64,000 nt of DNA from Nitrospirota bacterium (GTDB lineage Bacteria; Nitrospirota; UBA9217): assembly GCA_963751455.1 (NCBI GenBank), contig CAVVUN010000015.1:768001-832000 (forward strand), read 5' to 3'. The notes below the pieces were generated by a model that was given only the letters and a program-made list of their open reading frames with translations, had not been told where the DNA came from and did no database searches. Of the stretch, positions 1 to 64,000 are shown one piece after another. Position 1 is the stretch's first letter; every line of letters begins with the position of its first letter. The translations under genes and the position numbers were made by a program.

Positions 1-106
1 AGGGAGACAGAGAAGTCTTATAAGAGTTTTTATTTCAAGATATTCTCTGTGTTCTCAGTGATCTCTGTGGCAAAAGATTTTGACAATACATAGTTAGGAG
101 AAAGCC

Positions 107-678
107 ATGAAATTTGTCACACGCGCGATTTTCATATTTGGAATCACCGTTCTGCCGTTAGGCGGGTGCATGATGGGGATGCACGGAATGGACCACGAAC
201 CTTCCCGTCAACAACCCGCGAAATCGACTGAAAAGGAGTTTGCTGATAAGGACATAACCCTTACCCTTGACGTTTCACCCTTCATCATCGGAGAGGATGC
301 AACTCTTACCCTGAAAGCCGAGCCGTCCAGCGCGGAACGCCCGTATCAAGGGCGAAAGTGACTTATCGTATAGCGCTTATCGAAAAAACCGGCGCCGAGC
401 ATATGCAGGATCACGTTAGCGCAACAGATGAGCGTGAAGCACATGAGATCGCGGGGAAAGGCGTCTATCAATTGAGATATCATGTCCATGAAGGCGGCAT
501 CTATAAAATAACAGCCCGGCTAAGGATGGAAGGGAGCGCTGAAGCGGCAGCGCCGCTGTCCGTGTCTCTGACCCAGGAAACCGACCGCCATGGAAACCAT
601 GATGAAACATCGAGAAATACCTGGATGGTAATCGGCGGAATAGGAATGGCGGCGATGATGGCGATCATGATTTTATGA
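107..678 (+). CDS. Met/His-rich putative lipoprotein (FixH/YtkA-like), split by a frameshift near 345
   Basis: RBS GGAG before ATG 107; lipobox-like LGGC followed by MMGMHGMDH; ORFs 107-361 and 358-678 read as one protein ending in a hydrophobic anchor; upstream of a Cu ATPase. Confidence 0.5.
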
Positions 679-868
679 CCGGCGGGGAGAGCTTCAGGGA
701 CCAAAAGGCAAAACACAGAAGCGTTTTCGCGCAAAGCCGCAAAGTCGCGAAGAAAAGCAGATCTTTTTTGGGGTTTTGAATTTAACATTCCAAAAATGTT
801 GATTCTCTTTGCGCGTTTATGCGGCTCTGCGCGAGACAGGCCCAGGTAATTATGCTCGGAGGATAATA

Positions 869-1466
869 ATGAACCTCAGCCCGGTAGAGAGACTGATAGT
901 CAATAATCCTCTGAGAGCGTTTATTCAGCGTCACGGGGAAGGGCCGATGCTGAGAAAGATGGGAGACCGCGAGAAATACCCTGTCTGCCTCGAAATCGGC
1001 TGCGGCAGGGGTGCTGGCGCCCGTGTTATCGCAGAGCAGTTCGGGGCTAAGAAAGTCATCGCCACGGACATAGACCCCAAGCAGATCGAAAGAGCGAAGA
1101 AAACCGTTAAGACGGAGTACAAGGGAGTGATCGAGTTCAAAGTGGAAGATGCCGGGGTCGCTGGAGGAACGGGACAATACATTCGATGCCGTTTTTTCGT
1201 TCGGGGTGATTCACCACCTGGAGGACTGGAAGAAGGGTATAAAAGAGGTTGCAAGAGTTTTAAAACCCGGCGGCGAGTTTTTTTTCGAGGAGCCTCTCAG
1301 GCCAGTCCTCAGAAATGTCTTCACGCGATTGTTCGCGCCCCATCCCCGAGGGGGAGAGTTTAACCATGAAGAGTTTCAAAATGAGCTAAAATTAAACAAC
1401 ATGGAGATACTCAATGTCAGACGCCTCTGGAACCTGGCAATATTCGGAGTCGGGAGGAAGAGATGA
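869..1466 (+). CDS. Class I SAM-dependent methyltransferase, frameshifted near 1150
   Basis: RBS GGAGG before ATG 869; motif [11 protein letters not shown]; continuation [13 protein letters not shown]...ARVLKPGG in the next frame. Confidence 0.8.
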
Positions 1467-3701
1467 AGAACGAAGCCCCAGTTTATACCTGCCCCATGCA
1501 CCCTGAGGTGCGACAAACAGAGCCGGGATCGTGTCCCAAGTGCGGTATGGCGCTCGAGCTTGCCGAGCCGCCGCCTGTCGCATCGAAAACCGAATGGACC
1601 TGTCCCATGCATCCCCAGATAATTCGCGACGCTCCCGGAAACTGCCCGATCTGCGGCATGGCTCTTGAGCCGCGGACAGTAACAGCCAAAGAGGAAGAAA
1701 ACCCTGAGCTTGTTTCGATGACCAGGCGTTTCTGGATAGGGGTTATCCTTTCCGTGCCGCTGGTGATCATCGCAATGCGGGCCTTGATTCCCGGCCTCAA
1801 CCTCGAAAACCTCGTTTCACATAAAATAATGACATGGATCGAACTGTTCCTCGCGACCCCGGTTGTTCTCTGGGGCGGCTGGCCTTTTTTCGTACGGATG
1901 TGGCAGTCGCTCGTAAACCGCAGCCCGAATATGTTCACGCTGATTGGGCTCGGAGTGGGCGTTGCCTACGCTTACAGTATCGTTGCTGTTCTGGCGCCCG
2001 GTCTTTTTCCCTCGTCTTTCCGGACTGCAGAGGGAGGCGTCGGCACGTACTTCGAGGCAGCAGCGGTGATCACCACCCTCGTGCTTCTCGGCCAGGTGCT
2101 TGAGCTACGGGCGCGGAGCAAGACAGGCGCTGCAATCAAAGCTCTTCTCGGCCTGGCACCGAAGACGGCGCGCCGCGTAAAGGATGGTACGGAGGAGGAC
2201 ATCCCTCTCGAACAGGTAACTCCGGGCGAGCTCCTTCGGGTGCGTCCAGGCGAGAAGATACCTGTTGACGGCGTGGTCGCGGAAGGCTCCAGTTCGGTGG
2301 ACGAGTCCATGATCACGGGAGAACCGATGCCCGTCGAGAAAAAGCAGGGAGACCGCGTTATCGGCGCTACCGTGAACGGCACGGGCTCGATCATAATGCG
2401 GGCCGAGAAAGTCGGCTCAGAAACCCTCCTGGCTCAAATAGTTCATATGGTGGCCGAGGCCCAGCGGAGCCGCGCACCGATCCAGAAGCTTGCGGACATC
2501 ATTGCAGGCTACTTCGTTCAGGTCGTGGTCGTCATCGCGGTCATCACCTTCATCGTCTGGGCTTGGATAGGCCCGGAACCGCGATTCGCATATGCCCTTG
2601 TAAACGCGGTGGCTGTTTTGATCATAGCCTGCCCTTGCGCCCTGGGCCTTGCCACCCCCATGTCCATCATGGTCGCAATGGGCAAAGGCGCGACCGGAGG
2701 TGTGCTGTTCAAGAATGCAGAGGCCATCGAGGTGATGAGGAAGGTGGACACGCTCGTTGTCGACAAGACGGGAACGCTTACCCTGGGCAAACCGAAGCTC
2801 GTTGAAGTAGTCTCCTTGGACGGTCTGGATGAAAAATCCCTTCTTCATTTTGCGGCTAGCATCGAGCGCGGCAGCGAACATCCGCTTGCAGCAGCGATCG
2901 TGGCAGGCGCTCAGGAAAAGAGGCGCCACTCTGTCTAATGCCGAGTCCTTCGATTCAAAGACCGGAAGGGGGGTTATGGGAAAAGTTGAGGGCCATGACG
3001 TGGCGCTCGGCAATCGGCAGCTGCTGGAGGAACTCCGCGTCGATCCGGGGCCGTTGTCCGAAAAGGCCGAGGTATTGCGCAAGGAAGGCAAGACTGTAAT
3101 GTTCGTTGCCGTGGATAATAAGCCGGCTGGACTCGTGGGCGTAGCTGATCCGATCAAGGAAACAACGCCTGATGCAGTCAGGTTTCTGCACGATGAAGGC
3201 ATCCGCATTGTGATGCTGACCGGGGACAACCGGCGGACCGCGGAAGTTGTGGCTAAGAAACTTGGCGTCGACGAAGTCATTGCGGAGGTCCTGCCGAACC
3301 AGAAGGCCGAGGTTGTAAAGCGGTTACAGGGCGAAGGGAGATTCGTGGCAATGGCGGGTGACGGCATCAATGACGCGCCGGCGCTTGCGCAGGCGCAGGT
3401 GGGCATTGCCATGGGCACCGGCACGGATGTCGCAATGGAAAGCGCCGGGGTAACGCTTGTAAAAGGGGACCTTCGCGGGATACTCCGTGCGCGGCTCCTC
3501 TCACGAGCCACGATGAAGAACATCAAGCAGAACCTTTTCTTCGCCTTTGTATACAACGCACTCGGCGTCCCGATTGCTGCCGGAGTGCTCTATCCGTTCC
3601 TCGGCATTTTGCTCAGCCCGATTTTTGCCGCAGCGGCAATGAGCTTCAGTTCAGTGTCCGTCATCGGGAACGCGCTCCGGCTGCGGGGGGCGAAGATATA
3701 G
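1463..3701 (+). CDS. copA: Copper-translocating P1B-type ATPase, frameshifted near 2920
   Basis: Two (Y/W)TCPMHP...CPxCGM metal-binding repeats; [34 protein letters not shown] and MSFSS motifs. Confidence 0.93.
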
Positions 3702-3717
3702 GGAGGACGATGTCATC

Positions 3718-4446
3718 ATGGAAAAAACCGCCCGGGTTTGCAAACATTGCGGCGCCCCGATTCAGGGAAACAGTTATATCAAGAAGGAAGCCGGGCTCTT
3801 TCTGGGCGAGGAATGTTATTTCCGCGACACCTTCCTCGACGGCATTGTCGCTGAAATAGAGGCAACCTATCTTGCGACGATAGAGGCCTTCGTGAGCGCC
3901 ATCGATGCCAAGGAACATGAAGTGGGAAACCACTCCCTGCGAGTAACTCAGTTCGCCGTGATGATAGGAAATAAATATGGTATCCAGGGAAGCGACCTCG
4001 TTGATCTCTACTGTGGAGCCCTGCTTCACGACCTCGGCAAGATCGGTATACCTGATGCGGTGCTCTTAAAGAAAGGTCGGCTCGATGCGGAAGAGCTGGC
4101 GATCATGCGCGGGCATCCTGAGATCGGGTACACGATTATAAATCATATTGGATATCTTTCAAAAGCGGCGGAGATCATACGGGCGCATCATGAACACTTT
4201 GACGGTTCAGGATATCCGCGCGGCCTCCAGGGCGCCGAGATACCCTCGGGAGCGAGAGTTTTTGCGGTAGCGGACACACTCGACGCTCTTACGGTAAAGA
4301 GGCCATATAGAGATCCTGTCTCCTATGAGGAGGCCAAGAGGGATATTCTGGCAGCCTCGGGAAAGCTTTTTGACCCGTCGGTGGTTGATGCGTTCATGAA
4401 AGCATCGGATGAACTGAAGGATTTCATCGGCAAGATAATACTCTAA
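3718..4446 (+). CDS. HD-GYP phosphodiesterase with an N-terminal CxxC (TRASH-like) segment
   Basis: LLHDLGKIGIPD, HHEHFDGSGYP, RPYR motifs; N-terminal CKHC...C. Confidence 0.88.
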   Translation: MEKTARVCKHCGAPIQGNSYIKKEAGLFLGEECYFRDTFLDGIVAEIEATYLATIEAFVSAIDAKEHEVGNHSLRVTQFAVMIGNKYGIQGSDLVDLYCGALLHDLGKIGIPDAVLLKKGRLDAEELAIMRGHPEIGYTIINHIGYLSKAAEIIRAHHEHFDGSGYPRGLQGAEIPSGARVFAVADTLDALTVKRPYRDPVSYEEAKRDILAASGKLFDPSVVDAFMKASDELKDFIGKIIL

Positions 4447-4500
4447 AGAATGAACCCGCTTATCGCACCGGCGATGGGGCTTAAAGCAGCGGAGGTAGAC

Positions 4501-4719
4501 ATGATGAGAAAAAAAATCTTTCTTTCGGCGGCGTTGCTGCCCCTCGTTGTCGTGGCTGTCCTTGCCATATTCGGCGCCAAGCTGAACGTCTGGGTCTATA
4601 TTGTGCTTGCCGTTGTCTGTCCTCTTGTTGCCGGCCTAATATGTTTCATCTATAAAGATATTGAGAAAAAGATGGAGACTTTCGAGAAAGAAGCGGGGTG
4701 GCGGAATAAAAGCAGGTGA
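4501..4719 (+). CDS. Small two-TM membrane protein
   Basis: RBS GGAGG before ATG 4501; two hydrophobic segments. Confidence 0.55.
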   Translation: MMRKKIFLSAALLPLVVVAVLAIFGAKLNVWVYIVLAVVCPLVAGLICFIYKDIEKKMETFEKEAGWRNKSR

Positions 4720-4933
4720 AAAAAATCCTCTCTGTATCTTCGGCAGCGACATCCGGCAGCGCCCTCCATGGCGGTTCCTGTATTAAATACTACATTATTT
4801 AGAGCAAGGGATAAATATGGCGATGTCGTTTTATACCGTCCAATTTAGTAACTTCTTGAAATTAGGGCTAATTCTGTTGAGGACGCTTCTGGTCCGCGCC
4901 TTGCAATTTAACTTATTCAAAAGGAGGCGCGAA

Positions 4934-5446
4934 ATGAAAAAAATCCTAGGTTTAGAATTGCTGATAATGGCCGCTATCTGGATGATCTCTTATTCCCCGG
5001 GTTTTAACCATAACGTCGCCACAGCGGAAGCCGCAGATGCAAATGCTGTAAAAGAGACGATGCGGCCGGGCAAACAGATCAGGCAGATAGGCCTGAAGGG
5101 GTACACGTTGACGTACCATCTTCTGGATTTATCGGAACGGGGCGAAATGGTGAAGATGATGGGACACCACTCCGTCTTAGGCTTGAGCAAGAGGCCCGAT
5201 GTGACGAATCACCTTATGGTCTACGTCCAGAAACCCGACGGGAAGATAGTGCCCGGTGAAGTCGCATATCTGTTGACAGGCCCTGACGGAAAGGATTTCA
5301 GGACAATGACCATGGGAATGTATGGCGGTAATGGAGCGGACGTAATCATGAAGCTCAAAGGGGTATATACGATCAGGGCAAAAATCATTCTAGAAGGCAC
5401 GGATGCCGTCAAGCTTGATGATGAATTTACATTCCAGGTGAAGTGA
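4934..5446 (+). CDS. Secreted Met/His-rich hypothetical protein
   Basis: RBS AAGGAGG before ATG 4934; signal-like N-terminus; MMGHH and MTMGM motifs. Confidence 0.6.
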   Translation: MKKILGLELLIMAAIWMISYSPGFNHNVATAEAADANAVKETMRPGKQIRQIGLKGYTLTYHLLDLSERGEMVKMMGHHSVLGLSKRPDVTNHLMVYVQKPDGKIVPGEVAYLLTGPDGKDFRTMTMGMYGGNGADVIMKLKGVYTIRAKIILEGTDAVKLDDEFTFQVK

Positions 5447-5458
5447 CGCGATGGGGTT

Positions 5459-6199
5459 TTGCATGATTGGAAAAAGACGTATTACTTGATCACAATTGCG
5501 GCTTCCACTGGGTTCATCACTTACCTCCATTATTCCGCCGTGCCGGGGCTTCACGCCCTTCATGATCTTTATCTGGAGTTTTACTATCTTCCGATTCTGC
5601 TCGGAGCGCTTGCATTCGGCTTGAAAGGCTCGCTGCTGACCTTCCTTCTCATTTTTGCGCTCTATCTCCCCCATGCGTTCATGATCTGGACGGGAACATT
5701 CCTGCTCGAAGCGAATAAATTTCTGCACCTTCTGCTTCAGGGTTTATTCGCCGTATTTGCCGGTTATCTTATCGACCGCGAACGCCGGCAACGGGAACTG
5801 ATGGAAAGGGAAAGGTATATTTCCGAAATAGGCCGGATTGCGTCTGAAATCGTGCATGATTTAAAAAGCCCGCTTATTGCGATACCGGGTTTCGCTGAAC
5901 GCATCAGGGAGGGCAAAGGAAAGACGGATACGGCGATGCAGGTGATAATCAATTCCGCCGAACAGATGCAAAATATCGTAAACAGCGTGCTTGATTTCGG
6001 CAAGCCGGTCCGGCTTGCGCCTGCACAGGAAAATATAATCAACGTCATCAGGCGCGCGAGCGATGTCTGCGGGATAAAGGCGGAACAAAAAGGCGTGCCG
6101 ATCTCGGTCGACCTTCCTCCTCATGTATTCAATATGATAGGGACCGAGGTAACGATAGAATTGCCGTATAAGCCGGGAATAAAGCCCACAACCGACTGA
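5459..6199 (+). pseudogene. Membrane sensor histidine kinase lacking most of the HATPase_c domain
   Basis: Four TM segments; H-box EIVHDLKSPL; sequence jumps from VDLPP to the terminal GTEVTIELP strand with no N/G1/F/G2 boxes. Confidence 0.7.
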
Positions 6200-6272
6200 A
6201 AATCTGGTATTATTGCGTATTAAAGACCGTATGTTCAGCCGGAAAGGGCAACACGGAAAATGCAAGGGGCTC

Positions 6273-7433
6273 ATGAATTCATTTAAAGTTAAGCTCGGGA
6301 TAGGGATCATGGTCTTGATCGCGGCGTTCATTTCCTCGCAGGTCATGTACCGGAGAAACGTTACGGTCCTTCACGATTACCTGTCGGGCGCTCTCAGCCT
6401 GGCAGAGGAAATGCACAATGCCGAGACGTTTCATTCCTCAATGCACAGCATGCTCATCTATGCGCGCCTTTTTATAAAAAACAATCGAGATTTTGAACGG
6501 GAAGAATATGCGCAGTACAAAAAAGAGGCAAATGGCGCTTTGGAACGGCTCAAACAGCACAATGTAAAAACGGCAAGCTTGGACAGTAACAAGAGCACTC
6601 CGTGTTTGATAAGCGGGGAGTTGCTCGATGCCGTCACCGCTCGTTTTACATCACTGGAAAAATCCTCCGATGCCGTAGTGATCGAGGGAAGCACGACCCC
6701 TGAAAGCTCTCTGGCGAAAGCTAAAATGATCTTTGACGACATCTTTCATAACTATTATATGAAACTTCATGAAAACCATGATATGCAGATCAGCAGGATG
6801 CGGGAGTCGGCCCATAAAGTCAAAGCAATAACGGACTTTTATTTCGCGGCCCAATTGTTTTTCGCCCTTCTTGCCGGCGCGGGTGTGCTGTTCTATATAG
6901 ACAACGTGGTTCTGAAAATGCACGCGGTGACGGAGCGATATGCATTGACGGATTCCCTTACCTCGCTTCACAACAGACGGCATCTCGAGAAATACCTTCC
7001 GGAAGAGATAATGCGCTCAGCGAGATACAAGAGACCGTTCTCGCTTGCCTTGATCGATATCGACAACTTCAAGGCATTCAACGATAACTACGGTCATCCG
7101 GCGGGCGACAAGCTGCTTAAGAACCTCGCCTGCATTATGCAGAGCTCCGTCAGGAAGACGGACATGGTGGCCCGTTACGGAGGAGAGGAATTTATTATTG
7201 TTTTCCCCGAGCTTGATAAAACAACGGCAATCAAGGTCGCCGAAAAAATACGCCTCGCTGTTGCGTCTCATGCGCTCTCGATGCCCGATTTAGAGCCCTA
7301 TCCCTCGGTATCGATAAGCATCGGCCTCGCTGTCTTTCCGGAAGACGGAAATACGGTCGACGATATTGTAAAAAAAGCGGACATCATGCTCTACAAGGCG
7401 AAAAACGAAGGCAAGAACAGAGTAATGGCCTGA
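6273..7433 (+). CDS. Membrane-bound diguanylate cyclase
   Basis: Two TMs around a periplasmic domain; DSLTSLHNRR, DIDNFKAFND, RKTD I-site, YGGEEF. Confidence 0.92.
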   Translation: MNSFKVKLGIGIMVLIAAFISSQVMYRRNVTVLHDYLSGALSLAEEMHNAETFHSSMHSMLIYARLFIKNNRDFEREEYAQYKKEANGALERLKQHNVKTASLDSNKSTPCLISGELLDAVTARFTSLEKSSDAVVIEGSTTPESSLAKAKMIFDDIFHNYYMKLHENHDMQISRMRESAHKVKAITDFYFAAQLFFALLAGAGVLFYIDNVVLKMHAVTERYALTDSLTSLHNRRHLEKYLPEEIMRSARYKRPFSLALIDIDNFKAFNDNYGHPAGDKLLKNLACIMQSSVRKTDMVARYGGEEFIIVFPELDKTTAIKVAEKIRLAVASHALSMPDLEPYPSVSISIGLAVFPEDGNTVDDIVKKADIMLYKAKNEGKNRVMA

Positions 7434-7605
7434 ATCTTTCCTTCGTCGCCGAGAATACCTTTGCGATGTGTAGGGGTTCGTTCACAAAGAAATATGGGAA
7501 CTGTGACGAGCATGTTACTGGCCATCTTCGGAAGGGCTGCTTGCCGGCAATTCGAACAGCTGATGGTGGTCCCAAAGGCTGCGGCATGAGGCGTTATGGA
7601 AGGAA

Positions 7606-8013
7606 ATGGAAAACATGAAGAAGACTAGCATGGTAATAGCGTTTTTTTTGCTCCTGCCTTTACAGGCATTTCCTGCGCAAACATCCGAGCATGCGTCTCA
7701 TCCCCATGTGCATAAGAAGTACGCTCAATTGAAAAATCCTGTCCCTCCGACCAATGAGTCATTCCAAAAGGGAAGGGAGATTTTTGAAAAGCAATGCATC
7801 GCCTGCCACGGCAAGGACACAAGAGGCGGCATCGGTCCCGAGCTCACGGACGAACAATGGATTCACGGTTCCAGTGACGGAGAGATATTTCATGTTATTT
7901 CCGCCGGTGTGGCAAGCACCGCTATGAAAGGGTACAAGGACGAGTTGTCTGACGAAATGCGGTGGCATCTGGTGAATTACATCCGGAGCATTGGGAAAAA
8001 ACGAAGCAAATGA
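7606..8013 (+). CDS. Periplasmic monoheme c-type cytochrome
   Basis: Signal peptide; CIACH heme motif; IGPELTD...WIHG; distal Met. Confidence 0.9.
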   Translation: MENMKKTSMVIAFFLLLPLQAFPAQTSEHASHPHVHKKYAQLKNPVPPTNESFQKGREIFEKQCIACHGKDTRGGIGPELTDEQWIHGSSDGEIFHVISAGVASTAMKGYKDELSDEMRWHLVNYIRSIGKKRSK

Positions 8014-9273
8014 ACGTACGCGGCGTACACAGAAAATTGATAGCGCGACTCGCGGTCGGATGGTTCGTTCTTTCCGCTGCTATCGGCGTTGTTGTCTTTA
8101 TCCTGGAAATAAGGAAGGTGGATGAATTCGTGGTCGACCTCGCCTTCTCGGAATCGAAGTCGTTTACGAAAGACGAGGAAGACCGGATCAACAATCCTGA
8201 TCCTGAGCATCGCGCGATTCTTCTTGCGAAAAGCAAGGAACATATAGCCATGGGTCATTTCATCGTCGTCCATTTGTACGGCAGGGACGGCCGGAAGATT
8301 CTTTCCGTCAGTCAACCGGGAAGAGAACTTATCGAGGTTCTGAACCCTTACCCCTCAACATTCAAGCCCGATACCGCCGATTACCGGACATTTTACCTGG
8401 ACGGGTATCCGGCAGTGCATGTTTCCGTGCCGCTTATGCAAAGGGCAGGCGAAATCAGTGGGCGTTTTGAAGGCGTTTACCTGACGGACCCGAAGACGGC
8501 ATCCGCCATGAAAGGACGTGTAGCATCCTCACTTGTGCAGACATCGGTTGTAGTCCTGCTTGCTACGGTCCTGCTCTATCCCGTCATCATTTCCCTGAAT
8601 CGGAACCTGCTGAAGTCGAGTGTGGATTTATCAAGGGCGAACATCGGAATGCTCAAAGTGCTCGGCAGCGCGGTGGCCAAACGGGACAGCGATACGAACA
8701 GTCATAACTACCGGGTAACCTTGTATGCCGTCAGCCTAGCTGAAGCGATTGGTATATCCAGCGATGAGATACGGAAACTGATGAAAGGAGCTTTTCTGCA
8801 CGACCTTGGCAAGATCGGCGTCAGCGATGCAATCCTGCTCAAGCCCGGTAAACTCAGTCCGGAGGAGTTTGAAATCATAAAAACGCACCCCCCGGCACGG
8901 CGCGGAGATCATCGGCAGGTATGCCTGGCTGCAGGATGCAATGGATGTGGTGAAACATCATCATGAGAAATTCAACGGCACGGGATATCCTGCGGGATTG
9001 ACAGGAAATGCAATTCCGCTGTCGGCACGCATATTTACGATCGCGGACGTGTTCGACGCGCTCACCTCGAGACGGCCTTATAAGGCCCCGCTGCCGTTCA
9101 AGGAAGCGATGACGGTCCTCGAACTGGAGTCCGGAGAGTTTCACGACCCCGGATTGCTCGCCGCGTTCCGTGTGCAGGCTGAAGCCCTTCACCGGGAAAT
9201 CGGCAGTGCCGATGACGCTGTGCTGGAAAAAATGCTGGACGAGCTAATCAGAAAATATTTTCCCGAAGGGTGA
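8010..9273 (+). CDS. Membrane HD-GYP phosphodiesterase, frameshifted near 8890
   Basis: ATGA overlap with the cytochrome stop; two TMs; FLHDLGKIG; HHEKFNGTGYP in the next frame; shift at a C-run. Confidence 0.85.
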
Positions 9274-9626
9274 CGTGGCTGTCATCGCCGATGGAGTCGT
9301 TCGGAGATGACAAACCATTTACATAGCCAATGGGAAAGAAGCCGTACCGGAATTTAAACAAAAGACTTGACACCCCTCAAACAACTAAAGTATTATTAAA
9401 AAAAATCGATAAGATAGATAACAGAATGAATAAATGCATATATGATTATCGTCCTGAAATAAGGATTGGCCGCGCGTTAACGCCCCGCATGCGGAATTAA
9501 ACTATAGAGAGGAGGTTAAGCAAACAGACGGTAAATACCAGCAAGCGGCCTCTTTTCCAGCAAGAAGAGAACTAACATCCGGATCAAACATTATTGACAC
9601 ATCAAATGAAAAAGGAGGAACATAAA

Positions 9627-10034
9627 TTGAAAATCATTTCTCTAAGTGCGTTTGTGATGTTTCTGGGCTTAAGCTTAATCTCTGCAAGAAGCAGCATGGC
9701 GGAAAATCCCGTGACTCATCCCGGGCCGATGGATCATGACACGGGTAAAATCGAAACGGATTCCAAAGCATCCCCCGACGGGTCAGGAGTGAAGCCATCA
9801 AGCGATAAGAAAAAGGCGAAAAGCAAGGGCAGCGTGAATCCCGCGACCCATTCCGGCCCGATGTATCATGACACTGGTACTATTGAAACAGGTTCAACCG
9901 GATCTCACGACGGGTCAGGAGCAAAGCCATCAAGCGATAAGAAAAAGGCGAAAAGCAAGGGCAGCGTGAATCCCGCGACCCATTCAGGGCCGATGGATCA
10001 TGACACAGGTACTATCGAAACGGCTCCCAAATGA
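9627..10034 (+). CDS. Secreted protein with 44-aa tandem repeats (HxGPMxHDTG)
   Basis: RBS AAGGAGG before TTG 9627; signal peptide; 132-bp repeat unit, about 2.5 copies. Confidence 0.7.
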   Translation: MKIISLSAFVMFLGLSLISARSSMAENPVTHPGPMDHDTGKIETDSKASPDGSGVKPSSDKKKAKSKGSVNPATHSGPMYHDTGTIETGSTGSHDGSGAKPSSDKKKAKSKGSVNPATHSGPMDHDTGTIETAPK

Positions 10035-10117
10035 ATCGCACGTCTAATCAGGAGTGCAGCCTCAAGGGCAGTATAGTGATATGACGCTCCTTATTGACAT
10101 CTCCCTAAAAATTGATC

Positions 10118-10148
10118 TAAAGCAGGCTGACCTTCAGCCTGCTTTTTT
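10118..10148 (+). terminator. Rho-independent terminator
   Basis: AAAGCAGGCTGA-cct-TCAGCCTGCTTT followed by a T run. Confidence 0.75.
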
Positions 10149-10203
10149 ATGATGTGTATCCGGCAGGACGCACAGGAAAACTCAGTATTAAACGGAATTA
10201 TTC

Positions 10204-10218
10204 TGGCATAGCGATTGC
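10204..10218 (+). promoter_or_regulatory. sigma54 -24/-12 promoter
   Basis: TGGCATAGCGATTGC matches TGGCA(C/T)-N5-TTGC with exact GG-N10-GC spacing. Confidence 0.65.
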
Positions 10219-10228
10219 GGCTCGTATA

Positions 10229-10324
10229 AGTAAAAATAGTTTACTAACATCTTCATCGGGGAGGCGTCACAACCGCCTCCCTCTCCCTCGGGGGAGCGGA
10301 ATAATCGGCCGCTCCCCCTTTTTT
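10229..10324 (+). ncRNA. Candidate ~95-nt small RNA
   Basis: Directly downstream of the sigma54 motif; AU-rich 5' end, hairpin GGGAGGCG/CGCCTCCC, then terminator hairpin GGGGGAGCGG/CCGCTCCCCC plus T run; no credible ORF. Confidence 0.5.
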
Positions 10325-10537
10325 AGCGGCATAATCATGATATTCTCTGTCTTTAGAAAATGCACTCATCCGTCCACTCCTCTTCTTTCCTACTAATGAT
10401 CACTGTGTTCGTTTACAGACCCCTTGATTCAATCGATTAATTGTCGTAATATGACTTTAGTGCTAATTGGGTGCTGTCACTCAGAGGCCTATCGGAAAGG
10501 AACATCCGGGGATGTTCAAGGCGCAGAGTATTGAACG

Positions 10538-11167
10538 ATGAAACAGACCGTGATACTGATGATAGTTATGTTCATGCCCTGCATTGCTATGTCGGGTGAA
10601 AACCGGACCGACCACGATAAAGTACATGCAAGTACCGGCCATAAGAAAAAAAATAACGTGCTTTCACCGCTTCATACCGAGAAATATGAATACTACGAGG
10701 TTTGCGGATGCTGCGAAAAGGATCTGCAGTGTGAGATGTCTGACAAGGCCATCAGGTGGAAGGATGGGAACAGGTACGACTCAGTAACAAACTGGAAAGT
10801 GAAATGGGATTATGATTACAATCGTGGTCCGGAGACATGTTTTGCTGATTCCTTCAGGGTGAATATCGATATAATCTTTCATCTCCCCAAATGGGTTTGC
10901 AGCCATGCCCCTCAGTCCCTGCTCGACAGATGGGATAACTATATAAAGAAATTAATTTCGCATGAAAATGAACATCGCGACCTGGCATTGGGCGCCGCGG
11001 CTGATCTTACCCGCACAGTCGCCGAATTGCCACCTGTTCGTACATGCGCGGAGCTGGATCGGAAAATAAACGACCTGTGCCATGAACGAATGCAGAAACT
11101 CGATGAGGATCAGAAAGCGTATGATGAAACCACAAGCCATGGTTTCAAGGAGTTGTCGTTTCCATAA
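10538..11167 (+). CDS. DUF922-like secreted Zn-dependent protease
   Basis: Signal peptide; W..KWDY, LPKW, HENEH (HExxH) and Q..YD..T.HG motifs typical of DUF922. Confidence 0.75.
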   Translation: MKQTVILMIVMFMPCIAMSGENRTDHDKVHASTGHKKKNNVLSPLHTEKYEYYEVCGCCEKDLQCEMSDKAIRWKDGNRYDSVTNWKVKWDYDYNRGPETCFADSFRVNIDIIFHLPKWVCSHAPQSLLDRWDNYIKKLISHENEHRDLALGAAADLTRTVAELPPVRTCAELDRKINDLCHERMQKLDEDQKAYDETTSHGFKELSFP

Positions 11168-11193
11168 TCGATCCTGAAGAGTACCGAAATTAT

Positions 11194-11222
11194 AAAAGCA
11201 GGCTGGAGGCCAGCCTGCTTGA
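11194..11222. terminator. Terminator hairpin between convergent genes
   Basis: AAGCAGGCTGG-agg-CCAGCCTGCTT. Confidence 0.65.
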
Positions 11223-11230
11223 ATGAACTT

Positions 11231-11575
11231 TTAACGGCTGATTTCGAACAGATCGTAGTTCCTGACCGATGATTCTTTGCCTGCCATGTTCTGGCGCAGA
11301 CTGCCGGCTGCCGAGCCTTCCACTACGCGGCTATTTGATGCCGCCGGCGCGATCTCGAACAGATCATTGTAAATAGAAAAATCATTACTATTCACTTTTG
11401 TACGGGCGCTGCCCGCAGCCGAGCCCTCAAAGGCACTGTTCGCATGAGTAAGCGCTGCAGGAGCAATCTGGAATATATCGCCGTAATAAGAATCTCCGTT
11501 ATAGTCTGCCGCATAAACCGTCCCGAGACCAGCAACAAACACCATTGCAATCGTAAACAGAAAAGTCTTCTTCAT
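11231..11575 (-). CDS. Small secreted protein with internal repeats (DLFEIAPAA...EGSAAGS)
   Basis: RBS AGGGGTG; signal peptide MKKTFLF...VYA; about 2.5 repeats. Confidence 0.7.
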   Translation of the reverse strand: MKKTFLFTIAMVFVAGLGTVYAADYNGDSYYGDIFQIAPAALTHANSAFEGSAAGSARTKVNSNDFSIYNDLFEIAPAASNSRVVEGSAAGSLRQNMAGKESSVRNYDLFEISR

Positions 11576-11758
11576 TGTCAACACCCCTTTCTTTTTAAAA
11601 TTTGATAAGTACTGCATACCGAAACCATTCATTTTTCATCACCTCTTTTTATTCCGTGCTTTAAAACACGTTTCGATCATTCCAGAAGGCTAAGCGGAGG
11701 CCTGACTACTGTTAGACTGAACATGAATCCTGTTTGCCTGCCTTCTATCATTCTTAAT

Positions 11759-11775
11759 TTGCATATGCCGTGCCA
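11759..11775 (-). promoter_or_regulatory. sigma54 -24/-12 promoter
   Basis: Minus strand TGGCACGGCATATGCAA with GG-N10-GC spacing, upstream of 11231-11575. Confidence 0.65.
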
Positions 11776-12490
11776 GCCGGCAATCGTAGTTAAAGCCATG
11801 AAAATACAAATTATCCAATCACTGCAGTAACTATTGCTGAATCTACTGCTCCAAAGTGTTGTAGGATTTACTACTAAAGGTTATCAAGATGGCGGCGGCT
11901 TCCGGAAATCCTCTGGTGAATACCGGTGCTGCTACCTCATCATTGCATCATCTCCCACTCGAGCGGAGGGAGCGGAATCTTGAAAACCAATAAACATGAG
12001 TACATCACGATTTGTGTTTAGATTGATGATTACCCCGGAATGATTCGAGGAGCCTTTTTTGGGGTGCAATTTTTGTTTTGGGTTTTGTGATTGTATCAAA
12101 TACTACAGTACTTCGTTGAAAGCGTTTTATATCCGGTTTTGACGTTTCAGAAGAGCAATGAAAGCATTGAAGTCTTGGTTAGTTTGCCAACTTGTCGCGA
12201 TCACTTAAAGCTGTTCCTCTCGTTCTCTCCTGTTTGACTTTGTCAAACACCCTTGATTCGGTCAATCTGAAAGCCATCACGAAGAACGTTTTTACAATCT
12301 GGGACAGCAATGGTAATCAAGTGGCAAAAAAGCGTGTTGACATGGTCGGCAAAAAGAACCTGGGCTTCAGCGGCGTTAAAGCGGTAAATGAAAAGACCAT
12401 CGGTGAGTGGCGCGAATCATACGAGAATTCTCTGGATAAAATCATCGGTTCGCTTTAAATCAATCTGAATCGGCAACCCACAGAAAATAA

Positions 12491-12524
12491 AGGAGCTGCG
12501 GTAGTCTACCGCGGCTCTTTTTTA
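12491..12524 (+). terminator. Rho-independent terminator
   Basis: GAGCTGCGGTAG-t-CTACCGCGGCTC followed by a T run. Confidence 0.65.
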
Positions 12525-12555
12525 TGCGGAAGCGGCGTTGAATTGTTCGAAATAG

Positions 12556-12583
12556 GGAACAACATCCGAAATATTCCGTTTAA
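12556..12583 (+). promoter_or_regulatory. ECF sigma promoter (copy 1)
   Basis: GGAAC-N16-CGTTTAA upstream of the ECF sigma gene; the same motif and spacing occur at 13398 and 30897. Confidence 0.75.
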
Positions 12584-12665
12584 ATAAGTATACAGGGACA
12601 TAATGAGATCCCGTCAGCCAATCCCGTGGTTATCAAGTATATGGCATTAATCACCCATATCCTGT

Positions 12666-13253
12666 ATGATATTTCCCGTGCGAAACGGTAAAGACCTTCC
12701 ACTCATAACCAGGTTCAAAAGCGGCGACAATTCCGCATTTGAGGAGATCGTCCTCAAATACCAGGACAGGATTTACAACCTCTGCAGGCACATGCTTGAA
12801 AACGGGCACAATGCAGAGGATGCAGCCCAGGAAGTTTTTCTGAAAGCCTATCAAGCTCTTCCCAGGTTCCAGCCCGACGCATCCCTTTATACCTGGCTTT
12901 ACCGCATCGCAGTCAATACGTGCATTGATTATAAGAGAATACCCGTTTGGGAATCTCTTTTCGGGAAATCAGAAAAGGGAGAGTTTCTTCTCCATGACCG
13001 CGCCTCTGAAGATCCTTCTCCCGAACGGCTCTACGAATCCAAGCAAATGGACCGGGCGCTGCAAGCCGGGCTCGCGAAATTATCTCCGAAACTGCGGGCA
13101 GTCATACTATTGAAGGAGATCGAGGAGTTATCCTACGAAGAAATTGCAGAAACTCTCGATATTTCAATCGGAACGGTCAAATCGCGGATTGCCAGGGCTA
13201 GGGAAGAATTAAGAAAAATAATGACCCGAGAAACGGCAGTTGGACGCAGATAA
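12666..13253 (+). CDS. ECF RNA polymerase sigma-70 factor
   Basis: AEDAAQEVFLKAY, TWLYRIAVN (region 2); LSYEEIAETLDISIGTVKSRIARAR (region 4). Confidence 0.95.
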   Translation: MIFPVRNGKDLPLITRFKSGDNSAFEEIVLKYQDRIYNLCRHMLENGHNAEDAAQEVFLKAYQALPRFQPDASLYTWLYRIAVNTCIDYKRIPVWESLFGKSEKGEFLLHDRASEDPSPERLYESKQMDRALQAGLAKLSPKLRAVILLKEIEELSYEEIAETLDISIGTVKSRIARAREELRKIMTRETAVGRR

Positions 13254-13383
13254 AGGCGGAAAAGGCGGATTAAGATTGAAACGAAAGTCACCAACGGGTG
13301 AAGTTTTTAATAAGAAGGCTGGTTTTATTGTTTGATTTATCCGATGTTATCCGATTTTTCCGCGTCCAAATGCTCTTTTTAAA
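13226..13383. mobile_element. Diverged MITE related to family 1, inserted in the last codons of the sigma gene
   Basis: Ends resemble family-1 TIRs (gcagttggac...gtccaaatgc); flanked by ATGAC/ATGAA; removing it restores ...RKIMKDFREQNE*. Confidence 0.6.
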
Positions 13384-13397
13384 ATGAAAGATTTCAG

Positions 13398-13425
13398 GGA
13401 ACAAAATGAATAAAATCGCGTTTAA
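13398..13425 (+). promoter_or_regulatory. ECF sigma promoter (copy 2)
   Basis: GGAAC-N16-CGTTTAA upstream of the anti-sigma gene. Confidence 0.7.
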
Positions 13426-13436
13426 CCATATAGGAG

Positions 13437-13925
13437 ATGACCATGAAGTGCTTACAGTCTGAAACCATATCGGCATATTTAGACGGCGAATTGGACGATA
13501 AGAAGCGAAGTGCTGCAGAAATCCATTTCAAAAGTTGCGCCCATTGCGCAGGGGCGCTCGAGGAAATGCGATCGCTGCGGACCGCGTTCTCAAACGCAGA
13601 GCAGTACCCTGCTCCCCGTGGTTTTTCAAGCCGGGTAATGGCACGAACAGCGGCCCTGAAATCCCCATCACCCTACCCTCTCCCCGCAGGGGAGAGGATT
13701 AGAGGCATGCGTGCACCGGCGTTCTTAAAGTTTGCAGAAGCCGCGGTGCTGATCGTCGTGATCACCGTCGGCGTCATGACAGGAAAAGTCATGGTAAACG
13801 GCTCTTCTAACTTGAAGACAACGAACATGTCATCCTCTTTCTCCCTGGATGTGTTCGATGCGGCGCCGCCGGACTCTCTGGGGGGAGCATATCTTGCCAT
13901 GACGGAGGTCGCTCATGAAAAATAA
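13437..13925 (+). CDS. Zinc-binding anti-sigma factor (zf-HC2) with TM helix
   Basis: C...SAYLDGEL...HFKSCAHC; single TM; follows the ECF sigma gene. Confidence 0.9.
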   Translation: MTMKCLQSETISAYLDGELDDKKRSAAEIHFKSCAHCAGALEEMRSLRTAFSNAEQYPAPRGFSSRVMARTAALKSPSPYPLPAGERIRGMRAPAFLKFAEAAVLIVVITVGVMTGKVMVNGSSNLKTTNMSSSFSLDVFDAAPPDSLGGAYLAMTEVAHEK

Positions 13926-14403
13926 CATCATCAAATTTGCCCTGGCGGCCTCCCTTATATTGAATCTGTCGGTATTCGCCACGGCCGGATACCGCTATTA
14001 TGCGCAGTCCCGGCTATGGGTTTCGCCCTTCGGCAAGATAATGGAGAAGAACCGTTTTCTGTTCGAAGAGCTCTCGCTGAAACCGGATCAAATGAGCTTG
14101 ATGAAAAGCAAAGCCATACCGTTCCGGGTGGAGATCGACAGGCGGAGGCAGAAAGTCGATGCGAAAAGGAAAGAACTGGTTGCGCTCATGCGCCTTGATA
14201 AGCCCGATAAAAAGGCAATCGACACGACGATCAAGGAGATAAGCAGTAAACAGGAAGAGATGCAGCGGATGATAGCCGGCCACATGCTTGAGATAAAGTC
14301 GTCCCTCGATAAAGGCCAGCAGCAGAAGTTCCTGGATCTCATAGAACGCAGCATGCTCGGTAGCGGTCAGATGTCATGTCCGCCCGGACAACTTCGGAGG
14401 TAG
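13915..14403 (+). CDS. Periplasmic heavy-metal sensor / Spy-CpxP-ZraP-like protein
   Basis: N-terminal anchor SLILNL; LSLKPDQ and LDKGQQQKF (LTxxQ-like) motifs; third gene of the ECF operon. Confidence 0.8.
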   Translation: MKNNIIKFALAASLILNLSVFATAGYRYYAQSRLWVSPFGKIMEKNRFLFEELSLKPDQMSLMKSKAIPFRVEIDRRRQKVDAKRKELVALMRLDKPDKKAIDTTIKEISSKQEEMQRMIAGHMLEIKSSLDKGQQQKFLDLIERSMLGSGQMSCPPGQLRR

Positions 14404-14632
14404 CTATGTTGCGAATACGGCGTGAAGTCAATTGCAATCAGATGCGTGCTCGCCGCTAATTAAACCATGACCTCACACAATCAGGAGAGTCGTGCGCGAA
14501 TAGGAAGGCATAGTGGACCGGGTCCCGGAAGTTTGATGGTAAATGCCGTCGTTCGCCGCCGTCCTTACGTCAAGCATAACGAGGGCGAAAAGTATTTGCA
14601 TTGACAATTGGTGTAAATGCAATTTATCACCA

Positions 14633-14695
14633 TGTTTCACCTACTACTAAACAGGAGTTCGTAGAAGTGAACCTGTAACAATTACTGCGTGAAAC
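14633..14695. repeat. Direct repeat A flanking the RM-TA module
   Basis: 22 bp TGTTTCACCTACTACTAAACAG identical to 19104, with further similarity GTAGAA..TGAA.CTGTAACA. Confidence 0.75.
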
Positions 14696-14702
14696 CGCAT
14701 GC

Positions 14703-15731
14703 TTACTTCGTCTTGAACTTCCTCAGCCCTGTGCAATCCACAAGCCTGTCCATATTTTGAAGCGTAAAAACTTTTCCGCGCGTAGCCAGCAGCATTTTTT
14801 TCATATCTTCGCGCCGTACGCCGAAACCACGGCCTGCAATACAGGCAATAACTTCATATTTCGGTTTTCCTGCCGGTTGACCTTCCATACTCAATTGCCC
14901 CAGGTGTTGAATGCGAGTGACCTTGTCACGTGCTGTTCCGTCGTCCTCGGTAATTTTCGCTTCAATGATCACCTTCGGGTTGAATTCGCTGGGAATGATA
15001 AAATCAGGCGCCTGGTCGAAATCCTGAAGTTTCTCCGCTCTTTTTGTTTTCCTGTAGCTGACACCCGCTTTGCTCAACACTTCCTCAATTACGGATTCTA
15101 AGCTATCCCCGATAAGTTCGCTTACGGAATCGCGGTGCCCTGCAAAAGGCCTTCCGAGAAAGCGCTCGTACAGGAGCATTGCGTAAGGGGCCCCGATTTC
15201 CGCAAGTGTCCTGATACCCTCCAGGCCGTTTTTGGTATCTGCCTTATCAAGGCGGTGTATCTTATCGGGCTCTACAGCCGGGACTTTTCTTGTTAAAAAT
15301 TCGCAAGCCGTTATTATCAGCGCATTAAGTCGATCAGCTGTGACTCCATTAACTAATAGTGGCGTTAATGGCGCCATGCGAATCTTACGGTCAATTGAGC
15401 GGACGCACCCTTGCGTAACCTCCACTTTAGTGTGTTGAGTAGTCACGTATGCCCACTCAGGCGGCGTGAATCCCAGAATTGTTCGAATTACGATAAACGT
15501 GGCAGGTACTGACTTAACACAAGAAATTACCGTATCGGGAGAAAGATTGCTGAAACTGCCTGTGCACTTCTTAAGCGCCTCGTAACCTTGCTCGAATATT
15601 TGGTATTCAACGAATCCCTCACCCTTGGGCATAATTAAAAATTCAGATTCAAGGCAGGAAAATACAGCTGCCACATATTGATCCAAATCCGCCCGCACTT
15701 GTTCGAAAGCCACCTCAAAAGGAAATTTCAT
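14703..15731 (-). CDS. Putative PD-(D/E)xK restriction endonuclease
   Basis: LESVIEEVL...PDFIIP...IIEAK catalytic pattern; overlaps the end of the methyltransferase gene. Confidence 0.65.
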   Translation of the reverse strand: MKFPFEVAFEQVRADLDQYVAAVFSCLESEFLIMPKGEGFVEYQIFEQGYEALKKCTGSFSNLSPDTVISCVKSVPATFIVIRTILGFTPPEWAYVTTQHTKVEVTQGCVRSIDRKIRMAPLTPLLVNGVTADRLNALIITACEFLTRKVPAVEPDKIHRLDKADTKNGLEGIRTLAEIGAPYAMLLYERFLGRPFAGHRDSVSELIGDSLESVIEEVLSKAGVSYRKTKRAEKLQDFDQAPDFIIPSEFNPKVIIEAKITEDDGTARDKVTRIQHLGQLSMEGQPAGKPKYEVIACIAGRGFGVRREDMKKMLLATRGKVFTLQNMDRLVDCTGLRKFKTK

Positions 15732-17925
15732 CGCTGTCCGCCCCATAAATTTCTGATTTTTCTTTTACAGCTACTGTCCTAACCATCGCTGCATTCATCA
15801 GTTCTTCGCTAAAATGCTTTTCAACAGCTTCTAATCCGCCGAACTCCACAATCATCGACGCAACTGCCGCAGTCTTATCCCGGAGCGGCTTCGACTTGTC
15901 CCATTGGTGCCGCAGATGCCATACAGCGAGCCTTATAAGATGCCCATAAATAATGCAACGCACATCTCCCCGTGTTTCCTTGAGACCAGCTTGACGCAGT
16001 TTTTCCACATCATCTCGAACCAGATCGGCAAGCGCTGCCGGTGTTTTCACCAGCCAGCGAGCAGGCACAGAGCCGGTAGATCGACAGACAAAAACCGTAT
16101 CAACAATAGACGAACCGGTGCCATTGATATGGATCGAGGCGCCCATCTCAGCCGGGCATGGCAAGGATGCGGAACAGACCAGGCCGGAATCGAGCATTGC
16201 CACGGCAATGGGATAATAGGCTTCAAGACTATTATGATGATAGGTAAACGCCAGGGGATGACCGGGTTTTAAAGCACGCGCCATTTTTTGGAATACAAGC
16301 GAGAGGCCTTCCGTAAAATGGTCGAGGCCCCGTTCCATATTGACGTTGCCTGTAAGTTCCTGTTTGTCCCGGGTCGTATCGCGTGCGAAAGCCGGGTCCC
16401 CTGCTCCCACGAGCCGCCGCAGCCAAACATAGCAGAAATCCATCAGTTCAGCATACTGCACATTTCCGTAATAGGGAGGGTCGGTAAACACCGCGTCCAC
16501 GCTGGCAGGCTTCAGGTCAGCTTCCATCGAGCTTTGACTGAGAATGCGGATTTCGCGTCTCGCCAATGGGACAGTCCCGTTTCTCTGGTCGCCGATCCAT
16601 TCATTCTGAATAGGAACCAGAATTTTGCGTCCCTCTACGTGCCGTATCTCAAAGGGCGCATCACAATAAGCTTTGGCCTTAAAGTATTTTTCAATGATGT
16701 TGGACCAACCGCCGCTCCCGACGCTCATGCCCCCGCCGTTCATGATTCCCAAAAAGTTCGACTCACACTGCACAAGCCCCACTGGAAAACCATGAACGGA
16801 AAAGATATCGAGCGATTTAAGCGCCATTGAGTCATACCGGCAGAGCATGTTCTGGTAACGAAGAAGATCTGAAAGATTGGTCGCGAGAGCATTACGAACA
16901 CGCTCATCCACGACGCCGGCAATGGCCCGGCAGCTCAGCTCCAGCCCGAGGAGCTGGCGCGAATTGAACATCTCACTATATTTTTTATAGCCCCATCGAT
17001 GGAGCCGCGCCGTCTCATCGCCCCCCAATATCGCGTCATCGGGCACAAACGTAGTCTCCATACTACTCAATCTGTTCGCGGCCTCGGCATATTTCGCCAG
17101 GTCGGTTCGCGAAGGCTTCTTAAAGAATCTTCCCTCGTGACCCGGTTTACATTTTTTACAGTGATACTCCATAGCATACATCCGATGAACCGGCGGATGT
17201 TCAGGCTTGAAAGAGTAGGAGTTATCCTTGCCGCAGTGTTTGCATGAATATTTGCTTCTTCGGGCGGGGCCTTCGATCACCAGGCGTTCGCCGCATGACT
17301 TGCACTTACCCGGCCGTTGCCGGTCTTTTGCTCCGCTCAATTCGCCGCAACACGAGCAAACATAGACGTTCTCCGGATGCCGTTTATCTTCCGCAAGCAG
17401 GTATCCGGGGAAAAGATCGTTTGCTTTCCCGCAGCCGGTGCAGGTATGTTGCTTTACCCAGAGGAAATATTTTACGTGAGCCGTCCTTGACCCGCACTCA
17501 AGGCAAGTCGTGCGGTACAAGCTTCCGATCTCCCGCTCCAATCCGCTGACAAGCTCATCCGCTGCTTTACGATAGGCTTTTAAATCAAGGTGCTCGATCT
17601 CCTGCCGTACAATCCAATAGGACATGGGGTTGATGTCGTAACCGATCACATCGCAACCAACGCGGTTTGCCTCAAGGATAGGCGTGCCTCCTCCCATGAA
17701 GGGATCAACTACAACAAGGCCCGATAGATTATTGGAAGAGTAAAAAGCATCCTGGAGCGGTTTGTCTACGAATTCCGAAAGGAGAAGCCCGCGGAAAAGG
17801 GTCCCCGGCCGCCGGGCGAACCATTTGTGAACGGCAATAATAGGCCGGTAATTTTGCTGAATTTGCTTTTCTCGCAGTGCCAGGGAGGAAATAAATGGGA
17901 CTTCGAATTTTTTTTCTATGGACAT
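15715..17925 (-). CDS. Amino (N6A/N4C) DNA methyltransferase, DUF1156-like, with multiple Zn ribbons
   Basis: HKWFARRP, DPFMGGG (motif I), FTDPPYY (motif IV), six CxxC pairs. Confidence 0.88.
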   Translation of the reverse strand: MSIEKKFEVPFISSLALREKQIQQNYRPIIAVHKWFARRPGTLFRGLLLSEFVDKPLQDAFYSSNNLSGLVVVDPFMGGGTPILEANRVGCDVIGYDINPMSYWIVRQEIEHLDLKAYRKAADELVSGLEREIGSLYRTTCLECGSRTAHVKYFLWVKQHTCTGCGKANDLFPGYLLAEDKRHPENVYVCSCCGELSGAKDRQRPGKCKSCGERLVIEGPARRSKYSCKHCGKDNSYSFKPEHPPVHRMYAMEYHCKKCKPGHEGRFFKKPSRTDLAKYAEAANRLSSMETTFVPDDAILGGDETARLHRWGYKKYSEMFNSRQLLGLELSCRAIAGVVDERVRNALATNLSDLLRYQNMLCRYDSMALKSLDIFSVHGFPVGLVQCESNFLGIMNGGGMSVGSGGWSNIIEKYFKAKAYCDAPFEIRHVEGRKILVPIQNEWIGDQRNGTVPLARREIRILSQSSMEADLKPASVDAVFTDPPYYGNVQYAELMDFCYVWLRRLVGAGDPAFARDTTRDKQELTGNVNMERGLDHFTEGLSLVFQKMARALKPGHPLAFTYHHNSLEAYYPIAVAMLDSGLVCSASLPCPAEMGASIHINGTGSSIVDTVFVCRSTGSVPARWLVKTPAALADLVRDDVEKLRQAGLKETRGDVRCIIYGHLIRLAVWHLRHQWDKSKPLRDKTAAVASMIVEFGGLEAVEKHFSEELMNAAMVRTVAVKEKSEIYGADSDEISF

Positions 17926-18061
17926 GGGATTTTTGGTAAGAAGAATAATGCTTCTCGATGAAAAGACAGTACAGCAATTTTGTTGAAAAAGCAAGGTGGG
18001 AGAGTATGGGGAGGACGTTTACAGAGCGAAGATATGGTTTCGAAACGTGGTGCAAGAATTT

Positions 18062-18513
18062 TTATGCAGCAATGAGATCCGCCAAAACGACTACTTTGAT
18101 TTCCTTAACCTGTCTGAGTTTTTTGTCATTGGTAACGAATGCATCAGCGCCGGCATGGACAGCCGCTGCGATTTGAATGGCATCAAGCGCCCTTAAATCC
18201 AGATAGTGCCCTCTCAACTTTCCGGCATCCTCGGCTATCGATGTTGTAATTTCAAGCATGTTGAAATTTATGCCATGTTCGAGGAACTCTGCGAATTTTC
18301 TTGCGAGCTTGTTGTCGCCTGCTTGTATTGGTTTCGGCAATACCTCAGTAAGGGTTATTACAAAGGAAAAGGCGGTTATGCGTCCTGAAAGGAATAAATC
18401 GAAAACTTCTTTTGTAAGGGGGCCGAACCGGGGATGGGCCTCGATGTAATAGATGATCGGCGCGGTATCAATGAAAAGGGTATTTAACCGGAAAACGTTT
18501 CGGCAATGGTCAT
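18062..18513 (-). CDS. vapC: PIN-domain toxin (VapC), frameshifted near the 5' end
   Basis: FIDTAPIIY, TLTEVL, ALDAIQIAAA, FVTNDKKL; ATG 18513 overlaps the antitoxin stop. Confidence 0.8.
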
Positions 18514-18734
18514 GCCCGATCTTCCCTCAAGCGGTTGACATACTCCTGCGCGTCCTCATTTACCCAAAGGCCTTGGCCCAGGCCGTAGAGCTGGCTTAAA
18601 TCGTGTTTTTTCATAAGTCCGGTTTTTCTCAGTTGATGCGCAAGCTTCTCAACCAGCTTAAGCTGGTCTTCAGGCGAAAGTTTTTCTATTTGTCTCTCAA
18701 GTTCTTCCAAGGTTCCCTTTGCCATTTTATTCAC
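18510..18734 (-). CDS. Putative antitoxin paired with the PIN toxin
   Basis: 74 aa, directly upstream of vapC; LYGLGQGLW...DAQEYVNRLRED tail. Confidence 0.75.
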   Translation of the reverse strand: MNKMAKGTLEELERQIEKLSPEDQLKLVEKLAHQLRKTGLMKKHDLSQLYGLGQGLWVNEDAQEYVNRLREDRA

Positions 18735-19103
18735 CTAAGAAAAGAATACTACAAACCTTTTGAAAAGGCAAGGAAAGTCTACCCCAATGTCAGGCAGAAA
18801 TATCGTATATTTATTGTACCCGACAGCCAAAGCCGCGCACACGGTATCAGGAGTCTATGTGAGTTTGGGTCAAGAGAAACCTTCGGACGGGAAGGGAGTT
18901 ACGGTTGACTTTTTCGGGCGAAGATTGAAATTTGATCTTTCGAGGCGCTGTTTATTTTACCTACAAGTCCGCACTTGGATTAACGTGAAGCAATTATCAA
19001 TTACCGGGTGAAACATGCACCGAAACTACTCACGGCTGCTTAATTCGCAAGTCCATTTCGGTCACTACGTCCCGGAGATTCGCTCTGGAAGGAAAGAGCT
19101 GTT

Positions 19104-19165
19104 TGTTTCACCTACTACTAAACAGATTTCTGTAGAATGAAACTGTAACAGTTGCCAAGTGGAAA
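19104..19165. repeat. Direct repeat B flanking the RM-TA module
   Basis: Matches 14633-14695. Confidence 0.75.
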
Positions 19166-19329
19166 TTGTTAATACGAAAAAAGGGGGAAGAGCTGGAATG
19201 TCAAACCGCAAGACCTGGCCCTAAAGATTCGTTCTATGCGTAATGGACGAGCCATACAGGGGAGTTAGCAGAAGTTTAAAGAAAAGTCCAACAGTATGGA
19301 CCTGACCCTAAGAGGTTCCCTGATTGAAA

Positions 19330-19386
19330 GTTGAGCGAACGGGTAACTCGCCGCAAGGCAAGTCGAGGTTGACCCGCTGGTTGGAT
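19330..19386 (-). other. Degenerate integron attC-like site after the AbiJ gene
   Basis: Minus strand ATCCAAC-CAGCG-GGTCAACC...AGTTACC; L''/L' arms pair with extra C bases; R' box degenerate. Confidence 0.45.
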
Positions 19387-19409
19387 CATTATGTTATGTA
19401 TTAATTTAC

Positions 19410-20390
19410 TTATTTTCTTTTGATTAAACTCTTGATCCACGACATGCTTGATTCTATAACCCATATCCGTTGCTGATCGAGAGATTGCGGCCGTGCACCG
19501 CTTCCGGCACCATGGCTTCGTGGATTTCTCAAGGACGAAAAAAGATGTCTTATCGCATCTGCTTCCCATATTTCAATATATCTGCCGTTTTTTGTGCTCA
19601 CCAAGTTATCGACGTAATTTGAAGTGCCTTTTTCTTGACCAGTAGTCCAACCATTTGCATCGGATATTATCTTAATTGCACTTTCCAATGCCTGAAGAGC
19701 GTACACGACAGCATCGTCTTTTCCAGCATCTCGCCTGTCAAGAGCTTCCTTCATTTCCTTATCTACATTTGCCCATTTCTTATCAGAAACAAGAGCCCAA
19801 AAGGGTTTTTCAATTTCCTTGTCAGTTAACTCGTCCTCAACAAGTTGAATATAGCCGTTATGATATGCTAGCGGCAAATTCGCTTCTCTAAACCTTTCAT
19901 TTAGCTCATTGACTGACAATGCAAAATCTTCTACTTTCCCTTTGGAATTCACCGGGTCTGCTTTCGCTTTTGAAAGCATTGAAGCTAAAATGCCTAGTTT
20001 GTTAGCAGCGTTTTCTTTTTTTAGATAGTCCTCGGCGCCTCGGAACAACAACTCAATAAGCCCGATTCTCTTTTTAAGAAAGTAGTCTGGATCACCATGG
20101 CTATTGTTCCATAAATCATAATTTTCAAATATAAGTCTCAGGCATATTTCTTCATACGTTTTTCCTTCACCAAGCCGTCCAATACCATATTCCCTCGATA
20201 GCCTGTCATGTGCGGCTTTATATAAGTCATCTTTGATTGAAATTGAAATGAACAAATCCTGATCAATAATTTGTCCAGCCTGGCTCAAACATCGCCGAAG
20301 AGTATACGGAAATTGATCTCCGTATAGGAGACGGTAGGGATATCTTTTATGGAATGCATCGGTAAGCATTTTAGTTTCCAATAACTCCAC
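19410..20390 (-). CDS. AbiJ-NTD4-like protein with C-terminal HEPN (abortive infection-type)
   Basis: MLTDAFHKRY start resembles AbiJ_NTD4; ELNERFREANLPLAYHNGYIQ; HEPN RxxxxH motif RNPRSH. Confidence 0.72.
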   Translation of the reverse strand: MELLETKMLTDAFHKRYPYRLLYGDQFPYTLRRCLSQAGQIIDQDLFISISIKDDLYKAAHDRLSREYGIGRLGEGKTYEEICLRLIFENYDLWNNSHGDPDYFLKKRIGLIELLFRGAEDYLKKENAANKLGILASMLSKAKADPVNSKGKVEDFALSVNELNERFREANLPLAYHNGYIQLVEDELTDKEIEKPFWALVSDKKWANVDKEMKEALDRRDAGKDDAVVYALQALESAIKIISDANGWTTGQEKGTSNYVDNLVSTKNGRYIEIWEADAIRHLFSSLRNPRSHGAGSGARPQSLDQQRIWVIESSMSWIKSLIKRK

Positions 20391-20721
20391 CGAGTGAAAC
20401 GTGGTGGGAGCGCTGATCTTTCGCTTTGCTATGCAATCTCATTTATCAATTTCAGGAGCGACTAGTTTACCTCCTGCATCGAAAGCATACCAAGTTCCTT
20501 CGACAGCAAAAAACGTCAGGCTCTCTCCTTGGTCTTTTAAAGTCCATTTATATTTGGACTCATCTATTTATCGCCGCGAAACTTGTCTTTCGAAATACGA
20601 TGTATTACCCGAAGAATGAACTACTTTATCTGCGCGCTTTACCATGTTGTCAATTGTTAGACGACCGTCTCGTTTCGAAGCACGTGTATATTCTGATTGA
20701 GTCTGTCGTATCTGGACGTTA

Positions 20722-20837
20722 TCGGGTAGAACGAAGTGAAACCCGACATTTTTCCATTATCCATGCTATTCATCGTCACTTCCAATATTCCAGCCTACAG
20801 ACGTCGGGTTTCACCAAAAACGTTCTACCCGACCTAC
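20722..20837. repeat. Inverted pair of GTAG-type REP-like palindromes (REPIN-like)
   Basis: TCGGGTAGAACG..GTGAAACCCGAC and its inverse GTCGGGTTTCAC...CGTTCTACCCGACCTAC. Confidence 0.6.
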
Positions 20838-20918
20838 CGGCTCTTTTTTCAAAGAGTAGGTAGCGCCTATATTAGGCTATCAATTGGCTAATTCGGCTCT
20901 ATCATTCATGTTTGTCCT

Positions 20919-22640
20919 TCAGAAGCGGAATCCAAATAGTCCACCATCATCTTTAGCATCGGTCAAGACGACAGGCAAGACATATTCGCGAAGATCAAAC
21001 CCGTCCGTCTTTTCCTTGAAGGCGTCGTCCTCGTTCATCGTCACAATGTATTGGAACCCTAGTTCACGGGCTGTCTCCGCCCCGACCTTCAATGCACTGA
21101 TGACTTGGCGGCCATCAACGCCATCAAAAAGATGACTGTCGTGGATCAGAAACCCCGGGCTGATTCGGCGCCTCGCGCATAAGCGCATGAGCATTAGGTC
21201 AAAGCAGAATATCTGCATATTCTTGATACCTTTGCTGCGGGAGCCTTGCATCGGGAACTGAAAAACGGGTCCGTTTGAGGTCTCCTCGATTGTCATACTA
21301 CCTGCCGACTCATAAAGACGCCTTGAGGTGGCCTCGAACGCAAGAATGGCTTCTGACAATCGCTGATTTTGTTCAGAGAAATCGCGGCGAAGTCTCAGCG
21401 TCAGCCGATTGCGCTCAATTTCCAATTCATTCTTTGTGCCTTCTAACTGCTCAGCTGCCTCAAAACGTTGCCGCAGGGACTCGACTTCAGACTCCAATCG
21501 CCCAGTCTCACCCTGCAGTTTGGCGAACTGATCCAGTGCGCCATGGCTCTGTAAAATCCCCATGATTTCTGAGCGACGTTGGTCAAGACGTTGCTTTTCT
21601 TGTTCGCGAGATGTGATACGTTGTCTGGCGGCCAGCAATTCTTCGGATAGATAGTCGTGTCGATTGCGAACCACAGACTCGTGAAAGCTTCGCACTTCAT
21701 CGTAGCGTTTGATGGCCACCCCTGGCAGCACTACCCCAGCTTCAGCATAAATAGCTTCCAATGCTATCAATGGCGGTGGAGCTTCAACTTGCATTGCCGA
21801 CTCCAAGTCACGAATCGATGCAGCATCGATAGTGTCATCGTTGGAAATCGAGTTAAGTTGCCGCGTAACCTGATTTGCTTCCCCTTCAAGTTCACGGTAT
21901 TGTGGCAGCACAAGGAAGGCGCCGATCTGACCCCTGAGTTCGTTCAAACGAGCCTCGGCGACGGTAAGTTGAGTGCGCAGGTCCGCCGCTTTCCCTATGA
22001 TGTTTCCGAAAGCTCCGATTCCTGCCGCTTGCTTCAGGACGGCCAAAGTTTTTTCGCGGTCGCGCACTTGTTGCCAATCGCTCGCAATCTTCCAGTCCAA
22101 GCCAAGAAGAAACAGCAAAGCCACTTGATAATCACCGGCTTGCTGCATAGTCGCCTGCTTCTCAGGCGTGGTGAAGGCACCACTGAGCTGACGACGAACA
22201 AAGTAGGCAAAGAGCGAGCGGAAGGACGGAGAGCGGCCGGTACCCTCTGGAATTGTCTTCAAGCCAAACATCTGTTCACCGAGAAGCGCCACCAACTCGG
22301 AGTTGGAAAGTTTGGTATTTCCTTTCAAAAAACTTTCTCCAGAAACATGAATTTTGGACTTAGCCTTCCCACAACGCTCAGCAGATATCATTTCTCCACC
22401 TAGGTCGAGCTCCATGCCAAACGTCTCATCGGCCAGGGCATCAATGCGGAAAAGTGATTCCTTTCCAGCTTCTGCTCCAGTGAGGAAATGAACGATTTCG
22501 ATCAGGCTACTTTTGCCCGCTCGGTTACGGGTCTGCTTTTCGCTCGCTCCTGCTTCCTTCTGTGCCAGCAATACGTTAAGGCCGGGCTTGAATTCAAGCG
22601 TCTTGAAGGTTGACAGGCTGCTATATATGCGATGAATCAT
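20919..22640 (-). CDS. lmuB: Lamassu/ABC-three-component SMC-like ATPase (DUF2326)
   Basis: Walker A RNRAGKSS; long coiled coil; SKG signature; Walker B FLIHDSHLFDGVD. Confidence 0.85.
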   Translation of the reverse strand: MIHRIYSSLSTFKTLEFKPGLNVLLAQKEAGASEKQTRNRAGKSSLIEIVHFLTGAEAGKESLFRIDALADETFGMELDLGGEMISAERCGKAKSKIHVSGESFLKGNTKLSNSELVALLGEQMFGLKTIPEGTGRSPSFRSLFAYFVRRQLSGAFTTPEKQATMQQAGDYQVALLFLLGLDWKIASDWQQVRDREKTLAVLKQAAGIGAFGNIIGKAADLRTQLTVAEARLNELRGQIGAFLVLPQYRELEGEANQVTRQLNSISNDDTIDAASIRDLESAMQVEAPPPLIALEAIYAEAGVVLPGVAIKRYDEVRSFHESVVRNRHDYLSEELLAARQRITSREQEKQRLDQRRSEIMGILQSHGALDQFAKLQGETGRLESEVESLRQRFEAAEQLEGTKNELEIERNRLTLRLRRDFSEQNQRLSEAILAFEATSRRLYESAGSMTIEETSNGPVFQFPMQGSRSKGIKNMQIFCFDLMLMRLCARRRISPGFLIHDSHLFDGVDGRQVISALKVGAETARELGFQYIVTMNEDDAFKEKTDGFDLREYVLPVVLTDAKDDGGLFGFRF

Positions 22641-22876
22641 GATCTTTTCCGGGTCAGAAGCCCATCCTCCATTTTAATAACATCGATAAGGTAAAGAAGA
22701 TCCAGAGCGAGCACAAACACGTCATAGCTCATAAAAAAGTGCGGTGAATTTCCAACTCTAGTCAATTCCTCCCAGAGTGCGGAAACCGTCTTGGGTTGGT
22801 GTAATTGCCGCAAAATCCGCCCACCTACTGTGAGCAGTGCCCGCTCCTGGGACAGGTGCTTGGAAGGTAGAATCAT
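22637..22876 (-). CDS. lmuC: ABC-3C middle component (MC6-like)
   Basis: MILPSKH...ALL.VG..IL...FVLALDLLY pattern; ATGA overlaps on both sides. Confidence 0.8.
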   Translation of the reverse strand: MILPSKHLSQERALLTVGGRILRQLHQPKTVSALWEELTRVGNSPHFFMSYDVFVLALDLLYLIDVIKMEDGLLTRKRS

Positions 22877-23775
22877 GGCGCTACCTGCCGCGGTTCCTCG
22901 AAAATATCACAACGCTCAAAGTAATAGGCCATAACGGTCAGAACTGCCATCTCATGCTCGGGAAGGCCTCGTTCTACCCCACCCGCCCACGCTTGGAGTT
23001 CAGCAAAAATTAAGTTGGGGGTAAGATCGTGACGTAGTGACTCATATTTGGTCCGAAACGACTTAGCAATGCGTTCACCCAACATGGTATCATGCCACTG
23101 CTCAAAGAATCGGGCAACCAAAGGCGCCTTGATCATACCTTCTCTCAGCAATGTCGCCACACTGTCTGATAAGGAATTCGCCTCGATTTTGCCGCGCGGC
23201 ACATCTTTCACCGGTTGACCGGGTGCTACCGCTTGATCGGATAAATGTTCAAGAACCACCTGCAAGTCCTTGAACCCGAGTCTGGCTTTGGTTTCTGCCG
23301 TTGGCGCGGGGCCAAACCAAACCACTAAATCATCCGAGGATAGACGGCGGAAAACAAGACGAAACTCCTCCAGACACCAAGGTGCCAGTGTGATACCAGG
23401 ATTCGCCTGCTCGAAATCTAACAATAATGTCTGAACATGGGGCGGCAGACCATCTACCGCATTATGGGCGAAGACCCATTTGTCGAAATGGCTTCTCCAA
23501 TGCACCTTGGCCCCCTCGAAATCCTCCTGAATTTTCAAGACGGCTTTTGCCTCAGTCATTTCGTTCGGAGCATAAACCTGAAAAAGCCGACGTTCGGATT
23601 TGAGAAAGCCATCATTTTTGCGATCTCCTCGGTTGCCCCAAGGACGGCAGGCCATGAAGTCGGCCTTGTAGGCAAAGCCCATCAGTTTCTCAAAGAAATC
23701 CTGAAAGGCGTCTCCCTTCGCCCGAATGAATCCGTTCTCGAACTTCTGCTCGTAGTAGGCTTGCTGAAGGTTCAT
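22873..23775 (-). CDS. lmuA: Lamassu effector: nuclease-like N-terminus plus ABC-3C CTD
   Basis: FQDFF..LM, GDRKNDG, FQVYAP nuclease-like motifs; C-terminal KIEAN.L...YYFERCDIFE. Confidence 0.78.
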   Translation of the reverse strand: MNLQQAYYEQKFENGFIRAKGDAFQDFFEKLMGFAYKADFMACRPWGNRGDRKNDGFLKSERRLFQVYAPNEMTEAKAVLKIQEDFEGAKVHWRSHFDKWVFAHNAVDGLPPHVQTLLLDFEQANPGITLAPWCLEEFRLVFRRLSSDDLVVWFGPAPTAETKARLGFKDLQVVLEHLSDQAVAPGQPVKDVPRGKIEANSLSDSVATLLREGMIKAPLVARFFEQWHDTMLGERIAKSFRTKYESLRHDLTPNLIFAELQAWAGGVERGLPEHEMAVLTVMAYYFERCDIFEEPRQVAP

Positions 23776-23790
23776 GATTGAGATACCCTT

Positions 23791-23916
23791 TCACCTGACA
23801 GGCTTTGACTCCGCACCCCTGCCAAAGTGGTGAATCTTTTTCTCGAAGCGCTCAAACAGCTGACTGTTGGCGACTATGAGGAACTGCTCTACTTTGATCT
23901 CGGCGACGATTTGACC
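23791..23916 (-). pseudogene. Remnant C-terminus of a type I/IIG RM methylase-specificity fusion
   Basis: Translates as QIVAEIKVEQFLIVANSQLFERFEKKI, resembling the HsdS-like terminal helix; no start codon. Confidence 0.45.
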
Positions 23917-24217
23917 AAATCCGACGTTGTTTCTATTCTATTTGTGCTTTTTTAAACTAAGGAAATAAAATGCTGGGAGGTTTCAGCGAAATGGAAAAAG
24001 TCTTCAATGGTGTTTCTCCCTGCGGCTATCAAGGCTGTGCCCCTGATCCTTCCTGAGGATACTGGATTTTGGAGCTAGGGGCAAGGGAAATTGTAAAGCC
24101 GACGTGAGACGATGAGGTGACCAGACACGACGGAGAGGCGGCCCTAATCTAAATCAGATGCATCAATTACGGGATGCAATCTGAAGCAGCGACTATGAAC
24201 GCCATCTTGCAGATTTC

Positions 24218-24584
24218 AGGAAGCCCTTTGTGCGCATGCCCTGCTCTATAGACCCCGGTGGTGTCCTGTCAGCTTGCCATGGCGCCTGCAGGACTGCTGC
24301 CTTCCGCTGGGTCGATTGCGTCGGCTTTCCCTCCGATGTTCCGAAGGTTATCCTGATGACCACGACTATACATATTTCGGGGCTCAATAACACGGCCTGC
24401 AAACTTGTTCCGCCCGGCTCCGTACCTTCTCTCACGGGAACGCACGCAGGCTTCGCTACCGACCTGCCTGCTCAGCTTTGATCGGATGGGACTTGAGTCG
24501 TTTCGACTCTCACCCACTGGATAACAACGACAGATTTCATAGAATAATTCTATTCCCTCCGCCTCGGATTTACCTTGGCGCGAC
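24218..24584 (-). mobile_element. Group II intron 5' fragment (domain I) without an RT ORF
   Basis: Minus strand GTCGCGCCAAGG...CCAGTGGGTGAGAGTC...GCAGGTCGGTAGCGAAGC...GGAAAGCCGACG...GCGGAAGGCAGCAGTCC...CACCGGGGTC..GAGCAGGGCATG, recognised as domain-I-like; no DV/DVI or RT seen. Confidence 0.6.
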
Positions 24585-24618
24585 GATCCGCTTGTTAGCC
24601 GGGCCTGCTCCGATAGGG

Positions 24619-25401
24619 CTACACCATCTCGCGGAAAACCTTCACAATCCTGGGATTCGCTACGTCGTCGTTGACCCGGACATGATACGAGTGGCCGTCC
24701 TTTAGCAGGTGTTCAGAGTAAATGAGATCAACGTTGCCGAAGTACGGACTGGCTTTGGAGAGAACCTCGTACTTCAGCTTCCAGAGCTTCTGGATTCGCA
24801 GTAATTCGCAGGTGAAGACCCGTATGGAGATCCGCTGTCCAGTCAGAATGACGCTACCGAGCGCGACTGAAGCTTTCGTTTTCTTGCGCCGTACACTCAC
24901 ATAGCTGAGTGCTGGGTTGACTGCGGACTTCGCCGAGTGCTTCGCGAGCTTGTCTACGGCCTTGTTGTGTGGGTCTTTCGCGTGGCCTTTCACCCATCGA
25001 AACTCAACCCGGCGCCCCGAGCTCTTGATTGCCTTGACGAGCTCCTTCCAGAGTTCCGCATTAAGCACTGGCGCTCCGGTTCGCCTGAGCCACCTGCTCT
25101 TTGGCCATTCGAACATCGCCTTCTGGTAGTTGTCACAGACGTACATCGAATCGCTGTGCACCACTATTTTGTGTAGTCCGTGAGCGAGTCCGCGACGTCT
25201 CGCCTCGTTAAGAGCGACAATGCACGCCTTGAGCTCCATCTGGTTGTTTGTTGCACATTTGTAACCGGGAGGGGACCAGTCCTCCGCTTGCTCGCACCCT
25301 AACTCATCAACGAGGACGAAACGCATGCCGATTCCGCCCCGTCGTGGAGAGCTGAATGACGAACCATCGGTGTAGATGTTGAGCGCCTTCTCGTCGAGCA
25401 C
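24619..25401 (-). CDS. Ribonuclease HI domain plus ~100-aa uncharacterised C-terminal domain
   Basis: YTDGS, TNNQMEL, SDSMYV, WVKGH..DPHNKAVDKLA: catalytic residues intact; extension after NPALS. Confidence 0.85.
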   Translation of the reverse strand: MLDEKALNIYTDGSSFSSPRRGGIGMRFVLVDELGCEQAEDWSPPGYKCATNNQMELKACIVALNEARRRGLAHGLHKIVVHSDSMYVCDNYQKAMFEWPKSRWLRRTGAPVLNAELWKELVKAIKSSGRRVEFRWVKGHAKDPHNKAVDKLAKHSAKSAVNPALSYVSVRRKKTKASVALGSVILTGQRISIRVFTCELLRIQKLWKLKYEVLSKASPYFGNVDLIYSEHLLKDGHSYHVRVNDDVANPRIVKVFREMV

Positions 25402-25437
25402 GCGAACCCTCCGCTCCCCCGACCAGAGCCCCCTGCT

Positions 25438-25500
25438 CCGGCCAAAGTAATTATCTAAACGAAAACGACCCAGTAATATGCAAAATCCGTTGTTAGCGGG
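25438..25500 (-). other. Putative attI-like site / cassette boundary
   Basis: TTGGCCGG at the cassette start is near-complementary to CCGGCTAAC after the stop; preceded by GCTAACAACGG...CGTTTAGATAATTA. Confidence 0.35.
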
Positions 25501-25549
25501 TTTTGCAAGACAAAGACCAGGAAAAATAAAAATGAGCTTATTTGCAAAG

Positions 25550-25578
25550 ACTATATGCCTGATTCAGGGTGCTGTCAA
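25550..25578 (-). promoter_or_regulatory. Near-consensus sigma70 promoter facing the defence array
   Basis: Minus strand TTGACA-17 nt-TATAGT. Confidence 0.7.
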
Positions 25579-25704
25579 CAGCGAGGGAGGGGTAATATTC
25601 GGGGGTATGCGTTAATAAATTCTGAATAAAGTGTGGACTGTTTCTAAAAATGGAAACTCCAATGCTACAGGAAGGAACTTCGCTTGTCACTGATTACAAC
25701 ATTT

Positions 25705-26328
25705 TTACCGGGTGCTGGTTCCAAAGGCGCGCTTCCATCGTTTCCGGGGATCATCAAAGTGAACTTCATTCGGGGAAAAACGTTCAGGCTCGACATCAGC
25801 TCCCGCCCATTGCAGAAAGTCTTCGTGCGATTTATGTCCTGGGTCCATGATCGCCTCAAGGAACTGCTGATATCCATATATGCCGGCGCAGTTCTCCGGC
25901 GGACAAGCCCTCTCACCGGCAATGCAGCGGGGATACTTCTTCTCCTTGTCTCTTGGCACTATCTTTTCAAACTTCACTGCGTGCTCCCAATTGTCGCCGT
26001 AATCATAAACATATGTCGCTGTGCTGTTCTTCGTTGAAAAATAGTCCGAGATGTTGTGATCCCAGCCCGGCAGGATGTCCAGATCGAACTCAGCGTCATC
26101 GTCCGGTATGCCTATTCGTTCTTTTGTTTGCGCTTGCGGGTTGTGAACGGCAAAATCATGCAAATGACAATCCTGCCAGCCCATTGCATCCTGCACGGCG
26201 ACATGCAAATCCCAAAAAGTATACGTTTCCGGGACCTGGATCGTGCGCCACACCGGCGGGTTGATCCCCTTTAAGGTGATTTTAAAATGATATACTCGTT
26301 CGGATTTCTTTTTCATGGGACGAAACAT
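25705..26328 (-). CDS. Plasmid pRiA4b ORF-3 family protein
   Basis: PPVWRTIQVP, LHVAVQDAMGWQDCHLH, YVYDYGDNWEH, GERACPPENC. Confidence 0.9.
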   Translation of the reverse strand: MFRPMKKKSERVYHFKITLKGINPPVWRTIQVPETYTFWDLHVAVQDAMGWQDCHLHDFAVHNPQAQTKERIGIPDDDAEFDLDILPGWDHNISDYFSTKNSTATYVYDYGDNWEHAVKFEKIVPRDKEKKYPRCIAGERACPPENCAGIYGYQQFLEAIMDPGHKSHEDFLQWAGADVEPERFSPNEVHFDDPRKRWKRAFGTSTR

Positions 26329-26375
26329 CTTGCGGGTTTTTGGTTCACTGCGTGCTTATTTTTCTCCGGCTTGCT

Positions 26376-27023
26376 TCACAATTTCTCAATCTGTTCTTCA
26401 GTCAGCCCTGAAAGTTTAGCAATGATCTTAATGTCGACGCCTTCCTGCTTCATGCCCTTTGCCATCTCAATTGCCTTTATCTTCTCGCCTTCCTTCCGCC
26501 CAATCTCGACGCCGATTTTCAGACCTCTCTGTTCTCCCAGCTTCTTCAGCCGCTCCTCTTCCTGTTTGAACTTGAGCACGTACTTCTTGCTTCTGCTCAG
26601 CTTCAGCAGGAGCCCCGAGTCCACAAAGCTGTAGTAGCTGGTCTCGCTGATGATAATATGGTCGATCACCGGGACGTCCAGGAACAGGCCGACCTGGTAC
26701 ATGCGGTCCGTGATGTCCTCGTCTTCCTTCGAAGGCTGAAGTTCGCCGCTGGGGTGGTTGTGGACCATGATCACCTTGACGGCCCGTTTCTGGAGGGCGA
26801 AGCTGAATATCTCCGTGGGATCGACAATGCTTTTTTTCCCGTTCCCCAGGCTGATCAGCTCTATGAGCAGGATCCTGTTGCTGTTTGACAGGCAGACGAC
26901 CCAGAAGTGCTCCTTGCTCCGGCCGATCTTGTTTTCGCGCAGCAGGACCTGCTGCATGATCAGGGATATATCGCGTGAGTTGAGCACCTGGATCTTTTGT
27001 TCACTGGTCAGTTTTACTCTCAT
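26376..27023 (-). CDS. RadC-like JAB domain protein with Rpn-type C-terminal tail
   Basis: EHFWV, HNHPSG...PSKED, VIDHIII; tail GLKIG..EG.K.KAIEMAK.M..G....IIAKLSGLTEEQIEKL. Confidence 0.85.
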   Translation of the reverse strand: MRVKLTSEQKIQVLNSRDISLIMQQVLLRENKIGRSKEHFWVVCLSNSNRILLIELISLGNGKKSIVDPTEIFSFALQKRAVKVIMVHNHPSGELQPSKEDEDITDRMYQVGLFLDVPVIDHIIISETSYYSFVDSGLLLKLSRSKKYVLKFKQEEERLKKLGEQRGLKIGVEIGRKEGEKIKAIEMAKGMKQEGVDIKIIAKLSGLTEEQIEKL

Positions 27024-27385
27024 GACGGCCCCTGTCTTGCACCCAGCGGTTATGAGCGCTACGCCGCGAATGCAGGGTGTTCCTTGTATTGGACTGGAAT
27101 ATGGAATGAAATGCTGAAAAACCGTTTCAATCGTTTACTTCTGCGTATTCTGTGGACAAACTTCGTCGCTGAAGTAACGATTATACCCAAAACCTGGACG
27201 CCAGGATCAACACTAATCATGAATGTGCTTTCTCTAACGGGGTAAAGCGAGAATAGCACAGAAAGGGCTTTGTTTCAATTGCGAATTGGTGAAAAGAGAT
27301 GTGTTTTTTGATTACGGAGATTCAGAAGTGCTGAATAGTAAACTCAGTTCTATGAAATAAAAAAGGAAAAGCGGATAGTTATCCG

Positions 27386-27826
27386 TTACAGTCCGAGAAA
27401 AGGATTTCTGACGGTGAGCCCGTTTTCTATGACCTGACCGTGCTGCAGATCCTCAGTATAGAGAATATCGCAGCCTGCTTCTATCGCGGAAGCTACAATG
27501 AGGCCGTCCCAGTAAGGGAACTTTAATTGAGAAGATATATCCAAGGCTTTTGTGATAGTCCCATCATTTATCAGCGTCACAGGATACAACTCGAATAAAT
27601 TTTTTACGATTTGCCGGAGAGAATCTATCTCGACGTTGAATTTTTTATTCATGACCCATATGAACTCATTGATAACCTGCGTGCTCAAGCAAACCGGCTC
27701 ATCTTCAAGCAGCGACAGCACAATGGTTTTCTTTTTGGTTTCCGTAACGGAATATGCATAAATCAGGACATTGGTATCGAGGAATATTTTAAATCTCCTC
27801 TCAACCATATGTATCGTCTCAGCCAT
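27386..27826 (-). CDS. vapC: PIN-domain toxin
   Basis: IFLDTNVLIY, STQVINE, WDGLIVASA, LYTEDLQHG. Confidence 0.9.
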   Translation of the reverse strand: MAETIHMVERRFKIFLDTNVLIYAYSVTETKKKTIVLSLLEDEPVCLSTQVINEFIWVMNKKFNVEIDSLRQIVKNLFELYPVTLINDGTITKALDISSQLKFPYWDGLIVASAIEAGCDILYTEDLQHGQVIENGLTVRNPFLGL

Positions 27827-28010
27827 ATATCTCTACCCTGTTGAATTTCCATTTTGACGTGTCTATCTTGACCGTGTCGATCATCAATTTTCTCCGGATG
27901 TCGCTCTCGATCTTGACCACTACTTCGACCATTTTATCCTTGAATTCATCTGGGAGATTCATATGCAAAACGCCGTTCTTGACTTTTACTTTTTCTTTAA
28001 CCACCGTCAT
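27819..28010 (-). CDS. Putative antitoxin
   Basis: RBS AAGGAGG; 63 aa ending WKFNRVEIYG; overlaps the PIN gene start. Confidence 0.75.
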   Translation of the reverse strand: MTVVKEKVKVKNGVLHMNLPDEFKDKMVEVVVKIESDIRRKLMIDTVKIDTSKWKFNRVEIYG

Positions 28011-28256
28011 TTCCGCCTCCTTAAAACCATGAAGCATGAATGCAACTACACTGCTTAAACTGATAATAACATAAAATCGGGACGAAAGGGAAGGCCTCTT
28101 TCTATCTGTCATCAGACGCTCTGTTTATTTTGCCGCCTCTGCCTCTTTTGAGCCTGCCTTCCGCCAGGGCTTTCTTCAGTTCGCAATGAGCACCGGCGGG
28201 ATGTTGTTGCACCCGCTGTGTTGATCTACTCAGGCCAGAGCCGTAAGATTCACCAA

Positions 28257-28714
28257 TCACAATTTCTCAACCTGCTCCTTCGAGAGCTTTGTATACCGCA
28301 TAATCCTAAAAACGGCATTTGAACACGGATGAACACGGAAACAGCGGATCAAAACAATGTGATAGAGCAAAAAGCCATCTCGCCTTTTGGGTGAATCCAT
28401 TACTGTTCGTAACTTCCTATAAATCCGTGTTGATCAGATTTTATCCGTGTCCAACTGCTTTTTTCAGGATAATTTCTTCAATGGAGCGCGAAACTGAATA
28501 TTTCCGTGGGATCGACGACGGTCTTCTTCCCGTTCCCCAGGCTGATCAGCTCTATGAGCAGTATCCTGTTGCTGTTGGACAGGCAGACGACCCAGAAGTG
28601 CTCCTTGCCGCGGCCGATCTTGTTTTCGCGCAGCAGTATCTGCTGCATGATCAGGGCTATATCGCGTGAATTGAGCACCTGGATCTTTTGTTCGCCGGTC
28701 AGTTTTACTCTCAT
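28257..28714 (-). pseudogene. Second RadC/JAB-Rpn-tail copy with internal deletion and MITE insertion
   Basis: First ~77 aa nearly identical to 26376-27023; removing the MITE restores tail IEEIMRYTKLSKEQVEKL*. Confidence 0.8.
28305..28468 (+). mobile_element. MITE family 1, copy 1 (164 bp)
   Basis: Imperfect TIRs CCT...AGG; 5-bp TSD ATAAT; same sequence as 58080 and 63537 in reverse orientation. Confidence 0.85.
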
Positions 28715-29039
28715 GAGGACCTCTGTAACAGCTGTTAATTTTTGAATCGGGCAAACGCTACAGATTTAGTCAGTTACGAATAAAATTCTTGTCAAAAAGG
28801 GAAGAAAAAATTTGCCGCAGGGCTCACAGAGTTCACCGAGGGCAGCCAAAAAATGTATGTGCTTTAAAGCTTTTCTCTTCGTTCTCGGTGGTCTCTGTGG
28901 CGAAAGCTTTTCCGGTCTATCCGGGTTACGAAAAAATTGGAAGAAGTTGAGCATCATCGTCCTTCCGCGCTTTATTCAAACATCATAACCTTCATTAAGT
29001 CGCAGGTGCCTGCTCAGTCAACATTGTTCATTCGCAAAA

Positions 29040-29498
29040 GCATTTTGCGGGAAATAATTGACAAAATCAAAGGCGAATACAACCTGGGATAGGAACTTAG
29101 AGGACCTCGTCTACGTAAATACAGACGGAAAATGATTGTTTCCAGGGCGTCCCCACAAGTCGATTCTGGTTTTTTTGATTGGAAAAGACTGATGCCTCGC
29201 TTGTTCGAGTGGTCATCCTGGACGCAGGTCCCCTCATTCATCTCGATGCTTACCGAAGCCCTGCGGTTCCTTGAAACCCACAAACCGGAGCTGATGGCGA
29301 AGTTCATCCGCGAAGACGTGGAGTGGGGCCTGTATGGACAAAGACAGCGGCGGGAATGATTCGATCCTGAAAGTCAGCGAGCAGAGTCAGGCCTCCGAGT
29401 TCAATGACGTCCTTTTCGTTGGTAAACCACCCTTCGTCGATCAGGGCCTTAATTTGATCGTATAGTTTTTCCGGTAGTTCGGCTTGAACTGTTTTCAC
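29040..29498 (-). pseudogene. Scrambled RHH-antitoxin / toxin module
   Basis: N-half MKTVQAELPEKL...KDVI on minus; C-half TEALR.FLETHKPELMAKFIREDVEWGL on plus at 29252-29345. Confidence 0.55.
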
Positions 29499-29973
29499 GG
29501 TTCCTGGTTGCTCCTTTCTTTAAACGTATTATAGCATGACGCGGCAACTACAACAAGGTCGGTCCTTTCCGGAGAAACTTCGCTCGAAATGACAAGTCTG
29601 ACTGTTTTTCGAATCGGCTTATCTGCGTTAATCTGCGTAATCTGCGGACAAACTTCGCCGCTGAAGTAACAAAGCGAGAATAGCACAGAAAGGCCATTGT
29701 TTCAATTGCGAATTGAGGAATGGGGTAAATCAGTTCGGAGTTTTTGAGCCTTGCGCCCGCGCTTACGAGCCTGCACCCAGCGATAATGAGTGCTACGCCG
29801 CGAATGCAGGGTGTGGAACCGCGAGTGCAGGGTGTTCGGGGTTCGGAGTGATGAATGGCGTTATCTGATAATCGGCTATATCAATTACAGGTTGTAATCC
29901 CATACCAATCAAGATACTACTTTGACTCAAAGTACAGGAAGAAACCTGTTTTTACCCTTCCTTTTCCCCTTTG

Positions 29974-30300
29974 CTACATCGTTTCAAGCAGCTTGTAATA
30001 CTCCGTTATCTTTCGGATGGATTCCAGAGTTGCCTGGAACAATATCCAACTTAGCGCAAGGATCGCAATTGTGAGTCCGATCTTCCAACTGCGCTTCGTA
30101 TCAGGACGCCACCAGATCAGCGGCAACGCCAGAGGTCCCACACTACAGACAGCGACGACAATAAAAGATTTTCGGAAATACCATTTGATAGAGTTTTTTT
30201 TATGGGGTGGGCGGGAGGACGGACTGAGAAACTCACCGCAGTGTTTACACTTAATTGCCGCGTCTTGAATCTCTTCAGCACAATAAGGACACTTCTTCAT
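29974..30300 (-). CDS. Zinc-ribbon membrane protein
   Basis: CPYCAEEIQDAAIKCKHCGE followed by two TM segments. Confidence 0.8.
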   Translation of the reverse strand: MKKCPYCAEEIQDAAIKCKHCGEFLSPSSRPPHKKNSIKWYFRKSFIVVAVCSVGPLALPLIWWRPDTKRSWKIGLTIAILALSWILFQATLESIRKITEYYKLLETM

Positions 30301-30303
30301 AAT

Positions 30304-30757
30304 TCATTTCATTTGGTAGAACTCAGGATGACTGCGGGAGTCTGCAAGGTCGCTTGCTTCAAGCATGACGTCCGGAGCTCCCGGCGGAGCCGTTTCGTGC
30401 GTATCGCCGTGAGCCATACACCCCGGTAATTCGGGCACTTCCGCGATGAAGATTTTATCTTCTTCGCTCCGGTAAAGGATGATTTCATACTTATCCATGG
30501 GCTTCACCTCGCAGATTGTACCTCAGAATCGCCGAACGGACTTGACGAACTTGATACGTCTTTGCCTTGCTGCCTTCCTTTTGAAGGTTGATCCTTTCCT
30601 CCACACCCGGCTTCCTGAAGATATGATGACTTCCGCGCACGCGCGTTTCAAATCCGAGCCTGATTAAGCACAATTCGTCAAAAGCGACGTTTGCATCGGA
30701 ACTTCCGAGCAGTATTTGCTCAGCAGCTGTATTTGCCCATTTGATATCAACCGGCAC
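30304..30757 (-). pseudogene. Degenerate HicA-HicB toxin-antitoxin pair
   Basis: HicA-like LGF...RGSHHIF..PG with disrupted start; HicB-like FIAEVPELPGCMAHGDT with aberrant C-terminus. Confidence 0.7.
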
Positions 30758-30896
30758 TCGATGGCTTTAAATTATCATATTTCGTCTATCTGTTCAAGCA
30801 GTTAATGTGACAAGCATCTCCGGTGCCCGCTTGCGCATTGTACCGTTGGTTCGAACCACAAATTCTGTTTTTTTACGACTACATCGAAAAAATTAC

Positions 30897-30924
30897 GGAA
30901 CAAAATCCGAATAAATCCGTTTAA
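30897..30924 (+). promoter_or_regulatory. ECF sigma promoter (copy 3)
   Basis: GGAAC-N16-CGTTTAA upstream of tolC. Confidence 0.75.
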
Positions 30925-31005
30925 CAGATATAAGAGGAAAACAACGTGCTTTGAGGGCGGCAAATTTGCTCCCGCCCGTACTCGATGAAAGGATAAATAA
31001 AGTTC

Positions 31006-32374
31006 ATGCCGCGGTTGAAAACGTTCAGTCTCGCTGTTGTTTTGCTCCTGACCTTTCAGGCTATTTACGCTTTTTCCGCCGAAATACAGCAAGAACGGCT
31101 TCCCGAAGAGAAGATTCAAGACCATAACCCTGCTTCTGAAAAGCCGAAGACAGATATAAAGACCTTGACGCTCGATCAATGCATCGAACTGACCCTTGAG
31201 AATAATCCCGGGCTCCAGATTGAGCGGGAAAAGATAGTCGAGCTTGAGAACGATTATCGTATCGCGTCATCCGGTCTCTACCCGAGATTGACCGCGAGCG
31301 CCTATTATACGAAGCTGGACCAGGACCGTATCGGAGTGCTTCCCGGGATGGCATACTCCGAGGAAACGCTGGGGCAGCTCAAGCTGAAACAGCTTCTGTT
31401 CGACGGCGGGAGGATTGGTTACAACAGCCGTGCCGCAGCAAAGGCAGCGGAAGCCCAGCGCGAATCCGCTGAAGCCGCGCGCCTCGATACCGTCTATGCG
31501 GTAAGCCAGGCATATTACCGTCTCCTCGAGGCGCGTGAACTTCTGCGCGTCGGGGAAAACTCGCGGTCTCAGCGTGAGGCATTCTTGAAACTGACCGATA
31601 GCTACCATAAGGCGGGAAAGGCCACGCGCCTCGAAACGCTCAGGGCAGAGGCCCAGCTCCTGGATGCTGAAAGGACCCTTATCCAGGCGGGGGAAGCGAT
31701 GCGGATCAGCGAATTGATACTCAAAAAGACCATGGGCATCGGTGTACAGGCATTGATTGACATCGCGGACGGGCTGCCGGACGCGTTCGCCGAGCCGGGT
31801 CAGGAAGAAATACTGTTTACGCAGGTCCTTGAAAACAATCCGGACTTGAAAAGGAGCGCTCAGTTTAAAGAGCAGGCCAGGCTGTCGATAGATTCCGCGG
31901 CAGGGTCTTATTTGCCGGAACTCAGCCTGCAGGCGTCGTACGGGTACCGCGATCGCGGCGCCGGCAGTGCCGGGGAAGAATGGACAGCGGGCGTGTTTCT
32001 CGAGTGGTCCCTGTTCGAGGGAGGACTCACGCGCGGCGCAGGTTGGAAAGGCGCGGGCCCGATACCGGCAGACCGAGTGGAACGAACGCGCGGTGCGGGA
32101 CCAGGTACAGGTGGATTTTAGACAGGCGCTTGGCGACCTGCGCACGGCCCTCGCATCAATCCGGTCTTCGAAACGGCTGGTCGAGGCGCAGGATGAAGCC
32201 TACACGGCTGCAGTGGAATTTTATAAAAGGGGCAAATCCACATACATCGAGGTGTTGACTGCGGAGACCGAGCTGACCCGGGCAAGGGCTGGTTATGTGC
32301 GCTCGGTCGGGGATTACCAGTCTGCGTCGGCACGGCTTGATCGGGTGATGGGGAAAAAGGCAACAAGTCAGTAG
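31006..32374 (+). CDS. TolC-family outer membrane efflux protein, frameshifted near 32040
   Basis: Signal peptide; LTLDQCIELTLENNP; two OEP repeats (YPRL, LFDGG; LPEL, LFEGG). Confidence 0.88.
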
Positions 32375-32592
32375 GAAAGGCCGTCCGCAGATTTCGCAGA
32401 TGGACGCAGATTTGAAGCCTCTGGCTTAATTCTCGTCAAGGGACGGCAGGGAACCATTCTATTCTTAGTTTGTTTCGCAGTGGGCCGCAATGTTGAAAAA
32501 CCGTATTCATTTTTGATTTAATCTGTGAAATCTGCGTCATCTGCGGATAATGCTGGTTTGAGTAGTTAATAACAAAAGCAGGGAGGCTAAAC

Positions 32593-33670
32593 GTGACAAA
32601 AATGAAGAAGATCAGCATAGCCATTTCTTCGGCGACGGTCGTGCTCGTAATTATAGCGTTCGTTGCTTATTCAAGAGCAAGCATTAATAAATCGGAAAGC
32701 GCATTTACGACGGCCGTCGTCGAAAAGCGGGACATGGGTTCCCTCGTCCAGGCAACCGGCATCATCAAACCCAAGGTCGGCGCCGAGGTAAAAGTCGGAG
32801 CGCGGATGACCGGCAAGGTGGAGCATCTTTACGCCAATATCGGCGACAGGGTCAAAAAAGGCCAGGTGCTGGTGCGGCTCGAGCAGGACGATCTGAAGGC
32901 CCGGGCGGACCAGGCTGAGGCAGCCTATCTGGAGGCAGCTGCCGCCTTCGACAAGGCGAAGATCGACCTGGAGCGGGACAAACCGCTTGCGGAGGAGGGG
33001 TATATTTCCCAGCAGAATATCGACGTGCTCCAAAACGTGCATGACATGGCGAAAGCAAGGGTATTGAAGGCCAAGGCCGAGCAGGATTACGCAAAAGCCC
33101 AGCTGTCGTATGCAACGATAACAGCGCCGATCAGCGGAACGATCGCGTCCGTTACGACCCAGCAGGGAGAGACCGTGGCCGCCGGGCTGAACGCGCCCAC
33201 ATTTATCACGATCATAGACCTGAACAAGCTCGAAGTGAACGCCTATGTCGACGAGACCGACGTGGGAAAGATCAGCGTGGCGCAGGAAGCGCTCTTCACG
33301 GTGGATACCTTCGCGGACAGGGATTTTAAGGGCAAGGTGACCGCCATCTATCCGCGGGCCGTGCTGCAGGAGAACGTGGTCAATTATATTACGCTGATCA
33401 GCATCGAAAACCCGGAAGGAAAGCTCAAGCCGGACATGACCGCGAACGTCACGATCACGCTCAAAAAGAAAAAGGGAGTGCTTGCGGTGCCATCAGCAGC
33501 AGTCAAACGAGAGGGCGGGAAGAAATACGTATTCCTTGCCGGCACAGGACGGCGCCACAACGCGGCGCGAAGTCAAAACCGGATGGAAGGAAGGCAACTA
33601 TCTCGAGATCACTTCCGGGCTGAAGGAAGGGGACATTGTGGCGATGAGCGAGGGGGGCGGGAAAAAATAA
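32593..33670 (+). CDS. MacA-like periplasmic adaptor, frameshifted near 33535
   Basis: ATG.IKP, GDRVKKGQVL, ITAPISG, KPDMTANV, EITSGLKEGD. Confidence 0.88.
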
Positions 33671-33795
33671 GAGTCAAAAAACATTTTGGACGCAGATAAC
33701 ATCGGAATAAGCGGATTAAGGTTCAGATAGAAGAAATTAATCTGCGATCAATCCGCGTAAATCCGCGTCCTAAAAATCTTTACAGAGGAGGAACA

Positions 33796-34478
33796 ATGAT
33801 CGAGTTGAAGGACATTACCAAGACGTACCGAAAGAACGGCGGCATGGAAGTGAAGGTTCTGCAGGGCGTTTCACTCAAGATCGAGAAGGGCGAGTACGTG
33901 GCCATCATGGCGCCGTCGGGCATGGGAAAGAGCACGCTCATGAACATCATCGGCTGCCTGGACCGGCCGAGTACGGGCGAGTATCGTCTCGACGGCATAG
34001 AAGTGGACAAAATGGACGACGACAACCTTTCTTCGGTCCGGAACAAGAAGATCGGGTTCGTATTCCAGTCAGTTTCATCTGCTGCCGAGGACAACAGCGC
34101 TCGAGAACGTCCAGCTCCCGCTGATCTACAGCACGCGACGAATCGGACATGAACGCGCTCGCCGTCGACGGCACTCAAGGAAGTGGGGCTCGGCGACCGG
34201 ATGAACCATGTGCCGAGCGAGCTTTCCGGCGGACAGCAGCAGCGCGTGGCCATTGCGCGCTCCCTCGTGAACGACCCCAGCATTCTGCTTGCCGACGAAC
34301 CGACCGGAAACCTGGATACGGCAGCCAGCACCGAGGTCATGTCGATATTCGACAAGCTCCATAAAGAGGGCAGGACCATCGTCATGGTCACGCATTCCGA
34401 CGAGATCGCCCGGCGGGCAAGCCGGATCATCAGGATGCGCGACGGCAGGATCGTGAGCGACGAAAGGAGGGCCGCATA

Positions 34479-34479
<1 letters not shown>
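33796..34479 (+). CDS. ABC transporter ATP-binding protein (MacB/LolD type), frameshifted
   Basis: [33 protein letters not shown] spread over more than one frame. Confidence 0.88.
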
Positions 34480-35701
<1,222 letters not shown>

Positions 35702-35847
35702 AGCGGGATTAACCACAGAGGATGCAGAGAAAAACTGAAATAATATATGGACACGGATAAAAGCTGAAGAAACGGATGGATGAAGAATCTGACAAACAAG
35801 CTTGGTTGATCCGATTTTTCCGTGTAAATCTGTGTCCAATAATTTTT

Positions 35848-37070
35848 ATGAAACTACTCAAAGGAACAAAGATCGCCCTCAAGACCCTCGGCGCGCACAA
35901 GATGCGGACCGCGCTGGCCGTGATCGGCATCGTGATCGGTGTTTCGGCCGTCATTCTGATGGTTGCCATCGGCAGGGGAGCGCAGGAGGCGGTCCTGAAG
36001 AAGATCCAGGGACTCGGGACGAACCTGATCATCGTCACTGCGGGCAAAGTGCGCGTTATCGCGGGCAGGCCGAGGCAGACGGGCAATACCACGACGCCTT
36101 ACCGTCCGGGATGCCGAAGCGCTCGCCTCCGAATCCTGCGCAATTGCAGCAGCCGCGCCGTTTCAGGGCAAGAAATTTCTCGTCAAATACGGCGAAGCGA
36201 GCACTAACACGATGGTCTCGGGCACCACTCCTGATTTTCCCGACATCCGGAATTTTCGGCCCGGCACAGGACGATTCTTTACTGAAGATGAGGTCAAGGC
36301 TTCCATGCGGGTTGCCGTGGTCGGCAAGACAGTAGTGAACAACCTGTTCGAAGGGCAAGCGCCGCTCGGCGAAACGATCCGGATCAATAACGTGCCCTTC
36401 GAGATCATCGGCGTCCTTGAGGAAAAAGGCGTGAATGCCATCGGCCAGGATGACGACGATCAGATCCTCATTCCGATCACGACTGTCATGCGCAGGCTTA
36501 TGAACGTCATTTACGTGAACAATATCTATGTTGCTGCCCGTGATGTATCGCTCATGGACAAGGCGGTGAGCGATATCGGCTCGATCCTCCGGGAGCGGCA
36601 CCATCTGAAACCGGGCAAGGAAGACGACTTCAGCATCCAGAACCAGATGGACATCCTGCGCGCCGAGCAGGAGACATCGGAAACGTTTACCATGCTTCTG
36701 GGCGGCATCGCGGCGGTTTCGCTTCTGGTCGGCGGCGTGGGCATCCTCGCCATCATGCTGATATCCATAAAGGAGCGCATCAAAGAGATCGGGCTTCGCC
36801 GCGCGCTCGGTGCGCGCAAGAAGGATGTGCTGCTCCAGTTCCTCATGGAAGCGCTCGTTCTGAGCATTGCGGGAGGCATCACTGGGCGCTGTACTCGGCG
36901 TTATTGGGTCGTTCATCGTCGGCTGGACCACGGAACTGCCCACGAGCGTATCCATTCTTTCCGTCGTTATCGCGTTCCTCTTCTCAGCAGGCATAGGCTT
37001 GTTCTTCGGTATATATCCGGCTAAAAAGGCTGCCGAATTCGATCCGATTCATGCATTGAGGTCTGAATAA
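35848..37070 (+). CDS. MacB/FtsX-type ABC permease 2, frameshifted
   Basis: HKMRTALAVIGIVIG; ERIKEIGLRRALGA; YPAKKAAEFDPIHALRSE. Confidence 0.85.
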
Positions 37071-37153
37071 ATCATCAGCGACCGATTGCGAAGCACTTTT
37101 GTCGCCAACAGTAGTAGAACCATGTTTTATTTAAGCGAGATTTCTGCGGGGCG

Positions 37154-37201
37154 TTGACAGTCTCTCCGCGGTATGCTATGCATATAATGTGCATATGCAC
37201 A
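37154..37201 (+). promoter_or_regulatory. sigma70 promoter with palindromic operator TGTGCATATGCACA
   Basis: TTGACA at 37154; perfect 14-bp palindrome at 37188-37201, repeated at 38386. Confidence 0.7.
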
Positions 37202-37297
37202 GTCAGAACGATCAAGCATGGGTTCATGTATCGAAGGCACGACTAATTCGAACAGTAACAACGTACGGGCCGCTATGACCCGGCTAAGGAGGACGCC

Positions 37298-37753
37298 ATG
37301 AAGAGAATAAAAAAGATTTTGCTTGGAGTTATCGGAACCATACTATTTGTATCATCAGCCTCTCTTGCAGGTCCAGGACAGGGGGATCAAGGAAGCGGTG
37401 GATGGGGCATGGGGTCGCAGTACCAGAGGATGTTCAATCCAGCTGCCGTTGAGACAGTGTCCGGCACCGTGGAATCAGTTGATAAAATGACGCCGATGGG
37501 GGGGATGTCTTACGGCGTTCACCTTATGCTAAACACCGGCCAGGATGCAGTAGATATCCACCTCGGACCGGGGTGGTTTCTTGATAGACAGGATACCAGG
37601 ATCGAGAAAGGCGACAAAATCGACGTGAAAGGTTCGCGGGTAACGGTCGGCGGCAAACCTGCAATCATCGCACAAGAAGTCAAAAAAGGCGATCAGGTGC
37701 TCGTTCTCAGGGACAACAACGGCGTTCCTGCGTGGGCAGGATGGAGAAGATAA
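37298..37753 (+). CDS. Secreted OB-fold-like protein
   Basis: RBS AAGGAGG; signal peptide; HLGPGWFL...KGDKIDVKGS; LRD..G.P.W. Confidence 0.7.
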   Translation: MKRIKKILLGVIGTILFVSSASLAGPGQGDQGSGGWGMGSQYQRMFNPAAVETVSGTVESVDKMTPMGGMSYGVHLMLNTGQDAVDIHLGPGWFLDRQDTRIEKGDKIDVKGSRVTVGGKPAIIAQEVKKGDQVLVLRDNNGVPAWAGWRR

Positions 37754-37806
37754 GAATTAAATAGCCCGTTTCGATCAGGGGCGGGCTTATTAGATAAAAG
37801 AGAAAA

Positions 37807-38319
37807 ATGATCGAGGAGGATATCGTGTCTGAGAAGGAAAAGGAAAACCTTGAAGAAGCTTTAACAGGATATAAACAAAAAATAAACCATGTATCCAAAG
37901 CGACCTTGTCATGGGACAAGGATCTTATATTCGTAGGCAGAACCCAGGAAGGATATGAGATTGAATTCGATGCACATGTGCAGTGGGGATGCAAGCCTAC
38001 AGATGCTCTTCTTTTAAGCCTTGCAGGCTGCATGGGAATCGATGTGGTCATGTTCCTGCAGAAAATGAAGATCGATTTGGAAAGCTTCACAGTGGATATG
38101 ATCGGAGAGCGCAATACAACTCCGCCGCAATACTTTAAAACCGTGGATATCGTGCTGCATCTTAAAGGAAAAAATCTGAACCCGAAAAAAGTCGCTCGTG
38201 CGGTTTCACTGTCACATGAAAAATATTGCTCCGTTTACAACTCGCTGAGAAAAGACATGGATGTAAAAGTCACCTACAACATCACCGAAACAGGACAAGC
38301 CTGCCCAGTCATTCAATAA
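37807..38319 (+). CDS. OsmC/YhfA-family protein
   Basis: P.DALLLSLAGCMGIDV...LSHEKYCSV with two conserved Cys. Confidence 0.85.
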   Translation: MIEEDIVSEKEKENLEEALTGYKQKINHVSKATLSWDKDLIFVGRTQEGYEIEFDAHVQWGCKPTDALLLSLAGCMGIDVVMFLQKMKIDLESFTVDMIGERNTTPPQYFKTVDIVLHLKGKNLNPKKVARAVSLSHEKYCSVYNSLRKDMDVKVTYNITETGQACPVIQ

Positions 38320-38354
38320 GAGATGCGGAAGAAAAAGGAGGAGAAAAAGTTATG

Positions 38355-38400
38355 TTGACAAGATCGCTGATGTCTGCTATTGTTCTGTGCATATGCACAG
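38355..38400 (+). promoter_or_regulatory. sigma70 promoter with palindromic operator
   Basis: TTGACA-17-TATTGT immediately followed by CTGTGCATATGCACAG. Confidence 0.72.
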
Positions 38401-38417
38401 TATAAAGGAAGGGCCGC

Positions 38418-38693
38418 ATGTCTCCGCGTTGTAAAAAACCCAGGAATTGCCAATGCAAGTTCAAGGGAAAAGCCTTCAAGCCGACGGGGATACCGATATG
38501 CGACATCAAACAGATCACCTTGTCCCGCGATGAGCTGGAAACCCTGAAGCTTTGCGATTTCGATGACTTGACACAGGAAGAGGCCGGTTCGAGAATGGGC
38601 GTGTCGCGGGGAACGATTCAGCGTACACTTTCCGCGGCCAGGAAAAAGGTTGCCCAGGCGCTTACTCAAGGAGGGGCAATTGTATTTGAGTAG
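38418..38693 (+). CDS. DUF134 HTH protein
   Basis: PR..K.R, FKP.G, DELE.LKL.D, QEEAG..MGVSRGT.QR.L..ARKKVA. Confidence 0.9.
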   Translation: MSPRCKKPRNCQCKFKGKAFKPTGIPICDIKQITLSRDELETLKLCDFDDLTQEEAGSRMGVSRGTIQRTLSAARKKVAQALTQGGAIVFE

Positions 38694-38722
38694 CTAACTT
38701 TAATTGGGGAGGAATATACGAC

Positions 38723-39103
38723 ATGAAGATCTGTTTTCCCGTACAAAAAGACGAAGGACTTTCCAGCACGGTTTATAATCATTTCGGATCCGCACCGGTA
38801 TTTCTCATATTGGACACGACGACTAACAGTATTTCGCCTCTTAACAATCGGGACCAAAATCATGTGCACGGCGCCTGCAACCCCATAAAAGCACTCGATA
38901 ATCAGAAAGTGGACGCGGTCGTAGTCGGCGGTATCGGAGCAGGCGCTTTGAACAAGCTCAATCAGATGGGAATCAAGGTGCATCGCGCTCAGGCCGGGAA
39001 AATCGTTGAAAACGTTTCACTGTTGAATGCCGGCAGTCTTCCTGAGCTGACACTCAACGAATGTTGCGGCGGCCATAGTAAGGGCGGAGGATGCGCACAC
39101 TAA
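38723..39103 (+). CDS. NifB/NifX-family (FeMo-co binding-like) protein
   Basis: HFGSAP, HGAC.P, GGIGAGA, Cys/His-rich tail. Confidence 0.85.
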   Translation: MKICFPVQKDEGLSSTVYNHFGSAPVFLILDTTTNSISPLNNRDQNHVHGACNPIKALDNQKVDAVVVGGIGAGALNKLNQMGIKVHRAQAGKIVENVSLLNAGSLPELTLNECCGGHSKGGGCAH

Positions 39104-39160
39104 AGAAACTTCGTCCGAGAAAAGGATTGAAGAAGGATATTATCTTGCAAGGAGCCATGT

Positions 39161-39529
39161 ATGGAAAACAAAGAATTTGTTTTTATAATAACCCATTCCT
39201 ATGACGCGATAGAGCGCGCGGCGGCGGCGCTCCAGCTCGCAACAAATATGACAGCCTTCGATGCTAAAATAGATTTCTTTTTAATGAACGAGGGTGTGCA
39301 TCTTGCCCGCAAGGGGTTCGCGGAATCCGTCACATGGCAAAAGGGATTTTCTCCGGTGGCCGAACTCGTGAAAAGTCTCACTGAGGATTTCGACTGCAAA
39401 TTCTACGTGTGCGCATCCTGTGTCAAGCCCTATGGGCTTGAAGGCGTGGAATGGATAAAGAATGCGGAGGTCAAGCCGGGATCATACCTCGGAGAGCTCT
39501 TGATGACGCGGCAGAACGTGACGTTCTGA
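39161..39529 (+). CDS. DsrE/DsrF-like protein
   Basis: FFLMNEGVHLA, FYVCASC. Confidence 0.8.
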   Translation: MENKEFVFIITHSYDAIERAAAALQLATNMTAFDAKIDFFLMNEGVHLARKGFAESVTWQKGFSPVAELVKSLTEDFDCKFYVCASCVKPYGLEGVEWIKNAEVKPGSYLGELLMTRQNVTF

Positions 39530-39614
39530 CCGCCGTGTTGAGAGGACTTAGTACCGAACGAAGAAAAATAAGGCGCACGGAATCAATTAAGCAGCGAAAG
39601 AGAGAGCGGGTTGC

Positions 39615-39965
39615 ATGAAAGATAATATCTTTGACTTCCAATCAGAAGTTTGTAAGGCGTTCGCCAGTCCCCGAAGACTTCAAATTCTCAATCTGGTTAA
39701 AACAAATGAGCAGGCAGTTGGAGATATTGCCAATGCAATGGGGATATCAAAGGCAAACGTCTCTCAACACCTCGCTATAATGCGGATTCGAGGTCTTTTG
39801 AAAACAAGAAGAGTCGGAACCGTGGTCTACTACCGGATAGCAAATGAAAAACTTGCGCATGCGTGCAATTTAATGCAGGATGCTCTCGGTCAAATTATGG
39901 AAAGCGATCTGGAACGACGGAAAGAACACGAAAAGCAAAGGAAAGAATACAGTATTCAACTGTAG
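39615..39965 (+). CDS. ArsR/SmtB transcriptional regulator
   Basis: CKAFASPRRLQIL, SKANVSQHL, VYY, AC. Confidence 0.9.
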   Translation: MKDNIFDFQSEVCKAFASPRRLQILNLVKTNEQAVGDIANAMGISKANVSQHLAIMRIRGLLKTRRVGTVVYYRIANEKLAHACNLMQDALGQIMESDLERRKEHEKQRKEYSIQL

Positions 39966-40028
39966 GCCTGCATAGTAATTGCCGCAGTTAAAGCGGTCTG
40001 CAACTCACTCAAAAAACAATTACAAAAA

Positions 40029-40196
40029 GTAACTACCCAGGTCATTTTTTTAGCCGCAGATTACGCAGATTTCGCAGATAAAAACAAAACCAGAATTCCG
40101 GTTTTAGAATCTGCGTCAATCTGCGAAATCTGCGTATAGAAGGGCTTTTTCTTAGATTTGTCTTAATGCTGTTCTGAAAAGAAGCTGAATAGTTAC
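40029..40196 (+). mobile_element. MITE family 2, copy 1
   Basis: TIRs GTAACTACCCAG / CTGAATAGTTAC; 8-bp TSD TACAAAAA; homologous to 51765-51921. Confidence 0.85.
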
Positions 40197-40447
40197 TACA
40201 AAAAAAACATATTGCTATGTGTATGTGCCGCCGTGGTGCTGAAAATGAGATAATGACGCCGCACCATTCATTGTGCGTTCCCTCCTGACCTTTCTGTTAT
40301 ATTTAATACCATCAAGAAGTCCGAACGACCGGCTGCGACCATAGAACTAAAAATATTGCCTGCCGTTCTCTTGCAGAACCCCCTGCAGCTAAATTACTAA
40401 AAAAACTCGCTTCCATACGGCCGCCAGGGGAACAGGAGCGGACCACC

Positions 40448-42199
40448 ATGGCGAAACGCTGCTGTTTACTGATTATTGCGCTCCTGCTCAGCGGCAGACC
40501 GTTGTCAGCAGCGGAACCGGTGGAGATAATTGTGGACGGTGCCGAAGGAGATGCGCTTGCCAACATTCGCGCGGCGCTCACCCTCCCGTACGGCCTGGTT
40601 CAAAACAATGTCGTGAACGAGTTATGGATAGAACGGTTCAGTAAGCAGGCGCCGGACAGGGTTCGCAGGGCGCTTGAGCCGTTCGGCTATTACCATGCCG
40701 AGGTGCACACCAGCCTTATGAAGGTCGATGCGAACAGGTATCGTTTGTTCGTGAACGTGCTGCGCGGAGAACCTGTCCGCATTGTTGAAGTGACCGCTGT
40801 TCTAGAGGGTCCGGGCGCAGCCGAGCCTCTCTTAAAGTCGTGGATCGATCGCTTCCCGCTCCGCAAGGGTGATCCTCTTCTCCAAAAAAAATATGAAGAG
40901 ACCAAGGCGTCTCTCAAGTCCACGGCCGTGAATCTCGGGTATCTCGATGCGGAATTCCCGGTTCACGATATCCGTGTCGATCTCGAACAATTGACTGCCC
41001 GTATCGATTTGCGTCTGAAAACCGGACCGCGATACCGGTTCGGTGACGTCCGGTTCGAGGGAGCCGGCAAGTATCCCGAGGGGTTTCTCTTTCGGTTCAT
41101 CGCCTTTCACCGCGGTGATATATTTTCCTATTCGAAACTTGGAGAAACGCAGCTCAATCTCATAAACTCAGACCGGTTCAGCGAAGTTATTCTCATTCCG
41201 GAAAAGAACGAGGCGCGCGACGATCATGTGCCGGTGCTTATCACGGTAAAGGAAAAGCCTACCAAGCGTCTCCGGCCGGGGATCGGCTACGCGACCGACA
41301 CGGGGCCGAGATTTTCGCTCAATTACCGGGACTTGGACGCTTTCGAACGGGGCCAGGAATTTCATTCTGAACTCAGCCTTTCTCACCGTCTTAAGAACAT
41401 CGGCGCGGGCTACATTTTTCCCGCAGCCCGTGACATCAACAGCTTTTCGGCGATCCGGGCGTATATCGTTAGGGAAGACCTGAGCACTCATGTTATCCAG
41501 TCCGAAACCCTGGAAGTAGACAGAACCCGAAGTCTCGGGAAGGGCCGGCAAGGGACCGTATATACCAGGCTCATCAGGGAGGACTCTTCTGTCGCTGACG
41601 TCGGCACACTCTCGCGCCTGTTGATGCCCGGCGCGCGCTTTTCGGAACGGCGCTATGACAGTCTCATCCGGCCCGTTAAAGGCCACTCCTTCTCGCTCGA
41701 CCTGCATGGCACGCACGAGGCGCTCGGATCGGACACGCATTTCGTTCAGTTGGCGACCGAAGGGCACCTCCTGGCGCCCGTTGCAGGCCGCCTGTCGGTT
41801 CTGGCCAGGGTGACTGCGGGAGTAACGTTGCAGAACGCGGCCTTCGCAGAGCTTCCCGCTTCACTGCGGTTTTTTGCAGGCGGTGACCGCAGCGTCCGCG
41901 GTTATGCATACCAGTCCCTTGGGCCCGCGAACGAGGCTGGCGCTGTAACAGGCGGAAGAAATCTCCTTGCCGCAAGCGTCGAACTCGACCAGGGCTTTTC
42001 GCAGAACTGGGCGACAGCGGTTTTTTATGACGCCGGCAATGCCTTTAATTCGTTCTCCAGTTTTGATCTGTTTTCCGGCGCCGGCATAGGCTTACGGTAC
42101 TATACGGCGGTCGGCGCAATCCGGATCGACATCGCCAGGCAGCTCCGTGTAGAAAATCCGAAGTATCGCCTGCACATAACGATGGGAGTTGAATTTTGA
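40448..42199 (+). CDS. tamA: Translocation and assembly module TamA
   Basis: ALEPFGYY POTRA repeats; RFFAGGDRSVRGY; GIGLRYYTAVGAIRIDIA; terminal F. Confidence 0.9.
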   Translation: MAKRCCLLIIALLLSGRPLSAAEPVEIIVDGAEGDALANIRAALTLPYGLVQNNVVNELWIERFSKQAPDRVRRALEPFGYYHAEVHTSLMKVDANRYRLFVNVLRGEPVRIVEVTAVLEGPGAAEPLLKSWIDRFPLRKGDPLLQKKYEETKASLKSTAVNLGYLDAEFPVHDIRVDLEQLTARIDLRLKTGPRYRFGDVRFEGAGKYPEGFLFRFIAFHRGDIFSYSKLGETQLNLINSDRFSEVILIPEKNEARDDHVPVLITVKEKPTKRLRPGIGYATDTGPRFSLNYRDLDAFERGQEFHSELSLSHRLKNIGAGYIFPAARDINSFSAIRAYIVREDLSTHVIQSETLEVDRTRSLGKGRQGTVYTRLIREDSSVADVGTLSRLLMPGARFSERRYDSLIRPVKGHSFSLDLHGTHEALGSDTHFVQLATEGHLLAPVAGRLSVLARVTAGVTLQNAAFAELPASLRFFAGGDRSVRGYAYQSLGPANEAGAVTGGRNLLAASVELDQGFSQNWATAVFYDAGNAFNSFSSFDLFSGAGIGLRYYTAVGAIRIDIARQLRVENPKYRLHITMGVEF

Positions 42200-45100
42200 G
42201 ACAGCGACTGACTTATATGTTTCTGGTCCTGTTTAGCGCGTCAACCCTCGCCGTTGTTGCGGGCATCGCATGGGTGACCGGTACAACGCAAGGCGCCCGC
42301 TGGCTTCTTGACCAGATATCGCAAAGGACTGCGCTCGAGATCAGTACCGAACGGCTTGAAGGAACGCTTGGCCGCGATTTGCGCGTGCACGGTCTGACTG
42401 TTTCCTGGCCTGGTGGAAATGCGCAGATTAAGAACATGCGGCTTCGATGGCGTCCCATTCTCCTGCTCTCATGCCGGTTCGTTATAACCGGGCTTTCCGT
42501 CGATGACGTCACTATCCAGGACAACGCTCCTGAGGAGAAGAAGCAGCCCGGTCTTTCCATGGCCAACGGTGAGCCGCCTTTTCACATACCTATTTGTCAG
42601 GATCGATCATTTTCATGTCGACCGGCTGCAATACCGGAAACTTGACCGGCCTCCCGTAATAGTAAAAAGATTCTCGGGTACCATCATTCTCGGCAATGGT
42701 TTCATAAGCGCGAACAAAGTCGAGATCGATATGCCGCAGGGCAGAGCCGGGTTGTCCATAAAAGCAGGTCTGTGGAAACCCTCCCTCGATCTCGATATGC
42801 AGTTTATCCCCGCTCATCCTGTTGCAGCAATGGACCGTTTTACCATACGAGCAGATCTTCTTCCCGCCCGTGCCCCGGACCGGGTATCCGGGCCTGTTAA
42901 AGTAGCAGCGATGTCCGGGCCGCGAACCGACCTGGAGGTTGCCGGAATACTCACAGTCGCAGAACAATCCGTTCGCCTTGCCGGGCTGCGCGCCTTTCGT
43001 CCCAATATGAAGGGAACGGCAACAGGCCAGGCCGAACTCATTCTCGCGGCAGATCAACCGTTCTTCCGCCTGCAGCTGAATTTTGCAGGGATCGATCTGC
43101 GTCCGGAACTGACAGTTGCCACTGACCTGTCCGGAAAGTTGAATATCGAAGGCAACCCGGACCGCTATGCGGGCGATATCACGATCGAAAACAGAGGAAA
43201 AGCACCGCGTACGGCTGCACTCTCCGCTTCCTTTCACGGAACTGCGGATGATATCCGGATGACGGCGATCAGGGGAACATGGCTCGGCGGGACGCTGACG
43301 GGTGACGCCAGGGTTTCCTGGAAAGATGCAGCGTCCTTCGCAGCCGCGCTGAAAGCCCGCTCCCTGAATCCTGCCGCTTTTTCGCCGTCATGGGAAGGAA
43401 CTGTAAATGCGGACGTCAGCGCGGCAGCCCGCTGGCCGCGGTCAGGGAAGCCCGAGGGAAGGCTTTCGCTTCTGCTTCTTGAAAGCCGTTTACGCGGAAA
43501 GGATCTGACCGGTGAACTTCGCGTGCGGTCGTCGAAGACTGACGTGCATCTGGACCGGCTGTTTCTTCGCGGGCAAGGCTTTTCCATGCAAGCGGGGGGC
43601 AGTTTGTCCGGAGGAATCCGGATGAAGACGGCTGTTTCGGATATATCGCTCTTCGTGCCGGAAACACGGGGATCAATCGATCTCGAAGGATCTGTCCGCT
43701 TGCGGGCGAATCTTTATTCCGGATGGCTTAAACTGCAGGGTCAGGCCATCGAGATCGAGGGCATAGAGTCAGGGTCGCTGGAACTTTCAGCCGCAGTCGA
43801 CGAGGGTAAGGACTATCCCTTTCGGTTTCACACGGCTTTTGCCGGCTTTACATATAAGGCGCTTCACGCAGACACGATTGTTCTCGACGGCGACGGTACG
43901 CTCTCAAACCACCACATTCGCGCCTCGATCGATTCGCCGGTTTTCAGAGCGGATGCCGCTCTCTCCGGGTCCTATTCGAACGGCGAATGGCTGGGGAGGA
44001 TTGCGCGCCTGTCCGGCCGCGATCATGTGGGTGGCTGGGACCAGGAAGCTCCTTCTGAGTTTCGGGTAAGCAGAGAGAGATTATCGCTGTCCCGGATTAT
44101 ACTGAGAGGCCAGGCCAACGAACAGGTCAAGCTTGACGCCGACGTCATGATCCAGGCCCAGCGCGGTTCAGTCAATGCCGAATGGCGGCAGCTTAACCTT
44201 GCCCGGGCAAACCTCTGGCTCAACGGCCTGGCCTTTTCCGGCGCGACCGACGGCGTGGCAAATTTGCAACTGCCGGAAAGGGGCCGCATTTAGGCAGGGG
44301 CAACCGCTGCGGCATCGGGGACCGTGACGATCGGTACACGCCAGGATCGTCATCAAAGAGTCGTCACTCAAAGGCGAGTGGAACGAACGAGGGCTTCTCG
44401 CTGCCGCGACACTGGTCACGGAACGCGGCAAGGCGCATGCCCGCGTGTACTCATCCGGTCGACCCGGCCCGGCTCTGCCGGAGCATGCCGAGGTCTCGGC
44501 TGACTGGGAAGAGTTCGACCTTGCCCTGATCGGCGCCTGGGTTAAGGACGTTCAGCTGTCCGGAGCAATCTCAGGCCGGTTAAAAGGAACGGTGAACAGC
44601 GGAAAAATACTGGACTTTGCCGGAGAAGTTTCTGTGGCAGAGGGCGCTCTTCGCCGCCGTGTGCGGGACGTTGAGATTTCCGCTGCTGTTAAGAAGGTCA
44701 TTCTCGGCTGGACCTGGCGCGGCGATATACTGAGCGGTTCTATCAAGATGGCCCTTGCAGAACATGGAGAGGCAGATGCTCGTTTCAGTATTCCGCTGCC
44801 GGCCCGTCTACCGGTCTCCATAGAGCCTGGAGGGCACGTTCGCGCTGCTCTTACCGGAACCGTACAAGAACTCGGTATCCTTACCGCATTTTTCCCCGGC
44901 CTTATCGAGGATAGCCGCGGGCAGCTCGATCTTGACCTGCGGGTGGAAGGGACATGGGCAGCGCCGGCTCTGAAAGGCTCCATCGTTCTCGATAAGGCCG
45001 CCGGCTATTTCCCGGCTGCAGGCATTCACGTAACCGGGATTCGCGTCAAAGTACGGATGGAACAGGACCGAATATACGTAGACACCGCCGAAGCCCGCTC

Positions 45101-46193
45101 AGGGCCCGGTACCCTTACGGGTAGCGCCGTGATAGACATGGAACAATGGAGGATTTCCGGCTTCAAGGGCAGCTTGAGCGGCGACGCATTCGAAGCTCTT
45201 TACCTGCCGGACCTGCGAATCCAGCTGAGCCCGCGCATCGAATTCGAAGGCTCACGGCAGAAAGTTTCCGTCAGGGGAGAAATACTCGTGCCGGAGTTTT
45301 TGACCTATGGCCGGCCGCAGGAGGCTTCCATAAAGCCGAGCAGCGACGTCATGATAACGGACGGCACGAGGGAGCCCGCGGAATTGCCCGTTGCTCTCGA
45401 CCTCAAAGTCAAAGTCTTGCTGGGCAAGCACGTTCTCGTAAAAGCAGAGGGGGCCGACGCACAGCTCGGCGGAAGCGTGGAGCTGAGGTCCGGGAAAAAC
45501 AATGAAGTCCTGGGTACGGGCGAAATCACGGTCGTTAAAGGCAGGTACAGCGCCTACGGCGTAAACCTCGATATTAAGAGAGGACGGGTCCTCTTCGCGG
45601 GCGGCCCGGTCGACAACCCGGGGCTCGACATCCTTGCCCTGCGCAGGGTGGGGGAGGTCCGGGCCGGGGTGGTCATTACGGGGTCGACGCAGCAACCGCA
45701 GGTAAAGCTGTATTCCGAACCATCCATGCAGGATATCGATATTCTGGCCTACATCGTGCTCGGCCATCCTTTGGGCGAAGACCGCACCCAGGGCCTGTCC
45801 TTGATGCAGGCGGCAGGACTCCTTCTGTCGGCAGGACAATCGGCAACGCTCCAGGATCAAATGAAACAACGGCTGGGAGTCGATACACTTGATATCGAGA
45901 CGCAGGCCCCGGGCAAGACGCAGACGGTTCCCGGTCAGCCTGCGGGCGCCGCGCCGACGACCGGGCCGGTGGCGCAAACAGGCGGACAGCCCGCGGGGGA
46001 CCAGGTGGCCCGTTCTCTCATAACGGTCGGCAAATATCTTACACCCAGGTTATATGTCAGTTATGGCCGGTCCCTGTTTACCGGCGAAAACGAATTCAGG
46101 CTGCGGTATTCGTTCTCGAAGCGCTGGGAAGTGGAAACGCAAACCGGCATCGAAAGCGGTGTCGATCTTTTCTATAAAATAGATTTCGACTAG
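42196..46193 (+). CDS. tamB: Translocation and assembly module TamB, at least 2 frameshifts
   Basis: N-terminal anchor with T..GARWL; DUF490 C-terminus GKYLTPRLYVSY...SGVDLFY. Confidence 0.85.
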
Positions 46194-46518
46194 TACAACG
46201 TAAACCTAGTTGTTAATAGTTCCACGACGTCATTACGGTGTGCTTTAAGCCAACAAGCCGGAACTAAAAAGATTGAACCGCGAGGGCGCAAAGGTCGCCA
46301 GGAAGGCAATACTATCCTGTGGCATATTACGGGAATTTCGCTTTCCTCGCGTTCCTCGCGACTTCGCGGTAAATGTTCCTGCCGTTTTGAGAGGAATTCG
46401 ATTTGTAACTGACTACTGGACCCGGCTAAAGGTGCAATACAATCAAGAATTAGTTTTACAGTGCACTAGCAGTGTTGAAAAGTCGATTATTCCGGTTATA
46501 AAGGCAGGAGGTGCGGAC

Positions 46519-46905
46519 ATGACTTACTATTTTACCAAGACCGTGCAGACAACATTCGAAGACGCGGTAAAGCGCGTGACCGAGGAACTCGCAAAGGAAG
46601 GATTCGGCGTCCTGAGCGATATCGACGTGAAAGCAACCTTCAAAAAGAAATTGAACGTTGACTTCAGGAACTACCGGATCCTGGGTGCATGCAATCCGCA
46701 GTTTGCCCAGCGTGCACTGGAGGTTGAAGACAAGATAGGAACGATGCTTCCCTGCAGCGTGGTCGTACAGGAAATCGAAAGCGTCGGCGCTGAAGTTTCG
46801 GCAATCGACCCTGTGATGTCGATGCAAGCGGTCCAGAACCCGGAGCTGCAGGCAATCGCCGAGGAGGTGCGCGAAAAGCTGAAAACGGTCATACGAAAGG
46901 TATGA
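46519..46905 (+). CDS. DUF302 family protein
   Basis: RBS GGAGG; GFGVLSDIDV, YRILGACNP, MLPC. Confidence 0.9.
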   Translation: MTYYFTKTVQTTFEDAVKRVTEELAKEGFGVLSDIDVKATFKKKLNVDFRNYRILGACNPQFAQRALEVEDKIGTMLPCSVVVQEIESVGAEVSAIDPVMSMQAVQNPELQAIAEEVREKLKTVIRKV

Positions 46906-46931
46906 GGCTCAAACCCGAACAATTACGGCGT

Positions 46932-47690
46932 TTACAGCGCCTCTATTTTTACAACAACAACGGTTATATTGTCGGCCCCGCCGTGGTCGTTTGCGAGGTC
47001 AACGAGCCTCGCGGCAGCAGCCGCCGGCGCTAGATTCTGCAGTACGATTTTGATTTCGGAGTCATCAACCATGTCCGTGAGCCCGTCGGTGCAGAGCAGG
47101 AACGTGTCGTCAGGAGCCGGATCGATCTTCCGGAGTTCGATACGGAGTTCCTCTTCTATTCCGAGCGCGCGCGTTATAATATGCCGGTAGGGATTAGACC
47201 GGGCCTGCTCAGGAGGGAGCAGGCCTGCCCGCACGAGTTCCGCGACGACTGAATTGTCTTCACTGATCTGGCTTAGTAATCCAGCCTTCAAACGGTACGC
47301 CCTGCTGTCGCCGATATGCGCAAGATAAACGCTCGTGCCAAAGAAAAGGGCCGTAAGCGTGGTTCCCATTCCGGAGAGAACCGGATTACCGGCGGCAGCC
47401 TTCCGAATATTTGCGTTTGCCCGACTGAATGCCGTCTCCAGCGCCGAACGACAGGGATCAACGGCAGAGGGCCGCTCCCGAACGGCTGCGTCCGGCCCTG
47501 AGGCAAGCAGCAGCGGAACTTCGCGGGCCACGGTATCGACTGCCAGCCGGCTGGCTACCTCCCCGCCCTGGTGCCCGCCGATGCCGTCCGCCACCGCATA
47601 CAGTCCGTTGCCATCGTCGATGAGATACGAATCCTCATTGTTCTTTCTTGATTTGCCGCTGTCTGTCCGTCCGAAAGAGACGATTTTCAT
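46932..47690 (-). CDS. PP2C-type Ser/Thr phosphatase (Stp1/IreP)
   Basis: R.NNED, VADGIGGH, GMGTT, HIGDSR, LCTDGL, GGADN. Confidence 0.93.
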   Translation of the reverse strand: MKIVSFGRTDSGKSRKNNEDSYLIDDGNGLYAVADGIGGHQGGEVASRLAVDTVAREVPLLLASGPDAAVRERPSAVDPCRSALETAFSRANANIRKAAAGNPVLSGMGTTLTALFFGTSVYLAHIGDSRAYRLKAGLLSQISEDNSVVAELVRAGLLPPEQARSNPYRHIITRALGIEEELRIELRKIDPAPDDTFLLCTDGLTDMVDDSEIKIVLQNLAPAAAAARLVDLANDHGGADNITVVVVKIEAL

Positions 47691-47966
47691 AGGCCGATAA
47701 TCGGGTTCAGGAAAACGAGGCTTCACACAGTGCTACCTTGGTAAGGATGCCGGCAGGCCGGAGATGGTTCCAATGATAGAATATTACGGCAGTTGCGTCA
47801 AGCTGAATCCCGGCAACTCATGAAATGATAGACGGAGAATTCATTGTAGCGGAACCGGGGATCAAGGCGGGACAAGGGAAAGAGATCAGGCTCGACCGGA
47901 ACAAGGGAGTAATGAAAACCTGTTTCAAGGAAATCCAGAGGTCGCTACATTCCCAACTCTGTATTT

Positions 47967-48203
47967 CTAGCCTTGTTTTTTCTTCTCTTCATACAGAGCG
48001 AGCAAAGGCAGGGTATCCATGTTCAGGACATTTGCATACATCTTCAGATAACCCCGGTCGAACACGTTCGGGATGCTCTGAAATTTACCCTCTTCCATGT
48101 CCTTGAGATAATGAGCGCTTATGCGGGTCCTCCTTGCAATGTCTCCGATCTCAAGTCCGCGCGCCACTCTTCCTTCTTTCAACATACGACCGATATTACG
48201 CAT
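47967..48203 (-). CDS. RodZ-like HTH protein (HTH only)
   Basis: IG..LKEGR...TRIS..YL..MEEG.F...RGYLK.YA. Confidence 0.75.
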   Translation of the reverse strand: MRNIGRMLKEGRVARGLEIGDIARRTRISAHYLKDMEEGKFQSIPNVFDRGYLKMYANVLNMDTLPLLALYEEKKKQG

Positions 48204-48566
48204 CTTCGCCCCCCCGACGTTTAAGAGTAATATAGGTTAACAGATTCAGGATTCTGTCCGGGGATCAATCCCCAGGCCGGGAATCTGGTTATTTTTTAAT
48301 AAAGCATTGCTGCAATCACAAATCCAAAGAACCGAGACAGGAGCGCTTCCGCTCTGTAGATTGTATCAAAATTTTCAGAAAAGCGAGGATTTTTTATTTT
48401 CCTATCACGAAACGGACACAAAAGCAACGTAAATTTCTAATTTTGTAATTCTGCAACTTTTCGTTTTTTGTGCGACACAACATCTTGTGCCGTTCTTTGT
48501 AAAACCACCAGTTCTGCTCTTTTTTATATTGATCGTCGCCGCATAAACGTGCTATAAACCAGGAAC

Positions 48567-49256
48567 ATGAAAACGTTTTACCCGGTCCTCCGGCATAAAA
48601 ACAGCAAGTTGTATGCACAGGCCTCCGCGCTCGCCCTGGTCACGATTCTCTATAATATCGTTGAAGGATTGGTGTCGGTCTTCTTCGGCCTGGAAGATGA
48701 AAGCATGTCGCTGTTCGGCTTTGGGCTCGATTCCTTTGTGGAAGTGGTTTCGGGCATCGGCATCTGGCACATGATCCGAAGAATACGGCGGCACGACGGG
48801 GAGAACCCGGACGTATTCGAGAAACGGGCGCTCAGGATCACGGGGTCCGCTTTCTATGCGCTTACGGCAGGGCTCGCGATTACTTCTCTCGTCGATTTGT
48901 ACCGGGGGCACAAACCGGAAAGCACGTTCTGGGGAATTGCGGTCTCTCTCGTATCAATTTTTGCAATGTGGGCGCTGATCCGGGCAAAGGTTTCGGTCGG
49001 GAGAAGACTGAATTCTCAGGCAATACTTGCGGATGCCGCCTGCACTCGCGCCTGCCTCCAGCTATCCGTAGTGCTGCTGATTGCGAGTGCGGGATACAGG
49101 CTTACGGGATTCGGCGGACTCGATTCCATCGGGGCGCTCGTGATCGCTGTGTTGTGTCTCCGGGAAGGCAAAGAAGCCTTTGAAAAAGCGCGGGCGGGAA
49201 GTTTTGCCTGCACGTGCGGAGGGAGCTGTAGAGAAGCAGAAACAGCGAAAAAATGA
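48567..49256 (+). CDS. Cation efflux (CDF-like) membrane protein
   Basis: YNIVEG, LFGFGLDSFVEV, ILADA, Cys-rich tail. Confidence 0.8.
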   Translation: MKTFYPVLRHKNSKLYAQASALALVTILYNIVEGLVSVFFGLEDESMSLFGFGLDSFVEVVSGIGIWHMIRRIRRHDGENPDVFEKRALRITGSAFYALTAGLAITSLVDLYRGHKPESTFWGIAVSLVSIFAMWALIRAKVSVGRRLNSQAILADAACTRACLQLSVVLLIASAGYRLTGFGGLDSIGALVIAVLCLREGKEAFEKARAGSFACTCGGSCREAETAKK

Positions 49257-49292
49257 AAAAAGAGGGACGATGGGAGCATCAGAGGCTGAAGG

Positions 49293-49931
49293 ATGAAATT
49301 CAAAATTGACTTGCACGTACACTCACGATACAGCACTGACAATGATTCCGATCCGGAGGAAACAGTTGTCCGCGCCATTGAACTGGGTCTGCACGGGATT
49401 GCCTTTACCGAGCACTATCATTACGCTGCTTCGGAGCCGATCGAGACGCTGAAGGAAAAATACCGGGCCAGCATCATGATATTCAGGGGCGTGGAATACT
49501 CTACCGCGGAAGGGCATTGTCTTATTTTCGGCGCTGATACGGATAAACTCGGCATAAAATACGCTCCTGCGGCGGACGTGATCCGCTTCGTGAACGGTTC
49601 GGGCGGTGTGGTCATTCCATCGCATCCGTACAGGCCCGGGACGAGCCTCGGCGACAGCGTCATGGGACTCGAAGGCATTACCGGCCTTGAGGGGTATAAC
49701 GGCGCAAACATGCACTCGTTTAACCTTCAGGCTATCGCGGCGGCAAAGGCCCTTAAGCTGCCCTTTACCGGGGGCTCCGACGCGCACTCCGCCCGGGAAA
49801 TCGGTTCCTGCTATACAGAGTTTCCGTGCGAGGTAACCTACGATAATTTTATAGCTTTACTGCGTTCGGGGAACTATTGCGGTGTGGATACGAGGAAGAT
49901 ATCGAGGATTGTCTTAGAAGGTCATCAGTAG
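49293..49931 (+). CDS. PHP domain phosphoesterase
   Basis: DLHVHS, TEH, GVE, SHP, GGSDAH. Confidence 0.9.
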   Translation: MKFKIDLHVHSRYSTDNDSDPEETVVRAIELGLHGIAFTEHYHYAASEPIETLKEKYRASIMIFRGVEYSTAEGHCLIFGADTDKLGIKYAPAADVIRFVNGSGGVVIPSHPYRPGTSLGDSVMGLEGITGLEGYNGANMHSFNLQAIAAAKALKLPFTGGSDAHSAREIGSCYTEFPCEVTYDNFIALLRSGNYCGVDTRKISRIVLEGHQ

Positions 49932-49960
49932 TTTTTGCTGTGTAGACGACTAGAGAAGAG

Positions 49961-50950
49961 TTAACCGATATGATAGTGCGTCAGGAGTTTCTGGATCCCC
50001 CAGGCCATGGAGATGCAGACCGGCAGGGTAAGGACCCATGCCATCACGATCTTGCCCGCTATGCCCCACCGCACCGCCGAGAGCCGTTTCGTTGCGCCCA
50101 CTCCCAGGATCGCGGTTGAGACCACATGCGTCGTGCTTACGGGCAGGCCCCAATGGCTTGCTGCCACGATAATCGCAGTGGAGGACGTTTCCGCGGCAAA
50201 GCCGTGAATAGGCTCGAGCTTCAGCATTTTGACGCCGAGAGTCTTGATGATCTTCCATCCCCCGAACAGGGTGCCGAATCCCATTGCAAGCGCGCAGATT
50301 AAGATTACCCATTTGGGCACATCGAGCGTATGCAGCACTCCCCCGCTTACCAGGGCCATGGTTATTATTCCCATGGCCTTCTGCGCGTCGTTGGAACCGT
50401 GGCCGAATGCCATAAAGGCCGATGACACGATCTGCAGCCTTCCGAAGTACTTGCTGATTATGCCGGGCGACAACCGGCCGAAGAGTCTCAGGATGAGTTT
50501 CATGAACAGGTAGCCGATGATTATACCGAGCACGGGCGAGATGAGAAGCGATGTCAGGATTTTCACAATCCCGCCGACATTCAGGATGCCGATCCCGCCG
50601 TGCGCCGTTGCTGCCCCTGCGATTCCGCCGAACAGCGCATGGGAAGAGCTTACGGGAAGCCCCATCAGGATTGTGATCAGGTTCCAGAGGATGGCGGAGA
50701 GCAGCGCGGAGATGATGACGAGGTCGGTGACTGCCAGGGGGTCAACGATGCCTGATCCGACGGTTTTAGCTACGGCTGTCGTCAGGAAGGCGCCGAAGAT
50801 GTTCATCCCGGCGGCCAGCATTACGGCAGCCAGGGGTGAAAGTACCTTGGTCGATACTACGGTGGCAATGGCATTGGCCGCGTCGTGCCACCCGTTCGCG
50901 ATATCGAAAAATACCGCGAGAACGATGATCAGTATCAGGATCTCATGCAT
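49961..50950 (-). CDS. pit: PiT-family inorganic phosphate transporter
   Basis: NGWHDAANAIAT, PVSSSHAL, HGSNDAQK, PVSTTH. Confidence 0.93.
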   Translation of the reverse strand: MHEILILIIVLAVFFDIANGWHDAANAIATVVSTKVLSPLAAVMLAAGMNIFGAFLTTAVAKTVGSGIVDPLAVTDLVIISALLSAILWNLITILMGLPVSSSHALFGGIAGAATAHGGIGILNVGGIVKILTSLLISPVLGIIIGYLFMKLILRLFGRLSPGIISKYFGRLQIVSSAFMAFGHGSNDAQKAMGIITMALVSGGVLHTLDVPKWVILICALAMGFGTLFGGWKIIKTLGVKMLKLEPIHGFAAETSSTAIIVAASHWGLPVSTTHVVSTAILGVGATKRLSAVRWGIAGKIVMAWVLTLPVCISMAWGIQKLLTHYHIG

Positions 50951-51560
50951 TTTTGAGGACTATGCTTTCGAGAATATTCGCGACGTCTTCAGCCCTGTCC
51001 GACGCGTCCTCGAAGAGCTGATAAATATCCTTCCACTTGATGATGTATACCGGATCATTCTTCTCGTTTACCAGTTTGCCGAGGGCATCCCGGTACTTGC
51101 GGTCGATCCTGTTCTCCAGCCGGTTGATCTCGATGCAGTGCTCCTGCACATGTGAATATTGTTTCGCGCGAAGGTCCCGGAGCGCTTTCTTCAGGATGTC
51201 CGCAGTCATCTGCAGGTCTTCGGCAATGGATATGACTTCGGGCGTCGGTTTTTCTATTTTATAGACGGACATTCTGTCCACGGCCGCCCAGATGAGGTCG
51301 AGAACATCGTCAATCCTCGACGCAAGCGCATGAATGTCCTCGCGGTCTATCGGCGTCAGGAACGTCCTGTTCAGGTCCTTCATGATGTCATGCGTGAGCA
51401 TGTCGCCTTCCTGCTCGAACTCGTAAATGGCCTTCGCCTTCTTCTCGAAGGTTTCGAAATTATTCATCAGGTCGACGAGGACGTTGGCGGCCCGGGAAAC
51501 GTTCTCGAGTGCGCGATCGAACTGTTGAAAGAAATCTATTTTTTTCGGGAATAATGCCAT
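50943..51560 (-). CDS. DUF47 (PhoU-like) Pit accessory protein
   Basis: E.EGD..H, TF.TPIDREDI, ASRIDD; coupled to pit. Confidence 0.9.
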   Translation of the reverse strand: MALFPKKIDFFQQFDRALENVSRAANVLVDLMNNFETFEKKAKAIYEFEQEGDMLTHDIMKDLNRTFLTPIDREDIHALASRIDDVLDLIWAAVDRMSVYKIEKPTPEVISIAEDLQMTADILKKALRDLRAKQYSHVQEHCIEINRLENRIDRKYRDALGKLVNEKNDPVYIIKWKDIYQLFEDASDRAEDVANILESIVLKNA

Positions 51561-51764
51561 AAATAGATCTATTCACTCCTTACTCGGGATTTTTGGCGAT
51601 TGCCGATACAGGCTGGGGACTTCCATAACGAACAGTTTCAAAATATATCATAAACCGGTTTCAGACGCAACTTCAAAATTTTTAATTTAAAGGAAATGGT
51701 ATAGCGCATGAAGACAATATTAAATCGAAACTGTCCCGGGTTTACTGCTCTCTGAAAAAAAATT

Positions 51765-51921
51765 GTAACCATTCAGCTTCTTTTCAGAACGGCATTAAGA
51801 CAAATCTGAGAAAAAACCCTTCTATCCGCAGATTTCGCAGATTTACGCAGATTTTTACCGGAATTCTGGTTTTGTTTTTATCTGCGTAATCTGCGGATAA
51901 AAAAATGACCTGAATAGTTAC
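51765..51921 (-). mobile_element. MITE family 2, copy 2
   Basis: GTAACCATTCAG...CTGAATAGTTAC; 8-bp TSD AAAAAATT. Confidence 0.85.
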
Positions 51922-51963
51922 AAAAAATTAAAGAATATTACATCATATGCTATAGTATCAGTC

Positions 51964-54654
51964 ATGGGTACACGCTTCATCGGAGTAGTGCTCTTCCTTC
52001 TTATCTGCGTTCAACTCTTCGTTCAACCGGCATGCCCTGCCCATGCTCAGGAACTCGTCCGTTTCAGACTTACCTATACGACCATATACGGCGGGCTTAA
52101 GACCGCAGTAACCCCCCCGGATCAGACCGTTCCGCGTGTTGGTCTCGCTTTAGCAGGAGGCGGGGCAAAGGCCGCGGCTTCGATCGGGGTATTAAAGGTC
52201 CTCGCAGAGGAAGGCATACGCGTTTCCTGTGTCGCCGGAACGAGCATGGGAGCCGTGGTCGGGGGCATCCTGGCTGCGGGGTATCAACCGGACGAAATTG
52301 AGCGGATATTCATCGCGAACGACTGGAACGATGTATTCACGGACACGCCTGCACGCGCCTTTCTTACGCAGGAACAGAAGGAGGCCGGTTTCCGGCATCT
52401 GCTTGAATTCACGCTGCGCGACGGCGAGTTCATGGCGCCCTCGGGGCTGTCCGCGGGCCAGAAACTGATGAACCTTCTCGCCGCAAAAACTCTTGCAGCC
52501 TCGTTTGAGGCCGACCTCGACTTCGACCGGCTTAAAATACCCTACCGGGCCGTTGCCGCTGACATTGAGACCGGAGAGGCGGTCGTACTCGGCACGGGCC
52601 TTCTGCACGAAGCGATCAGGGCGAGCATGGCGATTCCGCTGGTATTCCAGCCGGTCGAGCTCAAGGGCCGGATGCTGGTGGACGGCGGGCTGGTCAACAA
52701 TCTTCCTGTCGACATCGCGCGGTCCATGGGTTCCGATGTGGTGATCGCCGTGGATTCTTCCGCAAAGCTCGAAAAAAAGGAACGGCTGGTCTCGCTTATT
52801 GAAATTATGAGTCAGTCCATCTCGCTTCAGGTCCGGCGCGAGTCGGAGCGCCAGGCGAAGCTCGCCGATCTCGTTATAACGCCGGATACCTCGGACTACT
52901 CATTCACGGACTTCCCCTTGATGCGCGAGATTATCCGCAAAGGCGAGCAGGCTGCCCGCGCCCAACTGCCCAGAATCCGCGAGTTGATGAAGCCGAGGAA
53001 AGCAATCCCTGAAGGTAACGAGCGGTACCGGCTTACGACTCTCACGGTCCGGGGGAACGTCAATGTTTCTGAAGCCACTATCCGGTATGCCATGGCGCCA
53101 GCGCTCTCGCCGCGCGAAGCGACCGCGGCCGAAATACGGAAGACTTTGACGGACGTCTTCAGGCTCGGTTATTTTTCCGACGCTGCCCTCGACCTGAAGC
53201 GGGAAGGAGAAGGGTATGAAGCCGTCCTTACCGTAGCTGAAAATCCGGTTGTTTTGTCGATCATGCTGACCGGTAATACCGTTCTACCTTCCGAAGAAAT
53301 CATGTCGTCACTCGACTGGCAGCGCAATCACCCGCTCAATGCTGAACGGCTTGCGGCCGAACTGGACAAGATTGTGGGTCAATACCGGAACCTGGGATAC
53401 CTGATGACCCGGGTGGAACGGGCGGGCATGAAGCCGGACGGTACGCTTGAAATAGTATTCTATGAAGGCCGTATTGATTCGATTACCATCACCGGCCAAA
53501 CGAGGACGAGTCGTTACCTGATACGGAGAGAGACCGTCACCAGGACCGGCCAGCCCCTGAACCTCGAAACTGCGGCATACGACATCCAGCATCTGTATGC
53601 CCTCGGTTACTTCGAATCGCTCTCCATCGATATGGCAAAGAGCGACCAGGGAGGGATCGATCTCACACTCAGGATCAGGGAAAAACCGGTCAACAAGATA
53701 AGGCTCGGCCTGCGCTACGATCTCGAGGACAGCTTCACGGGGCTTACGGATGTCGTGGTGGACAACGTGACGGGCAGGGGCGTCAAGCTCTTTCTGAACA
53801 CGCGCTATGGCAATTACACCGATATCATGCTGGGGTACCGTTCTCCGGTGATTCTCCGCACGTATTTCGTTCATACCGTGGACGGTTTCTACACGAACCG
53901 GAAATACTTCATTTATGAAGACAAGCATACGGTCAAACAGCTGGACATCACGCGCACGGGCGTTGAACTGGCATTCGGCTACCAGTGGTTCCGTTTCGGA
54001 GACACATACCTGCGGTACCGGTACGCATCGGATACGATACTGGAGACGCTTGGCGTTAATCCGCCTGAAGCCATTTTCCGGATCGGGAGCCTTGCGCTTC
54101 TGTCGACCGTGGACACGAGGGACATCAGCACCTTTGCGCACCGGGGCACTCTTTTCAAGGGTCTTTATGAAATCGCTGCTCCTGCATATGGGGGAAATGT
54201 CGAATACACGAAGGCCTCGCTCTATGGACAGGGCTTCTTCCCGCTTGCCGAACGGCATACCCTGGCGCTCGATGTGACCGCCGGGCTGGGCAGCGGAAAT
54301 ATTCCCTACGAGGAAAAATACGGTATAGGCGGCGCGGATTATCTTATCAGCTCTCCTCTTTTCGGCTTCCAGCGAAGGGAATTCACCGGAGACAACGTGG
54401 CCGCCTTTTCAATTGCATATCGCTGGATGATCAGCGAATACCAGCTTAGCTTCGCGAAGGCGGTGTATCTCAATCTCGCCTATCAAGCTGCCGATATCGG
54501 GGAAAACCGGGACGACGTCTCAGTTAAGGACCTGCGGACCGGGGCCGGCATAGGGTTGTATGCCGACACTGTTATCGGCCCGGTGCGGTTGGACTTCGGG
54601 CACGGTGAACAGCATCGGAATGCCGTGTACTTCTCGGCCGGGTTCGATTTTTAG
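51964..54654 (+). CDS. Patatin-like phospholipase + POTRA + Omp85 barrel (PlpD-like, type Vd)
   Basis: LAGGGAK, GTSMG, DGG; POTRA repeats; terminal GPVRLDFG...AGFDF. Confidence 0.88.
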   Translation: MGTRFIGVVLFLLICVQLFVQPACPAHAQELVRFRLTYTTIYGGLKTAVTPPDQTVPRVGLALAGGGAKAAASIGVLKVLAEEGIRVSCVAGTSMGAVVGGILAAGYQPDEIERIFIANDWNDVFTDTPARAFLTQEQKEAGFRHLLEFTLRDGEFMAPSGLSAGQKLMNLLAAKTLAASFEADLDFDRLKIPYRAVAADIETGEAVVLGTGLLHEAIRASMAIPLVFQPVELKGRMLVDGGLVNNLPVDIARSMGSDVVIAVDSSAKLEKKERLVSLIEIMSQSISLQVRRESERQAKLADLVITPDTSDYSFTDFPLMREIIRKGEQAARAQLPRIRELMKPRKAIPEGNERYRLTTLTVRGNVNVSEATIRYAMAPALSPREATAAEIRKTLTDVFRLGYFSDAALDLKREGEGYEAVLTVAENPVVLSIMLTGNTVLPSEEIMSSLDWQRNHPLNAERLAAELDKIVGQYRNLGYLMTRVERAGMKPDGTLEIVFYEGRIDSITITGQTRTSRYLIRRETVTRTGQPLNLETAAYDIQHLYALGYFESLSIDMAKSDQGGIDLTLRIREKPVNKIRLGLRYDLEDSFTGLTDVVVDNVTGRGVKLFLNTRYGNYTDIMLGYRSPVILRTYFVHTVDGFYTNRKYFIYEDKHTVKQLDITRTGVELAFGYQWFRFGDTYLRYRYASDTILETLGVNPPEAIFRIGSLALLSTVDTRDISTFAHRGTLFKGLYEIAAPAYGGNVEYTKASLYGQGFFPLAERHTLALDVTAGLGSGNIPYEEKYGIGGADYLISSPLFGFQRREFTGDNVAAFSIAYRWMISEYQLSFAKAVYLNLAYQAADIGENRDDVSVKDLRTGAGIGLYADTVIGPVRLDFGHGEQHRNAVYFSAGFDF

Positions 54655-54797
54655 ACTTTTCCTGCGTCTTAGGGCTTCTTCTGCTGTCGTCCCTCCTGTT
54701 TCAAGCTCGGCGCTATACTAAATGTATCTTTCGCTTTCCCGACTCTTACGGAGCGTCAAAGTTCTTGTTTGTCGGCGAATCTCCGGATATAGCAGCC

Positions 54798-55958
54798 ATG
54801 AATGTATATTTTGACAATAACTCAACGTCTCCTCTCGCTCCCGAAGTCCTTGATGCCATGCTTCCGTATCTTGCCGGCAAATTCGGCAATGCTTCGTCGG
54901 TCCATTCATGGGGCCGGGAGGCGAAGAAGGCGTTGGACGAATCAAGAGAAACGGTCGCCCGCGTGCTGGGAGCCGCACTGCCGGAATGCATCTGCTTTAC
55001 GGGTTCCGGATCCGAAGCCGATAACATGGCAATCCAGGGAATCGCCAGGGCTTTACGGAAAAAAGGAAAACATATCGTGACTTCGGCTGTCGAACATTCC
55101 GCGGTTCTCAATACGTGCAGATTCCTGGAGAAAGAAGGATTTGCAGTGAGCTATGTCAAGCCGGACCGGACCGGCCTGGTGTCCGCTCAGGCCGTAGAGT
55201 CGGCGCTGAAGGAAGATACCATTTTGATATCGGTGATGCACGCTAACAACGAAACGGGCACGATCAATCCGATTGCGGCAATCGGGAATGTCGCCAAAGC
55301 ACGAAATATCATTTTTCATACGGATGCCGTCCAGAGCTTCTGCAAGGTGCCCTTTACCGTTGATGAGCTCGGAGTGGATTTGCTGTCGATTTCCGCGCAC
55401 AAGATTCACGGACCGAAAGGGGTAGGCGCTTTGTATATCCGGGAGGCAGTTCCGCTGACACCCCTGGTCTTCGGCGGGCATCAGGAGGAAGGCCGCCGGG
55501 CAGGGACCGAGAATGTGGCGGGGATCGTGGGTCTGGCGCTGGCTGCGGCAGACGCCCGCAGGATTATGGAAGAATCAAGCCGGAGGATGAAGCTCCTCAG
55601 AGACAGGCTGGAAAAAGGGCTCGCTGCCAGGATACCTCCTGTGCGGTTGAACGGGCACCCCGAGCTGCGGCTTCCGAACACCGTGAACCTGTCCTTCCCG
55701 TTTGTTGAGTCCGAGGCATTGCTCCTGGAACTCGATTTGAAGGGTGTGGCCGTCTCTTCAGGATCGGCTTGCACCTCGGGCACGGGCGAGCCTTCTCACG
55801 TGCTGCTGGCAATGGGAATACCGGCCGAGATATGCCGCGGGGCTTTGAGGTTTTCGCTCGGAACACAGAACACTGCAGAAGAAATCGATTATGTTCTCGA
55901 CATCCTGCCGGAGATTGCGGGCCGCATACGCGCAATGTCGCCCCTGTCGGCGGCGTGA
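54798..55958 (+). CDS. Cysteine desulfurase (NifS/IscS, group I)
   Basis: YFDNNST, NNETG, HTDAVQ, SAHKIHGPKG, SSGSACTS. Confidence 0.93.
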   Translation: MNVYFDNNSTSPLAPEVLDAMLPYLAGKFGNASSVHSWGREAKKALDESRETVARVLGAALPECICFTGSGSEADNMAIQGIARALRKKGKHIVTSAVEHSAVLNTCRFLEKEGFAVSYVKPDRTGLVSAQAVESALKEDTILISVMHANNETGTINPIAAIGNVAKARNIIFHTDAVQSFCKVPFTVDELGVDLLSISAHKIHGPKGVGALYIREAVPLTPLVFGGHQEEGRRAGTENVAGIVGLALAAADARRIMEESSRRMKLLRDRLEKGLAARIPPVRLNGHPELRLPNTVNLSFPFVESEALLLELDLKGVAVSSGSACTSGTGEPSHVLLAMGIPAEICRGALRFSLGTQNTAEEIDYVLDILPEIAGRIRAMSPLSAA

Positions 55959-56037
55959 GTGTTGTTTCTGCCCCGATGTTTTGCGGGAAGCGACATGTCC
56001 TGCAAAATACGTCAAAGTCATTTAAAGGGGAATTATC

Positions 56038-56694
56038 ATGAACCAGCAGAATTTCACGCAGTCCGCCGGATATAATCATATAATTTTTTTTCCGCTGGAT
56101 CATTTGAAGCAGGAGCAACCGTGGCCCACAATCGTGTTTCTTCACGGCGCCGGAGAACGCGGAAATGATCTTAAACTGGTCACCAGTCAGGGTCTTCCCC
56201 GCATGTTGAAAGACCGCGACGATTTTCCTTTCATAACCGTTGCGCCCCAGTGCCCTGAAGACGAATACTGGATTCCGTCGATGGTCGATGAATTGATCCT
56301 GATGGTTGCTGATAAATTCAGGGTTGACACGGACAGACTATACCTGACGGGCATCAGTATGGGAGGGTATGCAACGTGGGTGACCGCAATCGATTTTCCG
56401 GACAGGTTTGCGGCAATCGCGCCGATTTGCGGAGGAGGAGACCCGGACAAGGTCTCCGTCATAAAGCACCTGCCGGCATGGTCGTTTCACGGAGCAAAGG
56501 ACCCCGTTGTAAAAGTCACCGAATCGGAAGAAATGGTTAAAGCCCTGAAAAAGGCGGGAGGCAATGTGAGGTTCACGCTCTATCCGGAAGGCGGACACGA
56601 CGTATGGACCGAGACCTATAATAATCCCTCGCTCTATGACTGGTTTCTCTCCCAGAGCCGGAAGAACCAGGCATTCGGGAGCAAGGCATCCTGA
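56038..56694 (+). CDS. Alpha/beta hydrolase (phospholipase/carboxylesterase-like)
   Basis: FLHGAGERG, GISMGG, FHGAKD, GHDVW. Confidence 0.9.
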   Translation: MNQQNFTQSAGYNHIIFFPLDHLKQEQPWPTIVFLHGAGERGNDLKLVTSQGLPRMLKDRDDFPFITVAPQCPEDEYWIPSMVDELILMVADKFRVDTDRLYLTGISMGGYATWVTAIDFPDRFAAIAPICGGGDPDKVSVIKHLPAWSFHGAKDPVVKVTESEEMVKALKKAGGNVRFTLYPEGGHDVWTETYNNPSLYDWFLSQSRKNQAFGSKAS

Positions 56695-56706
56695 TTCAAA
56701 CCGGCG

Positions 56707-57834
56707 TTATTCATCCTGTCCTGAAGAAGGAGCGGAGGTGAGGGCGGAGTTTGCGGGGTCCTTATAGCAGCAGACCCTGTTCCTGCCCATATCCTTTGCT
56801 TTATACAATCCGTTGTCAGCCCTGTCCAGGAGTTCAAATACGGTTGAGGCGTCGCGGGGGTAGCTGCTGTAGCCGCCGCTGATCGTTATTCTGACTACTA
56901 TGCCGGAGGCGATCGGAAATTCGGCCTCTTCGACTTTTTTTCGGATCCTTTCGGCGATCTCCATTTCTGCCCCGTTGCTGTCCGGCATAAGGATCACGAA
57001 TTCCTCGCCACCGTACCGTGCGACCGTATCCATGACGCGCGCATTAGATTTTATGATACGGGCCACTCCTTTGAGCAGCACATTTCCCTTTTGATGGCCC
57101 CACGTATCGTTCACTTTTTTAAAAAAATCGAGGTCGAAAATGACCACAGAGAAAGGCTTGCCTGTGCGGTCGCTTCGTGCCTGTTCTTTCTTCAACTCAT
57201 CGACAAAAAAAGCGTAATTATGGAGTCCCGTCAATCTATCCACGATCGATTCTCTATGGAACCCCTCGAGCAGCTCAAGCGTATAATGCTCTTCCCGTGA
57301 GAAAATGCCCCCGAAAAGCGAAACAGCCATAAAGGAAAAGAGTCCCGGAATCAGCCTGTCCAGGACTGAGAAATCGGTCAGCACGGCAGTATGGTAAACA
57401 AGATACATATGGATGATGGCGATCGGGAACTGCAGGCGCAAGGATTTCACAAAGCCGAACCGCGCACCCGCAGTAAACAGAGTGAGATACCAGAGAAAGA
57501 AAAAGGGACTGTTCACCCCGCCCGTAAAAAAAAGTCCGACAGCGACTGCGATTATATCGCAGTACATGGAAAAATGAGTGATGTTGATTGAAAAACTGTC
57601 GCTTCTCCTCATGAAAACCATGATGAAGGAGTTATAGGCCGCGGCGAAGAGAAGAAGCAGGTTAAAGAGGTGGATGGGCCATCCCTCGGGCTCGATGATG
57701 TTGAGATAAGAAAACACAAAAATGATAACGATCCAGCGGCCGATCGCCACAGAGCGTTCGGTGATACGGTAATTTTGAGCTTTTACCTCGTCGCTGACAC
57801 CTGAACTTTTTTCATTATCAGCCATAGAACTCAC
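56707..57834 (-). CDS. Membrane diguanylate cyclase
   Basis: Multi-TM N-terminus; DRLTGLHN, DLDFFKKVND, RVMD, YGGEEF. Confidence 0.92.
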   Translation of the reverse strand: MSSMADNEKSSGVSDEVKAQNYRITERSVAIGRWIVIIFVFSYLNIIEPEGWPIHLFNLLLLFAAAYNSFIMVFMRRSDSFSINITHFSMYCDIIAVAVGLFFTGGVNSPFFFLWYLTLFTAGARFGFVKSLRLQFPIAIIHMYLVYHTAVLTDFSVLDRLIPGLFSFMAVSLFGGIFSREEHYTLELLEGFHRESIVDRLTGLHNYAFFVDELKKEQARSDRTGKPFSVVIFDLDFFKKVNDTWGHQKGNVLLKGVARIIKSNARVMDTVARYGGEEFVILMPDSNGAEMEIAERIRKKVEEAEFPIASGIVVRITISGGYSSYPRDASTVFELLDRADNGLYKAKDMGRNRVCCYKDPANSALTSAPSSGQDE

Positions 57835-58079
57835 CTTGCAGTCGATCCTCGTTTCATGATTCGAAATCGTAGCAGGATATGAAACTTAATGCAACCTAAA
57901 AATTATAGTTTTTGCAATATTTTATGGGTAATTTTCACCTGAATGGGATTCAGAGAGGAAGGGTTTAATAGATATAAGGGTGCGATATATAAAGACAAAT
58001 ACTGCTTTTTACGTACCTGCAGATAGAGGACGAAAGAGAGGGTCACTACCAAACTATTTACTGTTCGGAGATGAATCAT

Positions 58080-58243
58080 CCTGAAAAAAGCAGTTGGACA
58101 CGGATAAAATCTGATCAACACGGATTTATAGGAAGTTACGAACAGTAATGGATTCACCCAAAAGGCGAGATGGCTTTTTGCTCTATCACATTGTTTTGAT
58201 CCGCTGTTTCCGTGTTCATCCGTGTTCAAATGCCGTTTTTAGG
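58080..58243 (-). mobile_element. MITE family 1, copy 2
   Basis: 164 bp; flanks ATCAT/ATAAT. Confidence 0.85.
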
Positions 58244-58247
58244 ATAA

Positions 58248-58490
58248 TCAGCTCTTGATTGCTTTTTTCAGCCGCTCGAGTTTGTCGGCGCCTACGCACT
58301 CCTTTGCAAAGGCGCACCATTCGATGCAAGAGGTGCCGAGCGGCCGGGAATTCACGTGACCGCAGTTCCTGCAGGTTGTGTCCGGCTCATCGGTCCATAT
58401 CTCGATCTTTTCGCCGCACTTCTGGCACCTGATGTCTTCGGGTTTGGGAGTTCTTATTTCAGCGCTTCCTGGGCATCCTTCTTTAAACAT
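58248..58490 (-). CDS. Small Cys-rich (Zn/Fe-binding) protein
   Basis: CPG, CQKCG..EIWTDE..CRNCG, SCIEWCAFAKEC. Confidence 0.8.
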   Translation of the reverse strand: MFKEGCPGSAEIRTPKPEDIRCQKCGEKIEIWTDEPDTTCRNCGHVNSRPLGTSCIEWCAFAKECVGADKLERLKKAIKS

Positions 58491-58523
58491 GACTTAATTT
58501 TACCCTATATTTCCGGATAAATC

Positions 58524-58539
58524 TATGACATGGATCATA
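58524..58539. promoter_or_regulatory. Possible CRP/FNR-family box
   Basis: TATGA-N6-TCATA palindrome about 35 bp upstream of 58490. Confidence 0.35.
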
Positions 58540-58619
58540 TACCGGCGCGGTATCAACCATCCGTGGACTGAACCCAACTTGGTTGCCTTGGACATATGAG
58601 GGCAACACGGTCCAAATAT

Positions 58620-61613
58620 TTACAATGTGACTTTGATTTCCATTTCCCGGGCTGCCCGTAAGAAGCGCTTTCGGAGCACCCTGACTTTAAGGATGTCTCC
58701 TTTCTGCTTGTAAAAAAGAATGAGTTTGATTTCCTCGACGCTGGCTACGTTCGAGCCGTCCAGTGAGAGGATCATATCGCCGACCTCAATGCCGGCGGTC
58801 TTCGATACGCTGTTTGGAGCAAGGTCCTTGACGCTGATGCGGTTGTTTTCGACGCTCAGCACGGCCATGAGTTTAGGGGCTGCCTCGCCTTCAAGCGGTT
58901 GTGGCTGGACGATATAATCGGCGACGCCGGGCGCGATATCCTCATCGTTCACAATAATGTAATACGGTATGCTGTTTCTGCGGTACGTCCGCTTCGGGAT
59001 GCCTGATCCGAAAACTATGTGGCCATTACCGGCAAGCACGAGCATCCGGTATTCCGGTTTCTTCTTCAGGAACTCGTCGATCGACAGGGACATTGTTTCA
59101 TCCCATAAAACCTGGGCCTGGTAAAAGAAATCAAAGTTTTTTTCTTCGGATTTTTTGTGCCGGCTAAAGACGTCTTTGAGCCGTTCACGGTATGCGTTAT
59201 CCGAGAAGTCCAACTCAGCAGGGACATCCTTCTTCTCATCGGCTTCAAGCGAATCGATGCCTCCCTTCGATACCTTGTCCACGATTTCTCTTTTCAGGTT
59301 CAAGGCAACCACCGGTATTTTCCGGGAGCGGCAAAAATCAAGGATCGGTTTGTAGAGGTTATAGTCAAAGCCCCATCTTTTAAAGTATTCCGACTTTGCA
59401 AGGAACTGTTTCTCGTCGATCGACCCGGCCAGATAATCATCGAGGACGTTCTGAAAGGGGCGCTGGAACATTTCCATGCCCACGGCGATTTTCGGCTCTT
59501 TTTCGTAAAAACTCTCGAGTACCTGCAGCTGCACCATATGGTGACTGTACTCGTCGTGGCGTTCTCCCACATAAACGATCTTTTTTCCGTTCGCCGCTGC
59601 GATGGCGTCGTCGACAGTCTTTACGGAGGAAGGTTCGAACGCGGCAGCCGGTTCCCTCAATTCCATTCGTATGCCCCTTTCCGAATCCCCGAGTTTCATT
59701 TCGATGTTTTTCCCTTTATCGAAAGATACTATGCTGTATTCCGCATAGTCCGGAATCACGCGCAAGGCTTCCTGGGTTTCCGCCGCTGACCTGCTGTTGA
59801 TTATGGCAACCACTTTGGCGGAATTCCAGGGGTTCTTCCTTACAACAATACTGAACCCCGCCCGGCTGCTTCGGGCAGCGCCGAACAATCGCGGAATAAC
59901 CGGGTTATCGCTGCCGAAAATGACCAGCGACGCATTCTTGGTGTCAGCGTCCTTGAAGTCGGCAGCTGCTTTTTCCCGGGCGCCGGTGCTCTTCAACAGT
60001 GTAATCGCCGGTTTGTACGCTTCTTCATTTGAAACAGGCATAACGATCAGAAGGCTGCTTTCGCCGAGCACTGCCGCAACAGCGGGCGGCGTTTCATCAT
60101 CGCTGAGCGTCCGGGCTACGTTATACCCGTGGTCAATTGTCAGGCTCCGGGGTTCTTCTTTAGTGCGGACCATAACATTCTTTTTTGCCGAGTCCAGCAC
60201 CAGCGGTTCTGTTGTCATTCCGCCCCGCGTAAGAGATATCTCTTCCTGAAGGTCCAGGTTGTAAACAGTTTGTTTCTGCAAGACGCTGAAATCGATCTTG
60301 AACTCTCCGTTCTTCCACCGTACGGATCCCTTTTCAACGATCAGTTCAGGCAGCCCCTTTTGCTCGAGCCATTGCCTGAAAAAGGGGGAATAATCTTTTT
60401 TCGCTCGTTTTTCAAAACTCGTCCTGAGCTCGTCCCACCCTGCCCGGCTGTATTGGTTTGCAGCCACAAAATCGCGCAACGCATTGAAAAAGGATTCCTC
60501 CTCCATTGACTGCTTCAGCATGTGAAATAAAAGAGCGCCTTTTCCGTTTCCTATTGCCCTTGCCGCAGGGTCTGTTCCCAGCCTGAAAGCTCTGAGCGAT
60601 ATTTCGTTTTCAGGTTTGACATATGCGCGGTAATCCAGCAACAACCGCTTCCGGAATTCTTCTCCCCGGTCTTTCTGCTCTTCCAGCCGGTGGTCCGCAA
60701 GGTATGTGATCAGTCCGTCGGCCCAGTTGCCTGTTTCAAAATCGACAAAGACAAGGTTCCCAAACCATTGCCGCAGCAGCTCGCGACTGACCGTTCTCTC
60801 GGAAATTGACGGTGCGAGAACGTCGCTTTGGCCCAGAAGCATGAAGGTGGGTGCAGAATACCCGAGCTGCAGAACGCTTTCCACGATCGAAAACCGGGGA
60901 TAAGGATACTTTCCAAGCTGCTTCTCATAAAATTCAAAAAACTTCTTCGCCAAACGGAGAGACATCGCTGCCTGTCCCTGGTGTTCTTGAAAAAAATAGG
61001 CGAACAGCTCAATTCCGTTCACCCGGTCCGCCAGTATTCGATATCGCCCGCTTGCTATGAGATTGACACTCTGGAGCGGTCGGTCGAAGCGGAACAGGAA
61101 CTCCGTATGGTTGCCGCGTACGGTCTGCTTCACATATTCAGCCTCGGCTACGGCTTCATATCCGTTCGGAAGAAGCGCTCTCACCCGGTACTGGAGAGGT
61201 TTCTCGGGCCTGGGATACCAGGTTCCCTGCAGGAAAACGCCGCGGCTGTCGATGATATTTTGCTTCGCTGCGGGATCGGACCGGTCATCGAGCGGTCCGC
61301 GTTTAAAATAACCTTCGTACCGTATGTTTAAAATGCCGGATGCCGACGGCACAATACTGATCCTTTCGTCGTCGGTTTTAACATAATCGATATTGTCTCC
61401 ATTCAACGTTACACCTGAGAGCACAATGTCATCGGTCTTAAATACCATCTTCTCGCCCGCACGCGCTTTTACGTTTGCCTCGCCGGAAATGCGGGATGCG
61501 GCGATATCGAATGATACCGAGAGATCGTAATCGGGCTCCGGATCATTGCGTGCCCAGGCTTCGGCAACAGGAACAGATAGCACCAAACAAAACACGAGCA
61601 GTCGAACGAACAT
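58620..61613 (-). CDS. M1-peptidase-fold + ChaN + PDZ fusion with degenerate active site
   Basis: Signal peptide; RELLRQWFGN...NWADGL; ChaN VYVGERHD, GMEMF, WDETM, LAGNGH; C-terminal PDZ. Confidence 0.82.
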   Translation of the reverse strand: MFVRLLVFCLVLSVPVAEAWARNDPEPDYDLSVSFDIAASRISGEANVKARAGEKMVFKTDDIVLSGVTLNGDNIDYVKTDDERISIVPSASGILNIRYEGYFKRGPLDDRSDPAAKQNIIDSRGVFLQGTWYPRPEKPLQYRVRALLPNGYEAVAEAEYVKQTVRGNHTEFLFRFDRPLQSVNLIASGRYRILADRVNGIELFAYFFQEHQGQAAMSLRLAKKFFEFYEKQLGKYPYPRFSIVESVLQLGYSAPTFMLLGQSDVLAPSISERTVSRELLRQWFGNLVFVDFETGNWADGLITYLADHRLEEQKDRGEEFRKRLLLDYRAYVKPENEISLRAFRLGTDPAARAIGNGKGALLFHMLKQSMEEESFFNALRDFVAANQYSRAGWDELRTSFEKRAKKDYSPFFRQWLEQKGLPELIVEKGSVRWKNGEFKIDFSVLQKQTVYNLDLQEEISLTRGGMTTEPLVLDSAKKNVMVRTKEEPRSLTIDHGYNVARTLSDDETPPAVAAVLGESSLLIVMPVSNEEAYKPAITLLKSTGAREKAAADFKDADTKNASLVIFGSDNPVIPRLFGAARSSRAGFSIVVRKNPWNSAKVVAIINSRSAAETQEALRVIPDYAEYSIVSFDKGKNIEMKLGDSERGIRMELREPAAAFEPSSVKTVDDAIAAANGKKIVYVGERHDEYSHHMVQLQVLESFYEKEPKIAVGMEMFQRPFQNVLDDYLAGSIDEKQFLAKSEYFKRWGFDYNLYKPILDFCRSRKIPVVALNLKREIVDKVSKGGIDSLEADEKKDVPAELDFSDNAYRERLKDVFSRHKKSEEKNFDFFYQAQVLWDETMSLSIDEFLKKKPEYRMLVLAGNGHIVFGSGIPKRTYRRNSIPYYIIVNDEDIAPGVADYIVQPQPLEGEAAPKLMAVLSVENNRISVKDLAPNSVSKTAGIEVGDMILSLDGSNVASVEEIKLILFYKQKGDILKVRVLRKRFLRAAREMEIKVTL

Positions 61614-61838
61614 ACATACCTCTTATCTCAAATCGGCAAGATCATAACAAAAAAAATGATAGATATCCACACGTTATTTGCCGGGAGACGGTGCACGCCT
61701 GGTTTTTGCCGTTAAAATGAACTTTTTTTGTTTATTTTCCCGATATTTGACTTGAATTATCCGGAATACATAACTATAATTAGTATCCAGATTCGTTATT
61801 TAATAATCCGTGCAGCACGATCAGGAGGCGTAAGAAAG

Positions 61839-62441
61839 ATGGCTTTAAAAAAGGGCGCAAAAAAGAAAGCTGCTTCAAAGGCGAAGGTTAAAAAAGCAGC
61901 GAAAAAAGCCATGAAGAAGCCGAGAACGGTAATCACAGCCAGGAAACGGTCTGCAAAAAAAGCGTTGAAAGCGAAGCCAAAGGCCAAAGCCGTAAAGCGG
62001 GATGAGTCTTCTTCCCCTGTTGTTCGGCCGGTACGAATATCGGCAGAAACGAGAAAAAGACATGAATTGCTCAAAAAAATCCTGCTCAAAAAACGGAACG
62101 AGGTCGTGCAGGGACTGGAAACGCAAATGGGCCGCAAACTGATCAGGGAAACAGGGCAGAGGATCGATGCCGCAATGGACAGCGCGGACCTGTCCTCGCA
62201 GGACATGGACCAGGGAATCGATTATTCTCTTCTCGAGATGAAATACGAACAGTATAAGGACATCGCGGATGCATTTCGAAAGCTCCAGAACAACACCTTC
62301 GGCTTGTGCGAGGAGTGCGGGGAGGAGATCGATATCAAGCGGCTGCAGGTGAACCCGCTCGCCCGGTATTGCATAGCCTGTAAAACGAAAAAAGAGGAAA
62401 TCGAACGTATCCAGAAGGAAGAGACGAGGTTCAAGGAATAA
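61839..62441 (+). CDS. DksA/TraR C4 zinc-finger protein with Lys/Ala-rich N-terminus
   Basis: RBS AGGAGG; DSADLS coiled-coil tip; CEECG...RL...P.ARYCIAC. Confidence 0.88.
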   Translation: MALKKGAKKKAASKAKVKKAAKKAMKKPRTVITARKRSAKKALKAKPKAKAVKRDESSSPVVRPVRISAETRKRHELLKKILLKKRNEVVQGLETQMGRKLIRETGQRIDAAMDSADLSSQDMDQGIDYSLLEMKYEQYKDIADAFRKLQNNTFGLCEECGEEIDIKRLQVNPLARYCIACKTKKEEIERIQKEETRFKE

Positions 62442-62643
62442 AGCCCCGAATAGCCGGATAAAACACCATTTCTGTTATTTCCAGCGAAGTCGGAAATGAT
62501 AATTTTTCAAAATATTAATGATCCCTTGCTTGGCTGGAAGCCCTCCTTCAGCGCGTCGGGTGTGATGGCTTCTCATTTTTTCCCCGTCACTTTTTCTTGA
62601 CAAAAAAGTTACAATACAGTATCTTAAGCCTCTGTTTTTCCGG

Positions 62644-62719
62644 GGCGGTGTAGCTCAGCTGGTAGAGCAGGGGAATCATAATCCCTGTGTCCGGGGTTCG
62701 AGTCCCTGCACCGCCACCA
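62644..62719 (+). tRNA. tRNA-Met(CAT), elongator type
   Basis: GGCGGTG/CACCGCC acceptor stem; TAGCTCAG-TGG D arm; CAT anticodon; GTTCGAGTCC; encoded CCA; G1-C72 pair excludes initiator. Confidence 0.93.
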
Positions 62720-62767
62720 TTTCTTTTTTGTTTTCACGAAATAAGCTCTAATGAGCTCTGTTGAACG

Positions 62768-62799
62768 AAAGCCCCTGTAAAAGGGGCTTTTTCTTTTTG
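62768..62799 (+). terminator. Rho-independent terminator after the tRNA
   Basis: AAAGCCCCT-gtaaa-AGGGGCTTT followed by a T run. Confidence 0.75.
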
Positions 62800-62854
62800 T
62801 GTTCTTTTTGTAAATGGCCTTGACGGTCATTAACATTTATGTTAATATATACAC

Positions 62855-63181
62855 GTGCGGTGGATCGTAACCTATTATAACGAGCAAGTGCAGAAGGAAG
62901 TATTTTCCATGCCGCGCGGGATTCTTGCTCGATATCTTCGCTATGTAGAACTGATGGAAAAGCATGGCATTGATCTCCGTTCGCCGCATTCCGAACCAAT
63001 GGGCGGCGGTCTCTTTGAATTAAGACCAAAAGCACCAGAAGGCATCGGCCGTGTTTTTTATTGCACCGTGAAAGACTCGACTATCGTGATTCTTCATTCG
63101 TTCATTAAAAAGATCATGAAGACACCGAAGAGGGAACTCGAAGTAGCAAGGCAACGGCTGAAGGAGGTAAAGAATGAATAA
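62855..63181 (+). CDS. RelE/HigB-like (Gp49) toxin
   Basis: PHSEPMGGGLFELR, RVFY, LHSFIKK..KTP.RELEVA. Confidence 0.9.
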   Translation: MRWIVTYYNEQVQKEVFSMPRGILARYLRYVELMEKHGIDLRSPHSEPMGGGLFELRPKAPEGIGRVFYCTVKDSTIVILHSFIKKIMKTPKRELEVARQRLKEVKNE

Positions 63182-63488
63182 GCAGAATAAATACAAACCT
63201 GTTAAACATACAAAGGCGACGACCGCACGGCTTCTTGCCGGTGATCCCGAGCTTAAGAAATCCTACGATGAACTCGAGGATGAGTTTGCCGCCCTGGACG
63301 CTCTTTTATCTGCGCGTCGTGAGGCTGGATTAAGCCAGGCCGAGGTAGCTCGACGCATGAAAATCAAAGCCTCATCTCTCGCACGCATTGAGGCCTCTTT
63401 GGCAAGCCGGGAGCATTCGCCTTCGTTTGCGACGCTCCGAAGGTACGCAGCCGCCTGCGGTAGAAAGCTGGTTATTAAATTCGCCTAA
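63174..63488 (+). CDS. XRE/HigA-like HTH antitoxin
   Basis: ARREAGLSQAEVA.RM...ARIE...PSFATLRRYAAACG. Confidence 0.9.
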   Translation: MNKQNKYKPVKHTKATTARLLAGDPELKKSYDELEDEFAALDALLSARREAGLSQAEVARRMKIKASSLARIEASLASREHSPSFATLRRYAAACGRKLVIKFA

Positions 63489-63536
63489 GCCACCTCTAGC
63501 CCACAACTGACCGCGAAGTCATGCAGATCGTATGAG

Positions 63537-63700
63537 CCTGAAAAAAGCAGTTGGACACGGATAAAATCTGATCAACACGGATTTATAGGAAGTTACGAAC
63601 AGTAATGGATTCACCCAAAAGGCGAGATGGCTTTTTGCTCTATCACATTGTTTTGATCCGCTGTTTCCGTGTTCATCCGTGTTCAAATGCCGTTTTTAGG
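63537..63700 (-). mobile_element. MITE family 1, copy 3
   Basis: 164 bp; perfect 5-bp TSD ATGAG. Confidence 0.85.
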
Positions 63701-63813
63701 ATGAGAGCAGGCTTCGCGGATCTTCCGCCACATTAATCCCCATAATACGTGCATCCCGGACATCGCTATCCTACGTGTCCTTCCCCCATTATTCCATTTT
63801 ATAAAGGTGATCG

Positions 63814-64000
63814 ATGATATTAAAACTACAGATCGATACGAGTCAGTTAACATCCGCCATAGCTCAAGAAGTGCTGAACGGTATAAAACCATTTCTATTA
63901 CCGAAAGAAGAAGACGCGGATAGTGAACAAGGAAGCAGAGCGCCGGAAACCGGGTCAGGGGACGAGAATACATCTTTTCCGCAAGTGGGACTGCTGAGAA
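63814..64000 (+). CDS. Partial ORF, possibly an AlpA/excisionase-like regulator
   Basis: RBS AAGGTG; open to the window end: MILKLQIDTSQLTSAIAQEVLNGIKPFL...FPQVGLLR. Confidence 0.4.
   Translation, partial: MILKLQIDTSQLTSAIAQEVLNGIKPFLLPKEEDADSEQGSRAPETGSGDENTSFPQVGLLR

Follow-up and report, generated by a model that had tools for sequence, protein, structure and literature searches.

In the accessible parts of the sources cited here, Escherichia coli RNase HI is reported to reach forks and R-loops via the SSB tail, with a pocket that needs K60 (PMC12724664), RNase HI and RNase H1 are stimulated by SSB and RPA (PMC11358518), and replication of T4 and ColE1 involves R-loops (PMC5333043). Likewise within the parts available, RNase H modules of the RNase LS type have been proposed to hit viral priming intermediates (PMC3710099), and truncated group II introns (IIB/class E and CL1), one of them in cassette orientation, have been described in cassette arrays (PMC7923331). 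A search of the literature on such a fusion and on RNase H in defence or in cassettes found, among the entries listed, no description of an RNase H-OB fusion. The openly accessible main texts of defence-screen preprints, integron papers and a UG/Abi paper contained no passage with RNase H terms, the words RNase and ribonuclease are absent from the main text of bioRxiv 10.1101/2024.07.02.601719, and a Tn7 cargo paper names RNase H only in a transposase mention.

Such a fusion is encoded in the window, a 64,000-nt stretch of a Nitrospirota contig, by an intact gene of 260 codons with a GTG start (24619-25401, minus strand). A Shine-Dalgarno-like GGAGG was recognized 6 nt 5' of the GTG (25408-25412, minus strand). 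The same 90% cluster contains three database proteins of other records, each 260 aa long, and the GTG start is therefore taken as correct; the public gene call on the same contig starts at M27 (235 aa) and lacks the first catalytic Asp, D12, the affected segment being 25321-25401 (minus strand). The fusion ORF is unbroken, whereas many genes of the window appear frameshifted; an efflux/ABC operon (31006-37024, plus strand) and a second RadC gene (28478-28714, minus strand) are in pieces, suggesting assembly indel errors. Residues 5-157 (24931-25389, minus strand) match Pfam RNase_H (PF00075) with E 5e-30 and 104.9 bits against a cut-off of 25.8, and in an alignment with E. coli RNase HI the acidic set D12/E56/D84/D150 together with H140 matches its active site. 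The roles of these active-site residues are established. The protein thus has an RNase H fold with a D-E-D-D acidic site, to which structure matches also point, and the first-pass annotation of a 260-aa protein with a full RNase HI catalytic set is borne out by the ORF, the Pfam match and the aligned residues. Judged by these conserved residues, the protein would cleave the RNA strand of RNA:DNA hybrids.

The nuclease is followed by a basic linker (residues 160-182; 24856-24924, minus strand) whose VRRK motif is conserved by residue counts in 93 full-length representatives (R171 in 77/93, R or K at 172 in 89/93 and K173 in 78/93), and by a predicted five-stranded OB-fold domain (residues 183-260; 24622-24855, minus strand). 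In the predicted structure this tail forms a five-stranded beta-barrel that superimposes on known OB domains and is packed rigidly against the nuclease (pTM 0.90), in support of the earlier suggestion of an OB-like module; the tail modelled alone without an alignment gave a pLDDT of 48.6, too low to use. The basic extension of about 100 aa was likewise confirmed, with a net tail charge of +9 in the window protein (family median +8) and no significant match of the tail profile to Pfam, PHROGs or PDB sequences. Foldseek against PDB and viral models returned RNase H matches only, among the matches listed, and in the ESM Atlas the tail had no usable match while one homolog led only to 'ribonuclease H family' clusters. 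As a stand-alone protein the tail was represented by two matches among four candidates, both resembling truncated family members, and the additional C-terminal fusions seen among the representatives (GNAT, DUF6308, HNH) each occur only once and were given no weight as hints of function. The tail is conserved like the nuclease (mean column score 6.4 vs 6.5), with E212 and D225 as its invariant acidic residues. Its basic charge and conserved aromatics are suggestive, and only suggestive, of single-stranded nucleic acid binding by the predicted OB fold. The tail might instead restrain the nuclease or sense a phage protein, for example SSB, and so unleash toxic cleavage of host hybrids or RNA in an abortive infection response. 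A sensor-effector layout in one gene within defence islands and the rigid domain packing would suit this reading, and E212 and D225 could form a protein or intramolecular contact, but RNase HI action on hybrids is, as established knowledge, not normally lethal, the gene has no antitoxin or partner, and a basic tail fits nucleic-acid binding better; we regard this explanation as improbable.

The fusion protein is distinct from housekeeping RNase HI. The genome holds two further RNase_H matches, a classic RnhA of 161 aa on contig C11 and a short type of 136 aa on contig C15. Against the NCBIfam RnhA equivalog model NF001236 (cut-off 160 bits) the fusion protein scores 106.6, below the curated cut-off, and the genome's own RnhA on C11 scores 201.7. 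The full-length fusion gene was found in 0/60 related genomes, in which RNase HI-type matches occur in 15/60, and the tail profile matched 0/400 other genomes of the phylum; the vertical inheritance and presence in relatives expected of a housekeeping RnhA are thus not seen. In an RNase H-domain tree, 26 hand-picked family rows split from 21 ordinary RNase HI rows (branch 100/95), and the beta2-beta3 hairpin is longer and more acidic in the family (median 15 aa and charge -4, vs 11 aa and -1). The first-pass proposal that this is an accessory, mobile gene rather than rnhA is upheld by the NF001236 score, the separate clade and the sporadic distribution; housekeeping neighbours are absent, as it had noted, and the gene is not the genome's only RNase HI.

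A homolog search gave 1768 matches among 2158 candidates. Among the best 120 of the 1768, 118 align over 97% or more of the query with an identity of at least 57%. The tail is present in 137 of the top 150 representatives at 50% identity. Full-length representatives number 93, of which 87 span the four acidic residues, and 78 of these 87 retain all four. Carrier records (25/80 loci) come from Planctomycetes, Actinomycetota, Chloroflexi, Bacteroidota, Ignavibacteria, Myxococcota, Spirochaetes, Betaproteobacteria and Desulfobacteraceae, and 52/80 metagenome loci hold further carriers. Within the limits of those searches the family is absent from the viral contigs (tail in 0/80 kept loci), plasmids and phages searched. 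The fusion family is horizontally mobile.

An integron-cassette origin had been proposed from near-complementary gene ends. A core-site-like motif at 25438-25445 (minus strand), the likely 5' cassette end, is complementary to the 3' end at 24594-24602 in 7 of 8 positions, and the motifs are therefore present as described. Their complementarity alone does not exceed chance: at least 8/9 positions pair in 13/69 family loci vs 6/82 control loci, the window reaches only 7/9, and end complementarity was rejected as a cassette test. The cassette origin itself is sustained by other evidence. An attC-type R'' box starts 18 bases 3' of the stop codon and, with a spacer and the start of L'', forms an intron-interrupted attC 5' half (24585-24600, minus strand) that scores 12.4 bits with a matrix built from the sequences of 12 complete attC sites of family loci, about 0.002 such scores being expected per 170 nt of genome. 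Complete attC sites lie behind family members elsewhere, for example in loci L184, L190, L191 and L224, and the first 13 nt of the site in L224 are identical to the window half-site. The window gene is accordingly a single ORF followed by attC R''/L'' boxes, of which the 5' half is present; L' and R' are missing from it, the intron interrupting the site at 24584 with no 3' half found, and a strict attC hairpin scan over 14000-31500 gave no site.

The interrupting sequence is a 5' fragment (domain I) of a group II intron in cassette orientation (24224-24584, minus strand, boundary +/-1 nt; Rfam RF02005, 102 bits). Its 361 nt contain no RT gene and no 3' end, stopping at 24224, and they are 84-86% identical to two RT-bearing introns on contig C1, which, with a third fragment, also stand after attC-like 5' halves. 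Four copies or fragments share this target pattern (window 24224-24600, minus strand; C1:25647-26010; C1:503816-504180; C15:1395169-1395231), the lineage inserting at the L'' box of attC-like sites, in the same orientation as the cassette. Two short repeats with genomic copies elsewhere lie beyond the fragment (24140-24223, minus strand, and 24055-24112), and the former starts, exactly at the intron cut-off, with the 7-nt motif of the promoter element described below. Four DNA sequencing runs cover mostly the intron piece, a contig from sequencing run X5 has the same kind of 5' flank beside the intron, and no RNA sequencing dataset with the locus was among the matches listed. Because the half-site scores 12.4 bits and the intron target site fits, the reading that the gene derives from an integron cassette, now stranded in a defence island, is supported. 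Insertion and truncation of the intron removed the second attC half, so the cassette is likely immobile in this genome. A protein that counters or assists retroelements (group II introns, retrons, diversity-generating retroelements) by way of their RNA:cDNA intermediates would have a fitting substrate in a genome whose RT-bearing group II introns target attC-like sites. Against such a role, an intron did insert directly behind the fusion gene, and no RT-like gene was found in 77 family loci (tblastn with the genome's intron RT as single query, and a YxDD scan, many loci being short), nor thus the linked RT of a retron or DRT accessory RNase H; a role of this kind appears improbable.

Neither intI nor attI stands beside the cassette, and the window contains no integrase. 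Three IntI-like genes on other contigs (C1:554479, C2:447629 and C3:356889; two open frames of 446 and 580 aa, one split) have in common an attI-like motif that is absent from the upstream flank of the fusion gene; the motif precedes different genes at the three sites, and the C1 copy has an attC at a distance of about 7 kb. The upstream flank was also considered as an attC or attI and found no support, containing no complete attC and differing from the attI-like motif. It contains a sigma70-type promoter match of 11/12 positions (25550-25578, minus strand), from which the fusion gene would be transcribed, within a dispersed promoter-bearing element of about 135 bp (25539-25676, minus strand), parts of which match in 21/63 same-family genomes. 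Between promoter and gene, a 12-bp hairpin (25479-25507) folds with a z of -4.55, equalled by 0/200 shuffles, and is a candidate operator or attenuator. At nine inspected loci in relatives, copies of the element precede unrelated genes; the promoter belongs to a generic dispersed element, and a Pc of the cassette array's own is not supported. The description of the gene as heading a defence array, preceded by a strong promoter, thus holds only in part.

Nor is an intact array headed by the gene supported in the window, which has no integrase and in which a stretch of about 820 nt, containing the intron remnant of 361 nt as well as a terminator-like hairpin, lies between the gene and an ABC-three-component system (ABC-3C, Lamassu-like, PADLOC PDC-M68; 20919-23775, minus strand; Pfam CTD10, MC6 and DUF2326; PADLOC PDC-M68A/B and LmuB). 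This system is intact, with a CTD10 effector, MC6 and a DUF2326 ATPase, the LmuB match being weak. What the two are seen to share is the island. An AbiJ_NTD4 gene with the decayed 5' half of an attC behind it (19330-20390, minus strand; Pfam and attC matrix) represents a second stranded cassette, whose attC remnant folds no better than shuffles. The island also holds PIN toxins, RadC and a DUF1156-type methyltransferase of 759 aa, which with the following 347-aa protein, a weak EcoRII-C match (14703-17994, minus strand), is likely to form a restriction-modification pair.

Across the family, both cassette and defence contexts are enriched, and the homologs do show the defence association that the first-pass annotation had named as a check. 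attC half-sites of at least 12 bits occur in 15/77 family loci (14/72 with near-copies collapsed) vs 0/83 ordinary RNase HI loci (p 8e-6), each locus being scored without its own sites since the matrix comes from family loci; at this threshold one match (L026) looks spurious, and several clear sites narrowly miss it. Defence-type Pfam domains, by our own classification (E <=1e-12, within 3.5 kb), are present in 13/25 family genome loci (205 neighbours scanned), and 12/25 have none. They comprise RM types I and III, AbiEii/RloB, OLD, KAP, ApeA-HEPN, TIR, Schlafen, GmrSD, PRTase-CE and NOV_C. Among 24 hand-picked controls, in which the control gene is a core gene, 150/164 neighbours were scanned and one locus was dropped, such domains occur at 1 locus, or 3 loosely read (p 3e-4 and 5e-3). 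The shorter metagenome loci have them in 14/52 (149/164 neighbours scanned, plus 99 chosen proteins against PADLOC). Clustering of 585 family-locus neighbours gave no fixed partner gene, and none of the families in PADLOC-DB 2.0 (2023 library) matched the window protein, its tail or any of six homologs at E 0.01. A ThiF/Prok-E2_C/Metal_CEHH ubiquitin-like cluster (L225:599-3284) and a DAM-like-GNAT fusion (L224:8859-10226) each adjoin a family member. If islands were merely insertion hotspots, the family could be a portable, host-SSB-independent RNase HI clearing R-loops or Okazaki primers for host or carrier DNA. This would account for strong conservation across phyla, several copies in a housekeeping context, many copies near tRNA genes, which are typical insertion sites, and the 5 of 25 other carrier genomes with no second RNase_H match; against it, the remaining 20 have one, the gene is very rare within its phylum (0/400, above), and the direct neighbours in unrelated phyla are RM, OLD, ApeA, TIR and Ppl genes. 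Genome maintenance of this kind is, in our view, unlikely.

Relatives often stand in integron cassettes and among anti-phage genes, and the fusion protein therefore likely destroys replication hybrids of invaders. The reading we favour, and hold to be somewhat probable, is a single-gene defence nuclease removing RNA from the R-loops and primers with which invaders start replication. It builds on the observed catalytic residues, separate clade, accessory distribution, lack of a partner and enrichment in cassettes and islands, and on the predicted OB fold lying rigidly against the nuclease; the anti-phage function we infer. Binding to the DNA strand, or to the single strand that is displaced, would fall to the OB face and the basic linker with its VRRK motif, so that a single chain would supply what E. 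coli RNase HI and eukaryotic RNase H1 receive in trans from SSB or RPA. The position matching K60, the sole pocket residue compared with the available part of the E. coli work, is variable in the family and is Arg in the window protein. The enzyme could then reach hybrids on invader DNA coated with phage SSB, where the host enzyme would not be recruited, and strip RNA from R-loops and primers of phages or plasmids so that replication would not start. Tentatively, and with doubts on our part, this may amount to a new immunity family, an RNase HI with its own SSB-like OB domain that bypasses the SSB of the host and aborts the replication of phages or plasmids. It would do so through the erasure of RNA primers and of R-loops at origins ('de-priming') and would involve neither cutting of DNA nor suicide of the cell. 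The fusion is a credible and readily testable candidate defence gene, and a small stand-alone gene with clear catalytic and domain-deletion controls makes the test cheap. If confirmed, RNA:DNA hybrids of replicating invaders would join the targets of bacterial immunity, and a single small domain would have turned a classic housekeeping enzyme to a new target. An RNase H that is independent of SSB and brings its own single-strand binder could be of use as an R-loop probe as well, and the locus illustrates how a cassette can become fixed through a group II intron that targets attC.

By fold and site the fusion is an RNase HI, outside the RnhA equivalog and the PADLOC-DB 2.0 models. With E. coli RnhA (PF00075, NF001236) it shares the fold and active site, but it adds the 100-aa OB tail and is mobile, sporadic, in a separate clade and under the NF001236 cut-off. 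As far as the available parts of the relevant sources go, RNases H with the caulimovirus viroplasmin hybrid-binding domain, including the RNase LS-type RNase H-HEPN, likewise have an accessory substrate-binding domain; in the fusion this domain is C-terminal and OB-like, there is no antitoxin gene, and neither HEPN nor viroplasmin matched the protein. Phage-defence cassettes (BRiCs) and CALINs are, in the accessible portion of bioRxiv 10.1101/2024.07.02.601719, also single-gene and attC-bounded with homologs outside integrons too, whereas the window copy has half an attC, no integrase nearby and a putative phenotype. Unlike the introns in the part of PMC7923331 available, the window insertion lies inside attC at the L'' box, a target pattern shared by three related genomic sequences. 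Closest in design, within the accessible text of PMC11358518 and PMC12724664, are SSB with RNase HI and RPA with RNase H1, which likewise pair an OB-fold ssDNA-binding module with an R-loop-removing RNase H; those are separate housekeeping proteins, whereas the fusion is predicted to unite both functions, with putative ssDNA binding, in a single chain on a mobile cassette.
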